Shown: in pieces, positions 1-64,000 of the stretch
How positions within the stretch are numbered: the first letter of the stretch is position 1
Layout of the letters: each line of letters begins with the position of its first letter
Origin: Pristiophorus japonicus
Taxonomy: Eukaryota
Assembly: GCF_044704955.1 (NCBI RefSeq)
Contig: NC_091979.1
Coordinates: 25,606,001 to 25,670,000, forward strand
Length of the DNA: 64,000 bases
Reading direction: 5' to 3'
Position numbers and translations under genes: made by a program
The notes under the pieces: model-generated
The model's database searches: none
Told to the model about the DNA's origin: nothing
What the model saw: only the letters and a program-made list of their open reading frames with translations

Positions 1-324
1 TTGTATTGTGCAAGGAGGAGGTCTGAATCCCTTACAATGCCTACTGATCTCAAAAGGCATTGAACCCATGATATTCCAACTTGGGCAGGAGTGCTGCCTT
101 GCGGATGTGAAAGGCCTATATACCAACATCACTAAAAAACAGATTATCTGGTCATTATCACATTACTGTTTGTAGGAGCTTGCTGTGCACGAATTGTCTG
201 CCGCGTTTCCCATTACAACAGTGACTACACTTCGAAAGTGCTTCATTGGCTGTAAAAGAGCTTTGGGACGTCCAGTGGTTGTGAAAGGCGCTATATAAAT
301 CCAAACCTTTCTTTACCCACTCAT

Positions 325-1040
325 CATCATAGGCATCATCATAGGCAGTCCCTCGAAATCGAGGAAGACTTGCTTCCACTCTAAAAGTGAGTTCTCAGGT
401 GGCTGTACAGTCCAATGCGACAATTACAGTCTCGGTCACAGGTGGGACAGACAGTGGTTGAAGGAAAGGATGGTTGGGGAGTCTGGTTTGCCGCACGCTC
501 CTTCCGCTGCCTGCGCTCGTTTTCTGCATGCTCTCAGTGATGAGACTCGAGGTGCTCAGCGCCCTCCCGGATGCTCTTCCTCTACTTTGGGCGGTCTTGA
601 GCCAGGGATTCCCAGGTGTCGGTGGGGATGTTGCACTTTATCAGGGAGGCTTTGAGGGTGTCCTTGAAACATTTCCTCAGCCCACCTGGGGCTCGCATGC
701 CATGTATGAGTTCTGAGTAGAGCGCCTGCTTAGGGAGTCTCGTGTCGAGCATGTGGACGATGTGGCCCGCCCAACGGAGCTGGTCGAGTGTGGTCAGTGC
801 TTCGATGCTGGCCTGAGCGAGACCACTGGCGTTGGTGCAGCTATCCTTCCAATAGATTTGGAGGATCTTGCGGAGACATCGTTGGTGGTATTTCTCCAGC
901 GTTTTGGAGGTGTCTGCTGTATATGGTCCATGTCTCTGAGCCATACAGGAGGGCGGGTATCACTACAGCCCTGTAGACCATAAGCTTGGTGCCGGAATTG
1001 AGATCCTGGCCTTCAAACACTCTCTTCCTCAGGCAACCGT
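325..1040 (-). mobile_element. RTE-clade LINE 3' fragment
   Basis: LEKYHQRCLRKILQI...QLRWAGHIVHM...RLPKQALYSEL and an (ATG)n tail. Similar copy at 9405-9750. Confidence 0.88.
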
Positions 1041-1513
1041 CTATGATCTGTGTTCTATGTTCAGACTACTGCACTGTCGGAGGTGCCATCTTTCGGATGG
1101 GACGTTAAACCGAGGCCCTGTCTCTCCGCTCAGATGGACGTAAAATATCCGAGGACACTATTTCGAAGAGTAGGGCAGTTATCCCCGATGTCCTGGGGCC
1201 AATATTTATCCCTCAACCAACATAACAAAAACAGATTATCTGGCCATTATCACATTGCTGTGTGTGTGAGATTGCTGTGTGCAAACTGGCTGCCGCGTTT
1301 CCCCACATTACAACAGTGACTACACTCCAAAAAAAAAAGCCCACTTCAAAAGTGCTTTGGAGGCGTCCGGTGGCCGTGAACAGGCGCTATATAAACGCAG
1401 GTCGGCCTTTGCCCACTGGGCCGCGCCTGGCACCCGAGGCCTCGCCTTTCCCGCGGTCGGAAATAAAAACCCACGACGAACTGAGGCTGGACAATTCCCG
1501 CCCCGTGCCTTAC

Positions 1514-1700
1514 CCGCTGGCCGGGCTCGGGGCGGGCAGCGGGCCGCAGTCCCGGCCGCTCGCTGACATCCTGCCGCCGCCGCCTCGACCGCTGCTCCCC
1601 CGGTCTCCAGGGGCAACGCGAAACCTTCGCATTCGCACCAGCCCATTCGGCACAGATTCCGCCCGCCTCTCTTTGGCCCTGTCGATTAACACACGCGCAG
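1514..1700 (-). other. Probable first exon of a divergently transcribed gene (identity unknown)
   Basis: Unique CpG island at about 1400-1710. Minus-strand donor GCGG|GTAAGG at 1513 and aggATG at 1569 giving MSASGRDCGPLPAPSPAS. Confidence 0.5.
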
Positions 1701-2444
1701 TAACCGCAACTTAAAATTATTCTTATTTGTTTTAAAAAAAAAACGAATACATTATTGACTGAAAAATTAAAAAGTTTCAAATGACGAATCGGCGGCGTGT
1801 ATTGTAAAACCCCAATTTTGTTCAAACAACTTGCACTGAAAGTTGGCAATCAGGAGAGGTTATTGTTCCACATTGGTGATTGCAATGATCAGGGTTTTTT
1901 TTTTGTTAGATTAACTCATTTATAATATTGGAATTAAAGTTTAGCCAAAATAATTGAAAAAAAAACACAGATTACCTGGTCATTATCTCATTGCTTTTGG
2001 CGGGAACTTGCTGTGCCACAATTTTGGCTGCGGTGATTTTTTTTTACATTACGACAGTGACTGCACTTTAGAAAAGGATTTAATTGGCTGTAAAGCGCTC
2101 TGAGCCGTCCTGAGGTCGTGAAAGGTGCTATATAACTGGAAGTTATTTTCATAGAATCATAGAATGATACAGGACAGAAGGAGGCCATTGTCTCTGTGCC
2201 AGCTCTTTGAAAGCCCTATCCAGTTAGTCCCACTGCCCTGCTCTTTCCCCATTGCCCTACAATTTTTTTTCCGCCTCAAGTATTCATTCCAATTCCCAAT
2301 TGGCCATTTGTAATTTGCTTAAAAGAATATTAGTCATATTATTTTGATGTTTATTATTTTAGATAACTTTTTAAAATGTGAAATTTTAGTACTGTTGGTG
2401 TAATTGAAAAGAGGAAATTTTGACGTGAGGTAGGTCGTAAGTAG

Positions 2445-3740
2445 TGTCAGCCATGGCTCAGTGGGTAGCACTCTCTCGGAATCAGACATTTGTTGGTTCA
2501 AGCTCCACTCGAGAGACTTGCAGAACATAATCTAGGCTAACACTCCCACTGCAGTACTGAGGGAGTGCTGAACTGTAAGCGGTGCCATCTTTCGGCTGAA
2601 CTGTTAAACCGAGGCCCTCTCAGATGGACATAAAAGATCCCCTGGCACTATAAAGAAGAGCAGGGGAGTTCTTCCTCCCCCCCCCCCTAGGTGTTCTGAC
2701 CAATATTTATCCCTCAACCACCATCACTAAAAAACATAATCAGGTCATTATCACATTGCTGTTACTTGGAGCTTGATGTGCACACAAATCTTGGCAGCCA
2801 TTTTTTGTAAAAGAAAAACTTGCATTTATATAGTGCCTTTCATGACCACTTGTCCTCCCAAAGTGCTTTGCAACCAAGTGTAGTCACTGTTGTAATGTAG
2901 GAAACGTGGCAGTCAAATTGCACAGCAAGCTCCTACAAACAGCAATGAGATAATGACCAGATAATCCGCTTTTATTGTGATGTTGCTTGAGGGATAAATA
3001 TTGGCCCAGGACACCTTGGAGAACTTCCCTGCTTTCTTCAAAATGCCATGGGATCTTTTACGTCCACCTGAGAGAGTAGACCGGGAGACGGTTTAACATC
3101 TCATCCAAAAGATGGCAACTCCGACAGTGCAGCACTCCCTCAGCACTGCACTGGGAGCGTCAGCCTAGATTTTTGTGCTCAAGAGGCAAGGGTGTTACCC
3201 ACTGAGCCATGGCTGACTTTACAACAGTGACTATAATTAAAAAAGTAAATTTCATTGGCTGTAAAGCGTTTTGGGACACCCTGAGGTCTATATAAAGGCA
3301 TGTTCTTTCTTTAAATTAAAAAATAGAAATTATACAGTGCCATTAAACGATTGTGGTTGTGGGTTCAAGTCACACTCCAGGACTAGAGCGCAAAAATCTA
3401 GGTTGACTCTTCAGTGCAGTGCCGAGGGAGCACTGCACTGCCTTTCACGATCAGTGGACGTCTCAAAGTGCTTTGCAGCCACAGAAAAGAGCCCATGGTA
3501 CTATTTCGAAGAAAAACAGGGGAGTTATCGCCAGTGCCTTGGGCCAATATTTATCCCTCAACCACCATCGTTCAAAACTGATGATCTGGTCATCATCACC
3601 TTGCTGGCTGTGGGAGTTTGCTGTGCGCCAATTGGCTGCTGTGTTTCCTACATTGCAAAAGTGACTGCAGTTTAAAAAGTATTTCATTGGTTGTAAAGTT
3701 TGGGACGTCATGAGGTCTATATAAATGCAAGTTTCTTTCT
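2445..3740. mobile_element. Cluster of tRNA-derived Deu-domain SINEs (SacSINE1-like)
   Basis: tRNA head TGGCTCAGTGG...GGTTCAAG, Deu core GGTGCC.TCTTTCGG.TGA..GTTAAACCGAGG and L2-like tail GCTATATAAATGCAAG. Copies at about 2445-2800 (+), 2815-3217 (-), 3350-3740 (+). Confidence 0.8.
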
Positions 3741-3741
3741 T

Positions 3742-3887
3742 TAAATTAAACAGTATAAATTTAACAATGGCATTAAACAGGATAAATTAAACACTGCCAT
3801 TAAACAGTGTCAATTAAACAGTCCATTAAACAGTGTAAATTAAAGACTGCCATTAAACAGTATAAATGAAATAGTGCCATTAAACTA
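3742..3887 (+). repeat. AT-rich minisatellite built from ATTAAACA subunits (about 13/26-bp period)
   Basis: GCCATTAAACAGTRTAAATTAAACA repeated 5-6 times. Confidence 0.8.
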
Positions 3888-3894
3888 CATTGTG

Positions 3895-3990
3895 GGACGC
3901 TCTGGTCACGTGAGGTGGGGTGCCGCCGCCCAGGCCGGCCTCACGTGACGTCTGCGCGACGCCGGCGTGCGTCAAAGAGGCGTGGCCAAA

Positions 3991-4021
<31 letters not shown>

Positions 4022-4330
4022 CACAGGCTGACAATCGTGAAGCTGATGGACGTGCGGGGCGGACCAATCAGAAACGGGAGCGCCTCCGCGTGGGGTCACA
4101 GGCGCCCGCCAATCAGGACAGGAGGCCGGGCAAAGGCGGCGGGGCTTGGGTCTTTGTCCCGCCCTGCCGCCCGCCCGCCTCGCTGAGCCGTCAAGTTTGG
4201 CCGGGCGGCGATTGAGGAGGGAAGAGTGGGGGACCGGGAGCGCGGGGGTTAAAGTGGTGTGAGTGTGAGTTGCTGCCGTCGCCGCCGCCGTCGCGGGGCG
4301 GGCGTCCGTCCGTCCGACGGTCGGTCGAGG
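3895..4330 (+). promoter_or_regulatory. EAF2 CpG-island promoter and 5' UTR
   Basis: GC/CpG-rich; E-boxes CACGTG at 3907-3912 and 3942-3947 (TCACGTGA context); CCAAT at 4064 and 4109; GC boxes; (AG)n at about 3990-4020. Confidence 0.85.
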
Positions 4331-4433
4331 ATGAACGGGGGAACTCTCTCGCAGTTTGACAGCAAGGAGCACGTTTTGAAGCTGGGCGGCAGTTTCGACC
4401 GGCAGCCCAAGTGCGGCTTCCACACGATCAGAT
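4331..4433 (+). CDS. EAF2: ELL-associated factor 2, coding exon 1
   Basis: ATG at 4331 (aggATG) gives MNGGTLSQFDSKEHVLKLGGSFDRQPKCGFHTIR, matching the EAF N-terminus. Donor T|GTGAGT at 4434; 103 nt, phase 1. Confidence 0.95.
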
Positions 4434-5099
4434 GTGAGTGGAGTTGTTGTTGTTGTTGTTGTTGTAGGAGCAGCAGCAGCAGCGCCCCCCAGCCGTGGGA
4501 GGAGTGAAGTGCAGGGGAAGGGGGTGAAGCCCCCCAATGGGCAAGGTTGGTTGAGCAGGAGGTCCCTGGCACCATAGGGGCAGGTCCAGGTCCAGAACCA
4601 GGGGTTCACAGTCTAAGGATAAGGGGTAGGCCATTTAGGACCGAGTTGAGGAGAAACTTCTTCACCCAGAGTAGTTGTTAACCTGTGGAATTCCCTACCG
4701 CAGAGAGCTGTTCATTGGGATAGATTCAAGAGAGAGTTAGATGTGGCCCTTGCAGCTGAAGGGATCAAGGGGTATGGAGAGAAAGCACGAACGGGGTACC
4801 AAGGTGATGATCAGCCCATGATCTTATTTGAATGGCCTACTCCTGCACCTACTTTCTATGTTTCCAACCTGTTCCGTCATTCAATGAGATCACGGCTGGA
4901 TCTGCCACCACCAAAGGGGGAATTTCTAATCCTGAGGGTCGTAAATCTGTGGAATTTTCTGCCCCCAGAGAGCTGTGTAAGGCTGGGCCATTGAATATAT
5001 TTTAAGGCGGAGATGGATCGTTGAGCAATTTTAAGGGAATCCAGGGTTTATGGGGAGTGGGCAGGGAAGTGGAGCTGAGCCCAAGATCAGATCAGCCAT

Positions 5100-5585
5100 T
5101 ATCATCATCGTCATTGTCATAGGCAGTCCCTTGAAATTGAGGAAGACTTGCTTCCACTCCAAAAGTGAGTTCTTGGGTAACTGTACAGTCCAGTACGGGA
5201 ATTACAGTCTCTGTCACAGGTGGGACAGACAGTGGTTGAAGGAAAGGGTGGGTGGGACTGGTTTGCCGCACGCTCCTTCCGCTGCCCGCGCTTACTTTCT
5301 GCGTGCTCTCGGCGACGAGACTCGAGGTGCTCAGCGCCAGGGACTCCCAGGTGTCGGTGGGGATGTTGCACTTTATCAAGGAGGTTTTGAGGGTGTCCTT
5401 GACGTGTTTCCTCTGCCCACCTGGGGCTCGCTTGCTGTGTAGGAGTTCCGAGTAGCGCGCTTGCTTTCGTAGTCTTGTGTTGGGCATGTGAACAATGTGG
5501 CCCGCCCAATGGAGCTTGTCAAGTGTGGTCAGTGCTTCGATGCTGGGGATGTTGGCCTGATAGAGAACACTGACATTGGTGCATC
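5100..5585 (-). mobile_element. RTE-clade LINE 3' fragment
   Basis: GGQRKHVKDTLK and the C-terminal CPTCDRDC..RTGLYS zinc finger. Confidence 0.87.
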
Positions 5586-5689
5586 CATGACCTTATTGAA
5601 TGGCGGAGTAGGCTCGAGGGGGGCCAAATGCATGACTACTGCTCCTATTTCTTATGTTCTTGTGTGTGTATATATATATATAGGTGTGT

Positions 5690-6160
5690 GTGTCAGCTAG
5701 TGGCTCAGTGCATAGCACTCTCTCGCCTCTCAATCCGAAGGTTGTGGGTTCAACTCCCACCCCCAGAGACTTTCGTGCAAAAATCCAGGCTGGCACTCTA
5801 GTGTAGGGCTGCACTGGTCGGAGGTGCCATCTTTCGGTTGAGGTGTCAAACCAAGGCCTCGTCTGCCCTCTTGGGTGGACGTAAAAGAACCCACTGCACC
5901 ATTTCGAGAGAAGAGCAGGGGAATTCTCTCCGGTGCCCTGGCCAATTTTATCCCTCAATCAACATCTCTTTTTTTTTTTTCCCCCCTCCCCAAAAAAGCA
6001 GATTATTTGGTTATCACATTGCTGTTTGTGGGAGCTTGCTGAGTGCAAAATAGCTGCCGCGTTTCCTACGTGGCTAGACTCCCAGTAGTATTTCATTGGC
6101 TGTAAAGTGCTTTGGGATGTCTGGTGGTCGTGACAGGCGCTATATAAATGCAATCTTTTT
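5690..6160 (+). mobile_element. Deu-domain tRNA-SINE, near full length
   Basis: Head, core and tail as above. Other copies at 1065-1400, 17140-17845 (-, split by a CR1 end), 48035-48475 (-) and 58222-58580 (-). Confidence 0.82.
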
Positions 6161-6179
6161 TTCTTTTCGTATATCTGCA

Positions 6180-7140
6180 TTTGGCCCAAACGCCTCAATA
6201 CCTTTTTGGTTGAAAAATATCTATCAAATCTCGGATTTTAATTTAAACAATCGAGCATCAAGTGCCGTTTGCAAGAGAGTTCCAAACTGCTACCACCCTT
6301 TGTAGGAGTGGTTCCTAATCGCACTCCTGAAAGATCTGGCTCTAATTTTTAGGCTATACCCCCCTAGTCCTAGATTTTCTAACCAACAAAAATAATTTCT
6401 CTCTATCGACCCTATCTGTTCCCCTTAATATCTTGAAAACTTCGATCAGATCACCCCTTATCCTTATAAATTCTAGGGAATGCAATCCTAATTTGTTTAA
6501 TCTCTCCTTGTAATTTAACCCTTGAAGTCCGGGTATCCTTCTGGTAAACCTACGCTGCACTCCTTCTAAGGCCAATATATCCTTCCTACAGTGTGGTGCC
6601 CAGAACTGCTCATTGTACTCCAGGTGTGGTCTAACCAGGGTTTTGTATAACTGCAGCATAACTTGTTTTCTAGTTCCATAGATATAAAGCCAGAATTCTG
6701 TTAGCCTTTTTGACTTGGAGAAGTGGAAGAAGTACTTTGGTACACAATAACATAAGAATTAGCAGGGGTAGGCCTTGCGGCCCCTTGAGCCTGCTCTGCC
6801 ATTCAAAGAGATCATCCCCATATCCTTTGATTTCCCCAGAGTACAAAATCTGTGATTTCCCCAGAGCACAAGATCTATCCGTCTCAACCTTGAATATACC
6901 CAACGATTCAGCATCCACAGTTCTCTGAGGCAGAGAATTCCAAAGATTCACAACCCTCTGAGTGAAGAAATTCCTCCTCATCTGTGTCTTAAATGGCCGA
7001 CCCCTTATCCTGAGACTCTGCCCCCTAATTCTAGACTCTCCAGCCAGGGGGAACCAACCTCTCAGCATTTACCCCCCCCCCCCCCTCAGAATCATATCAT
7101 GAGATCACCTCTCATTCTTCTAAACTCCAGAGAGTATAGG
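6180..7140 (-). mobile_element. Two CR1 3' fragments
   Basis: ORFs 6354-6659 and 6670-7068 give RPHLEY and FFTQRVVNLWN. Confidence 0.85.
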
Positions 7141-7800
7141 GTAGGGGAGGAGGAACGAAGGTCAGGGGGAAACATTTGGATGAGAATGATGACAGAAGAA
7201 TAGGGAAGGAGGTTTGAAGATCAGGGAGAAGCACTTGGATGAGGAATGGTGAAGGAAGAATAGAAAGAAGCATTTGTATGAGGAGGAGGAGGAGGCATGG
7301 AATAAGTAAGGAGGAATAAAGAAGAATGAAGGAGTTGGAGGAATGGTGATTAGGGAGAAGCACATGAGTCTGAGAAACACTCCTGTGAAGCGCCTTGAGA
7401 CATTTCACTACATTAAAGGCGCTATATAAATACAAGTTGCTGTTGAAAGAGGAGGCAGGGCTTTGAGGCGAAATGGAGAGCGGAAGGAATAATGAAGAAC
7501 TTGGATGAAGATTGAGCAGCAGGAACGTGGGAGCGGGACCTTTTTTTTGAGAGGAGGAATGGAGAAGAAGGAAAAGGACTTGGATAGAAAATAGATGCAG
7601 GAGTCGGCCATTTGGCCCTTCGAGCCTGCACCGCCATTCAATGAGTTCATGGCTGAACATGCAACTTCAGTACCCCATTTCTGCTTTGGAGAGGGAAAAG
7701 AGGAGGAGGACTGGAGAAGGAAGGAGGACTTGTGGGGGGAGGCAGAGTAAGAGGTAACGGAGGAATGAGGAACAGAAGGAAGGGGAAAGGAAATTAGGAG
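7140..7800 (+). repeat. Purine-rich low-complexity tract with embedded L2 tail and CR1 end
   Basis: GGA/GAA-rich sequence. Confidence 0.7.
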
Positions 7801-8019
7801 AGCACTGAGATTGTTGAGTGCATCCTGGTTTCAACTGTCCGTATCGGGTGGCTGACTCATATCCTCTGGCACTTTGTTTGCTTTAAGAATGAGTTGAGTA
7901 ATTAAAATACTGGATGTACGTGCTCTACATGATTGCTCAGTGGATAAATGTAATGGGACTGACCTGCAAACAGACCAGCAGAGCTCCAAGCATGATCCTG
8001 ATCTCTGCTTAGCCCATCA

Positions 8020-8750
8020 GATTACAAAGTGCTGTAGCACAGAGGGATCTGGGGGTTCTTGTACATGAAACGCAAAAAGTTAGTGTGCAGGTATAGCAAA
8101 TAATCAGGAAGGCAAATGGAATGTTGGCCTTTATTGCAAAGGGGATGGAGTATAAAAGTAGGGAAGTCTTGCTACAACTGTACAGGGTATTGGTGAGGTC
8201 ACACCTGGAGTACTGCATACAGTTTTGGTCTCTGTATTTAAGGAGGGATATACTTGCATTGGAGGCAGTTCAGAGAAGGTTCATAAGGTTGATTCCTGAG
8301 ATGAAGGAGTTGTAATATGAAGAAAGGTTGGGCCTATACTCCTTGGAGTTTAGAAGAATGAGAGATGATGTTGAAACATAAGATTCTGAAGAGGCTTGAC
8401 AGGGTAGATGCAGAGAGGATGTTCTCCCTCGTGGGGGAATCTAGAACTAGGGGGTACAGTCTCAGAATAAGGGACTGCCCATTTAAAACTGAGATGAGGA
8501 GGTATTTCTTCTGAGGGTTGTAAATCTATGCAATTCTCTACCCCAGAGAGCTGTGGAGGCTGGGTCATTGAATATATTTAAGGTGGAGATAGACAAATTT
8601 TTGAATGATAGGGGAGTCAAGGGTTATGGGGAGCAGGCAGGAAAGTGGAGCTGAGTCCATGATCAGATCAGCCATGATCGTATTGAATGGCGGAGCAGGC
8701 TTGAGGGGCCAAATGGCCAACTCCTGCTCCTATTTCTTATGTTCTTATCT
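8020..8750 (+). mobile_element. CR1 3' fragment
   Basis: MLAFIAKGMEYKSREVLLQLY and TTCTTATG tail. Confidence 0.87.
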
Positions 8751-10539
8751 CAGCTAGAGCAGCCATAAGGGTATTATAGTTGGGCTCAGAGCCCAGGCTT
8801 AGGGGGAGGAGTCCTTCTCCGAATGACTTGCTGTTCAGTGTGGCCTTTCAGAAAATACTCCTTGTGGCAAATGTCCTTGGGTAATTGCTGTCTTGTAACC
8901 CCCCCTTCCCCCGCTCCCGAGATCTCTGAGCTCCTCTCATTCCGCCCTCTTGAACATCCCCGATTTTAATCGCTCCATTGTTGGCAGCCCTGCCTTCAGC
9001 TGCCTCGGGCACTAAGCTCTGGAACTCCCTCCCTAAACCTCTCCGCCTCTCTCCTCCTTTTTAAGACGCTTTTTAAAAGCTATCTCTCTTTCACTAATAT
9101 CTCCTTTATGTGGCTCAGTGTCAAATTGTGTTTTATAACGCGCCTGTGGAAATGCTTTGGGGCGTTTCACTACGTTAAAGGCGCTATATAAATGCAAGTT
9201 GTTGTTGTTGTAATTCAATAAGATGTACCCACTATGCTCAAAATGCTGCACAAAATTAATCCAAGTCCCCCCCACCACAAACGTCAGTCTAATGATGAAT
9301 AATTGATCTAATTCAGTGATGCAGGAGCTGATAGGGACTTAACAAAAAAATGACACTGATACCTGTGGTTAGATTAGGACAAGTGGCTGTGTACTTCTCC
9401 TCTTAGGCAGTCCCTCGGAGTCGAGAATGACTTGCTTCCACACTAAATATGAGTTCTCAGGTGACTGAGACCGATGCGGGACCTACAGTCTCTGTCTCAG
9501 GTGGGGCAGACGGTGGTTGGAGGGGCGGGTGGGTGGGGAGCCCAGTTTGCTGCTCACTCCTTCCGCTGTTTGTGCTTGGCTTCTGCGTGCTCCCGACGAA
9601 GAGACTCGAGGTGTTCGGCGCCCTCCCGGATGCTCTTCCTCCACTTTGAGCGGTCTTGGGCCAGGGACTCCCAGATGTCGGTGGACTTTTTCAAGGTGGC
9701 TGTGAGGGTGTCCTTGAAGCGTTTCCTCTGCCCACCTGGGACTTGCTTGCGGTCCACCGGCAGTCTGACGATCACGTTATCCAGGATACTGTCAAATTAT
9801 AGCCTTGTGGCAGAAACTGATTTTGCTCAAGTGGCTCGTTTCAAACTGGCTTCTTGTCTTATTGAATTCGGGGTGGGGGGGGCGGGGAAGAGAGAGAGAG
9901 AGAGAGAGAGTGGGGGAAATGTGCCTCCTCCAGACTGAGTTTTGCCCTCTGTGCGACTCTAGCACACGATGCCAGCTGAGGCTCGGGACTGGCTCACGCG
10001 GAGCCATGTGTCGAATCGATTTCCGGGCGAACAGGAGCTGGATCCGAGGTAGCTTCAGAGAACACGGCTCGAGGGGACTGTGGAGTCACGGGACCGTTTT
10101 CAAACTAAATTTGCCACCAAGGCACATTAGGACTCAAAAGGGAGTTAGATGTGGCCCTTACGGCTAAAGGGATCAAGGGGTATGGAGAGAAAGCAGGAAT
10201 GGGATTCTGAAGTTGCATGATCAGCCATGATCATATTGGACGGTGGTGCAGGCTCGAAGGGCTGAATGGCCTACTCCTGCACCTATTTTCTATGTTTCTA
10301 TTGGTCAAGTAGGTAGGTTTTAAGGAGCATCTTAAATCTGGAGAGAGAGGTGGAAAGATTTAAGAAAGAAAGACTTGGATTTATATAGCGCCTTTCACGA
10401 CCAGCGGGCGTCTCAAAGTGCTTTACAGTCAATGAAGTTCTTTTGGAGTGTAGTCACTGTTGTAATGTGGGAAAGGGCGGGAATTCCAGAACTTGGGGCC
10501 TAGGCAGCTGAAGGCATGGCCACCAATGGAGCGATTTCG

Positions 10540-11402
10540 GGTCGGCAGGCTGTAACTAGTGGGGTGCCGCAAGTATCAGCTATTCACAATCTGTAGGAAT
10601 GATTTGGATAAGGGGACCAAATGTAATATATCCAAGTTAGGTGGGAATGTAAGTTGTGAGGAAGATGCAAAGAGGCTTCAAGGGGATATAGACAGGCTAA
10701 GTGAGTGGGCAAGAACATGGCAAATGGAATATAATGTGAAGTTATCCACTTTGGTAGGAAAAATAGAGCGATTGGGAAATGTTGGAGTTCAGAGAGATCT
10801 GGGTGACCTTATACATGAATCACTGAAAGTTAACATGCAGGTACAGCAAGTAATTAAGAAAGCAAATGGTATGTTGACCTTTATTACAAGAGGATTTGAA
10901 TACAAGAGTAAAGACATCTTACTGTAATTATATAGGGCCCTGGGGAGACCGCACCTGGAGTATTGTGTAAGTTTTGGTCTTGCCTAAGGAAGGATATACT
11001 TGCCATAGAAGGTGTGCAACGAAGGCTCACCAATTTGATTCCTGGGATGGGAGGATTGTCATATGAGGACACATTGAGTAGACTAGGCCGATATTCTCTA
11101 GAGTTTAGAAGAATGAGAGGAGATCTCAATGAAATATACAAAATTCACAGTCTCAGAATAAAGGGTCGACCATTTAAGACCTGAGATGAGGTTAGTGAAT
11201 CTTTGGTATTCTCCACTCCAGAGAGCTGTGGATGCTGAGGCTTTGAACATAGTCAAGACTGAGATCGCTATATTTTTGGATATTAAGCGAATCAAGGGAT
11301 TTGGGGACAGTGCAGGAAAATGGAGTTGAGGTAGAAGATCAGCCATGATCTCATTGAATGCTCGCAGGGCAGAATGGCCTACTCCTGCTCCTAATTCTTG
11401 TG
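10540..11402 (+). mobile_element. Decayed CR1 3' fragment nested in an L2 fragment (about 10300-12100)
   Basis: RT C-terminal translation. Flanks on - give L2-type LHWLP...FKIL and WI...LQLNIGKT. Confidence 0.8.
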
Positions 11403-13421
11403 TCTGTTGCTTAAAATCAGGGACATACAATTGGAAGAGCACAGATATCTCGGGGGGGGTGGGGGCGGGGGTGGGGGGGCGGGGGGGCGGGCGGGCGGCG
11501 GGGGGGGGGGCGGGCGGGGCAAGGCCATGGAGGGGATTGAAACCAGGATGAGAATTTTAAAATCAAGGCATTGCTGGGCCGGGAGCCAATGCAGGTCGGT
11601 GAGCACAAGGGGTGATGGGTGAACGGGACTTGGTACGAGTTAGGATAAAGGCAGCAGAGTTTTGGATGAGCTCAAGGTTATGGAGAGTGAAAGATGAGAG
11701 GCCGGCGAGGAGAACTTTGGAATAGTCAGGTCGAGAGATAACAAAGGAATGGGTGAGGGTCTCAGCAGTAGATACGGTCGGGCAAGGGTGGAGCCAGGTG
11801 ATGTTACGGAGATGGAAGTAGGTGGTCTTGGTGATGCAGAGGATATGGGGTCAGAAGCTCATCTTGGGGTCAAATAAGATGCCAAAAAAGTTGCGAACGT
11901 TCTCGTTCAGCCTCGGACCTTTGCCGGAGAGAGGGATAGAGTCAGTGGCTCGAGAGCAGAGTTCGTTGCGGGGACCGAAGACGATAGTTTCGTCTTCCCA
12001 ATATTTAGTTGCAGGAATTTGTTGCTCGATCCAGGACTGGATGTCGGGCAAGCAGCGTGGCCAATCAAGAGGCAGCGGAGGGGTCGATAGAGGCGGTAGT
12101 GAGGTACAGCCGACAAGGTACAGTACTTTTAGGAGTGCAGTCACTGTTGTCACGTAGGAAGTGTGCAAATAACATTTTCCGGAATGGCTCAAGGCTTTCA
12201 ATGATACTTGGAAATGGACAAGTGAACTTGCAAAGTGGGAATTGAAACTTAGCAAAGTTGTGTGTGCATGCGTGTGCGTCGCATGATAAAACAGCAAGGT
12301 GGAGCCTTGGACAGCTGCAACAAGGTCAGATAACTCGGGAAGTTGATTTGAACGTAGGATCACGGAATGCAGCAGTGCAGAAATGAAGCGTTTGGCACAT
12401 CAAGCTTATGTTTCTCTTCACATGTGCCCCACCCCCGAGTCCAATCCCACCCTCCCGTTTGCTCCCCACAGAACCTTTTAATATTCTTTCATCGAGCAAC
12501 TTATCCAGTTCCCTGTGAATAGAATTTACAGGCTGTGCTTCAACAGAGGGGTGTGGCAGAAAATTCTACACTCAGCAACAACAAATTGCATTTATGTAGC
12601 ACCTTTTTAGTGTAGTAGAGCATCCCAAGGCCCTTCACAGGAGCGATTACCAAACAAAATTTGACACCGGGCCACATAAGAAGCACCTTGAGACGTTTTA
12701 CGATGTTAAAAGGTGCTATATAAATGAAAGTTGTTGTTGTTGTGATATTGGAAAAGGTAGGTTTTAAGGAGCGTCTTAAAGGGAGAGAGAGAGCTGGAGA
12801 GGTTTAGGGAGGGAATTCCAGAGCTTGGGGCCTTGGCAGTCTTGCGGGGGCAATGGGTGGGGGTAGTTGAGAAGAAGGAGGCATAGCATTAAAACTCGAG
12901 CTAGGCCTTTCCGAGGTGTCAGACAACGGATAATGGAAATCTAGAACTCTTTATAAGCGCACCCCCGCCCAAAAAAAGCTGTTGAGGCTGGGCGTCAATT
13001 GAAAATTTCAACGCCGAGATCTTTGTCGGGGAAGTGTATTAAGGGTTACAGAACCATGACGGATAGATGGAGTTAAGGTCTAGATTAGCCTTGATCTCAT
13101 TGAATGGCGGAGCAGGCTCGAGGGGCCGAATGACCCGCTCCTGCTCCTATTTCTTATGTTCTTACGTTTACCTTCCTAGCAGATTTGATTTCTCCTTGTT
13201 CTTTGCTTTGTACGAACACAAAAACCTGATGGTCCGGATTTAGATACTGGTTCCGTTGTTTGTTTGCATCCTTCTGAATGAAGTACACTGGGTATTGGCC
13301 AGCCAGTTGCAGTACCTATCAGCTGCCTCTACTTGGTGGTGGTTTGCTATATAAATCTGATAGTGGGTTCCTGATGCCCCCTAGTGCCGGAACCCATGAT
13401 TTCAGGCAACAAGCACAGAGT

Positions 13422-14638
13422 ACATAAGAACATAAGAAATAGGAGCAGGAGTAGGCCATACGGCCCCTCGAGCCTGCTCCGCCATGCAAAAAGATAACGG
13501 CTGATCTGATCATGGACTCAGCTCCACTTCTAAGCCTGATCCCCATAACCCCTTATCGGTTAAGGAACTGTCTATTTCTGTCTTAAATTTATTCAATGTA
13601 CCAGCTTCCACAGATCTCTGAGGCAGCGAATTCCACAGATTTACAATCCTCAGAGAGAAGAAATTTCTCCTCATCTCAATTTTAAATGGGCGGCCCCTTA
13701 TTCCAAGATCATGTCCCCTAGTTCTAGTCTCCCCCATCAGTGGAAACATCCTCTCTGCATCCACCTTGTCAAGCCCCCTCATAATCTTATACATATCGAT
13801 AAGATCACCGCTCATTCTTCTGAATTCCAATGAGTAGAGGCCCAATCTATTCAACCTTTCCTCAAGTCAAACCCCTCATCCCCAGAATCAATCTAGTGAA
13901 CCATCTCTGAACTGCCTCCAAAGCAAGTATATCCTTTTGTAAATATGGAAACCAAAACTGCACGCAGTATTCCAGGTGTGGCCTCACCAATACCCTGTAT
14001 AACTGTAGCAAGACTTCCCTGCTTTTATACTCCAACCCCTTTGCAATAAAGCCCAAGATACCATTGGCCTTCCTGATCACTTGCTGTACCTGCATCCTTT
14101 TGTGTTTCATGCACAAGTATCCCCAGGTCCCGCTGTACTGCGGCACTTTGCAATCTTTCTCCATTTAAATAATAACTTGCTCTGATTTTTTTTCTGCCAA
14201 AGTGCATGACCTCACACTTTCCAACATTATACTCCATCTGCCAAATTTTTGCCCACTCACTTAGCCTCTATATGTCCTTTTGTAGATTTTTTGTGTCCTC
14301 ACACATTGCTTTTCCTCCCATCTTTGTATCGTCAGCAAACTTGGCTATGTTACACTCAGTCCCTCCTTCCAAGTCATTAATATAGATTGTAAATAGTTGG
14401 GGTCCCAGCACTGATCCCTGCAGCATCCCACTTGTTACTGGTTGCCAATGGAATGAACCATTTATCCCGACTCTGTTAGTTAGCCAATCCTCTATCCATG
14501 CTAATATATTACCCCCAAACCCGTGAAGTAACCTTTTATATGACACCTTGTCAAATGCGTTCTGGAAGTCCAAATACACCACACCCACCGGTTCCCCTTC
14601 ATCCACCCTGTTCGTTCATCCTCAAAGAACTCCAGCAA
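13422..14638 (-). mobile_element. 5'-truncated CR1 (TTCTTATG-tail subfamily)
   Basis: Frameshifted RT fragments (LDFQNAFDKV, KFADD, RPHLEYCVQFW) and 3' tail. Confidence 0.9.
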
Positions 14639-14639
14639 A

Positions 14640-15255
14640 AGCATGCAAGTTATGATGAACCTGTATAAAACACTGGTTCGGCCTCAACTGGAGTATTGTG
14701 TCCAATTCTGGGCACTGCACTTTAGGAAGGATGTGAAGACCTTAGAAAGGGTGCAGAAAAGATTTACGAGAATGGTTCCAGGGATGAGGGACTTCCCTGG
14801 AACCATTCAATTACGTGGATAGACTGGAGAAGCTGGGCTTGTTCTCCTTGAAGCAGAGAAGATTGAGAGGAGATTTGATAGAGGTGTTCAAAATCATGAG
14901 GCGTCTAGTTAGAGTAGGTAGAGAGAAACTGTTCCCATTGGTAGAAGGGTTGGGAAACAGAGGACACAGATTTAAGGTGATTGGCAGAAGAACCAAAAGC
15001 GACATGAGAAACTTTTTTACGCAGCGAGTGGTTAGGATCTGGAATACGTTATCTGAGAGGGAGGTGGAGGAAGAGTCAATCATGGCTTTCAAAAGGGAGT
15101 TGGATAAGTATCTGAAGGAAAACATTTTGTAGGGCTACGGGGATAGTGGGGGGTGGGGGGGGGGGAGTGGGAATAGCTGAAGTGCTTTTGCAGAGAGCCG
15201 GCACGGGCTTGACGGGCTGAATGACCTCCTTCTGTGCTGTAACCGTTCTATGATT
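14640..15255 (+). mobile_element. CR1 3' fragment
   Basis: [20 protein letters not shown]...FFTQRVVRIWN and a TTCTATGA tail. Confidence 0.88.
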
Positions 15256-18042
15256 CTCAGCCTCTGGAGTGGGACTTCAACCTGCGGACTCGGGGCGAGA
15301 GTGCTCCTAACACAGCACAGCAAGAGGTAATTTGTCCCCTTGTGACTGTGTCTGTCAGTACGTTGCTAGAGAAATCCAAAACTAATCCCACTGCCCTGCT
15401 CTCTCCCCATAGCCCTGCAGCTTCCTTTGCTTAAATATTTGTACGGTTTTCCCTTAAAAGGCGCAGTGGTCTCTGCTTCAACCTCTGCCTGTGGCAAAGC
15501 AACAACCCTCTGCGTAAAGCGACTTCTAACCCCTCCTCGCTCTCGGTGGCCATGTTAAATCGTCACCGACTCCCCCAAGCAGAGGAAACAGACATGTACC
15601 CCACCCTCTCCCCATTCACTCTATCAAAACTCTGTGTCATTTTAAAAACAGCTTTAAAATCTTCTCTCTGGCCTACTCCTGTTCCTATAAAGACAATCAG
15701 ACCCTTGATCTTGTTCAATTAGATCATGTCTGATCTGTATCTCAACTCCATCTACCCACTGTGGTTCCGAAACCCTTCATAACCTTGCCTAACAAAAATC
15801 TTATCAATCTCAGTTTTGTTATTTTCAATTGACCCCCAGACTCATCAGGTTTTTGGGGGAGAGAGTTCCAGATTCCCACTACGCTGTGTAAAGAAGTGCT
15901 TCCTGACGTCACCCCTGAACGGCCCAGCTCTAATTTTAAGGTGATGCCCCCTTGTTCTGGACTCCCCCCACCAGAGGAAATAGTTACCATAGAAATTTAC
16001 AGCTCAGAAGGAGGCCATTCCGGCCCATCGTGTCCGCACCGGCCGACAAAGAGCCGGTCAGCAGCCCTGAAGGTTACATATAAACCTATGAACAATGGCG
16101 GAAAGGCAAAGAGCATCCAGCCCAACCAGTCCACCCCACACAACTGCGACACCCCTTATACTGAAACATTCTACACTCCACCCCAGCCGGAGCCATGTGA
16201 TCTCTTGGGAGAGGCAAAAACCAGATTTAAAAACCCAGGCCAATTTAGGGAGAAAAAAATCTGGGTAAATTCCTCACCGACCCATCCAGCTGCTCGAAAC
16301 TAGTCCAGATCACCCTGGCCGTATTCTATTCCCTGCAGTACTTACCATTATATCTGCGACAGCCAACAAAAGGTCATCCAGTCTAATCCCAATTACCAGC
16401 TCCAGGTCTGTAACCCTGCACTTCAAGTGCCCATCCAACCATCTCTTAAAAGTGGTGAGGGTTTCTGCATCCACCATTCTTCCAGGCAGCGAGTTCCAGA
16501 TCCCCCACAACCCTCTGCGTCAAGAAGCCCCCCCCTCAAATCCCCTCTAAACCTTCCACAACCACCTTAAAACTATGCCCCCTCGTAATGGACCCCTCCA
16601 CCAATGGAAATAGGCCCTTACTATCCACTATGTCCAGGCCCCTATCATCTCCTTTAAACATTAGATCACCACCTTCTGTGCTCTAGTGGAAATGGCCCCG
16701 ATATCTTCAATCTCTCTCCATCTGGTGAGGGACTGGACAGAGTGCAGTGCCGACAGAATCGTATTCCAGCAAGGATATTGTGCCTTCGGGAGGAGAATAA
16801 AATGAGCAAATTCCTCAATTCCATCCATCTTGGAAACTGTTGCTTTGATGCTGGGAATTTGTGAGCTAAACTAAATACAGCCTAATCCTTCTGGAATATG
16901 TTACCGGCTGGTGTGGTCGGTGCTGACTCTGCAGCCTTTACGCGAGAGCTGGAGCGGTTCTTGACTGGGGCAGAGATCGGGTCATATAGAAGGTCTTTAT
17001 AGAGAACACTGGGTCTGTGAGATCCCCTGGACTGGTTTCCATAGCCTGAAAGGGTCGGAGAGGAATATTCCAATATTCCTGTGTATTTTTTTTCCCTTAT
17101 TGTCCCTGGCTTTTTCGCCTCTCCCGGGAAGTACAAGTAAGAAAGAAAGACTTGTATTTACATAGTGCCTTTCACGACCATTGGACGTCTCGAAGCGCTT
17201 TAGAGCCAATGAAGTACTTTTGGGGTGTAGTCACTGTTGTAATGTGGGAAACACGGCAGCCAATTTGCTCACAGCAAGCTCCCACAAACAGCAATGTGAT
17301 CATGACAAGATAAGGGGTAAGCCATTTGGGACCGAGATAAGGAAAAATTTCTTTACTCAGAGAATTGTGAACCTGTGGACTTCTCTACCGCAGAAAGTTG
17401 TTGAGGCCAGTTCGTTAGATATATTCAACAGGGAGTTAGATGTGGCCCTTACGGCTAAAGGGATCAAGGGTATGGAGAGAAAGCAGGAATGGGGTACTGA
17501 AGTTGCATGATCAGCCATGATCATATTGAATGATGGTGCAAGCTCGAATGGCCTACTCCTGCACTTACTTTCTATGTTTCTATAATCTTTTTGTTATATT
17601 GATTGGGGATAAATACTGGCCCAGGACAGCGGGGATAACTCCCCTGCTCTTCTTCGAAATAACACCATGGAATCTTTTACGTCCACCTGAGCGAGCAGAC
17701 GGTTTGACGTTTCATCCGAAAGACGGCACCTCCGACAGTGCAGTGCTCCCTAGATTTTTGTGCTCGAGTCCCTCGAGTGGGGACTTGAACCCACAACCTT
17801 CTGACTCAAGAGGCGAGTGTACTACCCACTGAGCCACGGCTGACACAAGGGAGAGGTGAACAGTGTTTAGTCACGATGCTGTGGCCACCATGGTGTGGAG
17901 CAGGCTCGATCGATCAGCTGGTCTTTTCCTGCCTGTCAATTTTGTATGTAATTCACCTGAAACAGAAAAATGTTCACCAGCTCAGGATCTTCCCCCCCCC
18001 CCCCCACCCCTGCAATTTCCACCACCCTCTCTTTCTCCAAAT

Positions 18043-18510
18043 CATCATCATAGGCAGTCCCTCGCAATCGAGGAAGACTTGCTTCCACTCTAAAAGTGAG
18101 TTCTGAAGAGTCCAATCCAGGAATTACAGTCTCTGTCACAGGTGGGACAGACAGTCGTTGAAGGAAAGGGTGGGTGGGGAGTCTAGTTTGCCGCACGCTC
18201 CTTCCGCTGCCTGCGCTTGTTTTCTGCATGCTCTCGGCGACGAGACTCGAGGTGCTCAGCACCCTCCTGGATGCACTTCCTCCACTTAGGGTGGTCTTTG
18301 GCCAGGGACCCCCAGGTGTCGGTGGGGATGTTGCATTTTATCAAGGAAGCTTTCAGGGTGTCCTCTGCCCATCTTTGGCCGTGCAGGAGTTGCAAGTCGA
18401 GCATTTGCTGTGGGAGTCTTGTGTCAGGCATGTGAACAATGCGGCCCGCCCAGTGGAGCTGGTCGAGTGTGGTCAGTGCTTCGATGCTGGGGATGTTGGC
18501 CTGATTGAGG
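18043..18510 (-). mobile_element. RTE-clade LINE 3' fragment
   Basis: QLHWAGRIVHMPDTRLP and (ATG)n tail. Confidence 0.87.
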
Positions 18511-19261
18511 GCGCTAAATGCCCCTTTGATAAACAGGAGCACCTCTTGACCTAGACTTCCATCCTTCACATGAGCCCAGCCAGCGAGTGTTAGGAGCTAT
18601 TTGACTTGGGGAGGAGCGACGTCACACAGCCGAGTCTGAGCCTGACGCCCACAGGTGCATTTTTCCTGTATGGGGAAGGGCCCAAGCCGGTTTTGCCCTT
18701 TTTTTTTTTAACCTTCACTGTTTCCAATGGCTGAAGGGTTGCTGACTCCAGAGGACACAGATTAAGGTAGTTGGCAAAAGAACCAGGGGTGACCTGAGGA
18801 AAATCTTAGCGAGTGGTTAGGGTTTGGAAGGCACCGCCTGATAGGGTGGTGGATGCAGATTCAATAGTAGCCTTCAAAAAGGAATTGGTAAGTACTTGAA
18901 GGAGACAAAAATTGCAGGGATATGGAGAAAGAGCCGGGGGATTGGGACTAACTGGATTGCTCTTCGACAGAGCCAGCGCAGACTCGATGGGCCGAATGGC
19001 CTCCTTCTGTGCTGTAATATTCTATGATTCTATGTCTATTCATCCTCAAGATTGGAGAGCCTAGTTACATCAGGCAGTGAGGTCGGCTAACATAATATAA
19101 ATGGGCCAGCCGTTGAACTTGGGTTCTTCCCAATCGGCAAGGCTTCGTATCGCACCAGGCAGTCAGTGCCTATCGCCCTCTGAGCCATTTATTGTCCAGA
19201 AGGGTCGCAGTCCGATGGGGTCCTTGATCACTGTGAAATGACGCCTGCGTTTCCGTTCCAG

Positions 19262-19356
19262 ATGATTTCAAGCCAGCATCCATCGACACGGCATGCGAAG
19301 GGGATCTCGAAGTGGGGAAAGGGGAACAAATTACAATCACATTGCCGAACATAGAG
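19262..19356 (+). CDS. EAF2: EAF2 exon 2
   Basis: Acceptor ttccag; (Y)[31 protein letters not shown]; donor GTAAGT; 95 nt. [10 protein letters not shown] fits EAF2 rather than EAF1 (DEVTITLPHIP). Confidence 0.95.
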
Positions 19357-20729
19357 GTAAGTGCATAAAACGCATAGTGCAGCAGTCACCTGCCGAATGC
19401 AGGTATGTGTTGCCTGTTGAGAAATGGGGCACGCATCCCCAGTTGTGGCCTGGAACGATCCAGGTGCATAGAATGAAAGGGCAGCTGTAACCTTCACTTC
19501 AACTGACCACTCTTCTAGGTTGCATGTCTGCTTTTACTAACTCACAGGTCTCGGTTACAAATTATTTGCGGAAACTCAGCATTCTGGCACAGTCTGTATC
19601 ACTCGGGTGCACGTATGGACGCCTGTCTCAATATACCCGACGTGGGTACGGCCTCCTGCCCATCACCCTACGTGCTGTGAGGTTTCTCATGCGATGGCGT
19701 CGAATCAATTGTCTCTTCTGCAGAAGGCTTGCATGCGGTATGGCATTGTCAGTGTTGCCCCTATGAATAAATTGTACCTTTGCAAGAAGCTCAAAACAAC
19801 AGGCAGGACCAGCTTCTTTGTTGTGTCTCTCCCCAAGGTTGACGCCCAAGTATGGATCACACCCAGGTCTGAGCTTGCACAATAGGCTTGCTTAGATTGG
19901 GAAACACCCCCCCCCCCCCCCCCCCAGGCTTCATTTGATGCATAGTGTAAGGGTGCTCATCCCTTCAGTTCGGCTTCTTATGAACTGATCCCGACATTGG
20001 CATCTCACTTATTCATCTGCTGGCAGGGCGTATTAAATGTGAGTTATTAGGGCGGGGGACAGGGACAGTCACAGTCACAGGAGGTAGCTCACTCTCTTAG
20101 TGTTGGAGCTCACGTTCACATCCATCCCAGTCTAATGAGAGAATCCCTGGTTAGACCACACCTGGAGTACAGTGAGCAGTTCTGGGCACCACATCTTGGG
20201 AAGGATATATTGGCCTTGGAGGGAGTGCAGGGTAGGGTTACCAGAATGATACTGGGGCTCTAAGGGTTAAATTACAAGGAGAGATTACACAAATTAGGGT
20301 TATATTCCCTAGAATTTAGAAGATTAAGGGGCGATTTGATCAAATTATTCAAGATATTAAAGGGAACAGATAGGGTCGATTAGTGAGAAATTATTTCTGC
20401 TGGTTGGGGAGTCGAGCACTAGGGGGCATAGCCTCAAAATTGGAGCCAAAGCTTTCAGGAGTGAAGTTAGGAAACACTTCTACACGCAAAGGTTGGTCGA
20501 AGTTTGGAACTTGTTTCCGCAAACGGCAGTTAATGGGTCAGTTGTTAATTTAAATCTGAGATTGATAGATTTTTGTTAACCAAAGGCATTAAGGGATATG
20601 GGGCAAAGGATTTAGATCATGGAGCAGCTATGATCTCATTGAATGGCAGAACAGGCTCGAGGGGCTAAATGGCCTACTCCTGTACCTATAATGGTCTCCT
20701 CTTTCTGATGGCTCCAGACTTCCACACGG

Positions 20730-20945
20730 TGTCATCCCAGGTGAAGACATTTTGAACAGTTCTCTGTGCCTTCAGACCAGACTGAAACACTCACATTTTA
20801 ATTTGATTTCAGTTTCTGGTAAAAAGTTAATTTAACCGACAAATTAACTTTTTTATTAGAAACTGAAATCAAATTAAAATTTGAGCGTTTCAGTCTGATC
20901 TGAAAGCACAGAGAACTGTCCAAAATGTCTTCACCTGGGATGACA
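20730..20945. repeat. Long inverted repeat (arms about 104 bp, 7-nt loop)
   Basis: 20730-20833 is the reverse complement of 20841-20945 with few mismatches; loop AACCGAC. Confidence 0.93.
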
Positions 20946-21984
20946 TCTTTTTAATCAAGGGGCAGTTGATTGTTCTACCCAAAATAGTTGTAGAGCTGTT
21001 GAGTGGGAGTGGCTTAGCCACTTGGGAGTTGAGCCTGTGGAGGAAGGAGCCACAAGTGCTGTCTGCCTGCCTGCAACCAGAGGGACAGTGAGACTCCGAG
21101 AGAGGAGACTTCAAATCTGAGCCCACTCGAGGGGCCATAGCAGTGGCTGGCATGGTGAATGGAAATATACCCTGTTATACGGTTAGAATTAAGGCACAAA
21201 AGGGGAAGATTTCCTCTGGTCACTTTTAACTAACGACCTGCTTTTAAATTAAAAATTCTCATCCTTGCTTTCAAATCCCTCCATGGCCTCGCCCCTCCCA
21301 TCTCTATAATCTCCTCTGGCCCTACAAGCCTCTAAGATCTCTGCACTCCTCCAATTCTGGCCTCTTGCACCGGCCCAATTTTAATCGTGCGACTATTGGC
21401 GGCCGTGCCTTCAGCTGCCTGGGCCCTAAGCTCTGGAATTTCGTCCCTAAATCTCTCTTCCCTCCTTTTAAGACGCTCCTTAAAACCTACCTCTTTGACC
21501 AAGCTTTCGGTCACCTGTTCTAATTGCTCCTTATGTGGCTCGGTGTCAGATTTTGTCTTATAACGCTCCTGTGAAGCATCTTGGCACTCTTTACTACCTT
21601 TTATATAATCGACAAGTTGTTGTAAACGGAGTGAACAGGTTCCCTCAGCTTGCTGTTTCTATTAGAATTGTAAATGTGTTCTTTGATGTGACCGTTTCAC
21701 TAGTGAGCCTATAGTTTCTTCCCGCTGCGCTTAGAAACGATCTGAGGAAATCTTCCTTCCCACCCTCCCCAACCCCCATTGTCGAGGCAGTGCAGAACGC
21801 TCGTGTCTAACGTGTGTTTCACTGGATAGGAATGTGTGGTCATGGAATGCCAAAACATTTTCATTCTCCAGCAGATTAACGGAAGCAAAATAAATGACTT
21901 CAAAAAAATTAAGTAGGATCAATATATTCAAAGTGCTCCATTTTAATTACGATGTCTCCACACACACATAGTATTGACATAGTC

Positions 21985-23645
21985 ATCATCATCATAGGCA
22001 GTCCCTCCAAACGAGGATGGCTTGCTTCCACGCCAAAAAAGGATGAGTTCACAGGTGTTTCAATGAAGGACCTAATATTCCAATCCTGAACTACATCGAG
22101 AAGGGTGGAAGATTCCACACGAGATTAATGTGCAAAGTTAAAGCACATGGGATTGGGGGTAGTGTCCTGACGTGGATTGAGAACTGGTTGTCAGACAGGA
22201 AGCAAAGAGTAGGAGTAAATGGGGACTTTTCAGAATGGCAGGCAGTGACTCGTGGGGTACCGCAAGGTTCTGTGCTGGGGCCCCAGTTGTTTACATTGTA
22301 CATTAATGATTTAGACGAGGGGATTAAATGTAGTATCTCCAAATTTGCGGATGACACTAAGTTGGGTGGCAGTGTGAGCTGCGAGGAGGATGCTATTAGG
22401 CTGCAGAGTGACTTGGATAGGTTAGGTGAGTGGGCAAATGCATGGCAGATGAAGTATAATGTGGATAAATGTGAGGTTATCCACTTTGGTGGTAAAAACA
22501 GAGAGACAGACTATTATCTGAATGGTGACATATTAGGAAAAGGGGAGGTGCAACGAGACCTGGGTGTCATGGTACATCAGTCATTGAAGGTTGGCATGCC
22601 GGTTAAGAAAGCAAATGGCATGTTGGCCTTCATAGCGAGGGGATTTGAGTATAGGGGCAGGGAGGTGTTGCTACAGTTATACAGGGCCTTGGTGAGGCCA
22701 CACCTGGAGTATTGTGTACAGTTTTGGTCTCCTAACTTGAGGAAGGACATTCTTGCTATTCACCAGACTGATTCCCGGGATGGTGGGACTGACCTATCAA
22801 GAAAGACTGGATCAACTGGGCTTGTATTCACTGGAGTTCAGAAGAATGAGAGGGGACCTCATAGAAACATTTAAAATTCTGACGGGTTTAGACAGGTTAG
22901 GTGCAGGAAGAATGTTCCCAATGTTGGGGAAGTTCAGAACCAGGGGTCACAGTCTAAGGATAAGGGGTAAGCCATTTAGGACCGAGATGAGGAGAAACTT
23001 CTTCACCCAGAGAGTAGTGAACCTGTGGAATTCTCTACCACAGAAAGTAGTTGAGGCCAATTCACAAAATATATTCAAAAGGGAGTTAGATGAAGTCCTT
23101 ACTACTAGGGGGATCAAGGGGTATGGCGAGAAAGCAGGAAGGTGGTACTGAAGTTGCATGTTCAGCCATGAACTCATTGAATGGCGGTGCAGGCTAGAAG
23201 GGCCGAATGGCCTACTCCTGCACCTATTTTCTATGTTTCTAAGATTCCTATGTGTGGATTTTTTTTAACATGTGGTGGGCATTGCACAACAGCCAGCAAA
23301 CGGGCTTGACACAGCTAGGTCTTGGTCCAATGGCGAGGGTTATCCAAGACTGGAGACTAGCTCTGCTGCACGGACCTAGTGCGCGCACACATCGCGGTGC
23401 AGGCTGGGCCCGTGCTGCCCCTGGGCCCCGATCACATCCCTCCACAGTCTCTCGCCGCTCCTGCTATATATGCCCACACTCCAATCACCGACCTGACCTT
23501 GATGACGTCACTCTTCGCTGCCGCCACCCTCCTGATCCAGCTCGCGCTGCTACCTGAAGTGGCAGGCTTCCATGCCGCTCCTAGGCCTCCGCTCCTTTTA
23601 TAGCCCCAACCTGCCGCTGGTGTTCTCGCGCAGGTTGGGGGCCTC
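21985..23645 (-). mobile_element. Non-autonomous RTE-tailed short retroelement interrupted by CR1
   Basis: Shares the 3' end GGAAGCAAG...GAGGGACTGCCT(ATG)n with RTE LINEs but has a different body. Related copies at about 51780-52090 and 54410-54835. Confidence 0.65.
22117..23240 (+). mobile_element. 5'-truncated CR1 of the young subfamily, with 8-bp TSD
   Basis: RT C-terminus nearly identical to 43800-44960. TSD AAGATTCC at 22109-22116 and 23241-23248; it splits an RTE-tailed short element. Confidence 0.92.
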
Positions 23646-23754
23646 CATTGTAAGCATGTTGTGAACTAGTCTAATTGTGTTTGTATTAAGTATATAACTG
23701 CACTTCAGAGGTAACTCTAGCCCTGCTCCCCACAAGCCTCCTCCCACCTTACTT

Positions 23755-25560
23755 TACATAGGATATACGGCACAAAAACAGGCCGCTCGGCCCAACCAGT
23801 CCATGCTCGAGTTTATATTCCACACAAGTCTCCTCCCGTCTTTCCTCATCTAAATCTATCAGCATAACCCTCTATTCCCTTCTCCCTCGTATGCTCTCTA
23901 GCCTTCCCGTAAATGCATCTATACTATTCGCTTCAACCACTCCCTGTGGCAGCAAGTTCCACATTCTCACCATTCTCTTTGGGTAAAGAGGTTTCTTCTG
24001 AATTCCCTATTGGATTTCTTCGTGACTATCTTATATTGATGGCCTCTAGTTATGCTCCTCCCCACAAGTGGAAACATTCTCCCTGTATCCACTCTATCAA
24101 AACCTTTCGTAATTTTAAAGACCTCTATTAGGTCACCCCTCAGCCGCCGCCTTTTTTCAAGAGAAAAGAGACCCAGCCTGTTCATCATTTCCTGAAATGT
24201 ACACCCTCACATTTCTGGTATCATGCTTGTAAATCTTCTCCGCACCCTCTCCAGTGCCTCTATATCCTTTTTATAATATGGCGACCAGAATTGTACGCAG
24301 AACTCCAAATGGTTTATCTGATCCTATGACCATGTCATTCTGTTCCATTCTCCCTCTTGTACTTATCCCCTTAAATGCATCTGAGCAATTCGCCTACCAC
24401 TCTTATCTAAGCATGTTCCAAAAGGTTTCACCTGGTGTCAAATTTTCTCTGATAATGCTCCTGTCAAGCACCTTGGGATGCTTTACTATGGTAAAGCCGC
24501 TATATAAATATAAGTTGTTGTTGCCTGAAACATCCACCTAACAGGCAGCAAAGGGTAATGGTCAATTAGTGTTTTCAGTGGTGTCTGCAGGGCCTCTGCT
24601 TTTCATGGTGTATATATCAATGATTTAGACTTGAAATGTAGGGGTCATGATTAAGCAGTTTGAAGAGGACATAAAAATTGGCCGTGTGGTTGATAGTATG
24701 TAAGAAAGCTGTCGACTGCAGGAAGGTATCAATGATCAGATGGGCAGAACAGTGCAAATGGAATTCAATCTTTAAAAATGTGAAGTAATGCATTTGGGGA
24801 GGGCTAACAAGGCAAGGGAATACACAATAAATGGTAGGATACTGAGCAGTGTAGAGGAACAAAGGGACCTAGGAGTTGCATGTCCACAGATCCCTGAAGG
24901 TAGCAGGACAGGTAGATAAGGCGGCTAAGAAGGCATACGGAATACTTGTCTTTATTAGCCGAGGCATAGAATACAAGAGCAGGGAGGTAATGCGTGAACT
25001 GTGTAAAACACTAGTTATGGCACAGCTAGAGTACTGCATGAAGTTCTGATCACCACATTACAGGAAAGACGTGATTGCACTAGAGAGGGTGCAGAGGAGA
25101 TTTATGAAGATGTTGCCAGGAGTGGAGAATTTTAGCTGTGAGGAAAGATTGGATAAGTTGGTGGTGTTGTCTTGGGAACAGAGGAGGCTGAGGGGAAATT
25201 GAAGTGTATAAAATTATGAGGGGCCGAGATAGAGTGGATAGGAATGACTAATTTCCCTTAGCAGAGGGGTCAATAACCAGGGGATATAAATTTAAAGTAA
25301 TTGGTAGAAGGATTAGAGGGGAGCTGAGGAGAACTTTCTTCACCCAGAGGGTGGTGGGGGTCTGGAACTCACTGCCTGAAAGGGTGGGAGAGGCAGAAAC
25401 CCTCATCGCATTTCAAAAGTACTTGGATGTGCACTTGAAGTGCTGTAACTTACAGGGCTACGGACCAAGAGCTGGAAAGTGGGATTAGGCTGGATAGCTC
25501 TCTGTCAGCCGGCACGGACAGAATGGCCTCCTTCTGTGCCATAAATCTCTACGATTCTGT
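23755..25560. mobile_element. Two older CR1 3' fragments (23755-24310 on -, 24550-25560 on +)
   Basis: [21 protein letters not shown] on -, and a decayed RT C-terminus with tail on +. Confidence 0.8.
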
Positions 25561-26169
25561 GCTATTGTCCCCATTTACAGGGCCCCCTACTTGTGCCATT
25601 TGCCCTTGGCATGAACTTGCCAGCAGCTTTGCTTTATGGACTGTACGAATTTAATTTTAAGGCTGGAACTCCACTGTGGTCATTGTTGCTCTAGTTGTCT
25701 GTCCTCTGCTGAGCCACGGGTACGAGTCTCCACGTCCTCTTTGTGCGGAAATGAACATTCATTGCACTCGTTCATTCCCAGATCCACAGAATTCTTTTCC
25801 ACCCTCGCTCTTCCCTTCCTCCAACAACCTACAGGCTTTTGAAACCCAATCTGGGTTTGCCCAACTACTTGTCAGCTCCCCTTTTCTTTTCTGCCTTTTT
25901 CAGTTTTCATGTTCTGCTCTACCAGCCTTGGCCCCTTTGCCTTGTTTAGGATGAGAATAGGCGAGATTCCTTCCGTGATGGAGATACAGCGCCGAGGTTC
26001 AGGGAGGGAATTGCAGAGCTTGGGGCCTTGGCATCTGAAGGCACGGCGGCCGATGGCCGCACGATTAAAATCGGGGCTGCAAGAGGCCGGAATTGGAGCG
26101 GTGCCGAGATCTTGGAGACTTTTCAGATGAGACGTTAAACCGAGGCCCCGTCTGCTCTCTCAGTGGACA

Positions 26170-26703
26170 GCACTCTTTCGCCTCTGAGTCAGAAGGTTGT
26201 GGGTTCAAATCCCATTCCAGGGACTTGAGCACATAAACCTAGGCCGACACTCCAGTGCAGTGCTGAGGGAGCGCAGCCATGTCGGAGGGGCGGTACTGAG
26301 GGAGCGCCGCACTGTCTGAGGGGCAGTTCTGAGGGGTAGTACTGAGGGAGTGCCGCACTGTCGGAGATACCACCTTTCGGATGAGACCTTTAACCGAGAC
26401 CCCGTCTGCTCTCTCAGGTGGAAGTAAAAGATCCCATGGCACTATTTCGAAGAAGAGCAGAAGTGTTATCCCCAGTGTCCTGGGGCCAATATTTATCCCT
26501 CAATCAACATAACAAAAAAGACAGATTATCCGGTCATTATCACATTGCTGTCTGTGGGAGCTTGCTGTGTGCAAATGGGCTGTTGCATTTCCCACATTGC
26601 ATCAGTGACTACACTCCAAAAGTATTTCATTGACTGTTAAGCGCTTTGAGACATCCGGTAGTCGTGAAAGGCACTATATAAATGTAAGTATTTTCTTTCT
26701 TTC
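26170..26703 (+). mobile_element. Deu-domain tRNA-SINE with internal tandem triplication
   Basis: The unit GTACTGAGGGAGCGCCGCACTGTCGGAGGG is repeated about 3 times at 26255-26370. Confidence 0.8.
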
Positions 26704-27080
26704 CCAACCTTGGTCTTTTGCCTCATTCGTCATATTTATAACTGTGTGTGTCAACCAGTCACCAAGTGTTTCGATTCACTTCACAATAGCCTGCATATCA
26801 TAGAGCACAGAAGGAGGCCATTTGGTCAATCATGCCTGTGCCGGCTCTTTCAAAGCGCTATCCAATGAGTCCCACTCCCCTGCTCTTCCCCCGTAGTCCT
26901 GCGACTTTTCCTATTCAAGTATTTATCCAATTCCCTTTTGAAAGTTACTACTGAATCTGCTTCCACCGCCCTTTTCAGCCAGCGCATTCCCGATCACAAC
27001 ACCACATTCTTAAAGACTGGTCCCAGGGGCACAGATTTTACTTTCTTTCCAAACTGAAATGTACGACTTTACTTAAACAG

Positions 27081-27217
27081 GGTTCAACGCCACCCATGTC
27101 GGTGTTTAAAGGCTCAAAGAGACCTTACCTGAAGGAGTGCATTCTCATCGTAAATCACGACACCGGGGAGTATCGACTGGAGAAACTCAGCAGCAACATC
27201 ACGGTGAAGAAAACCAG
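27081..27217 (+). CDS. EAF2: EAF2 exon 3
   Basis: Acceptor aaacag; [45 protein letters not shown](R); donor GTGGGT; 137 nt. Confidence 0.96.
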
Positions 27218-28700
27218 GTGGGTGGTACGTGGCACGTGTGTTGATGCGAGCATGCCCTCCCACTCTGTGGCATGGTACTGCTGTACAATGGGCAAGGACT
27301 AGCTTGCAACAAAAAACTTGCCTTACAATGGCTGTGGACTGCTAACAGGCATGGGAGGGGATTTGCGGCTTTGATGTTTTGGGGGTGATAATGGCGACGG
27401 GACGGTAAAGTTTGCGCCCGGGAACAGTAAGTAAGTTTGGGCAGCTGGGCCCTGAGTCAGGGGGCGCAGAGCTCAGGGAGGCGTTCTACACCGCTCTTGG
27501 GCGCTAGGATGGGAAACTCCCGAGCTAAAGAGCCGGCCTGGGAGTGCGTGGTGTGGGAGGGGGTAACCCCAAAACAAACCCCACAAAAACATTGCCGAGG
27601 TCACCACAACACAAGTCGCAAAAAGAAAAATTAAAAGAAAAGGCAACACTTATCTTAGGAGTTCGTTACTTACCTCTCTGCTGTCGGCATCGTTGGACTG
27701 CCCCAATTTCCCAGGCGGTCAGTCAATGCAAGGTGCGCTTAGGGCGGACAGATCGGGCTCAAGTTCAAACATAGAAACATAGAAAATAGATGCAGGAGTA
27801 GGCCATTCGGCCCTTCGAGCCTGCACCACCATTCTTGGCTGATCATGCAACTTCAGTACCTCTTTCCTGCTTTCTCTCCATACCCCTCGATCCTTTTAGC
27901 CGTAAGGGCCACATCTAACTCCCTTTTGAATATATCTAACGAACTGGCATCAACAACTTTCTGTAGTAGAGAATTCCACTTGCTCGCAACTCACCGAGTG
28001 AAGAAGTTTCTCCTCATCTCGGTCCTAAATGGCTTACCCCTTATCCTTAGACTGTGACCCCTGGTTCTGGACGTCCCCAACATCGGGAACATTCTTCCTG
28101 CATCCAACCTGTCCAATCCTGTCAGAATTTTATATGTTTCTAATTTTAAGGTTATGCCTTTTTGAAACATAGAAATTTACAACGCAGAAGGAGGCCATTT
28201 CGGCACATCGTGTCCCGTGCCGGCCGACAAAGAGCCACACGGCCCTCCGCCAACAGCCCTGAAGGTTACATGTAAACCTTTGAACAATGGTGGAAAGGTA
28301 AAGAGCAACCAGTCCGCCCCACACAACTGCACCGAAACATTCTGCACTCCACCCCAACCGGAGCCATGTGATCTCCTGGGAGAGGCCAAAAAAAACCAGA
28401 TAAAAACTCAGGCCAATTTAGGAGGAAATAAATCTGGGAAAATTCCCGTCTGACCCATCTGGACTCTGTCACAAGAGAAAATAGTTTCTCTCTATCTACC
28501 CTATCTACTCCTTTATTCACCTTAAACTCCACAATTACATCACCCCATACCTTCTATATCCAAGGGACTACAAGCCTACTCTATGAAACCCGTCCTCATA
28601 ATTTAACCCTTTTAGCCCCGGTGTCATTTTGGTGAATCTGTACTCCAAGCAATGCTCCCTCTAAGCTGCGGGTGTGCCCAGCCGCACACTAATCTGCAAG

Positions 28701-28743
<43 letters not shown>

Positions 28744-29385
28744 TCATCATCATCAACATAGGCAGTCCCTCGAAATCGAGGAAGACTTGCTTCCACTCAG
28801 AGTTCTCAGGTGGCTGTACAGTCCAATACGGGAATTACAGTCTCTGTCACAGGTGGGACAGACAGTGGTTGAAGGAAAGGGTGGGTGGGGAGTCTGGTTT
28901 GCCGCACGCTCCTTCCGCTGCCCACGCTTGCTTTCTGCATGCTCTCGGCGAGGAGACTCGAGGTGCTCAGCGCCCTCCCGGATGCTCTTCCTCCACTTAG
29001 GGCGGTCTTTGGCCAGGGACGCCCAGGTGTCAATGGGGATGTTGCACTTTATCAGGGAGGATTTGAGGATGTCTTTGAAACGTTTCCTCTATCCACCTGG
29101 GGCTCGCTTGCCGTGTAGGAGTTCCGAGTAGAGCGCTTGCTTTGGGAGTCTCGCATCGGGCATGCGAACAATGTGGCCCGCCCAGCGGAGCTGATCGAGT
29201 GTAGTCAGTGTTTCGATGCTGGGGATATTGCCCTGATCGAGCACATGGACGTTGTTGCGTCTGTCCTCCCAGGGGATTTGCAGGATCTTGCGGAGACATC
29301 GTTGGTGGTATTTCTCCAGCGATTTGAGGTGTCTGCTGTATATATGGTCTACATCAGCCATACAGGAGGGCTGGTATCACTATAT
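28701..29385 (-). mobile_element. RTE-clade LINE 3' fragment with tail expanded into a (GTC)n/(ATC)n microsatellite
   Basis: RTE C-terminal translation; about 13 GTC units at 28701-28740. Confidence 0.88.
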
Positions 29386-30305
29386 CTCACGCTCTGCAAG
29401 GTACTGCGCAGGCCGCTCACAAACTTCTCCAATGACGGAGAAATGTAACGGGATCACGCGTTGAGCTAAACAAGTCGCGCACAGCAAAGACAATTTAGAG
29501 CTTTTGGGACTTTGGGACAATATATCCTTCCTGAGGTGCAATGCCCAGAACTGAATTCAGTACTCCGATAAAGAAAGAAAGACTTGCATTTATATCGTAC
29601 CTTTCATGATCACTGGACGTCTCAAAACGTTTTTACAGCCGATGAAGTACTTTTTGGAGTGTCGTCACTGTTGTAATGTAGGAAACGCAGAAGCCAATTT
29701 GCATTTGAAGGCTGTTCAGAGAAGGTTCACGAGATTGATTACGGAGATGAGGGGGTTGACTTATGAAGATACGTTGAGTAGGTTGGAGTATACACATTGG
29801 AGTTCAGAAGAATGAGAGGTGAACTTATCAAAACATATAAGATAATGAGGGGGCTCGGATGCAGAGAGGATATTTCAACTCATAGGGGAAACTAAAACTA
29901 AGGGGGCATAGTCTCAGAATAAGGGGCCACCCATTTAAAACTGAGATGAGGAGGAATTTCTTCTGAGGGTTGTAAATCTGTGAAATTCTCTGCCCCAGAG
30001 AGCTATGGAGGCTGGGTCACTGAATATATTTAAGATGGAAATAGACAGATTTTGAGCGATAAGGGAGTAAAGGGTTATGGGGAGCGGGCGGGGAAGTGGA
30101 GCTGAGTCGATGTTCAGATCAGGTGTGATCTCATTGAATGGCGGAGCAGGCTCGAGGGGCCGAATGGCCTACTCTTGCTCCTGTTTCTTATGTTCTTATT
30201 AGACTGGGTGGCTCATGTGGTGAGAAAGGCAGGACAGGGCCCGTGCTTCCCGGAGCCCGGCGAGCTGTTTGTGTGCTGCTATAACGTTTTTATGATTCTA
30301 TGCAG

Positions 30306-30463
30306 GGCGGAAGGAAGTAGCAAAGTCCAATCTCGCCTTGATCTACAGACCAATCGCCTGGGGCAGCAAATGCGTCTCATCGCCAAGCCCTCCTTTGCAC
30401 CAAAGAGTTCTCCTCCAAAGGAAAAACTGTCACCGGCTTCTCAAATGGACGACATTGAGCGAG
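30306..30463 (+). CDS. EAF2: EAF2 exon 4
   Basis: Acceptor tgcag; AEGSSKVQSRLDLQ...KEKLSPASQMDDIER; donor GTATGT; 158 nt, phases fit both neighbours. Confidence 0.95.
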
Positions 30464-33016
30464 GTATGTGGTGTGATCTAAAACATTAAAAACTTAAGAA
30501 TTGGGAGCAGGAGTAGGCCACTCGAGCCTGCTCCGCCATTCAATGAGATCAGGGCTGATCTTTAACCTCAACGGGAGCACGGTAGCATAGTGATTACATT
30601 ACTGGATTAGTAATCCAGAGGCCTGGACAAATGGTCCTGGGGATGAGTTTAAATCCCACCACGGCAACGGGGGGGGGGGGGGGTAAACTTAAATTCAAAT
30701 AGTTAAATAAATTCAGGAAGGCGGCTGGACACCGATTTTCTCAAAGGCAATTGGGGATGGGCAATAAACGTTGGCCTTGCCAGCCACGTCCACAACTCAT
30801 GAATGAATAAAACAAAAATCCAATTTTCCACCCGATCCCCATATCCCTTGGTGCCAAGAAGCTAGCGATCTCTTCCTTGAATATACTCAAAGACTGAGCC
30901 TCCACAGCCCTCTATGGTAGAGAATTCGTAAGATTCACAACTCTGAGTGAAGAAATCTCTCCTCGTCTCAGTCCTAAATGGCCGACTCCTTACCCTGAGA
31001 CACTCAGCATCTAACTACCCTGTCAAGCCGCCTTAAGATTTTTTTATATTTCAATAAGATGACCTCTCATTCTTCGATACTCCACACAATAAAGGCCCAG
31101 TGTACTCAATCTCTCCTCATTGGATAATCCTCTCAACCTAGGAATCAATCTGTTTTCTCTCCTCTCCAACGCACACCAACACGCGCACACCTTCTCCCTC
31201 AACAGATCCTCCTATTCTTTTCTCCCTTGTCTGCTTATCTAGCTTCCCCGATATAATTACATAATTACCATATGTAATTAGCATAATTACCATACGTAAT
31301 TAGCAAAGCCCTATTCGGGCAATTCTTGACATCATCTGGCCTAGGTCTGGCTTTGTTTATTGTGCAACTAACAGACATTGATCGGATCATTGAATCTTGT
31401 CGATCAGAGGGAGGTGCAACATGCGGCCTTTCTGCAGCTTGACGGCACGGCCATCCAGAGGGAGGTGGCGCTGCCGGTGACTCCATGTTAGTTATTTTTG
31501 TCGGCCGACTGCCAGGTCAGGCCGACAATTATGGCCGCAGGTTCGGCTGGGCCGCCAACAGGCAGCCTGGCACCCCCTCTTGGATGGTCCAGCCAAAACT
31601 ATCCCTGGTGGCCCAATGTTTGCCACTAAAGTGGTTGCAATGTTCGCAGAGGCTCTCCCCTTTAACTGAAGGGGAGGGACATTGTGACACGCAGCGCGAT
31701 TACGTCATCAGCGCGGCACTGATGACTCTGAGCATAGGCCACTTTGACCCGCCCCCACTCCCGCCCCGATGACAAGGCCGCTTCAGCCCCGCTTCAAAAA
31801 AAAAAGGCATAAAGTGCTGATTTCTCCCGATTTGGCCGCCCATGCTTCGGGGCGGATGGAACACATCGAAAACGGTAGATGCGACATGTTTCAGGCGGTG
31901 GCAATTTCGGCCCCATGGTATTTTACTACGTTAATGTCAGAAGATAACTAGTGTGTTGTCCTTTTTACATCTCAGACCTTGGTTCAAATCCAGCCCAGTA
32001 ATGTAAAAGAAAGAATGATTTGCATTTATATAGCGCCTTTCATGACCACCGGATGTCCCAAAGCGCTTTACAGCCAATGAGGTACTTTTTGAAGTGTGTA
32101 GTCACTGTTGTAACATGAGTAATGGCGGGGGGGGGGGGGAGGGGTGGGGGGGGGAGGTTTAGAGAAGATATGAGGGAAAATTTCTTCACCCAGAGGGTGG
32201 TGAGGGTCTGGAACTCACTGCCTGAAAGGGTGGTAGAGGCAGAAATTATCACCCCATTTAAAAAATACTTGGATGTGCACCTGAAGTGCCGTAACCTACA
32301 GGGCTACGGACCAAGAGCTGGAAAGTGGGATTAGGCCGGATAGCTCTTGGTCGGCCGGCGCGGACACGATGGGCCAAAATGGCCTCCTTTCTTGTTGTAA
32401 ATTTCTATGATGATCTGATTGCGATTGATTACAAGTGCAGGATATGGGCAACCAGTTTGTCGGAAAGCCTGTTTCTCCTGTTATGCGAACCCTTTTGCTT
32501 CTATGTGTGTCATTGTTCGGGGGCATACCTGATCAAAAGAACCTGGCAGAACTCCAGTAATTGAGCAGTGCTACAAGGGTAGGCAATTGAGATTAAAGAT
32601 CTGCTGTGAACCTCAACCACCTGCTGCAATATGAAACCTTTCAAAAGGGAATTGGATAAGTACCTGAAGGAAAAGACATTTGCAGGGCCACGGGGAAAGG
32701 GCGGGGGGAGTAGGACTGGCTGAGGTGCTCTTGCAGAGAGCCAGCACGGGCTCGACGGGCCGAATGGCCTCCTTCTGTGCTTTAAACGTTCTATAATTAA
32801 CCATTGAAGTAGATTGAACACTTGAAGTGGAGTGAGTAAAGCCAATTTAAGCAATTTGAATCCGTCCTTTCCATATAAAATTTGAACTATCTTTTGGACT
32901 CTTACTTAATCAACATTAATATTCATTCTCTTCCACCAATCACTCCTATTTTCCCTCCTCCTCAACTGAAGGTGCTGTGAAAGAAAAAAAAGAAAGACTG
33001 GCATTTATATAGCCCA

Positions 33017-33797
33017 ACTCTGCTTCCTGTCTGCCAACCAGTTCTCTATCCACATCAGTATATTGCCCTCAATACCATGTGCTTTGATTTTGCATATCCA
33101 TCTTTTGTGCGGTACCTTGTCAAAAGCCTTCTGAAAGTCCAAATACACCACATCCACTGGTTCTCCCTTGTCCACTCTACTAGTTACATCCTCAAAAAAT
33201 TCCAGAAGATTCGTCAAGCATGATTTCCCTTTCATAAGTCCATGCTGACTTGATCCGATCCTGTCACCACTTTCCAAATGCGCTGCTATTTCATCCTTCA
33301 TGATCGATTCCAACATTTTCCCCACTACTGATGTCAAGTTAACTAGTCTATAATTACCCGTTTTCTCTCTCCCTCCTTTTGTAAAAAGTGGTGTTACATT
33401 AGCTACCCTCCAGTCCATGGGAACTGATCCAGAGTCGATAGACTGTTGGAAAATGATCACCAATGCATCCACTATTTCTATGGCCACTTCCTTGAGCACT
33501 CTTGGATGCAGACAATCAGGCCCCGGGGATGTATCAGCCTTCAATCCCATCAATATCCCTAACACAATTTCCCGCCTAATAAGGATATCCTTCAGTTCCT
33601 CCTTCTCGCAAGACTCTCGGTCCCCTAGTACCTTCGGAAGGTTATTTGTATCTTCCTTCGTGAAGACAGAACCAAAGTATTGGTTCAGTTGGTCTGCCAT
33701 TTCTTTGTTCCCCATTATAATTTCACCTGAATCCGACTGCAAGGGACCTACATTTGTCTTTACTAATCTTTTTCTCTTCACATATTTATCGAAGCTT
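33017..33797 (-). mobile_element. CR1 ORF2 internal fragment
   Basis: Translation aligns to the CR1 ORF2 linker and RT N-terminus (SPGPD, LDFQKAFDKV). Confidence 0.9.
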
Positions 33798-35204
33798 GTG
33801 TGCAACGGCCACCCCACGTTAAAAAAATCCATGCAGACATCTTCAGGATGTAGTTCAGGACCTGGAATATTCGGTCCTTTATTGAAACACCTGTGAACTC
33901 ATCCTTTTTTGGCGAGGAAGCAAGTCATCCTCGTTTCCTCGACTCCATCCCACAGCATGCTACCCGCCACCACCTCAGCAAAATCACAGCCCTGCACGAG
34001 GTAGAAAAGGCCATCCGTCAGCTGAAGAACAAGACATCAGGAGCAGATGGAAATCCCGCCGAGGCACTAAACTATGGCGGTGAAGCACTACTGGCTCGAA
34101 TGCATGAACTCACCTCTCTCATCTGGAAGGAGAGCATGCCAGGAGATCTCAGAGACGCTGTAATCATGATGCTTTTCAAGAAAGGGGACAAGTCCAACTG
34201 CGGTAACTACAGAGGAATCTCCCTGGTGTCAGCCACAGGGAAAGTCATCGCAGGAATCCTCCTCAGTCGTCTTCTCCCTGTGGCTGAAGAGCTCCTTCCA
34301 GAGTCGCAACACAGATTCTGTCCACTAAGGGGTACAACGGATATGGTCTTCACTCCACGACAACTACAAGAGACATTCATTCATTCATATATAGGCAGTC
34401 ACTCGAAATCGAGGAAGACTTGTTTCCATTCTAAAAGTGAGTTCTCAGGTGACTGTACAGTCCAATACGGGAATTACAGTCCCTGTCACAGGTGGGACAG
34501 ACAGTGGTTGAAGGAAAGGGTGGGTGGGGAGTCTGGTTTGCCGCTCGCTCCTTCCACTGCCTGCACTTGTTTTCTGCATGCTCTCGGCGATAAGACTCGA
34601 GGTGCTCGAGGTTACACAGCCAGATAGGGGATGTGTGACCAACAGGAAGAGCAGTGGGAGCAGCGGTCATCCCCCTGCAAAACCGATACACCGCTTTGGG
34701 TACTGTTGGGGGAGAAGACTCATCAGGGGAGGGCAGCAGCAGCCGCCAAGTCCATGGCAACGTGGGTTGCTCTGCTGCACAGGAGGGCAGGAAAAAGAGT
34801 GGGAGAGCTATAGTGATGGGGGATTCTATTGTAAGGGGAATAGATAGGCGTTTCTGCGGCCGTAACTGAGACTCCAGGATGGTATGTTGCCTCCCTGATG
34901 CAAGGGTCAAGGATGTCTCGGAGCGGGTGCAGGACATTTTGAAGAACGAGGGTTAACAGCCAGTTGTCATGGTGCATATAGGTACCAACAAAGTAGGACC
35001 TCATCCCGTTTTTTTACCGATAATACGAATTTAGGGAGCTAGGAGCTAAATTTAAAAGTAGTAATCTCAGGATTGCTACCAGTGCCACGTGCTAGTCAGA
35101 GTAGGAATCGCAGGATAGCTCAGATGAATACGTGGCTTGAGGAATGGTGCAGAAGGGAGGAATTGAAATTCCTGGGACATTGGAACCGGTTCTGGGGGAG
35201 GTGG

Positions 35205-35930
35205 GGATGGGGAGGGAGGGAGAGAGAGAGAGAGAGAGAAGCGGGGGGGGGGGGAGGTGGGGAGGCAGGGAGGCAGGGAGAGAGAGAGAAGCGGGGGGGG
35301 TGGTGGGGGGAGAGAAGCGGGGTGGGGGCAGGGAGGGAGAGAGAGGAGGGTGAAGTGGGGGGGGCGGGAAGGGAGAGAAGCGGGGGTGGGGGGGAGAGAG
35401 AAGCGGGGGGGCGGGGAGGGAGAGAGAAGCGGGGCGGAGGGGGGAGAGAGAGAGAGAGAGAGAGAAGTGGGAAGTGGGAAGTGGAAGTGGCGGGGAGGGA
35501 GAGCGAGCATGGGAGAGAGAGACACCTTGGGGGGGGCGGCGGGGGGAAGAGAGAGATCTTTTTGGGGGGGGGGTGGGGAGAGAGGTCTTGAGCTGGGGGG
35601 AGGAGGGGGAGAGCAAGCGAGCGAGAGAGCTGGGGGTGGGGGGAGGAGAGAGAAAGACACCATGGGGGGGGGGAAAGAGAGTGAGACCTCGTGGGGAGAG
35701 AGAGGGCGGGGGGGGGGGGGGAAGAGAGAGCTGGGGGGGGGCAGTGGGGAAGAGAGAGAGAGACCATGGAGGGGGGAGAGAGAGCTTGGGGGGTGGGGGG
35801 TGGTGGAGAGAGAGCTTGGGAGAGTGGGGGGGGAGAGAGAGAGAGAGAGAGAGAGGGCTGGGGAGTGGGGGAGAGAGAGAGAGAGAGAGAGAGAGAGCCT
35901 GGGAAGGGGGGGTAAGCTGGGGTAAGGGAT
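35205..35930 (+). repeat. Polypurine G/GA-rich tract
   Basis: G runs and (GA)n with AGAAGCGGGG and AGAGCTTGGGG subunits. Confidence 0.9.
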
Positions 35931-36526
35931 GGCTTTGGGAGGGATGGCCTTCCTCTCGAGGGGCCAAATGACCTACAGTTGCTCCTACTTCTTACATGAT
36001 CAGGTTACTTCAGAAATATTTTTCAGGTCGGAGGCATCGGCCCGCAATTTTTGGGCCAATGGGTTTGCATCCAGCAACAGCAGACAAAGTGCTCTGTGAC
36101 TGATTGGTGGGTTCAGATGAAAGGTCGTGGACTAGAAACGTTAACTCTGTGTTTCCCTCTCCAGTGCTGCAGAGTGCTATTTGTCATTCAAGCTCACACA
36201 CGCACACACACACTTCTATCTTGTGTGTTCAATACTGAACAGGGGCCAGTGGATTTAGGAGACTGGGTGAATCTATATGATAATGAATCGAGTTACATGT
36301 CACATCAGTGTTGAAAGCACTCCTGGGTCAAAAAAAAACTGCAATGCCATAAAACAAAAGTTGTTGCAATGGGTTCCTTCCTTGCTGGAGTTTGTTGACC
36401 AGGAAATTGGCAAAGTACTGGCTCGACTCCAGCGTTGTTTTTTTTTTAAGCCAGTTGGGTATGCGGGTATGCAGACATGCCACGGCTGCCAGAGCCTTCA
36501 GTAGGTTGACAGTGTGAAGAACAGCG

Positions 36527-36769
36527 ATGTCCCTCTCGCTGCACTTCTCCTCCGCTGGGAACCGGCTTCTGCCCGCAATCCGTGCCCTCTCCCCGTTGGC
36601 GCGGCGCAAGTCGAGCGCAAGATCGGCGGCGGCGGCGGATCTCGATAGCCGGACCCAGCGGCCGACCGGAGACTTGAAAAGCATCGGTGACCTGCCCGGC
36701 CAAGGTCTGATCGCTGGCATCTACTGGCTCTTCCTGAAGGGTTACCATGAAAAGACCCACGAACTTCAG
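36527..36769 (+). pseudogene. Orphan duplicate of CYP27A-type exon 1 within EAF2 intron 4 (open frame, donor intact)
   Basis: Differs from 57850-58095 by 2 substitutions and one 3-nt indel. No exon 2 was found before EAF2 exon 5. Confidence 0.8.
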
Positions 36770-38460
36770 GTAAAAAAAAAACTATTAACCTTGTTGTGTT
36801 CCTAACACAGATGAGACTGCACACAGGGAGGTTAAAGTAACAGTGACCTCAGTCTTTATTAAGACACTCCAGAGTGAGGAACAGGCCTTAGGGGGCCGTC
36901 TTATATACAGTGCTCCCAAGGGATGCTTGGGACTTCAGGGGATGCGCTCCCTGATGGCGGAACATGGGAGTGTATGCTTTACGGATACACAACATCACTC
37001 CCCCCCCGCCCCCCCACCCCAAAGTCAAAGTGAAAACTATTTACAAGGTGAGGTGGTTGGGAGCCTTTCTGTCCCTGGTGGACCGCCTTGGTACAAATGT
37101 CTGTTCTGGTGTGTTAGCTGTGCCCTCGCTGGGCTGGCATGTTGTTGGCCCTGCAGGGCTGCTGGGTGAGCCTGGCTTTGCTGGGTTGTTCAGTGTGATG
37201 GGTTCGATTTCCTGGTCCGGCGTGGTGTCGTTGATCCTTTTGGTGTGTGTTGTGGGCTCTCAAAAGGTGGTGTCTGCTTTGGGTTGTTCAGGGCAGTCTG
37301 AACCGCAGCCTCGTTTGGTCCAACTGCTTTCTGCAAATTTGTCCATTGTCTAGTTTGACTACAAACTCCCTACTCCCTTCTTTAGCTATCACCGTGCCCG
37401 CGATCCACTTGGGACCGTGTCCATAGTTTAGCACATACACAGGGTCATTCAGGTCAATTTCCCGTGACACAGTGGCGTGACCATCGTTTAGATTTTGTTG
37501 CTGCCGCCTGCTCTCTACCTGATCATGCAGGTTGGGGTGAACCAGCGAGAGTCTGGTTTTAAGTGTCCTTTTCTTGAGTAGCTCAGCCGGGGGCACCCCT
37601 ATGAGCAAGTGGGGTCTAGTGCGGTAGCTGAGCAGTACTCGGGACAGGCCGGTTTGGAGTGAGCCTTCTGTGACACGTTTGAGGCTCTGTTTGATTGTTT
37701 GTACTGCCCGCTCTGCCTGCCCATTGGTGGCTGGTTTAAACGGGGCCGAGGAGACATTGCGGGTCATGAATTCTTTAAACTCGGCACTGGTGAAACATGG
37801 CCCATTGTCATGGACCAATATGTCAGGCAGGCCGTGGGTGGCAAACATGGCCCTCAGGCTTTCAATGGTGACGATGGCGGTGCTTCCCGACATTATTTCA
37901 CATTCAATCCATTTTGAAAAAGCATCCACCACCACCAGGAACATTTTACCGAGAAATGGGCCCGCATAGTCGACATGGATCCTCGACTATGGTCTGGAGG
38001 GCCAGGACCACAAACTTAGTGGTGCCTCTCTGGGTGCGCTGCTCAACTGAGTACACACGTGCATTGCCGTACACAGGACTCTAAGTCAGAGTCGATACCG
38101 GGCCAACACACATGGGATCTGGCTATCGCTTTCGTCATTACTATATCTGGGTGTGTGCTATGGAGATCTGAGATGTCCTTGTTGGTTAGCACTACGTGGT
38201 TACCCCACAACAGGCAGTCTGCCTGAATGGACAGCTCGTCCTTTCGCCACTGGAACAGCTTGATTAGCTCTTGCATTTCAACGGGGATGCTGGCCCAGTT
38301 CCCATTCAGTACACAGTTTTTTTACTAGGGACAGCAGAGGATCTTGGATTTTCAAACACTTCCATGACCATCAACAAGTCTGCGGGCTGCGCCATCATCA
38401 ACAAGTTTGCAGGCTGCGCTGTTTCCACCCCCGTGGTGGGCAATGGTAGCCGACTGAGAG

Positions 38461-39005
38461 TGTTGATACGGATTCTTTTCCCTCCATCTGTCTCAGCGAA
38501 AACACTGACACGAACACCAAGTTACTCTGAGTTATACTTTATTAATGCGACATCAATGCTGGCTTGTCTTAGCAAAGGAACACCGACTCTCTGGGAGTTC
38601 GTTGACTTTACAAAGACAAGCAAGGTTTTAGTGCATACACACGGTAGTTATACATTTTCCAAGCGGCTCATGCATAAAGGATTCATCCAATCATTTTCCT
38701 CCGTACTTCATTCTGGGCCAATAGGGCTTTTCTGCTGCGCATGGTCAGCAGACACAGCCCGCCTCACTTTAGTTCCCTCCGCCTCTGCACTCGAGACTAT
38801 GTTCACAATATATCGGTACTGCATCATCTGGTTCTGCTACACCGTCCTTATCCTGTTATCTGCACCACATTTTTAGCTGATTCACGCTGACTTAGCACCC
38901 CAACTGGTGACCAAAGTCTGTGGACACATGGCATTTTATTATGTTCAATCCCTTATACATATTTCACATTCTTTCAACATTCCTCTATACTTTCTCACAT
39001 TCTCA
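38461..39005 (-). mobile_element. Solo LTR (545 bp) inserted in pol of element A
   Basis: TG...CA termini; 4-bp TSD AGAG (38457-38460, 39006-39009). Removing it restores ENCADALSRLPLP. Minus-strand AATAAA near 38540. Confidence 0.85.
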
Positions 39006-40938
39006 AGAGCATCCGCACAGTTCTCGGTGCCTGGCCTGTGGCGGATGGTATAGTTATACGCTGATAGCGTGAGTGCCTACCTTTGTATGCGGGCTGAGGC
39101 ATTGGTATTTATCCCCTTGTTTTCAGCGAACAGGGATATGAGGGGCTTGTGATCGGTTTCCAGCTCAAATTTGAGGCCAAACAGGTCCTGATGCATTTTC
39201 TTTACCCCGAACGCACGTTCTCAATCTTTCTCTTTCTCTTTCTCAATCATGCTGTTGGCCCTCTCGGCCTTAGATAAGCTCCTGGAAGCATAGGCCACAG
39301 GTTGCAACTTGCCCGCAACATTAGCTTGTTGTAATACACACCCGACTCTGTACGACGACGCATCACATGCTAGCACAAGTCTTTTACACGGGTTATACAA
39401 TACAAGCAGCTTGTTGGAGCATGAAATGTTTCTGGCTTTCTCAAAAGCAATTACTTGTTTTTTTTTTTCCATACCCAGTTCTCACCTTTACACAATAACA
39501 CATGTCGGGGCTCTATGAGGGTGCTTAAGCTCGGTAGGAAGTTACCAAAATAGTTGAGGAGTCCCAGGAACGACCGCAGCTCCGTGACATTCTGTGGCCT
39601 GGGTGCATTCCTGATAGCCTCTGTCTTGGCGTCTGAGGGCCGAATGCCGTCCGCTGCGATCTTTCTCCCCGAAAACTCCACTTCTGTTGTCATGAAGACG
39701 CATTTCAACCTCTTCAGCCACAGCCCTACGCGATCCAGTCGCTGGAGGACCTCCTCCAGGTTTTGTAGGTGCTCGATGGTGTCCTGACCCATGACCAATA
39801 TGACGTCCTGAAAAACCACTGTGCGTGGTACCGACTTGAGTAGGCTCTCCATGTTTCTATGGAAGATCGCTGTAGCCGACCGAATTCCAAATGGGCATCT
39901 GTTGTAGATGGACAGTCCCTTGTGCCTGTTGATGCAGGTGAGGCCCTTCGAAGACTCCTCCAGCTCCTGCGTCATGTAGGCTGAAGTCAGGTCGAGCTTG
40001 GTGAACGTCTTGCCTCCTGCCAGCGTCGCAAATAGGTCGTCTGCCTTAGGTAGCGGGTATTGGTCCTGTAGCGAGAAACAATTAATAGTTACTTTATAAT
40101 TGCCGTAAATCCTGACCGTGCCATCACTTTTGAGTACTGGAACAATCGGGCTGGCCCACTCGCTGAATTCCACTGGGGAGCTGATGCCCTCGCGTTGCAG
40201 CCTGTCCAGCTCAATTTCCACTCTCTCCCTCATCATGTGAGGTACCGCTCGCGCCTTGTGGTGAATGGGTCGTGCCTCTGGGACCAAGTGGATCCGCACC
40301 TTCGCCCTGGAAAAGTTTCCAATGCCTGGCTCAAAAAGGGAAGGAAATTTGTTCAGAACCTGGGTACATGAGGCCTCATCGACATGTGATGGTGCTCGGA
40401 TGTCATCCCAGTTCTAGCGGATTTTGCCCAGCCAGCTCCTTCCAAGCAGTGTGGGGCCATCACCCGGGACAATCCAGAGTGGCAGTTCGTGCACCGTGCC
40501 CTCGTAGGTGACCTTGACCATGGCGCTGCCCAGGACAGTGATAAGCTCTTTGGTGTACGTTCTCAGTTTCGTGAGGATGGGGCTTGTGGTGTATGTTGGT
40601 GAGAGGGGAGCGACCTGTCAAAAGCCCAGCGGGAGATCGAGAGCCAGCGGCAGTTGGTGAGAGGGGAGCGACCTGTCAAAAGCCCAACGGGAGATCGAGA
40701 GCCAGCGGCAGTTGGTGAGAGGGGAGCGACCTGTCAAAAGCCCAGCGGGAGATCGAGAGCCAGCGTACCGGTGCAGCTACAGCGGGAGAGAAAGCAAAAT
40801 AGAAGTAGAAAGTAATCAAAAAGTGACGTCACAGCCAATGGGGTAAGTGATTGGTGAGTAGCTTTTCTTTTCTTTTTTATATCAGTAAGTGAACTGTAAC
40901 ATTGTTATTACCAATTTAAGGGTATCTAAGGTTAAGAC

Positions 40939-41886
40939 ATGGCAGGAGAGCTCGGCCATGTGATATGCTCCTCCTGTACCATGTGGGAACTCGGGGACAC
41001 TTCCGGTGTCCCTGGGCGCTACGTGTGTAGGAAGTGTATCCGCCTCGAGCTCTTGACGGTCCGCGTTGCAGAATTGGAGCTGAGGGTGGATTCACTCTGG
41101 AGCATCCACGATGCTGAGAATGACGTGAGTATCACGTGTAGTGAGTTGGTCTTACCGCAGGAGAAGGGTCCACAGCCAGATAGGGAATGGAAGACCAGCA
41201 GGAAGAGCAGTGCAAGAAAGATAGTGCAGGGGTCCCCTGTGGTCATCCCCCTGCAAAACAGATACACTGCTTTGAGTACTGTTGGGGAGGATGACTCATC
41301 AGGGGAGGGCAGCAGCAGCCAAGTTCATGGCACCGTAGGTGGCTCTGCTGCAAAGGAGGGCAGGAAAAAGAGTGGGAGCGCGATAGTGATAGGGGATTCG
41401 ATGGTGAGGGGAATAGATAGGCGTTTCTGCGGACGCAACCGAGACTCCAGGATGGTATGTTGCCTCCCTGGTGCAAGGGTCAAGGATGTCTCGGAGCGGG
41501 TGCAGGACATTCTGAAATGGGAGGGAGAACAGCCAGTTGTCGTGGTGCACATTGGTACCAACGACATAGGTAAAAAAAGGGATGAGGTCCTACGAAAAGA
41601 ATTTAAGGAGCTAGGAGCTAAATTAAAAAGTAGGACCTCAAAAGTAGTAATCTCGGGATTGCTACCAGTGCCACGTGCTAGTCAGAGTAGGAATCGCAGG
41701 ATAGCGCAGATGAATACATGGCTTGAGCAGTGGTGCAGCAGGGAGGGATTCAAATTCTTGGGGCATTGGAACCGGTTCTGGGGGAGGTGGGACCAGTACA
41801 AACCGGACGGTCTGCACCTGGGCAGGTCCGGAACCAATGTCCTAGGGGGAGTGTTTGCTAGTGCTGTTGGGGAGGAGTTAAACTAA
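40939..41886 (+). CDS. CR1 ORF1p: zinc finger/coiled coil plus SGNH (GDSL) esterase domain
   Basis: 315 aa; CSSC...CRKC, VIGDSMVR, HIGTND, DGLH motifs. Confidence 0.93.
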   Translation: MAGELGHVICSSCTMWELGDTSGVPGRYVCRKCIRLELLTVRVAELELRVDSLWSIHDAENDVSITCSELVLPQEKGPQPDREWKTSRKSSARKIVQGSPVVIPLQNRYTALSTVGEDDSSGEGSSSQVHGTVGGSAAKEGRKKSGSAIVIGDSMVRGIDRRFCGRNRDSRMVCCLPGARVKDVSERVQDILKWEGEQPVVVVHIGTNDIGKKRDEVLRKEFKELGAKLKSRTSKVVISGLLPVPRASQSRNRRIAQMNTWLEQWCSREGFKFLGHWNRFWGRWDQYKPDGLHLGRSGTNVLGGVFASAVGEELN

Positions 41887-41888
41887 TA

Positions 41889-44870
41889 TTGCAGGGGGAT
41901 GGGAGCCAATGCAGGGAGACAGAGGGAGACAAAAATGAGGCAAAAGCAAAAGACAGAAAGGAGATGAGGAAAAGTGGAGGGCAGAGAAACCCAAGGCAAA
42001 GAACAAAAAGGGCCACTGTACAGCAAAATTCTAAAAGGACAGAGGGTGTTAAAAAAGCAAGCCTGAAGGCTTTGTGTCTTAATGCAAGGAGTATCCGCAA
42101 TAAGGTGGATGAATTAACTGTGCAAATAGATGTTAACAAATATGATGTGATTGGGATTACGGAGACGTGGCTCCAGGATGATCAGGGCTGGGAACTCAAC
42201 ATCCAGGGGTATTCAACATTCAGGAAGGATAGAATAAAAGGAAAAGGAGGTGGGGTAGCATTGCTGGTTAAAGAGGAGATTAATGCAATAGTTAGGAAAG
42301 ACATTAGCTTGGATGATGTGGAATCTATATGGGTAGAGCTGCAGAACACTAAAGGGCAAAAATCGTTAGTGGGAGTTGTGTACAGACCTCCAAACAGTAG
42401 TAGTGATGTTGGGGAGGGCATCAAACAGGAAATTAGGAGTGCATGCAATAAAGGTGCAGCAGTTATAATGGGTGACTTTAATATGCACATAGATTGGGCT
42501 AGCCAAACTGGAAGCAATACGGTGGAGGAGGATTTCCTGGAATGCATAAGGGATGGTTTTCTAGACCAATATGTCGAGGAACCAACTAGGGGGGAGGCCA
42601 TCTTAGACTGGGTGTTGTGTAATGAGAGAGGATTAATTAGCAATCTCATTGTGCGAGGCCCCTTGGGGAAGAGTGACCATAATATGGTGGAATTCTGCAT
42701 TAGGATGGAGAATGAAACAGTTAATTCAGAGACCATGGTCCAGAACTTAAAGAAGGGTAACTTTGAAGGTATGAGGCATGAATTGGCTAAGATAGATTGG
42801 CTAATGATACTTAAGGGGTTGACTGTGGATGGGCAATGGCAGACATTTAGAGAACGCATGGATGAATTACAACAATTGTACATTCCTGTCTGGCGTAAAA
42901 ATAAAAAAGGGAAGGTGGCTCAACCGTGGCTATCTAGGGAAATCAGGGATAGTATTAAAGCCAAGGAAATGGCATACAAATTGGCCAGAAATAGCAGCGA
43001 ACCTGGGGACTGGGAGAAATTTAGAACTCAGCAGAGGAGGACAAAGGGTTTGATTAGGGCAGGGAAAATGGAGTACGAGAAGAAGCTTGCAGGGAACATT
43101 AAGGCGGATTGCAAAAGTTTCTATAGGTATGTAAAGAGAAAAAGGTTAGTAAAGACAAACGTAGGTCCCCTGCAGTCAGAATCAGGGGAAGTCATAACGG
43201 GGAACAAAGAAATGGCAGACCAATTGAACAAGTACTTTGATTCAGTATTCACTAAGGAGGACACAAACAACCTTCCGGATATAAAAGTGGTCAGAGGGTC
43301 TATTAAGGAGGAGGAACTGAGGGAAATCTTTATTAGTCGGGAAATTGTGTTGGGGAAATTGATGGGATTGAAGGCCGATAAATCCCCAGGGCCTGATGGA
43401 CTGCATCCCAGAGTACTTAAGGAGGTGGCCTTGGAAATAGCGGATGCATTGACAGTCATTTTCCAACATTCCATTGACTCTGGATCAGTTCCTATCGAGT
43501 GGAGGGTAGCCAATGTAACCCCACTTTTTAAAAAAGGAGGGAGAGAGAAAGCAGGGAATTATAGACCGGTCAGCCTGACCTCAGTAGTGGGTAAAATGAT
43601 GGAATCAATTATTAAGGATGTCATAGCAGCGCATTTGGAAAATGGTGACATGATAGGTCCAAGTCAGCATGGATTTGTGAAAGGGAGATCATGCTTGACA
43701 AATCTTCTGGAATTTTTTGAGGATGTTTCCAATAAAGTGGACAAAGGAGTACCAGTTGATGTGGTATATTTGGACTTTCAGAAGGCTTTCGACAAGGTCC
43801 CACACAGGAGATTAATGTGCAAAGTTAAAGCACATGGGATTGGGGGTAGTGTGCTGACGTGGATTGAGAACTGGTTGTCAGACAGGAAGCAAAGAGTAGG
43901 AGTAAATGGGTACTTTTCGGAATGGCAGGCAGTGACTAGTGGGGTACCGCAGGGTTCTGTGCTGGGGCCCCAGCTGTTTACATTGTACATTAATGATTTA
44001 GACGAGGGGATTAAATGTAGTATCTCCAAATTTGCGGATGACACTAAGTTGGGTGGCAGTGTGAGCTGCGAGGAGGATGCTATGAGGCTACAGAGTGACT
44101 TGGATAGGTTAGGTGAGTGGGCAAATGCGTGGCAGATGAAGTATAATGTGGATAAATGTGAGGTTATCCACTTTGGTGGTAAAAACAGAGAGACAGACTA
44201 TTATCTGAATGGTGACAGATTAGGAAAAGGGAAGGTGCAACGAGACCTGGGTGTCATGGTACATCAGTCATTGAAGGTTGGCATGCAGGTACAGCAGGCG
44301 GTTAAGAAAGCAAATGGCATGTTGGCCTTCATAGCGAGGGGATTTGAGTACAGGGGCAGGGAGGTGTTGCTACAGTTGTACAGGGCCTTGGTGAGGCCAC
44401 ACCTGGAGTATTGTGTACAGTTTTGGTCTCCTAACTTGAGGAAGGACATACTTGCTATTGAGGGAGTGCAGCGAAGATTCACCAGACTGATTCCCGGGAT
44501 GGTGGGACTGACCTATCAAGAAAGACTGGATCAACTGGGCTTGTATTCACTGGAGTTCAGAAGAGTGAGAGGGGACCTCATAGAAACGTTTAAAATTCTG
44601 ACGGGTTTGGACAGGTTGGATGCAGGAAGAATGTTCCCAATGTTGGGGAAGTCCAGAACCAGGAGTCACAGTCTAAGGATAAGGGGTAAGCCATTTAGGA
44701 CCGAGATAAGGAGAAACTTCTTCACCCAGAGAGTGGTGAACCTGTGGAATTCTCTACCACAGGAAGTAGTTGAGGCCAATTCACTAAATATATTCAAAAG
44801 GGAGTTAGATGAAGTCCTTACTACTCGGGGGATCAAGGGGTATGGCGTGAAAGCAGGAAGTGGGTACTGA
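41889..44870 (+). CDS. CR1 ORF2p: APE endonuclease plus reverse transcriptase
   Basis: 993 open codons; NARSIRNK, ITETWL, GDFN, SDHN, YRPVSLTS, LDFQKAFDKV, GVPQGSVLGP, FADD. The first in-frame ATG is about 25 codons in. Confidence 0.96.
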   Translation: MQGDGSQCRETEGDKNEAKAKDRKEMRKSGGQRNPRQRTKRATVQQNSKRTEGVKKASLKALCLNARSIRNKVDELTVQIDVNKYDVIGITETWLQDDQGWELNIQGYSTFRKDRIKGKGGGVALLVKEEINAIVRKDISLDDVESIWVELQNTKGQKSLVGVVYRPPNSSSDVGEGIKQEIRSACNKGAAVIMGDFNMHIDWASQTGSNTVEEDFLECIRDGFLDQYVEEPTRGEAILDWVLCNERGLISNLIVRGPLGKSDHNMVEFCIRMENETVNSETMVQNLKKGNFEGMRHELAKIDWLMILKGLTVDGQWQTFRERMDELQQLYIPVWRKNKKGKVAQPWLSREIRDSIKAKEMAYKLARNSSEPGDWEKFRTQQRRTKGLIRAGKMEYEKKLAGNIKADCKSFYRYVKRKRLVKTNVGPLQSESGEVITGNKEMADQLNKYFDSVFTKEDTNNLPDIKVVRGSIKEEELREIFISREIVLGKLMGLKADKSPGPDGLHPRVLKEVALEIADALTVIFQHSIDSGSVPIEWRVANVTPLFKKGGREKAGNYRPVSLTSVVGKMMESIIKDVIAAHLENGDMIGPSQHGFVKGRSCLTNLLEFFEDVSNKVDKGVPVDVVYLDFQKAFDKVPHRRLMCKVKAHGIGGSVLTWIENWLSDRKQRVGVNGYFSEWQAVTSGVPQGSVLGPQLFTLYINDLDEGIKCSISKFADDTKLGGSVSCEEDAMRLQSDLDRLGEWANAWQMKYNVDKCEVIHFGGKNRETDYYLNGDRLGKGKVQRDLGVMVHQSLKVGMQVQQAVKKANGMLAFIARGFEYRGREVLLQLYRALVRPHLEYCVQFWSPNLRKDILAIEGVQRRFTRLIPGMVGLTYQERLDQLGLYSLEFRRVRGDLIETFKILTGLDRLDAGRMFPMLGKSRTRSHSLRIRGKPFRTEIRRNFFTQRVVNLWNSLPQEVVEANSLNIFKRELDEVLTTRGIKGYGVKAGSGY

Positions 44871-47800
44871 AGTTTCATGTTCAGCCATGAACTCATTGAA
44901 TGGCGGTGCAGGCTAGAAGGGCTGAATGGCCTGCTCCTGCACCTATTTTCTATGTTTCTATGTAGCACACAAATCACTGACTCCACACGGTCTGGTATTG
45001 ATATAACTGCTGTGACCTTAGTCCTTTATTGTGTAACTCCAGGGTGCCTCTTGGGTGTGGTGGGCAGCCTTTTATACTCTGTCTTGCAGGTACTTTCAGG
45101 TCTCCCACCACAGCGCCCTCTGTGGCGCACCATTGTACTTCTACATTTAATGTACCTGGACAATACATAATCTCTCACTCCCCACCCCGCCCCCAGTTCC
45201 AAAAGCCATTGCCGGTGACCTCGGCCTTGTTCGTCCTGGTTGATTTGTCAGTGTGAGTCCATGACCATCCACTTCCCTCTTCTCCCCCATGTGGAGGACC
45301 CGGTGCAAACATGTGGTATTTGCAGTTCTTACATGGGTGATAAGGTACACGAGCATAACCTCCAACAGAACACAGGCATACATAGACGGTACATTTGTAT
45401 GGTACATATAATATGTGGTACAGATGTTATGTCAAAAGGTTGCAGGTCCACTAAACAATTATCACGGATCCATATCCCTTTTACTAGAACCTTGTGGCGT
45501 TAACTCTTTCCGTAATTCATATCCATAATTTTAAACACAGTGACCACTCAGCATTGAAATATTAACTCTTATCGTAATTCGTAATTCATATCCATTATTT
45601 TAAACACAGTTAACCATTCAGCATTAAAATATTAATTCTTATCATAAATCCGTCGCCCTACATTCACATAGCTCATTTAGACTCGCTCTTGCCTTACAAA
45701 AGTCTTTATGTGGGGACCGCCAACGGTGTAAGGCCCTTTTAAGACTCCCGGGTGCATTTCCCTTTTAAGACACCATCTTGTGGCTCCCACGAGGCTTCCC
45801 TTGGGCGCCGCCATCCTGGGTGTTCTGCTGGCCTTTGCAGAGCTCCGTTGCCACGAGGCTCACCACCACCTTGAGCTCGCTGGCGAAGAAAGAACAGAAG
45901 AGACAAGGAAGAAAGGAAGGGCCAGAGCAACCCATCTTTGCAGAAGTGGCTCCTTGGACTCGATCAGTCGCAGTCCCTGTGAGTCCCTCTGTACTTGCTG
46001 ACGCGTCCACCGCTCTGGCTCGCGTTCTCACGAGTCACGCCAGCCGCCTCCGCTCCCACCGTTGTCTCCGCTGTAGCCGCCCCTCCTGTGGCCGCCACCA
46101 TCGCAGCTGCTACCGCCGCCCGGATTTTCCTCTGCGTGGGCCCCCCGGATCCGCCGGCCCTCGATGGAACTCCCGCTCATCGCCCGCAGCGCCCTGCCAG
46201 CCCGCGCCCCAGCAATCGACCCGCACTTGCAAACTTGTTCTTCCAGGGTCTGCTCGTCTATGGAGGCTGAAGCTGCAGGATTGCTTGAGGTCAGGAGTTC
46301 TGGGCTGCTGCTGCAGCTCCAGCTCGGTCGGTGTTGCTCTTTGGGGACCCGGGGAGCAGCAGTCCGTGGAGGAATGAAGTCTTCCCAGCTCCCACGGACC
46401 TTTCCCATCCATCTTCTGCCTGCAATGACCCACAAAGATAAACAGTGCGTCTCTTCCCCAGTGAGATACCTGCACATCCGCTCTGCCGAGAACAGGTATT
46501 AGTTCCCTGGTGTAGGTACGCAGCTTTGCCGTGACCGGGACCAGCTTGGGTCGTGCAGCCGGGTTACCCCACAGTTTCTCAAAAGTTCTCTGACTCATCA
46601 ACGACGGACCCGATCCCGTGTCCACTGCCATACTCACTGGGACTCCGTCAATTTTTGCTTCCATTATCACTGGGGGCGAATCGTCGGTACACGTATACAG
46701 TCCCAACACCTCATCTTCTCCTGCCTGCTCCTCGCTGAACAGTGGATCATCCACCATCTCCTCAGCCACGCGGTGAGTCCGATTTTTTTTTTACACATAC
46801 ACTGAAGGTGGCCTTTCAGGTGGCAGGTATTGCACGTGTACTCCGCAAACCTGCATGGTTTCCTCCGCAGCGCCAGCATGGTGCTGCTCGATTGGCCCCC
46901 CCTTCTGCGGACTCTGAGTTCCAGGACCCCGAGGTCCGTGCTCTCTGCCCCGGACGGAGCCACGTTCTGCAGTTTTGTCCGTGGTGGGTGCTATCCTGTG
47001 GACAGTGCCTGCCGGGTTCGAGACTGTGTGGATCATTTGCTTGGTGCTGCAAGGTCATATATGCCCGGCTGATGGTGATGGCCTTTGTCAGAGTGACTGT
47101 GGGTTCTGTGGCTAACAGCTTGTGAAGGAGGCCCTCGTGGCCAATCCCCATAACGAAAACATCCCGCAAAGCCTCGTCAAGGTGTGCGCCAAAATCACAC
47201 GGCGCCGCAAGTCTCCTGAGATCCGCAGCATATTTGGTGACACCCTGGCCCTCGGGTCTGCAGTGATGGTAAAATTTGTATCTGGCCATGAGGATGCTCT
47301 CCTTCGGTTTCAACTGGTCACGAATGAGTTCAGTCAGCTCCTCATATGACTTGTCCCTGGCGCTCGCGGGTGCCAGCAAATCCCTGACGAGACAGTAAAC
47401 CTCATCACCACAACTGGAAAGCAGTATCGCCTTACGCTTCTCTCTCAGTGTGTCTGTGTGCCCCGTAAGGTCTTTTGCTGTGAAGTAGTACTCGAGCCTT
47501 TCCGTTAAGGTCTCCCAAACATTGCCCACGGTAAAATCCTTTAGCGAGCCCAGAGTAGCCATGGTTGTGTGGAGCCCTTCTGCTTCCTCGTTGCCAATGT
47601 GGTGTATGTAGCACACAAATCACTGACTCCACACGGTCTGGTGTTGATATAACTGCTGTGACCTTAGTCCTTTATTGTGTAACTCTAGAGTGCCTCTCAG
47701 GTGTGGTGAGCAGCTGTTTACACTCAGTCTTGCAGGTACTTTTAGGTCTCCCACCACAGCGCCCTCTGTGGCGCACCATTGTACTTATACATTTACTCCA

Positions 47801-48591
47801 GAGTGAGTAACGGGCCTTAGGGGCCGGCTTATGTACAGTACTCCCAAGGGATGCTGGGATCCCTTGTGACTTCAGGGGATGCGCTCCCTGGTGGCGCAAC
47901 ATGGGAGTGCATGCTTTACAGATGCACAACAAACCTCAACTAATCAGGCACGGAAAGGTGGATTTTTCCTGCTGTTTTTTGCTAGATGCAAAACCCCTAT
48001 TGCACTTTCATCTCCTGCACTTTCCCCATTGCAAGAAAGACATACATTTATATAGCGCCTTTCATGACACCCGGATGTTCCAAAGGGCTTAACAGTCACC
48101 TTTGGAGTGTAGTCACTGTTGTAATGTGGGAAACACAGCAGCCAATTTGCGCACAGCAGGCTCCCACAAACAGCAATGCGATAATGACCAGATAATGTTA
48201 TGTTGGTTGAGGGATAGATATTGGCCCAGGATACTGGGAATAACTCCCCTGCTCTTCTTCACAATAGTGCCGTGAGATCTTTTACATCCACCTGAGAGGG
48301 CAGACGGGGCTCTGGTACAACGTCTCATCTGAAAAACGGCACCTCCGCAGTGCAGCACTCCCTCAGCACTGGGAGTGTTGGCCTAGATTATGGTGATCAC
48401 CTCCCTGGAGTGGGGCTTGAACCCACAACCTTCTGACTCCGAGGCGACTGCTACCCACTGAGCCACAGCTGACAGTGTACTGACATGTTTTACCGGACCC
48501 TTCGAGCTCTATAGCGTCTTCCTCAAGTGCCCATTTTTTTATGTTTGAGCTTAGACACTGAGGGTAAGTGAGCTGCTCAATCATAGGGGGC

Positions 48592-49190
48592 ATCATCATC
48601 ATAGGCAGTGCCTCGGAATCGAGGAAGACTTGCTTCCACTCTTAAAATGAGTCCTTAAGTGGCTGAACAGTCCAATACGAGAACCACAGTCCCTGTCACA
48701 GGTGGGACAGGTAGTCATTGAGGGAAGGGGTGGGTGGGACTGGTTTGCCGCACGCTCTTTCCGCTGCCTGTGCTTGATTTCTGCATGCTCTCGGCGATGA
48801 GACTCGAGGTGCTCGGCGCCCTCCCGGATGCATTTCCTCCACTTGGGGCGGTCTTTGGCCAGGGACTCCCAGGTGTCGGTGGGGATGTTGCACTTGGTAT
48901 CAGGGAGGCTTTGAAGGTGTCCTTGTAATATTTCCTCTGCCCACCTTTGGCTCTCTTGCCATGAAGAAGTTCTGAGTAGAGCGCTTGCTTTGGGAGTCTC
49001 GTGTCGGGCATGCGGACAATGCGGCCCGCCCAGCGGAGCTGATCAAGTGTGGTCAGTGCTTCAATGCTGGGGATGTTGACCTGATCGAGAACGCTAATGT
49101 TGGTGCGTCTGTCCGCCCAGGGGATTTGTAGGATCTTGCAGAGACATCGTTGGTGATATTTCTCCAGCGACTTGAGGTGTCTACTGTACT
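48592..49190 (-). mobile_element. RTE-clade LINE 3' fragment
   Basis: ORF 48715-49197. A similar copy lies at 52612-53058. Confidence 0.88.
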
Positions 49191-49512
49191 GGGGCATTAC
49201 AGTTGAGCGTGACGCTCTTCCACCACGGAGGCATTACAGTTGAGCTAATTTGTTTGTAGATGTATCTCTTGTAGATATTTGCAGGAGCCAAGTTGTACAT
49301 AGCAAGGGAGACATGCTTAAATCTGCTCTTGGTGATGGGATTTAAGATGGAATGTAGGCCAGGATGCAATGAGAAGACCTGGCTCTTCTTTCAGATCTCT
49401 TACTTTATGTCCACCTGAATAGTCGGCTAAGCCTCTCATCCAAAACGACAGCTGCAATCTCGTTCCTAATTGATTTTGCATTCAAATAAAACTCTCATGT
49501 GTTTGTTTATAG

Positions 49513-49773
49513 AGCTGATGGCAGAGGTGGGCGCCATGAACCAGCTGAGTACATCGGATAGTTCGTCCGACTCCAAGGGGTCTTCATCCTCTTCCTCCAG
49601 CAGCGACAGTTCCAGTGATTCTGAGGATGAGGCACACAAGCCTGCTCTACCTCCTCCAGTGCCTTCCTCTCATACCTTTTCAATGCCATTAATACCGCCG
49701 TCACTACCTCAGCAGCACATATCAACAGCGGAAGCCATTAACAACAGGCCCGAGGAGACTCTGAGCACATTGC
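49513..49773 (+). CDS. EAF2: EAF2 exon 5 (acidic Ser-rich transactivation region)
   Basis: Acceptor tttatag; (E)LMAEVGAMNQLSTSDSSSDSKGSSSSSSSSDSSSDSEDE...ETLSTL; donor GTAAGT; 261 nt. Confidence 0.94.
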
Positions 49774-50583
49774 GTAAGTAATTTAATTTTCCTTTTTTTT
49801 TTAATGAATGGGATATTGTTCATAATTTCAGGGGATCAGAGCCCTCGTCTGATAACTTTGGCTACCTGCAGGGCCCCAGTGTTGAAGGAGGTTAGTGGGT
49901 GCGAGAGAGGAAATGTGGTGCGAGAGAGGAAATGTATCAGGGTAGTACTGTCCCACTGGACACAAGAACATGAGAATGAGGAGCTGGAGTAGGCCCCTCA
50001 AGCCTGCTCCGCCATTCGGGAAGACCATGGCTGACCTTCGACCTCCTGCTCCCATTTCTTATGCGTGGTTATGATCTGGAATGCACTGCCCAAAAGGGTT
50101 TTGGAGGCAGACTCGATTTCGGCTTTCAAGAGGGAGTCGGATAAGTACCAGGAAAGAAAATAATTTTTAGGGTGACGGGGAAAGGGCGGGGGAGTGGGAC
50201 TGGCTGAGGTGCTCTTTGTAGAGAGCCAGCACGGGCTTGATGGGCCGAATGGCCTTATAAGAAATAGGAGCAGGAGTAGGCCATATGGCCCCTCGAGTCT
50301 GCACCGCCATTTAATAAGATCACGGCTGATCTAAACATGGACTCAGGTTCACGTCCCTGCCCGCTCTCCATAACCCCTTATTCCCTTATCGGTTAAGAAA
50401 CTCTCTATCTCTGTCTTAAATTTATTCAATGAATCCTTCCATGCTGTAACAATTCTATGATTCTGTGTGGGTTTGTGGTTCGATCCTGGAATATCTGCTC
50501 ATTCGGGGGTGGGGAGGGGCTTTGGTATGAATTGGGCTGAGTGAAAGTAATGTTACACTTTTTACTTTTACTTACATTTTCAG

Positions 50584-50630
50584 GAAGCGATCTGCAGCTA
50601 AGTGACTCTGGAAGTGACAGTGATGACTGA
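50584..50630 (+). CDS. EAF2: EAF2 exon 6, terminal coding part
   Basis: Acceptor ttttcag; (R)SDLQLSDSGSDSDD-TGA, the conserved EAF C-terminus. The six exons sum to 801 nt in one open frame. Confidence 0.96.
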
Positions 50631-51440
50631 AGAAGGCGCCTTCATTGAGTGAACACAGAGGCAGAGCTTAACTACACCACAAACTTAATTTTTTTTTTAC
50701 AGTAACTGCAATGGCAGGCTGGAAACTGATGCCAAGTGGCAGAAAGGTTGGGAAGAAAATGGCTCTTGTGTAGCGGTGGTGTTTTTTGAATGAGCGTACG
50801 TGTGCGTGTGCGCACGTTCAGATAAATATATTTTAATAAACCTTTTTGTATCAAGGAGACACGGCTACTGCAAGAGCTTAGAAATAATTAGTACGAACCG
50901 TGGTGAGTGGGAATCTGGGACTGTTAATGCATTTAAGCTGATGTCCTGTCAAATCTGTGTCTTGTTCTTTGCCTTAATGTCTGAAGAAATACTTGATGCC
51001 TTAACTGAATCAACAGAGTGCTCTTATACCGATACTATCAAGGAAGGAATGAACTTGACATTTTTTTAAATTAAGTCTTGCTGTAATTGGGCCATGGGAT
51101 ATTAAAACTTTTTTTGTTTTGCAAATTCAAGGAAGGGAGTAATTATATGGATAATTTTTCTTCAGGCAAAGCACTTTTTTAAAAATCCAAAAATGGGAGT
51201 TTTTTTGGGCTGTTTTCACTGTGATCAGTTTATATTTGAAAAAAGTAACCATGGCAATTTGATTACCGATGCACTTTTGGTTCTCTCCTTGATCCCAATG
51301 ATGTTACCAGTAAAGTTACAAGCATTTTCTTTCTCCCCCTCTCTGCAGTGTATCTTTGCACCAGATTTGATAACATTTATATTTAAAAAAAAAATGTATT
51401 TTGTAAAATATTTAATAAAGAGAGCGGCGTTACTTTCTGT
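50631..51440 (+). other. EAF2: EAF2 3' UTR with two candidate polyadenylation signals
   Basis: Repeat-free AT-rich sequence after the stop; AATAAA at 50835-50840 and 51414-51419. Confidence 0.65.
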
Positions 51441-53084
51441 CCAATATTTCGTGCACCTGGGGCTCCGTTTCCATGCCCGTCGGAAGTGCGTTTTTGGAAA
51501 AACGGGCTCTCTCCCCGTGTAAAGCTTTTTCTGCCACTTAATCTAGGTTGGGGGGGGGGGAGGGAGAAGGAGTATGTCATGGGGGAAAAAACCGGCATTC
51601 CCAGTCCCACCAGAGGAGCTCTATCGGAAAATGACCCCCACGGGGCCCCCCCCACCCCCCCACCCCCCCCCTGACCTTTGTTGAGATGCCGAGAAGCTGC
51701 ATCTGCCTTGTTGGGTATGTGTGCCTTCTCTGCTCGAGCTGGGCAGCGATGTCCGAGGCAATCCCTACCACGCTCGTGCTCATCATCATCACAGGCGGTC
51801 CCTCGAACGAGGATGACTTGCTTCCACTTGAGTTCACAGATGTTTCGATGAAGGACCTGATGTTCCAGTCCTGAAATCCAATCAAAGGGGTGGAAGATGC
51901 CTGTGGGTGGATTTTTTTTTTTAAATGTGTGGTGACCGTTGCACACCAGCCACCACACGGGCTTGGCAGAGCTCGGCCTTTGTCCAGTGGCAAGGATTAA
52001 CCAGGACGACTGGAGACCTGCTCTGCTGCACGGACCCAGTGCGGACACATATCGCAGTGTGGGCTGGCCCGTGCTGCCCCTGGGCCCAGCGAATGAGGGT
52101 CATGTGACTGACGTGGAGTAGTGAAAATCATTCCATCCCCTTTTCCTCACCAGGACCCCTGCCACTATTGTACAACCGCCTGACTCTTAAGAGTTTCACT
52201 TGTTAACAGCACGTTATCTCAAAACATGACACGCATTCAATTACTTTGAAGTGCAATGCCTGGTTGTGTGGGGCCAAATATTGTGTCTGCTGGGATCGCT
52301 CCTGTTGCCCATTTCCTGTCACAAGCAATGGAGTTGTGCGAAAGGAACAAGGAGGGAGGAGGTGGTGGTGGTGGTTTGTTTTTGCAGCTGTTTCTAGATT
52401 ATCCCTTCGGAGCAAAGGGACTTGTTTCCTGCGATACTTGAATCTGAAAATAAAATCTCTGGAGCCTGTGCTTATGGGCTCGATGTGAGAGCCTTGTTTT
52501 TTTTGCCTCTTATTCCACTCGAGCTTTGCTTTCATGTGAAAACATTGAGTTTATCCAAGGTTCATATATGCATAACTGTCGGGACTTCTGTGGTGCAGTT
52601 AATGAATCATACATCATCATCATCATTCTAGGCAGTCCCTCGGAATTGAGGAAGACTTGCTTCCACTCTTAAGGACTCATTTTAAAGTGGCTGAACAGTC
52701 CAATATGAGAACCACAGTCCCTGTCACAGGTGGGACAGACAGTCGTTGAGGGGAAAGGGTGGGTGGGACAGGTTTGCCGCACACTCTTTCCGCTGCCTGC
52801 GCTTGATTTCTGCATGATCTTGGCGACGAGACTAGGTGCTCAGTGCCCTCTCGAATGCACTTTCTCCACTTAGGGCGGTCTTTGGCCAGGGACTCCCAGG
52901 TGTTAGTGGGGATGTTGCACTTTATCAGGGAGGCTTTAAGGGTGTCCTTGTAATGTTTCCTCTGCCCCTTTGGCTCGTTTGCCGTGAAGGAGTAGAACGC
53001 TTGCTTTGGGAGTCTCGTGTCGGGCATGCGAACAATGTGGCCTGCCCAGCGGAGCTGAACGTCATAGAACAGTACAGCACAGAA

Positions 53085-53597
53085 GGGAAGGATATACTTG
53101 CCGTTGAGGGATTGCAACAAAGGTTCACTAGACTGATTCGTGGGATGGGGATTATCCTATGAGGAGAGATTGAGTAGGCTAGGCCTATCTTCTCTAGAGT
53201 TTAGAAGAATGAGAGATGATCTCATGAAAACATACAAAATTCTTCCAGGGCTTGATGGGGTAGATGTAGGGAGGATGTTTCCTCTGGATGGGGAATCTAG
53301 AACCAGGGGTCACAGCCTCAGAATAAGGGGTCGGCCATTTAGGACTGAGATGAGGAGAAATTTCTTCACTCAGAGGGTGGTGATTTTTGGAATTCTCTAC
53401 CCCAGAGAACTGTGGAGGCTCAGGAGTATATTCAAGACAGAAATCAATAGATTTTTGTATAATAAGGGAATCAAGGGATATGAGGATAGTGCAGGAAAGT
53501 GGAGTTGAGGTAGAAGATCAGCCATGATTTACTGAATGGCGGAGCAGGGTCGAGAGGCTAAATGGCCTACTCCTGCACCTATTTTTTATGTTCTTAG
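53085..53597 (+). mobile_element. CR1 3' fragment
   Basis: LSYEERLSRLGL...FFTQRVV and tail. Confidence 0.85.
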
Positions 53598-56117
53598 AAG
53601 GTGGCCATTCAGACCTCTGCTGGCTTGTTCCATAGAATATACAGCACAGGAACAGTTCATTCACCCCAACTAGTCTGTGCTGGTGCTTATGGCTCATTGG
53701 AGTATCCTCCTATTCCATGTGCCTCATCCCAACCTATCTGCTTCCTTTTCTCTCGTGTGTTCGTCCAGTTTCTTCCTGAAAGTATCCAAGCTATTTGCCT
53801 CAATCACTTCCCATGGCAGTGAGATCCACACTCCAACCACTCTCTCGGCCAAGAAATCTGACCCTCTCTCCCACACTGGATTCACTAGCAACCATCCTGA
53901 TCTATCTGAAAGAACTTAATCCAATTAGTCTCACTGCTCTGTAGCCCGGCAAATTTTTCCCTTTTGGAATCCCAACTCGTTGCATAAGGGACACTTTTTT
54001 AGTTTCGAATATTCATTGTGAGCGTCTGAACAAAATGCAAATGTTGAAGTGGCTGGAAGAGGACAAGGCCTAGGAACCAGATGATCTGCACACACATACA
54101 TTTTATTTAAAATGGTCACATTCTGTGGCAGGTATCATTTAGGCGTGGCTCAGTGGGTAGCACTCTCGCCTCCGAGTCAGAAGGTTGTGGGTTCAAGTCC
54201 CACAACAGAGACCTAAGCACACAAATCAAGGCTGACACTCCAGTGCAGTGCTGCAGGTTTAGTTTAGGTTTAGTGCAAGATGGCCCCCCGGGGTGGCAGC
54301 TCCCTAGGGAGCTCTGCTGAACAACTTTATCCCTGGCCATCTGTTGCAATCTTACACCCTATCCCAATGGCTGCTGGCTGCCGCTCCTCTGGTGGAGTAC
54401 CTCTGCAAGGTACAGCGCGAGCTGGTGCAGGAGGGTGACGGCAGCGAAGAGCGACGTCATCAAGGTCCAGGTGGGTGATTGGAGCGTGGGCAGGTACAGC
54501 AGGAGCGGCGAGGTCGGGGCGAAGGACTGGCAAGAGATTGTAGAGGGATGTGATCGGGGCCCAGGAGAGACGAGGGCCCAGGGCCAGCCCACCCTGCAAT
54601 ATGTGTGCGCACTAGCTCCGTGGTCGCCAGTCGCCTTGGTTAACCCTTGCCACTGGACCAAGACCTAGCTCTGTCAAGCCCGTGTGGTGGCTGGTGTGCA
54701 ACGGCCACCACATGTTAAAAAAAAATCCATGCACAGACATCTTCAGGATGTAGTTCAGGACCTGGAATATTTGGTCCATCATTGAAACACCTGTGAACTC
54801 ATCCTTTTTTGGCGAGGAAGCAAGTCATCCTCGTTTCCTCGACTCCATCCCACAGCATGCTACCCGCCACCACCTCAGCAAAATCACAGCCCTGCACGAG
54901 GTAGAAAAGGCCATCCGTCAGCTGAAGAACAAGACATCAGGAGCAGATGAAAATCCCGCCGAGGCACTAAACTATGGCGGTGAAGCACTACTGGCTCGAA
55001 TGCATGAACTCATCTCTCTCCTCTGGAAGGAGAGCATGCCAGGAGATCTCAGAGACGCTGTAATCATGATGCTTTTCAAGAAAGGGGACAAGTCCAACTG
55101 CGGTAGAGGAATTTCCCTGGTGTCAGCCACAGGGAAAGTCATCGCAGGAATCCTCCTCAGTCATCTTCTCCCTGTGGCTGAAGAGCTCCTCCCAGAGTCG
55201 CAACACAGATTCTGTCCACTAAGGGGTAAAACGGACATGGTCTTCACTCCACGGCAACTACAAGAGACATTCATTCATTCATATATAGGCAGTCACTCAA
55301 AATCGAGGAAGACTTGTTTCCACTCTAAACGTGAGTTCTCAGGTGACTGTACAGTCCAATACGGGAATTACAGTCCCTGTCACAGGTGGGACAGACAGTG
55401 GTTGAAGGAAAGGGTGGGTGGGGAGTCTGGTTTGCCACACGCTCCCTCCGCTGCCTGCACTTGTTTTCTGCATGCTCTCGGCGATAAGACTCGAGGTGCT
55501 CGAGGTTACACAGCCAGATAGGGGATGTGTGACCAACAGGAAGAGCAGTGGAAGGAAGGTAGTGCAGGGGTCCCCTGTGGTCATCCCCCTGCAAAACAGA
55601 TACATCGCTTTGGGTACTGTTGACTCTTCAGGGGAGGGCAGCAGCAGCCAAGTCCATGGCACCTTGGGTGGCTCTGCTGCACAGGAGAGCCGGAAAAAGA
55701 GTGGGAGAGCGATGGTGATGGGGAATTTTATTGTAAGGGAAATAGGCAGACGTTTCTGCGACCGCAACCGAGACTCCAGGATGGTATGTTGCCTCCCTGA
55801 TGCAAGGGCCAAGCATGTCTCGGAGCGGGTGCAGGACATTCTGAAAAGGGAGGTTGAACAGCCAGTTGTCGTGGTGCATATAGGTACCAATGATATAGGT
55901 AAAAAAATGGGATGAGATTCTACAAGACGAATTTGGGGAGCTAGGAGCTAAATTTAAAAAGTAGGATCTCAAAAGTAATAATTTCAGGATTGCTACCAGT
56001 GCCACGTGTTAATCAGAGTAGGAATCGCAGGATAGCTTGGATAAATACGTGGCTTGAGGAGTGGTGCAGAAGGGAGGGATTCAAATTCCTGGGACATTGA
56101 AACCGGTTTTATGGGAG

Positions 56118-57240
56118 GTGGGGGCGGGGAGGGAGGGAGAGAGAGAGAAGTGGGGGGCGTGGGGAGAGAGAGAAGCGGGGGGGGGCAGCGGGGCGGGGAC
56201 GGAGAGAAGCGGTGGTGGCAGGGGGGCAGGGAGAGAGAGAAGTGGAGGGGTGGTGAGGGAGAGAAGTGGGGGGGGCGGCGGGGCGGGGAGAGAGAGAAAT
56301 GGGGGGTCGAGGAGGGAGAGAGAGAAACGGGGAGGGAGAGAGAAGCAGGGTGGAGGGGAGAGAGAGAGAAACGGGTGAGCGGGGAGGGAGAGAGAGAGAG
56401 AGAGAGAGCGAAGCGGGGGAGGGGGGGAGAGCGAGCTTGTGGGGGGAGGGGGGGAGAGAGCGAGCGAGCTTAGGGGGGAAGAGAGAACGAGCTTGGGGAG
56501 GTGGGGGAGAGAGAGTGAGTTTGGGGGGGGGAGAGAGTGAGAGCTGGAGGGAGGGGAGAGAGAGAGCTTGGGGGGGAGAGTGAGCGAGAGCATGGGGGGG
56601 AGGGGAGAGAGAGAGAGCTTGGGGGGGAGGAGAAAGAGAGCTTGGGGGGGGGGGAGAAAGAGAGCTTGGGGGGGGAGAGAGAGAGAGAGAGAACTTGGGG
56701 GTGGGGGGTGGAAGAGCGAGAGAGAGCTTGGGGGGGGGGAAGAGAGAGAGAGAGCTTGGGGGGGGGGGAAGAGAGAGAGAGAGAGCTTGGGGGAGAGAGA
56801 AAGAGAGAGCTGGGGGTGAGAGAGAGAGCTTGGGGGGGAGAGAGAGAGAGCTGGGGGGGGAGAGAGAGAGAGAGACCTTGGGGGGGAGGGGAGAGAGCTT
56901 GGGGGGGCGGGGGGCGGGGGGCAGAGAGAGAGAGCTTGGGGGGGAGGGGAGAGAGCTTAGGGGGACGGGGGGGAGGTGAGAGAGCTTGGGGGGCGGGGGG
57001 AGAGAGAGCTTGGGGGTGGGGGGAGAGAGAGAGAGAGCTTGGGGGGAGAGAGAGAGAGAGAGCTTTGGGGGGTGGGGTGAGAGAGCTTTGGGGGGTGGGG
57101 AGAGAGAGAGAGAGCTTGGGGGGAGAGCGAGAGAGCTTTGCGGGGTGGGGAGAGAGAGAGAGAGCTTTGGCGGGGGGGGGGGGGGGGTGAGGGGAGAGAG
57201 CTTGGGGAGCCGGGGGGGGGGGGTGGGTAAACTGGGGTAA
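56118..57240 (+). repeat. Polypurine G/GA-rich minisatellite, longer paralog of 35205-35930
   Basis: Many (GA)nGCTTGn units. Confidence 0.9.
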
Positions 57241-57849
57241 GGGATGGCTTTGGGAGGGATGGCCTTCCTCTCGAGGGGCCAAATGGCCTACAGTTGCTCC
57301 TACTTCTTACATGATCAGGTTACTTCGTAGACATTTATCAGGTCGGAGGCATCGGCCCGCAATTTCTGGGCCAACGGGTTTGTATCCAGCAACAGCAGAC
57401 AAAGTGCTCTGTGACTGATTGGTGGGTTCGGATGAAAGGTCGTGGACTAGAAACGTTAACTCTGTGTTTCCCTCTCCAGTGCTGCAGAGTGCTATTTGTC
57501 ATTCAAGCTCACACACGCACACACACACTTCTATCTTGTGTGTTCAATACTGAACAGGGGCCAGTGGATTTAGGAGACTGGGTGAATCTATATGATAATG
57601 AATCGAGTTACATGTCACATCAGTGTTGAAAGCACTCCTGGGTCATGTCACAAAAAAAAACCCAGCAATGCCATAAAACAAAAGTTGTTGCAATGGGTTC
57701 CTTCCTTGCTGGAGTTTGTTGACCAGGAAGTTTGCAAAGTACTGGCTCGATTCCAGCGTTGTTTTTTTTTAAGCCAGTTGGGTATGCGGGTATGCAGACA
57801 TGCCACGGCTGCCAGAGCCTTCAGTAGGTTGACAGTGTGAAGAACTGCG

Positions 57850-58095
57850 ATGTCCCTCTCGCTGCACTTCTCCTCCGCTGGGAACCGGCTTCTGCCCGCA
57901 ATCCGTGCCCTCGCCCCGTTGGCGCGGCGCAAGTCGAGCGCAAGACCGGCGGCGGCGGCGGCGGATCTCGATAGCCGGACCCAGCGGCCGACCGGAGACT
58001 TGAAAAGCATCGGTGACCTGCCCGGCCAAGGTCTGATCGCTGGCATCTACTGGCTCTTCCTGAAGGGTTACCATGAAAAGACCCACGAACTTCAG
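57850..58095 (+). CDS. CYP27A1: Mitochondrial cytochrome P450, CYP27A-type (sterol 27-hydroxylase-like), exon 1
   Basis: Arg/Ser/Ala-rich presequence MSLSLHFSSAGNRLLPAIRALAPLARRKSS, then LKSIGDLPGQGLIAGIYWLFLKGYHEKTHELQ|GTAAAA. This matches human CYP27A1 RSLEEIP...FQLFVQGYALQLHQLQ with the same phase-0 exon end. Later exons are not in the window. Confidence 0.8.
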
Positions 58096-59759
58096 GTAAA
58101 AAAAAACCCCAAACTATTAACCTCAACTAATCAGGCGCGGAAAGTTGAATTTTTCCTGCTGTTTTTTTGCTCGATGCAAAACTCCTATTGCACTTTCATC
58201 TCCTGCACTTTGCCCATGGCAAGAAAGACTTACATTTATATAGCGCCTTTCACGACACCCAGGACGTTTTTGGAGTATAGACTGTTGAAACGTGGGAAAC
58301 GCAGCAGCCAATTTGCATACATCAAGCAGCAATGTGATAATGACCAGATAATCTGTTTTTGCTATGTTGATTGAGGGATAAATATTGGCCCCAGGACACC
58401 GGGGATAACTCCTCTGCTCTTCTTCGTAATACTGCCACGGGATCTTTTACGTCCACCTGCGAGAGCAGACGGGGCCTTGGTTTAACGTCGCATCCGAAAG
58501 ACAGCACCTCTGACAGTGCAGCACTCCCTCAGCACGGCACTGGGAGTATCAGCTTGGATTTTTAAATGCTCAAGTCCTTGGACATAAGAACATAAGAAAT
58601 AGGAGCAGGAGTAGGCCATCTGGCTCCTCAAGTCTGCTCCGCCATTCAATAAGATCATGGCTGATCTGATCATGGACTCAGCTCCACTTCCCCGCCCGCT
58701 CCCCATAACCCTTTACTCCCTTATCGCTCAAAAATCTATGTATCTCCGCCTTAAATATATTCAATGACCCAGCCTCCACAGCTCACTGGGGCAGAGAATT
58801 CCATAGATTTACAACCCTCAGAGAAGAAATTTCTTGTCATCACAGTTTTAAATGGGCGTCCCCTTATTCTGAGACTATGTCTCCCAGTTTTAGTTTCCTC
58901 TGTGAGTGGAAATATCCTCTCTGCATCCACCTTGTGGCGGAGACTGTGGTTCTCGTATGGGGCTGGCCAGTCGCCTAGGAACTCATTTTGAGAGCGGAAG
59001 CAAGACTTCCTCGATTCCGAGGGACTGCCTATGACGACGATGATGATGATGTTGGGAAAATGCTATAAAAATTACCTTGAATGTTGCATCAAAATAGATG
59101 TTCAGCAGTTAGGCAGAATTGTGAGAAACCGAAAGAGCTGTTGTTAATTAAAACCATGACAGATTGGGCCCAAGTTTCGGGTGGAATTGCTCCTAGTTTT
59201 TTGGAGCAACTAGTTTAGTTTGGAGTATGTTAGAAATTGCAATTCTCGGATATTAGTTTGCTCCAGTTCTAGTGAGTTAGTTTAGGTTGGCTTTAGGTAA
59301 GGTACTTTTTTTTCAAAAGGGGGTGTGTCCAACCACTCAAGTTTTGCAAGTTTTGGCAGTGAAAACTTACTACAAACTAACTTAGAATAGAGTAAGTGTC
59401 CACTTTTGTAAGTTCTGAAAAACCTTACCTAGAGTTAAGTTTAGTGCAGGCACAGCCAGAGAAGGTGGATGGGAAGCATTAAACACAAAGGACACATCAA
59501 CATCACAACAGCGGGGGGTAAGGGAAGTTAGAGGATTTTCCATAAACACCTTCACAACAACATTAAAGAAGCAAAGTACATTTAAAGCACCAAGCACTAA
59601 ACAAAGCAGTACATTTAAAGCACTAAGCACTAAACGAAGCACAAAAAGTAATAAGCAATTAATTAATACAAAATAGAAGTCCTACCTTTATGTGAAGGGA
59701 AGGTGTCTCTCACTGTAGTGTCTCTCTCTCTCTGTATCTGACAGTGAGGAGTGCGCGGG

Positions 59760-60240
59760 GGTGGGGTGTGTGTGTGGTGTGTGTCTGTATATGTGTGGGA
59801 GTGGGGGGGGTGGGGGGTGTGTGTATGTGTGGGAGTGGGGGGGGTGTGTGTGTATGTGTGGGAGTGGGGGGGGGGGTGTGGGAGGGGGTGTGTGTATGTG
59901 TGGGAGTGGGGGGGGGGGTGTATGTGTGGGAGTGGGGGGGGGGTGTATGTGTGGGAGTGCGGGGGGGTGTGTATGTGTGGGAGTGGGGGGGGGGTGTGTG
60001 TATGTGTGGGAGTGGGGGGGAGTGTGTATGTGTGGGAGTAGGGGGGGGTGTATGTATGTGTGGGAGTGGGGGGGAGTGTGTATGTGTGGGAGTAGGGGGG
60101 GGGTGTGTGTATGTGTGGGAGTGGAGGGTGGTGTGGGAGGGGGTGTGTGTGTGTGTGTGTGTGTGGGAGTGGGGAGGGTGGGATAGGGGGTGTGTGGGGG
60201 GGGTTGGATGTGGGGGGGGTGGGTGTGTGTGGGGTGGGGG
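59760..60240 (+). repeat. G-rich minisatellite, about 24-bp unit TGTATGTGTGGGAGTGn
   Basis: Direct tandem units. Confidence 0.9.
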
Positions 60241-60371
60241 AGAGGCTGGAAGGAGGCAACCCTGCTCTCTCCTCCGGCCCTTCGATCATTGAATGCCCCC
60301 CAACCCACGCTCTTCCATCCATGTTGCCACGCTACCCCCCTCCGCCCCCCCCAGTTGCCACGCTCCCCCCC

Positions 60372-60605
60372 CCCCCCCGGTACCCACGCCCCCCCCGGTA
60401 CCCATGCCCCCCCCTGGTACCCATGCCCCCCCGGTACCCACGCCCACCCCGGTACCCATGCCCCCCGGTACCCACGCCCCCCCCGGTACCCATGCCCCCC
60501 CGGTACCCATGCCACCCCCGGTACCCAGCCCCCCCCCTTGGTACCCATGCCCCCCCGGTACCCACGCCCCCCGGTACTCATGCCCCCCGGTACCCACGCA
60601 CCCCC
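60372..60605 (+). repeat. C-rich minisatellite, about 18-19-bp unit CnGGTACCCAYG
   Basis: About 12 tandem units, each with the GGTACC palindrome or a variant. Confidence 0.9.
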
Positions 60606-61080
60606 GAGCCATTGCGCAGGCGCACATGCTCCAACGCACCTGCGCAACGCTGCCAGCACTGAGAAGAAGGCATGATCCCTAGCCCCGCCACCCTGCAGGC
60701 AGGCCCCTCCCCAGGGAGACTACGCCACGCCACGGCCCAGGAGGACCGGAGAATTGCTGTAGAATATTCCGGCGCACCTTCGAGCCCAGGCAGGTCACAT
60801 AAGTCTCAGAGATGCGCCGTTTTCACCAGATGCCGAAACTTGGGCCCATTACGTGGTGGTGGGTGGGGAGGGGTTTCATACTCAGCTGTATATACCAAAG
60901 ATCTTCTGCATTCAGTTCCTTTCCTGTTAAGTAAATGACAAAAATTAGCAATCTTCAGCATAGTTTTGTGCAGAAATCAAAGACAAATTTTCAGCATAAA
61001 CGATCAGTTTGGAGCTTATGAGATTCTTGTATGGAGGGGATTCAACTCAAATCAATTAACGTTCATCGTGGATAGGCAGC

Positions 61081-61615
61081 ACATGGGAACATGGGGTGTG
61101 CGGGCAGGGGTGGGCCGTCCGCCCCCTCGAGCCTGCTCCGCCATTTAGTGCGGTCGTGGCTGGTCCGGTCGTGGACTCGGGTCCGCTTTCCTGCCCGTTC
61201 CCCATGGCCTCTTGGTCCCTTGTCGGTCGGGAGGCTGTCTAGCTCCGTCATAGGTTTGGTCGGTGTCCTGGCTTCCACGGCTCTCTGGGGCGGCGAGTTC
61301 CGCGGATTTGCGCCCCTCTGGGGCGGGGTGGGGAGTTTCCTCCTCGTCTCAGTTTTGGATGGGCGGTCACTTGTTCTGGAATTGTGCCCCCTGATTCTGG
61401 TCGCCCCTATCAGTGGGGGCGTCCTTTCTGCGTCCGCCTTGTCTGGCCCCCTCGTGATCTTGTGCGTTTCGGTGGGATCGCCTCTCATTCTTCTGTGTTC
61501 CGGTGGGTGGAGGCCCGGCCTCCTCAACCTTTCCTCATGGGTCGGCCCACTCATCTCTGGGGTCGATCTGGTGAGCCTCCCCTGGGCTGCCTCCGGGGTG
61601 GGTATATGCTTTCGT
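61081..61615 (-). mobile_element. CR1 3' fragment with A-to-G hypermutation on the + strand
   Basis: Colinear with 13422-13940 and 58582-58935, but most + strand A residues are G. Confidence 0.9.
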
Positions 61616-61619
61616 ATAT

Positions 61620-61790
61620 CCAACGTGGACCATTTCCCATACCTCGGGAGCCTCTCATCAACAAGAACAGAAATTGAGATTCAACACCGCCTCCAGTGCG
61701 CCAGCGCAGCCTTCGGCCACCTGAGGAAAAGAGTGTTTGAAGACCAGGCCCTCAAATCCACCACCAAGCTCATGGTCTACAGGGCTATAG
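61620..61790 (+). mobile_element. RTE-clade LINE internal fragment cut by the downstream CR1
   Basis: NVDHFPYLGSL...EIQHRLQCASAAFGHLRKRVF...KLMVYRA. Confidence 0.85.
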
Positions 61791-64000
61791 CAGTCGGCGA
61801 GAGGCGGGAGCAGCGTGGAGAGGCCTATAAAAGGCCCAGCTTGTGCAGCTCCAGCCGGGAGAAAAAGCAGAAAAGAAGTAGAAAGGAATCAAAAGGTGAC
61901 GTCACAGCCAAAGGGGCAAGTGATTGGCTGGTGATTGGTAAGTAGTTTTTCTTTTTCTTTTTTATATCAGTAAGTAACCTGTTAACAGTGTTGTCATCAA
62001 TTTAAGTGTATCTAAGGGTTAAGTCATGGCAGGGGAGCTCAGTCACCTGATATGCTCCTCCTGTACCATGTGGGAACTCAGGGACACTTCCGGTGTCCCT
62101 GACGACTACGTGTGCGGGAAGTGTATCCGCCTCCAGCTCCTGACGGACCGCGTTGCGGAATTGGAGCTGAGGGTGGATTCACTCTGGAGCATCCACGATG
62201 CTGAGAATGACATGAGTAGCACGTGTAGCGAGTTGGTCTTACCGCAGGAGAAGGGTCCACATCCAGCTAGGGAATGGAAGACCAGCAGGAAGAGTAGTGC
62301 AAGGAAGGTAGTGCAGGGGTCCCTTGTGGTCATCCCCCTGCAAAACAGATACACTGCTTTGAGTACTGTTGAGGGGGATGACTCATCAGGGGAGGGCAGC
62401 AGCAGCCAAGTTCATGGCACCGTGGCTGGCTCTGCTGCACAGGAGGGCAGGAAAAAGAATGGGAGAGCGATAGTGATAGGGGATTCAATTGTGAGGGGAA
62501 TAGATAGGCGTTTCTGCGGCCGCAAACGAGACTCCAGGATGGTATGTTGCCTCCCTGGTGCAAGGGTCAAGGATGTCTCGGAGCGGGTGCAGGACATTCT
62601 AAAAAGGAAGGGAGAACAGCCAATTGTCGTGGTGCACATTGGTACCAACGACATAGGTTAAAAAAAGGGATGAGGTCCTACGAAACGAATTTAAGGAGCT
62701 AGGAGCTAAATTAAAAAGTAGGACCTCAAAAGTAGTAATCTCGGGATTGCTACCAGTGCCACGTGCTAGTCAGAGTAGGAATCGCAGGATAGCGCAGATG
62801 AATACGTGGCTTGAGCAGTGGTGCAGCAGGGAGGGATTCAAATTCCTGGGGCATTGGAACCGGTTCTGGGGGAGGTGGGACCAGTACAAATCGGATGGTC
62901 TGCACCTGGGCAGGACTGGAACCAATGTCCTAGGGGGAGTGTTTGCTAGTGCTGTTGGGGAGGAGTTAAACTAATATGGCAGGAGGATGGGAACCAATGC
63001 AGGGAGACAGAGGGAAACAAAAAGGAGACAAAAGCAAAAGACAGAAAGGAGATGAGGAAAAGTGGAGGGCAGAGAAACCCAAGGCATAGAACAAAAAGGG
63101 CCACTGTACAGCAAAATTCTAAAAGGTGTCTTAATGCAAGGAGTATCCGTAATAAGGTAGATGAATTAACTCTGCAAATAGATGTTAACAAATATGATGT
63201 GATTGGGATTACAGAGACGTGGCTCCAGGATGATCAGGGCTGGGAACTCAACATCCAGGGGTATTCAACATTCAGAAAGGATAGAATAAAAGGAAAAGGA
63301 GGCGGGGTAGCATTGCTGGTTAAAGAGGAGATTAATGCAATAGTTAGGAAGGACATTAGCTTGGATGATGTGGAATCTATATGGGTAGAGCTGCAGAACA
63401 CCAAAGGGCAAAAAACGTTAGTGGGAGTTGTGTACAGACCTCCAAACAGCAGTAGCGATGTTGGGGAGGGCATCAAACAGGAAATTAGGGGTGCATGCAA
63501 TAAAGGTGCAGCAGTTATAATGGGTGACTTTAAAATGCACATAGATTGGCCTAACTAAACTGGAAGCAATACGGTGGAGGAGGATTTCCTGGAGTGCATA
63601 AGGGATGGTTTTCTAGACCAATATGTCAAGGAACCAACTAGGGGGGAGGCCATCTTAGACTGGGTGTTGTGTAATGAGAGAGGATTAATTAGCAATCTCG
63701 TTGTGCGAGGCCCCTTGGGGAAGAGTGACCATAATATGGTGGAATTCTGCATTAGGATGGAGAATGAAACAGTTAATTCAGAGACCATGGTCCAGAACTT
63801 AAAGAAGGGTAACTTTGAAGGTATGAGGCGTGAATTGGCTAGGATAGATTGGCGAATGATACTTAAGGGGTTGACTGTGGATGGGCAATGGCAGACATTT
63901 AGAGACCGCATGGATGAACTACAACAATAGTACATTCCTGTCTGGCGTAAAAATAAAAAAGGGAAGGTGGCTCAACCGTGGCTAACAAGGGAAATCAGGG
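61791..64000 (+). mobile_element. 5'-intact CR1 LINE of the same family, disrupted, running off the window end
   Basis: ORF1 62026-62974 frameshifted near 62660. ORF2 has a deletion near 63125 and stops at about 63558 and 63930. Confidence 0.93.

What the first reader, a model, noticed from the sequence alone, without database searches (positions are those of the whole stretch)
35915..36791. Orphan CYP27A promoter and exon 1 duplicated into EAF2 intron 4
Seen: about 600 bp of upstream sequence, the ATG, an 81-codon open exon with a mitochondrial presequence and the GT donor are all intact, on the same strand as EAF2. The next recognisable acceptor exon is EAF2 exon 5. A phase-0 join to it reads AGC TGA, giving an 82-aa peptide consisting mostly of the mitochondrial targeting sequence, on a transcript that uses EAF2 exons 5-6. 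Inference: an internal promoter that could produce a CYP27A-EAF2 chimeric RNA, a micropeptide or NMD substrate, or transcriptional interference with EAF2.
Basis: partly seen in the sequence, partly recalled or inferred. Interest (0 to 1): 0.7.

Follow-up and report, generated by a model that had tools for sequence, protein, structure and literature searches.

The report
Stray P450 promoter inside shark EAF2
An intron of this shark's EAF2 gene holds a real second copy of the promoter region and first exon of the neighbouring P450 gene; the copy is likely old and likely looks intact only because it is repeatedly overwritten from the working gene, and no hybrid RNA from it was seen in the one informative RNA set.

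Summary
Window 36527-36769 is an open 81-codon copy of exon 1 of a CYP27A3-type P450 whose intact 9-exon gene starts at 57850. It lies in EAF2 intron 4, and a join to EAF2 exon 5 would give 82 aa. The duplication is larger than reported: 33794-36790 plus 47932-~48400. An 11-kb nested LTR/LINE insertion with a 5-nt target duplication splits it 22 nt behind the donor. Divergence between the copies is patchy: 2.5% over three tracts (exon 0.8%) against 10.7% elsewhere, and the LTR ends differ by 8.6%. This points to an old duplication refreshed by gene conversion, so intactness is no sign of function. One run that proved to be RNA shows normal EAF2 exon 4-5 splicing (depth 532) and no CYP-to-exon-5 contig, but the P450 appears off in that sample, so the test is weak. 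Best reading: a psiBRCA1-like promoter/exon-1 relic, possibly leaky. The scan noted similar homogenised or orphan first exons on other DNA, none at this place.

The parts
33794..34660 (+). Left part of the duplicated block (repeat debris); low-divergence tract, likely converted
   Evidence: 25 substitutions in 879 aligned nt (33794-34699) against 54690-55592; the RTE-like fragment has 34 shared and 3+6 copy-specific changes; best other genome match 87%
34660..35200 (+). CR1-type LINE fragment inside the duplicated block; high-divergence tract
   Evidence: 50 substitutions in 477 nt; 33 and 31 copy-specific changes, 2 shared and none of them private, against 19 family copies
35200..35914 (+). 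G/A-rich low-complexity tract, also present before copy 2 (56121-57229)
35915..36526 (+). Copy 1 of the upstream (putative promoter and 5' UTR) region of the CYP27A3-type gene
   Evidence: 16 substitutions in 611 nt against 57230-57849; CpG o/e 0.91 over 36450-36769; start site not mapped
36527..36769 (+). Copy 1 of coding exon 1 (81 codons, presequence-like N-terminus), phase-0 GT donor at 36770
36791..47931 (-). Nested insertion: Gypsy-type LTR element A (ends 36791-36994 and 47796-47931), containing a second LTR element, itself interrupted by a + strand CR1 LINE (~40598-44960); target duplication AACCT
   Evidence: family labels from gag/pol-like and RT-like frames, names recalled
47932..48400 (+). 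Continuation of the duplicated block (CYP intron 1 start, then a SINE in which the match ends)
   Evidence: 7 substitutions in 94 unique nt and 37 in 306 SINE nt against 58119-58535
30306..30463 (+). EAF2 exon 4
   Evidence: spliced to exon 5 in X6
49513..49773 (+). EAF2 exon 5, the acceptor of the proposed chimeric join; TGATG stop/start overlap at 49516-49520
50584..51420 (+). EAF2 exon 6 with stop codon and candidate poly(A) signals at 50835, 51101 and 51414
   Evidence: 3' end inferred from the hexamers
54690..58535 (+). Copy 2, the parent block; 57850-58095 is exon 1 of the intact 9-exon, 523-aa CYP27A3-type gene (exons 2-9 lie 33-102 kb beyond the window end)

Best explanation
Copy 1 is a partial duplicate of the promoter region and exon 1 of the neighbouring CYP27A3-type gene, lying in EAF2 intron 4 without exons 2-9 of its own; it is likely an old relic without selected function that is likely kept near-identical to the parent by repeated gene conversion. 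Shown: the two blocks, their borders, the intact parent gene, the nested insertion with its target duplication in copy 1 only, and the patchy divergence. Inferred order: (1) about 3.5 kb was copied a few kb upstream, probably by break repair, with one end in a SINE and the other at a short microhomology; (2) an LTR element inserted 22 nt behind the donor and cut the 3' part off from exchange; (3) non-crossover exchange went on refreshing 33794-34660 and 35915-36790, while crossovers would delete EAF2 exons 5-6 and be purged. EAF2 is spliced exon 4 to exon 5 across the whole thing (shown in one RNA run). If the copied promoter fires where the P450 is on, its RNA would most likely splice to EAF2 exon 5, stop after 82 codons and be degraded by NMD.
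For: Divergence is 43/1733 in the three low tracts against 94/877 in the others (Fisher p=1e-17; non-CpG only 31/1585 vs 69/797, p=1e-13; tracts were chosen after seeing the profile). The two ends of the LTR element, which must be younger than the duplication, differ at 11/128, more than promoter plus exon (18/854; p=5e-4); each end has its own changes against 24 family copies (4 and 5). The unique 94 nt just behind the insertion are 7.4% diverged, close to the LTR figure. The CR1 fragment shared by both blocks has no private shared change, while the older RTE-like fragment next to it has 34 shared and 9 unshared; no near-identical donor for either CR1 fragment appears among the 40 best-scored genome matches (best 88% and 91%). 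All 48 fourfold sites of the exon are identical (p=0.013 at the LTR rate), and repeat debris is homogenised as well, which selection on a peptide would not do. Both amino-acid changes are derived in copy 1 compared with Heterodontus P0004 (A>S, P>S). X6 shows EAF2 exon 4-5 splicing and no chimeric contig.
Against: No close outgroup genome was available, so conversion is inferred from within-genome patterns only. It requires the duplication to have followed the CR1 insertion closely, since the fragment shares nothing. The SINE tract may be a hybrid of two SINEs and then says nothing on age. Of the 5 right-LTR changes, 2 occur in 21-25% of family copies, so the LTR age may be nearer 5-7%; at half the LTR rate the fourfold-site identity is not significant (p=0.12). 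ATG, donor and CpG richness are intact, so promoter activity is plausible. The RNA test is weak: 1 of 3 runs had contigs on exon 5, contigs drop rare forms, and the P450 exon was not covered in that run.
Confidence: 0.65

Rival explanations
1. Copy 1 is an active internal promoter with a role: in P450-expressing tissue it makes a CYP-EAF2 chimeric RNA that lowers EAF2 by interference, or yields the 82-aa peptide or a 100-aa EAF2 C-terminal fragment by restarting at the overlapping TGATG.
For: Upstream region 97.4% and exon 99.2% identical to the parent, CpG o/e 0.91 vs 0.94, donor identical. The stop of the join overlaps an in-frame EAF2 ATG with a 100-aa frame. Contigs with copy-1 alleles occur in X5 (36020-36244, depth 4.5) and X6 (36724-36823, depth 11.7).
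Against: No chimeric contig in X6; the copy-1 contig is unspliced and no deeper than the intron 4/exon 5 contig (18.6). The TGATG is simply EAF2's own E-L-M codons (E-L-M also in sturgeon and whale-shark EAF2). No TGGGA within 100 nt before the stop (motif recalled from viral termination-reinitiation). Both residue changes are derived in copy 1.
Confidence: 0.13
2. The duplication is recent (about 2-3% divergence) and there was no conversion between the copies; the high-divergence tracts come from a hybrid SINE junction, replacement of one CR1 fragment from elsewhere, and non-identical LTRs.
For: The match ends inside a SINE whose two copies are as far apart as unrelated family members. Three tracts agree at 0.8-2.8%.
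Against: It needs three separate excuses. No donor for either CR1 fragment was found. The unique 94 nt after the LTR are 7.4% diverged.
Confidence: 0.13
3. Copy 1 serves as a distal alternative first exon of the P450, with transcripts reading through EAF2's end and splicing to CYP exon 2, or as a poison cassette exon of EAF2.
For: Phase-0 donor compatible with CYP exon 2. A pyrimidine-rich AG at 36453-36454 would define a 315-nt cassette that stops early in the EAF2 frame.
Against: It must skip EAF2 exons 5-6 and three poly(A) hexamers and span 60 kb. Neither form was seen in X6.
Confidence: 0.06
4. The duplicate is an assembly error or a second haplotype.
For: The DNA run laid (X1) is from the likely source sample, and no copy-2 alleles appeared among its contigs on this stretch.
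Against: Copy 1 has its own junctions and a target-duplication-flanked nested insertion, up to 10-14% local divergence, and its exon/LTR junction is bridged in a second sample (X6).
Confidence: 0.03

Closest known systems
Human psiBRCA1 / duplicated BRCA1 promoter region (PMC8268747, passages read)
   Same: A copy of a gene's 5' region lies a few tens of kb upstream (28 kb there, 21 kb here), with part of a neighbouring gene in the area; the pair is a substrate for unequal recombination.
   Different: Here only one exon is copied, it sits inside a sense-strand intron of a conserved coding gene, and a crossover would remove that gene's last two exons. Recombinant alleles are documented for BRCA1 and only predicted here.
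Interlocus gene conversion between nearby paralogues (PMC3966223, abstract and section list read)
   Same: Patchy homogenisation that makes duplicates look younger than they are.
   Different: That review concerns whole paralogous genes in nematodes, and warns about methods that rest only on the distribution of identical sites; the evidence here is of that kind plus internal repeat clocks.
HYDIN2: incomplete duplication and gene fusion (PMC5345166, abstract and section list read)
   Same: An incomplete duplicate placed next to other exons can give fusion transcripts.
   Different: Fusion transcripts were shown by RACE and long reads there; none is shown here. HYDIN2 gained a promoter, while this copy brings one.
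Fish CYP27A3 (UniRef-named P0089, P0092, P0103; zebrafish CYP27A3 listed in PMC3012610, passages read)
   Same: The parent gene falls in one clade with them (90/93; 62-64% identity) and lies behind EAF2 as in sturgeon and jack gene models.
   Different: Copy 1 is exon 1 only and cannot encode a P450. That paper calls the functions of zebrafish CYP27s unknown.

Membership tests
CYP27A3-type mitochondrial P450 (parent gene, copy 2) | Full P450 frame with heme-binding cysteine motif | tested here: met
   523 aa, 9 exons with GT-AG borders, FGFGTRSCLG; best solved relatives of the orthologue P0004 are CYP24A1 and CYP11A1
CYP27A3-type mitochondrial P450 (parent gene, copy 2) | Groups with named CYP27A3 proteins, apart from other CYP27 paralogues | tested here: met
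   Tree of 17 rows, clade support 90/93, below the tool's 95 mark; no named CYP27A1, B1 or C1 reference was on hand, and two paralogue rows were under half filled
CYP27A3-type mitochondrial P450 (parent gene, copy 2) | Cleavable mitochondrial presequence | tested here: inconclusive
   6 R/K and no acidic residue in the first 37-38 aa, hydrophobic moment 0.78; no targeting predictor available
CYP27A3-type mitochondrial P450 (parent gene, copy 2) | Sterol or vitamin D hydroxylase activity | not testable with these tools
   none
Functional CYP27 gene (copy 1) | Own exons 2-9 | tested here: not met
   One set of exons 2-9 in 264 kb, all behind copy 2
psiBRCA1-type partial 5' duplicate | Same-orientation copy of promoter region and first exon close upstream, without the gene body | tested here: met
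psiBRCA1-type partial 5' duplicate | Sequence exchange with the parent | tested here: inconclusive
   Strong divergence mosaic and repeat clocks, but no outgroup or population data; one other sample shows a copy-2 base on a copy-1 background at 36115
Chimeric (fusion) transcription unit | Junction-spanning cDNA from the copied exon to EAF2 exon 5 | tested here: inconclusive
   Not among the 3 contigs on exon 5 in X6; X5 and X7 had none laid; the parent P450 exon was not covered in X6
Chimeric (fusion) transcription unit | Transcription start in copy 1 | not testable with these tools
   Only assembled contigs were available; they cannot show starts or strand
NMD substrate | Stop more than 50-55 nt before the last exon junction (rule recalled) | tested here: met
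   255 nt in the in-silico join; holds only if the RNA exists
TURBS-type termination-reinitiation | Overlapping stop/start plus upstream UGGGA motif (recalled) | tested here: not met
   TGATG overlap present, no TGGGA within 100 nt upstream

The most novel reading that the evidence does not exclude
Gene conversion keeps a working P450 promoter inside EAF2, so that in P450-expressing tissue a CYP-EAF2 message is made whose 82-codon mitochondrial-peptide frame ends on EAF2's internal ATG (TGATG); restart there would give a 100-aa acidic EAF2 C-terminal fragment without the EAF domain, tying an elongation cofactor to sterol-type regulation in one shark lineage.
Probability: 0.07. Interest if true: 0.6.

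Novelty: new member of a known kind. Interest (0 to 1): 0.27.

Why it matters
As it stands it is a clear case of a stranded promoter and first exon that likely stays intact through gene conversion, which is a warning against reading intactness as function; the nested insertion gives an internal clock for that. It also corrects a gene model: the database protein that matches this gene lacks exon 1 and with it the presequence. If a chimeric RNA were found in P450-expressing tissue it would be an early-stage gene fusion held ready by conversion, which would interest people working on the origin of new genes.

Tried and rejected
Pfam scan of the exon peptide: 0 families. Rfam on 30000-60000: 0 matches. 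Run search: no RNA holder listed; X6 was recognised as RNA only from its spliced contigs. X5 and X7 had no contig on exon 5, which is no evidence either way. Searches for an annotated chimeric product: the exon peptide against 143-2000-aa proteins gave 3 hits, all P450s of other sharks; against 1.84 billion representatives 19 hits, best 50-51% identical; the exon-5 frame against 46-149-aa proteins gave 1 hit, a whale-shark EAF2. None shows a chimeric product, and all are weak as absence. Tandem duplication followed by deletion of a first exon 5-6 pair: no unique remnant in 30464-33800, only short matches that appear to be repeat pieces; not excluded. The inner LTR pair (7.0%) was rejected as a clock because its two ends may come from two insertions. 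An absolute date was rejected: the only rate read is 7e-10 per generation (PMC10587355, passages) and gives about 60 million generations, which is implausible. Literature: 'cyp27a3' 3 papers; EAF2 with CYP27 6 papers, none on this locus by listing; the species name with CYP27 0 papers; CYP27C1/CYP27A/synteny/EAF2 4 papers, none with EAF2. No supplements were read. No structure or complex job was run, as none would bear on the question.

Full report
What is there. The window is G000:C3:25606001-25670000 of a 5.9-Gb genome. An EAF-family gene runs on + with exons at 4331, 19264, 27081-27217, 30306-30463, 49513-49773 and 50584 onward. It is called EAF2 because its exon 5 matches a protein named EAF2 at 74% and the named sturgeon EAF2-like proteins map to exons 1-4; that the second EAF locus on C5 is EAF1 is recalled. 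The reported exon, 36527-36769, is an open frame of 81 codons with the donor CAG|GTAAAA. The genome search returns 2 matches, this one and one 21 kb downstream. The peptide finds 3 shark P450s at 57-69% identity.

The parent gene. The downstream copy (57850-58095) is exon 1 of a complete gene: with exons 2-9, found in the next 200 kb, it gives 523 aa with GT-AG borders and the heme motif. Residues 84-523 are identical, 440 of 440, to database protein P0013, labelled Pristiophorus japonicus, which lacks exon 1. In a 17-row tree the gene joins teleost proteins named CYP27A3 (support 90/93), apart from frog sterol 26-hydroxylase-like rows and four other CYP27-like loci of this genome. The EAF2-then-P450 order is old: fused gene models in a jack and a sturgeon and consecutive accessions in sturgeon show it. 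Copy 2 is therefore the original, and it keeps the residues seen in Heterodontus at both sites where the copies differ.

Extent of the duplication. The blocks match from 33794 (to 54690) through 36790. At 36791 copy 1 is interrupted by 11.1 kb and resumes at 47932; AACCT flanks the insertion on both sides and occurs once in copy 2. The insertion is an LTR element with pol-like frames on the minus strand, holding a second LTR element, which holds a long CR1-type LINE (family names recalled). The match ends inside a SINE near 48400. The left border joins a truncated LINE to a truncated short repeat.

Is it real? Of 7 runs listed, 4 were laid on 35915-36830. A contig of X1, probably the source sample, spans 35915-36817 with no substitutions; no copy-2 alleles showed among X1's contigs there, which I cannot explain beyond low depth (4) and bubble removal. 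A contig of X6, another sample, bridges the exon/LTR junction, and a contig of X5, a third sample, carries copy-1 alleles upstream. With the private junctions and the local divergence, misassembly is unlikely.

Age and intactness. Substitutions between copies are 25/879 (33794-34699), 50/477 (34700-35200), 16/611 (upstream region), 2/243 (exon), 7/94 (unique, after the insertion) and 37/306 (SINE); heterogeneity p=1e-16. The LTR ends, younger than the duplication, differ at 11/128, with 4 and 5 end-specific changes against 24 family copies chosen by likeness to the right end. The CR1 fragment present at the same borders in both blocks has 33 and 31 copy-specific changes and no private shared one against 19 family copies; about 14 of copy 1's fall in one short poorly aligned patch (34990-35013). 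The RTE-like fragment beside it has 34 shared and 9 unshared against 8 copies. No near-identical outside donor turned up among the 40 best-scored of 5,490 and 10,689 candidates. The simplest account is an old duplication whose promoter-exon tract and left tract were later overwritten by gene conversion, the right limit of one tract falling at the LTR insertion. Selection on copy 2 alone does not give 18/854 (p=4e-4 at half the LTR rate). Against this: no outgroup, tract borders chosen by eye, the need for the duplication to follow the CR1 insertion closely, and a SINE tract that may be a hybrid. The consequence is that an intact ATG, frame and donor are expected without any function.

Expression. 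Three of the 7 runs were laid on exon 5; only X6 had contigs, 3 in all. They show exon 4 joined to exon 5 (loose end identical to the exon 4 end; depth 531.8), exon 5 joined to exon 6 (897.6) and unspliced intron 4/exon 5 (18.6). X6 is thus RNA, by inference. No contig joins the P450 exon to exon 5. The X6 contig over 36724-36823 runs unspliced through the donor at depth 11.7, which fits EAF2 pre-mRNA. The rest of the P450 exon is uncovered in X6, so the P450 promoter is probably off in that sample, or a filter removed it; the chimeric RNA is neither shown nor excluded.

What a transcript would do. The join gives 82 aa and stops 255 nt before the last junction, an NMD target by the usual rule (recalled). 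The stop overlaps an in-frame EAF2 ATG that opens 100 aa, but no TGGGA lies upstream and the overlap is just EAF2's conserved E-L-M codons. A cryptic acceptor at 36454 would make a 315-nt poison cassette in EAF2; it was not seen. A crossover between the copies would delete EAF2 exons 5-6 (inference from the layout), like the 37-kb deletions at psiBRCA1 (PMC8268747, passages).

Comparison and verdict. It works like psiBRCA1-type partial 5' duplicates under interlocus conversion (PMC8268747 passages; PMC3966223 abstract and section list). It is not shown to be a fusion gene of the HYDIN2 kind (PMC5345166 abstract and section list). Paper searches found nothing on this locus; some searches were seen as listings only, apart from the papers named. 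Verdict: real, a new member of a known kind, most likely a conversion-maintained relic (0.65); functional chimeric promoter 0.13; interest 0.27.

Noticed in passing
window 57850-58095 and G000:C3:25702780-25772283: The database protein matching this gene (P0013, 440 aa) starts at a Met in exon 2 and lacks exon 1 with the presequence; exon 1 plus exons 2-9 give an intact 523-aa protein. The duplicate may have confused the annotation.
   Followed up: partly
G000:C3:25783434-25820021 (L016-L020), minus strand: A second CYP27-like gene lies tail to tail with the CYP27A3-type gene; it looks like CYP27C1 (label recalled; long branch).
   Followed up: partly
window 41862-44867: The CR1-type LINE inside the nested insertion keeps a stop-free frame of 1002 codons and is 95.8% identical to another copy starting at 61843.
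   Followed up: no
G000:C3:25723636-25728204 and 25738570-25742706 (L010, L011, L012): Two more elements of the same LTR family sit in intron 3 of the P450 gene, 91-93% alike.
   Followed up: no
window 36115: Sample X5 has the copy-2 base on an otherwise copy-1 contig (depth 4.5, one contig, may be an error): ancestral allele or a polymorphic conversion tract.
   Followed up: no
proteins P0064 and P0135: Gene models from a jack and a sturgeon fuse EAF2 to the downstream P450; probably prediction errors, but read-through between these neighbours was not tested.
   Followed up: no
G000:C3:6.69-6.76 Mb, C3:8.42 Mb and C36:37.87 Mb (L025-L041): Further CYP27-like loci; the two on C3 were only partly recovered and group with frog sterol 26-hydroxylase-like rows (81/80).
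   Followed up: partly
window 35200-35914 and 56121-57229: G/A-rich tracts with 6 G-quadruplex-type motifs each lie between the two low-divergence tracts, directly behind a truncated CR1 fragment.
   Followed up: no

What the first reader, a model, noticed from the sequence alone, without database searches (positions are those of the whole stretch)
61060..61800. How the edited RNA entered the genome: RTE template-switch chimera or write-back of host pre-mRNA
Seen: the edited antisense CR1 joins directly (about 61615-61620) to the 5'-truncated end of an unedited, + strand RTE fragment. The edited strand is also the sense strand of the CYP27A intron it lies in. CR1 machinery recognises its own sense 3' end, so it should not mobilise an antisense RNA. 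Inference A: an RTE reverse transcriptase switched template onto a hyper-edited cellular RNA. Inference B: the edited intronic pre-mRNA was copied back onto its own locus (RNA-templated repair or conversion).
Basis: inference. Interest (0 to 1): 0.75.

Follow-up and report, generated by a model that had tools for sequence, protein, structure and literature searches.

The report
Edited RNA hitchhiked into the genome
This stretch is one third of a backwards jumping-gene copy in which two thirds of the A letters became G, likely by RNA editing; the neighbouring element that looked like its carrier simply sits inside it, and four other edited copies in this genome still have unedited originals elsewhere, so edited RNA was likely pasted in from another place rather than written back on the spot.

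Summary
The editing and the junction are real, but inference A fails here. The edited antisense CR1 resumes after the RTE. It is one ~1.9-kb element in three collinear pieces (299 of 437 A>G, ADAR-like context). The unedited RTE sits inside it with a 14-nt duplication, at a CR1 position that RTEs hit repeatedly.

Inference B is not excluded, but nothing specific supports it: no edited partner arm lies within 214 kb.

Other edited copies show a route in. For 4 of 7 searched I found an unedited source elsewhere in the genome. In the three pairs counted by zone, edits are confined to paired arms. Six of 8 copies end in or just before a sense RTE-tailed SINE or CR1 tail. Antisense arms therefore likely ride as 5' passengers, by read-through or template switch.

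This copy most likely came the same way (~0.62). Its source was not found and its 3' end is rearranged. In-place write-back keeps ~0.22.

The scan had already noted ADAR-type edited CR1s and source loci on other DNA of this genome. Ten paper searches showed no published case.

The parts
57850..58095 (+). Exon 1 of the host mitochondrial-clan P450 (CYP27-like by recall); intron 1 runs from 58096 to about 96780 in continued numbering
   Evidence: exon 2 matches Pfam p450
59165..60848 (.). Element with short inverted ends (DNA-transposon-like, by recall) left of the flank
   Evidence: sequence
60873..61083 (.). Left flank with two distant homologues (L090, L091; 17.7% substitutions) that lack the CR1; homology stops at the CR1 tail; 2-3 A>G in its last ~17 nt
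61081..61619 (-). Edited CR1 piece 1 (3' end with tail; CR1 on -, edits A>G on +), 94 of 138 A>G. Pieces 2 and 3 lie beyond the window, at 66630-67590 (152 of 224 A>G) and 70741-71220 (63 of 106) in continued numbering.
61606..61619 (+). Left copy of the RTE's 14-nt target-site duplication (CR1 majority 547-560); the right copy is beyond the window at 66630-66643
61621..61790 (+). 5'-truncated RTE-like LINE, first part, unedited (0 of 45 A>G); it resumes beyond the window at 66016-66630 and ends in (ATG)n (5 of 159 A>G)
61791..64000 (+). Younger, unedited CR1 of another subfamily nested in the RTE (3.1% from relatives); runs on to 66015. Also beyond the window, in continued numbering: a second younger CR1 at 67591-70737 between pieces 2 and 3; a rearranged right end at 71221-72135 (unedited sense CR1 fragment, then an inverted tail-less SINE plus unique piece matching C1:530.56 Mb, a candidate carrier remnant); and a copied intron piece from C1:79.54 Mb at 72904-73287.

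Best explanation
The edited antisense CR1 is one 1.9-kb element with the RTE nested inside it, and it likely arrived as the 5' passenger of an ADAR-edited cellular RNA that a LINE reverse transcriptase copied into this intron from another locus. Steps: (1) A transcript read through the antisense CR1 and paired with a sense copy, and ADAR edited the duplex. This is inferred here; stem-limited editing is shown at three other loci. (2) A LINE enzyme primed on a sense 3' end downstream, an RTE-tailed SINE or a CR1 tail, either in the same RNA or on a second RNA followed by a template jump. Read-through is shown for L002, a jump is inferred for L006, and the step is only inferred here. (3) 5' truncation likely dropped an upstream partner arm, as at L003. 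(4) Two younger CR1s then inserted (shown), and a rearrangement erased the right end (inferred). The RTE at 61621 is an ordinary insertion at a recurrent target; it may already have been in the source RNA as an unpaired loop (~0.6).
For: Collinear pieces and 14-nt duplication. 5'-neighbour bias U 100/123, A 92/119, C 78/133, G 29/62, p 1e-6. Unedited sources for 4 of 7 other edited loci searched (+56, 53, 54; none for L015, L011, L026). Source-to-copy A>G: L002 arms 104/222 and 99/268 against loop 5/127 and flanks 14/432, 14/345; L006 arms 22/86 and 17/71 against unpaired 16/279; L012 arms 171/362 and 110/261 against spacer 17/456. L002's shared 5.5-kb block ends at a SINE (ATG)n tail and splits a host repeat. 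L006 has a 10-nt duplication. In L003's source the sense partner lies 270 nt upstream, outside the copied part. A sense RTE-tailed SINE lies within 2 kb downstream in 4 of 8 other loci, mirror control 0 of 8, and 2 more end in a sense CR1 tail. Here: no other edited tile in 214 kb; no sense copy at 80% or more covers majority positions 1327-1936 within the host gene; 3 of 3 unique pieces next to the element have a distant twin against 0 of 4 control pieces (against 82, 83, 92, 93).
Against: No source locus for this copy. The flank search had only 3 candidates genome-wide, none with a CR1. Junction searches found none but scored only 40 of about 2,000 candidates each. No duplication around the whole insert and no intact carrier tail. 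The flank homologues are 17.7% diverged against 6.3-11.5% for the other pairs, so the flank could be native and the homologues derived from it. The two right-hand foreign pieces could be separate later insertions. The edited strand equals the host gene's sense strand, which B requires and this model gives half the time. The comparison loci were found by similarity to this copy, so they are not a random sample.
Confidence: 0.62

Rival explanations
1. B: the CR1 inserted here normally; later the host pre-mRNA was hyper-edited and a tract of 1.9-2.7 kb was written back onto its own locus by RNA-templated repair or cDNA conversion.
For: Edited strand is the gene's sense strand. The CR1 3' junction is clean against a flank whose homologues are empty. 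2-3 A>G spill into the last ~17 nt of flank. No source locus found. The two duplication copies differ at one A/G site, as if edited separately. RNA-templated break repair exists in human cells (PMC12065846, passages).
Against: No edited partner in 214 kb, and no partner at 80% or more for the distal 600 nt within the gene. All 4 edited loci whose origin I could trace are copies of a distant unedited source. The flank spill and the duplication difference fit import equally well. Foreign pieces abut the element.
Confidence: 0.22
2. The antisense strand was edited during an ordinary CR1 insertion, for example ADAR acting on the cDNA strand of the RNA:DNA hybrid, or reverse transcriptase putting G opposite U.
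For: The element has a complete CR1 3' end and is edited from the tail onward at a fairly even level; no partner is needed.
Against: At other loci both arms are edited on one physical strand and loops are spared, which a cDNA process cannot give. Edits seem to reach the flank (weak). The 5'-G avoidance is ADAR-like, not expected of nucleotide-pool errors (inference).
Confidence: 0.08
3. A as written: the RTE enzyme switched template onto the edited RNA at 61620.
For: Direct junction, same strand, RTE 5'-truncated and unedited.
Against: Edited CR1 continues 3' of the RTE tail with a 14-nt duplication; the same CR1 position is an RTE target in 9 of 9 other loci examined.
Confidence: 0.02

Closest known systems
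Chimeric LINE insertions and 5' transductions (U6/L1, Alu/L1, mRNA/L1; PMC13174262, abstract and passages)
   Same: A LINE-recognised 3' end carries unrelated RNA at its 5' side, by RNA ligation, splicing or template switch; same orientation; duplication around the whole insert.
   Different: Here the carriers are an RTE-tailed SINE or a CR1 tail, the cargo is kilobases of unspliced repeat-rich RNA, and the cargo is hyper-edited in its stems. The word 'editing' does not occur in that paper's main text.
ADAR hyper-editing of inverted repeats in RNA (PMC5625713, passages; includes elephant shark; neighbour rule also in PMC8586724, passages)
   Same: Clusters of A>G in paired inverted repeats, with G depleted 5' of the edited A.
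   Different: Those are seen in RNA reads; here the pattern is in genomic DNA.
APOBEC-edited LTR retroelements fixed in vertebrate genomes (PMC4866542, passages)
   Same: A host deaminase's hypermutation is fixed in germline retrocopies.
   Different: That is cytidine-deaminase editing of LTR elements; here A>G in non-LTR cargo, limited to stems.
RNA-templated double-strand break repair (PMC12065846, passages) and the target-site reverse transcription hypothesis (PMC12941027, passages)
   Same: What inference B would be a germline fossil of.
   Different: B needs a 2-3 kb in-place tract; every traceable edited locus here is instead a copy at a new place.
RTE-related retroposon insertion signature (PMC6007223, abstract only)
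   Same: A microsatellite tail correlates with the first base of the duplication; RTE target choice is not random.
   Different: Here a single nucleotide inside a CR1 family is hit repeatedly; I did not test the T-stretch rule.

Membership tests
ADAR hyper-edited sequence | Dense one-strand A>G far above other changes | tested here: met
   299 of 437 A>G against 9 of 280 G>A
ADAR hyper-edited sequence | 5' neighbour U/A > C > G | tested here: met
   0.81, 0.77, 0.59, 0.47; p 1e-6
ADAR hyper-edited sequence | Edits confined to a double-stranded stem with an identifiable partner | tested here: inconclusive
   Met at L002, L006, L012; no partner found for this copy
ADAR hyper-edited sequence | Dependence on ADAR enzyme | not testable with these tools
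   needs an experiment
RTE template-switch chimera at 61620 | Cargo ends at the junction; one duplication around cargo plus RTE; none around the RTE alone | tested here: not met
   CR1 resumes after the RTE tail with a 14-nt duplication
Independent RTE insertion | 5' truncation, microsatellite tail, own duplication, recurrent target | tested here: met
Transduced or chimeric retrocopy | Unedited source locus elsewhere | tested here: inconclusive
   Not found for this copy (three of these capped at 40 scored candidates); found for 4 of 7 other loci searched
Transduced or chimeric retrocopy | Sense LINE/SINE 3' tail at the 3' end of the edited strand | tested here: inconclusive
   Right end rearranged: sense CR1 fragment, then an inverted SINE without its tail; met at 6 of 8 other loci, and at L006 once its copied block is traced
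Transduced or chimeric retrocopy | Duplication or split host element around the whole insert | tested here: inconclusive
   None seen here, but the right end is lost; met at L002, L003, L006, not seen at L012
In-place RNA-templated write-back | Edited strand equals the transcribed strand of the host gene | tested here: met
In-place RNA-templated write-back | A pairing partner for the whole element in the same pre-mRNA | tested here: not met
   No sense copy at 80% or more covers majority 1327-1936 in the gene today; later deletion is possible
In-place RNA-templated write-back | Unedited CR1 at the orthologous site in relatives | not testable with these tools
   No relatives held; all listed runs are the same organism
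Amplified edited CR1 family of earlier scan notes | Shares a founder's edit pattern with hundreds of copies | tested here: not met
   Best non-self hits 77-79% and 81%; shared non-A differences with 6 other edited copies 0-8
CR1-clade and RTE-clade LINEs | Clade assignment by RT phylogeny or a repeat library | not tested

The most novel reading that the evidence does not exclude
The element was edited in place: a hyper-edited intron of 2-3 kb, with the RTE looped out, was written back onto its own locus in the germ line. That would be a natural fossil of long-tract RNA-templated repair in a vertebrate.
Probability: 0.22. Interest if true: 0.9.

Novelty: new variant of a known kind. Interest (0 to 1): 0.6.

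Why it matters
The source-and-copy pairs indicate that RNA editing can become heritable DNA sequence, and they name a likely route. Any transcript that ends in, or is joined to, a LINE-recognised tail can carry edited repeats into the germ line, so 'strict' CR1 and RTE machinery is no barrier to antisense cargo. Each pair also records which parts of an ancient germline RNA were double-stranded. The pairs give a test between retroposition and the long-debated in-place write-back: edited loci with no source, no carrier tail and an unedited orthologue would be true write-back. This locus is a candidate for that test, not proof of it.

Tried and rejected
1. Source searches for this copy found none: left flank, right junction (42), both RTE junctions (96, 97).
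2. The homologues L090/L091 are not the source: no antisense CR1 of this subfamily follows the flank, and they are 17.7% diverged.
3. The C1:530.56 Mb and C1:79.54 Mb regions supply only short pieces, not the edited CR1.
4. I first took 51685-51805 for exon 1. It has no Pfam match and its end is a translated SINE tail; the real exon is at 57850-58095.
5. An exon-like reading of the flank's minus strand could not be tied to a gene.
6. The sense CR1 fragment at 71221 is not an edited partner (0 A>G, 56 A kept).
7. Whether the RTE came before or after editing is unresolved. Divergence is 4.8% and 9.6% for its two parts against 5.8-7.3% for the CR1, and one duplication site is discordant.
8. For L006 the first flank query hit only a repeat; a junction query (53) found the source. 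L027 was not searched for a source.
9. No RNA holder listed.
10. In 84 ten-kb stretches, 16 of 264 aligned repeat segments were edited, all at loci fetched because they were edited; such copies are rare in this sample.

Full report
Coordinates. The window is G000:C3:25606001-25670000 in a 5.9-Gb genome. Numbers above 64000 continue the window numbering into fetched neighbouring DNA. Only the RT domain of a CR1-like relative and the P450 nature of the host gene were tested.

1. The observation. 61081-61619 is the 3' end of a CR1-like LINE on the minus strand, tail included, with A>G on the plus strand. It abuts an RTE-like fragment truncated at 61621. The host gene's exon 1 ends at 58095 and exon 2 is at 96780-96971, both on plus, so the edited strand is the gene's sense strand. 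Contigs of two DNA runs carry flank, edited CR1 and junction with 0 and 2 differences; they are one sample, possibly the assembly's own.

2. The edited CR1 continues beyond the window in two more collinear pieces, 66630-67590 and 70741-71220. Over all three, 299 of 437 A sites read G, against 9 of 280 G>A. Editing by 5' neighbour is U 100/123, A 92/119, C 78/133, G 29/62 (p 1e-6), the ADAR rule as stated in PMC8586724 and PMC5625713 (passages). The RTE resumes at 66016 and ends in (ATG)n at 66630; it is unedited (0/45 and 5/159). Pieces 1 and 2 overlap by 14 nt of CR1, each copy 12 of 14 identical to the majority and 10 of 14 to each other: a target-site duplication. Two unedited CR1s, 3.1% and 3.8% from their relatives against 5.8-7.3% for the edited one, inserted later.

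3. Inference A fails here. A query across the RTE tail and piece 2 gave 39 of 39 non-self hits spanning the junction. In 9 of 9 examined, the tail joins the same CR1 position in an unedited CR1, with at least 6 different RTE 5' ends. The RTE is an ordinary insertion at a favoured site. It may predate the editing: one duplication site is G in one copy and A in the other, the A-runs around the hot spot are edited away, and its divergence is not lower than the CR1's. I put that at about 0.6. It would make the RTE a looped-out passenger, still not the carrier.

4. How other edited copies entered. One search returned 30 loci, of which 8 others carried clustered A>G. They share few non-A differences with this copy (0-8 in the 6 compared), so they are separate events. 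I searched 7 of the 8 for a source and found an unedited twin for 4: L002, L012, L006 and L003. None was found for L015, L011 or L026.

Source-to-copy A>G is confined to paired arms. L002: 104/222 and 99/268 in arms, 5/127 in the loop, 14/432 and 14/345 in flanks. L006: 22/86 and 17/71 in arms, 16/279 in the unpaired part. L012: 171/362, 110/261 and 9/34 in arms, 17/456 in the spacer. Both arms are edited on one physical strand, which points to a folded RNA.

The copies look retroposed. L002's 5.5-kb shared block ends at the (ATG)n tail of a SINE that is also in the source, and it splits a host repeat (262 hits span the rejoined flanks). L006 ends in such a tail with a 10-nt duplication, and the source lacks the SINE at that spot, which suggests a template jump or later loss. 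L003 is a lone antisense arm joined to a SINE; its host rejoins (14 hits), and its source has a sense partner 270 nt upstream, outside the copied part. For L012 neither a rejoined host nor the SINE in the source was seen.

Across the 8 loci, a sense RTE-tailed SINE lies within 2 kb downstream in 4 (3 by motif, L011 by alignment), against 0 of 8 in the mirror control. The motif background is 0.038 per kb per strand, giving binomial p 0.0016; this is optimistic because the background counts the motif only. L026 and L027 end in sense CR1 tails; L015's nearest tail is 5.2 kb away.

5. This copy. For import: no other edited tile in 214 kb, of which 112.5 kb could be aligned. No sense copy at 80% or more covers the distal 600 nt within the host gene. 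The three unique pieces next to the element each have a distant twin, while 0 of 4 control pieces do: two are single-copy, one is only locally duplicated, one is an old repeat. The right end holds an unedited sense CR1 fragment and an inverted, tail-less SINE that would have been sense before the inversion. Against import: no source; no duplication around the whole; flank homologues more diverged (17.7%) than the other pairs (6.3-11.5%), so the flank may be native; and gene-sense orientation, which B needs. The 2-3 A>G in the last 17 nt of flank weakly suggest the flank was in the edited RNA, under either model. My odds: import 0.62, in-place write-back 0.22, editing during insertion 0.08, A 0.02.

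6. Known systems and novelty. It works like a chimeric or 5'-transduced LINE insertion (PMC13174262, abstract and passages) whose cargo was an ADAR substrate. For this copy, membership is unproven because source, tail and outer duplication are missing. APOBEC editing of LTR elements (PMC4866542, passages) is the parallel for fixed deaminase scars. RNA-templated repair (PMC12065846, passages; hypothesis review PMC12941027, passages) is what B would be. Ten paper searches (listings only, except the papers named) showed no report of ADAR-edited non-LTR retrocopies fixed in a genome. The library lacks most subscription papers, and no supplements were read.

Earlier scan notes on other DNA of this genome already describe an amplified edited CR1 family and a few source loci, and SINE- or CR1-tailed retrocopies; two of the papers above were leads from those notes. 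This copy is not of that family.

7. Verdict. Observation confirmed; A refuted at this junction; B open but less likely; new variant of a known kind; interest 0.6.

Noticed in passing
window 61606-61620; L276-L284: RTE insertion hot spot inside a CR1 family: 39 of 39 non-self hits span RTE tail and CR1; 9 of 9 examined join at the same CR1 position, with at least 6 different RTE 5' ends. The hits were selected by a junction query.
   Followed up: partly
window 36063-36791 and 57376-58123: Exon 1 of the P450 gene is present twice, 96% identical, 21 kb apart; the upstream copy lies among exons of an EAF-like gene (name by recall).
   Followed up: no
L056 8904-9287 (72904-73287 in continued numbering): Copy of an intron piece from C1:79.54 Mb (PLAA-like gene by recall) that stops 5 nt short of that intron's 5' splice site; possibly copied from an excised intron, or cut by the next CR1.
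   Followed up: partly
L056 7777-8079 (71777-72079 in continued numbering): SINE plus ~100 nt of unique upstream sequence matching an intron of a VPS13B-like gene (name by recall) at C1:530.56 Mb; an unedited 5' transduction.
   Followed up: partly
L060-L063 (C9, 202-213 Mb): One edited CR1 is present in four copies about 98% identical with shared flanks, likely duplicated as DNA after editing.
   Followed up: partly
L102 about 7040-7330: At L011 an antisense RTE nested in the edited CR1 appears edited too, so nested inserts can predate editing.
   Followed up: partly
L094-L095 (about 123300-126500 in continued numbering): Long gag/pol-like reading frames of an LTR-element type (gypsy-like by recall) in a later intron of the P450 gene; observed only.
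   Followed up: no
G000:C3:25786784-25801227: A second P450 on the minus strand, convergent with the host gene.
   Followed up: no

What the first reader, a model, noticed from the sequence alone, without database searches (positions are those of the whole stretch)
61081..61615. Genomic fossil of ADAR-type A-to-I hyper-editing in an antisense CR1 fragment
Seen: this segment aligns to ordinary CR1 copies in the window, but most A on the + strand is G while T is largely untouched. Examples: ACATGGGAACATGGGGTGTGCGGGCAGGGGTGGGCCGT (61081) versus ACATAAGAACATAAGAAATAGGAGCAGGAGTAGGCCAT (58582, 13422); CAGTGGGGGCGTCCTTTCTGCGTCCGCCTTGTC (61411) versus CAGTGGAAACATCCTCTCTGCATCCACCTTGTC (13738). Surviving A residues mostly follow G or C. 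Known: ADAR disfavours a 5' G, inosine is copied as G, and APOBEC editing gives G-to-A or C-to-T instead. Inference: an RNA carrying antisense CR1 in a duplex was hyper-edited, reverse transcribed and fixed in the germline. The strand asymmetry argues against GC-biased conversion.
Basis: partly seen in the sequence, partly recalled or inferred. Interest (0 to 1): 0.9.

Follow-up and report, generated by a model that had tools for sequence, protein, structure and literature searches.

The report
RNA-editing fossil in germline DNA
Two thirds of the A letters on one strand of this jumping-gene fragment have become G, likely because the RNA-editing enzyme ADAR rewrote a double-stranded RNA that was then copied back into inherited DNA; two similar copies elsewhere in the genome still have their unedited source hairpins.

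Summary
Confirmed and larger than reported. Window 61081-61616 is the first of three pieces of a 1.96-kb antisense CR1 LINE fragment (the others lie just past the window, split off by unedited nested insertions). A>G affects 297 of 453 A; T>C 18 of 621; editing follows the ADAR 5' order T~A>C>G. DNA unitigs of four runs (one sample, two alleles) carry the G pattern; the copy is single, not a subfamily. At least eight other loci carry their own A>G patterns. Three are inverted CR1 pairs edited on both arms of one strand and spared in the loop, and two have an unedited parent hairpin elsewhere with the same flanks; one is a 5.5-kb block ending at an RTE tail inside another repeat. That shows RNA-level editing followed by retroposition for those loci. 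For this copy the partner arm and parent were not found, so its route is inferred; editing of cDNA in a hybrid or in-place conversion remain possible. The scan noted this phenomenon before on other DNA, in this genome and others. Known only for retroviruses and cultured-cell retrocopies in the papers I found.

The parts
61081..61616 (+). Hyper-edited CR1 fragment, antisense on +, starting exactly at the CR1 3' tail (reference positions 3-532 from the 3' end). First of three pieces; the element resumes past the window end at 66630-67591 (ref 522-1481) and 70731-71221 (ref 1472-1963), numbering continued into G000:C3. Last ~60 nt (ref 1900-1963) are nearly unedited (1 of 8).
60873..61080 (.). 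Low-copy left flank; 81% like two other loci (L032, L033) that are not followed by CR1; no A>G excess overall (4 A>G, 3 G>A, 5 T>C, 6 C>T), though 2 of the 4 A>G lie in the last 12 nt before the CR1 tail
61621..61790 (+). 5' part of a nested, 5'-truncated RTE-type LINE (label recalled from its translation and (GAT)n tail); its 3' part lies at about 66016-66631. Unedited (A>G 4 of 128 A), so most likely inserted after the editing
   Evidence: (loose ends at 61621)
61791..64000 (+). Nested near-full-length sense CR1 of another subfamily inside the RTE (runs on to 66015): ORF1 with GDSL/SGNH-like hit (PF13472, below the curated cut-off), endonuclease PF03372; A>G and G>A balanced against the reference

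Best explanation
This is a single antisense CR1 fragment with two thirds of its + strand A changed to G, most likely a fossil of one RNA molecule that ADAR hyper-edited while it was paired with a sense CR1 and that was then reverse-transcribed by LINE enzymes and inserted into the germ line. Steps: (1) shown by sequence: one-strand A>G at 66%, ADAR-type neighbours, present in DNA on two alleles, single copy, later split by three unedited insertions. (2) Shown at sister loci: two CR1 copies in opposite orientation make a hairpin in a read-through transcript; only the stem is edited, both arms on the same strand; the multi-kb transcript with its unedited flanks is retroposed to a new site (in pair 1 primed at an RTE tail). 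(3) Inferred for this copy: the same route, with the sense partner arm lost later by deletion or supplied by another RNA, and the parent lost, unassembled or missed. (4) From established knowledge: reverse transcriptase reads inosine as G.
For: Spectrum and neighbours match the published ADAR preferences: U and A preferred, C and G less preferred 5' (PMC3113232, Results part 1); upstream G depleted (PMC5625713 passages). Loop tests: L035 sense arm 95/234 in stem vs 10/130 in loop (p=2e-12); L038 antisense arm 180/357 vs 5/103 (p=9e-20); L041 14/63 vs 5/207 (p=2e-6). In L038, sense-arm A sites opposite gaps in the partner are edited 8/41 vs 195/411 (p=5e-4). Pair 1: parent L084 and copy L035 share the arm junction and flanks; parent-to-copy A>G is 104/222 (antisense arm), 98/255 (sense stem), 6/138 (loop), 14/441 and 16/357 (flanks); the 5.5-kb block ends at an RTE (GAT)n tail and sits between two contiguous halves of another CR1 (ref 0-70 | 69-287). 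Pair 2: parent at C5:299.79 Mb and copy L038: arms 173/367 and 129/289, flanks 0/44 and 25/491. In L037 a nested RTE piece is edited too (21-26 of 41-45 A), as expected for a transcript of a genomic locus. Edited copies have many private sites (this copy vs L002: 45 shared, 45 and 16 private), so events are separate.
Against: For this copy no edited sense arm was found between window start and position 83000, and no parent by left flank, right junction, private-insertion pattern or shared non-A differences (at most 11 of 122 among 51 copies). Its left end coincides with the CR1 3' tail, as an ordinary CR1 insertion in the other direction would. A same-subfamily sense CR1 at 72150-72892 is unedited (3/108, 3/117). 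The reverse bulge test in L038 showed no drop (20/36 vs 160/321). 5'G bias alone is not significant within the window piece (p=0.095). The right end of pair 2 was not resolved. No ADAR gene or RNA of known type was examined.
Confidence: 0.76

Rival explanations
1. Ordinary CR1 insertion primed at its own tail (61081), whose first-strand cDNA (the + strand) was deaminated by ADAR while still in the RNA:DNA hybrid.
For: Left end exactly at the tail; no partner arm or parent found; ADARs can edit the DNA strand of hybrids in vitro (review PMC12925331, passage citing Zheng 2017). Six of the seven fully edited antisense arms seen start at or within 5 nt of the tail, though the query included the tail.
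Against: Cannot explain the sister loci: both arms edited on one strand, loops and flanks spared, parents present. In pairs 1 and 2 editing also starts at the tail because the stem starts there, yet the flank is parent-derived. The review says in vivo editing of retro-cDNA is unknown and the in vitro cases needed mismatches or mutant enzymes.
Confidence: 0.11
2. In-place write-back: the CR1 pair lay at this site first, its own edited transcript was reverse-transcribed and converted or repaired the locus, and the partner arm was later deleted.
For: Explains why no parent exists elsewhere; 2 of 4 flank A>G differences lie right beside the tail (weak). Parent 2 lost its hairpin centre, so such hairpins do get deleted.
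Against: Both cases that could be traced are copies at new sites with the unedited parent still present. Both alleles seen carry the edits.
Confidence: 0.1
3. GC-biased gene conversion, a G-rich CR1 subfamily, transcription-linked mutation bias, or an assembly or sequencing artefact.
For: GC rises to 60-72% in the stretch; earlier scan notes report a large family descended from one edited founder in this genome.
Against: T>C, A>C and T>G are at background; no near-identical copy; single-depth unitigs in four DNA runs; sharp boundaries at nested unedited insertions (nested CR1 7 A>G of 1011 A).
Confidence: 0.02

Closest known systems
ADAR-edited mRNA retrocopied by L1 in cultured human cells (PMC11702581, preprint; outline and passages seen)
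   Same: Clustered edits confined to inverted repeats inside a retroposed transcript (3 of 235 de novo pseudogene insertions).
   Different: Somatic, experimental, Alu hairpins in mRNA; here germline-fixed, old, CR1 hairpins in unspliced-looking transcripts, 40-66% of A edited over 1-2 kb, with parents preserved in the genome.
A-to-G hypermutated retroviruses: Rous-associated virus, avian leukosis virus, HTLV-2/STLV-3 (review PMC12925331, passages)
   Same: ADAR edits fixed in DNA by reverse transcription, near 50% of A in inverted-repeat regions.
   Different: Viral RT and viral genomes; not non-LTR elements and not shown as inherited host DNA in the passages read.
APOBEC 'DNA editing' fossils in LTR retroelements (PMC4866542, passages; PMC2873906, passages)
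   Same: Deaminase hypermutation of a retroelement preserved in a vertebrate genome.
   Different: C-to-U on cDNA giving G>A on the sense strand; here A>G on either strand of a LINE, set by RNA pairing. The word ADAR does not occur in the main text of PMC4866542.
ADAR hyper-editing of repeat RNA, including chicken CR1 and elephant-shark brain RNA (PMC5625713, passages)
   Same: CR1 3' fragments pair with each other and are heavily edited; upstream G depleted.
   Different: RNA only, transient; here recorded in DNA.

Membership tests
ADAR A-to-I hyper-editing signature | Dense A>G on one strand without matching T>C | tested here: met
   297/453 vs 18/621
ADAR A-to-I hyper-editing signature | 5' neighbour U/A preferred, C less, G least | tested here: met
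   82%, 76%, 58%, 47% over three pieces; window piece alone only p=0.032-0.095; no bias in controls
ADAR A-to-I hyper-editing signature | Confined to double-stranded RNA (stem edited, loop and flanks spared) | tested here: inconclusive
   Met at L035, L038, L041; for this copy no partner arm found
ADAR A-to-I hyper-editing signature | Dependence on ADAR catalysis; inosine in the RNA | not testable with these tools
   Needs an experiment
Retroposed (LINE-copied) transcript | Unedited parent elsewhere sharing flanks | tested here: inconclusive
   Met for L035 and L038; not found for this copy in four tests, searches score only the best 40 candidates
Retroposed (LINE-copied) transcript | 3' end at a LINE tail, inserted into a contiguous target | tested here: inconclusive
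   Met for L035 (RTE tail, split CR1 target, microhomology, no clear duplication); right end of this copy is obscured by further insertions
APOBEC-edited retroelement | G>A on the element's sense strand (C>T on antisense) | tested here: not met
   C>T 22/536 and G>A 8/268 on +
CR1-type LINE | ORF2 reverse transcriptase in the subfamily | tested here: met
   Unedited subfamily copy L104 hits RVT_1 PF00078, E=6e-13
CR1-type LINE | APE endonuclease and esterase-type ORF1 | tested here: inconclusive
   Seen in the related nested copy (PF03372 E=1e-10; PF13472 below cut-off), 70-78% like the edited subfamily; the edited fragment itself lacks these parts
CR1-type LINE | Placement in the CR1 clade by RT phylogeny or repeat library | not tested
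   No repeat library on hand; the CR1 and RTE labels are recalled
Multi-copy family from one edited founder (earlier scan notes, same genome) | Many copies sharing the same G pattern | tested here: not met
   Best other hit 79%, 80% for the third piece; pattern unique; single-depth unitig

The most novel reading that the evidence does not exclude
In this genome, LINE enzymes repeatedly retroposed multi-kilobase germline transcripts together with their ADAR-hyper-edited CR1 hairpins, so that parent-and-copy pairs are single-molecule fossil records of ancient germline RNA editing, datable by nested insertions, and RNA editing is a recurring source of heritable one-strand hypermutation (new CpGs, erased stop codons) in a vertebrate.
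Probability: 0.72. Interest if true: 0.85.

Novelty: new variant of a known kind. Interest (0 to 1): 0.78.

Why it matters
RNA editing is usually treated as non-heritable. Here edited RNA appears to have entered the germ line many times, and parent-copy pairs let one read where, how densely and with what neighbour preference ADAR acted on one RNA molecule long ago. It shows that heavily inosine-laden hairpin RNA can be reverse-transcribed through kilobases, gives a genomic screen for germline ADAR activity in species without RNA data, and is a mutation route that repeat annotation would misread as old or G-rich subfamilies. In this fragment it raised CpG from 14 to 39 and cut stop triplets from 24 to 6.

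Tried and rejected
Parent of this copy: left-flank search gave only two 81% matches without CR1; right-junction search no spanning hit; degenerate pattern only itself; 51 subfamily copies share at most 11 of its 122 non-A>G differences. L063 (90% over 71777-72079) is a small composite repeat, not the parent. The right flank 72900-73287 matches an intron at C1:79.54 Mb (86%) but that locus lacks the edited element's counterpart. Nested sense CR1 at 67591-70732 as partner arm: rejected, unedited against its own subfamily (7 of 1011). The two copies of the RTE target site differ at one A/G position, which could mean the RTE predates editing, but the duplication length is ambiguous: not used. Junction search for L038's parent failed because the parent lost that part; the flank search found it. 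Empty-site test with sequence in hand found no contiguous pair for any of 9 tests. My visual impression that L036's left flank was edited failed (2 of 55). Other A>G-skewed spots in the window (6873-7087, 16344-16643, 22601-22730, 32022-32156, 32638-32780, 56126-56388): three were inspected (16.3k, 32.0k, 56.1k) and are G-runs, low-complexity tracts or subfamily differences; the rest were not inspected. No RNA holder was listed for the stretch: no evidence either way. Literature: eight searches listed no paper on germline-fixed ADAR-edited LINE copies; most subscription papers are not in the library and I saw no supplements (Fig. S8 of PMC11702581 may bear on the comparison).

Full report
What is there. 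The + strand of 61081-61616 aligns to ordinary CR1 3' ends in antisense. Against the majority of unedited copies of the same subfamily it has A>G at 92 of 136 A, T>C at 4 of 146 T, G>A 2 of 79, C>T 7 of 164. The element continues past the window: the next genome stretch holds two more pieces, 66630-67591 and 70731-71221 in continued numbering, that together cover reference positions 3-1963. Between them lie an RTE-type LINE (A>G 4 of 128), a sense CR1 inside it, and another sense CR1 that is unedited against its own subfamily (7 of 1011 A; 0 of 13 of its relatives edited). The CR1 and RTE labels are recalled; Pfam gives RT, endonuclease and a weak GDSL hit for these elements. Over the three pieces A>G is 297 of 453 and T>C 18 of 621; by original 5' neighbour T 100/122, A 92/121, C 75/129, G 30/64; by 3' neighbour G 60/80, A 85/120, C 68/99, T 84/137. 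Five unedited controls show 38/1838 and no bias. In the window piece alone the 5'G effect is not significant (p=0.095).

It is DNA, and single. Unitigs of 827-828 bp bridge the unique flank, the edited piece and the RTE junction: identical in X1 and X2, two C>T differences in X3 and X4. I read these as two alleles, both edited; all four runs are one sample, possibly the assembly's source. The best other genomic match is 79% (40 of 5209 candidates scored) and a degenerate pattern over a private insertion matches only here. So it is not a member of the multi-copy edited family that earlier scan notes describe in this genome.

It is one of many. Of the 29 other loci fetched (a sample biased towards G-rich copies), 6 are A>G-edited along their antisense strand, 1 locally, 1 on the sense strand, 21 are not. 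Copies found with unedited queries were unedited: 0 of 17 segments in 12 loci (2 further loci fell outside the closeness filter); 1 of 29 loci shows an excess. Edited copies keep many private sites (odds ratios 1.0-4.9), as expected from separate events with shared site preference.

The pairing rule. L035 and L038 are antisense-then-sense CR1 pairs, L041 sense-then-antisense. Both arms are A>G on the same strand, and editing stops where pairing stops: 95/234 vs 10/130, 180/357 vs 5/103, 14/63 vs 5/207. Opposite gaps in L038's antisense arm the sense arm is spared (8/41 vs 195/411); the reverse test showed no drop (20/36 vs 160/321), which fits only if those gaps arose later (inferred). Same-strand editing of both arms rules out cDNA deamination and sense-RNA editing for these loci.

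The write-back. A junction search found L035's unedited parent 60 Mb away on the same contig. They share 5.5 kb: A>G parent-to-copy is 104/222 and 98/255 in the stem, 6/138 in the loop, 14/441 and 16/357 in the flanks. The block ends at an RTE (GAT)n tail on the edited strand and lies between two contiguous halves of another CR1; homology stops there. The parent's two extra segments look like later insertions, not introns. The parent's arms are 80% alike, so the hairpin came from two separate insertions. A flank search found L038's parent on C5: arms 173/367 and 129/289, flanks 0/44 and 25/491, a shared internal deletion; this parent has since lost its hairpin centre, and the right end of the block was not resolved.

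What stays open for this copy. No edited sense arm lies within 1-83000; no parent was found; its left end is the CR1 tail; its right end is buried in more insertions and an intron-derived piece. I therefore give 0.76 to edited RNA retroposed to this site, 0.11 to ADAR acting on first-strand cDNA of a normal CR1 insertion, 0.10 to in-place conversion by the locus's own edited RNA, 0.02 to conversion bias, subfamily or artefact.

Known context. ADAR 5' preferences: PMC3113232 (outline and Results part 1); upstream-G depletion and CR1 editing in RNA: PMC5625713 (passages), PMC2873906 (passages). Edits fixed by reverse transcription: retroviruses (review PMC12925331, passages) and 3 of 235 L1-made pseudogenes in cultured cells (PMC11702581, passages). 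Genomic deaminase fossils: APOBEC in LTR elements (PMC4866542, passages). Eight searches (listings only) showed no paper on germline-fixed ADAR-edited LINE copies; the library lacks most subscription papers. The scan itself has noted the phenomenon before on other DNA (12 notes in at least 10 genomes; 18 in this genome, one mentioning a source hairpin with its retrocopy; I cannot tell whether it is one of my two pairs). These notes gave me paper leads and are not counted as support.

Verdict. Observation confirmed, interpretation supported; a new variant of a known kind (deaminase edits fixed by reverse transcription), here ADAR, non-LTR and germline. Interest 0.78.

Noticed in passing
window 60830-61640, runs X6 and X8: Two small runs of unrecorded kind hold many 37-66-nt contigs matching G-rich parts of the fragment (summed depth 146-2204 at 61474-61557) where the DNA runs hold about 3-14, while an unedited stretch is tenfold deeper in DNA. 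If these are RNA, CR1 antisense RNA is being hyper-edited today; the run type is not on record, so only a hint.
   Followed up: partly
window 61076-61945, + strand: Editing removes stop codons: a 289-codon open frame runs through the edited piece into the RTE frame; no Pfam hit. Probably a by-product.
   Followed up: partly
72900-73287 past the window end; L109 (C1:79.54 Mb): A 390-bp copy (86%) of an intron that starts 5 nt after the splice donor of an exon whose translation looks like PLAA/Doa1 (name recalled); perhaps a retroposed intron piece.
   Followed up: partly
L042 (C24:9.67 Mb) 3647-4779: CR1 copy edited on its sense strand only in its 5' half (ref 600-1147), 5'G strongly avoided (3/99); no partner found nearby.
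   Followed up: partly
L117 (C3:196.58 Mb) and L022: Further candidates: L117 A>G 36 vs G>A 7 and T>C 8; L022 T>C 25 vs C>T 13.
   Followed up: no
L037 4610-4970; L038 (reverse) 9108-9448: An RTE piece nested in an edited CR1, and a second antisense CR1 2.3 kb beyond the L038 hairpin, are edited as well: the edited RNAs were long transcripts of repeat nests.
   Followed up: partly
L124-L127, L134-L136, L139-L141: Ten near-identical CR1 copies with the same breakpoints, mostly on contig C23: a multiplied segment.
   Followed up: no
window 56100-57250 and 59740-60600: Strongly skewed G-rich or C-rich tandem tracts; they give false hits in A/G-collapsed searches.
   Followed up: partly
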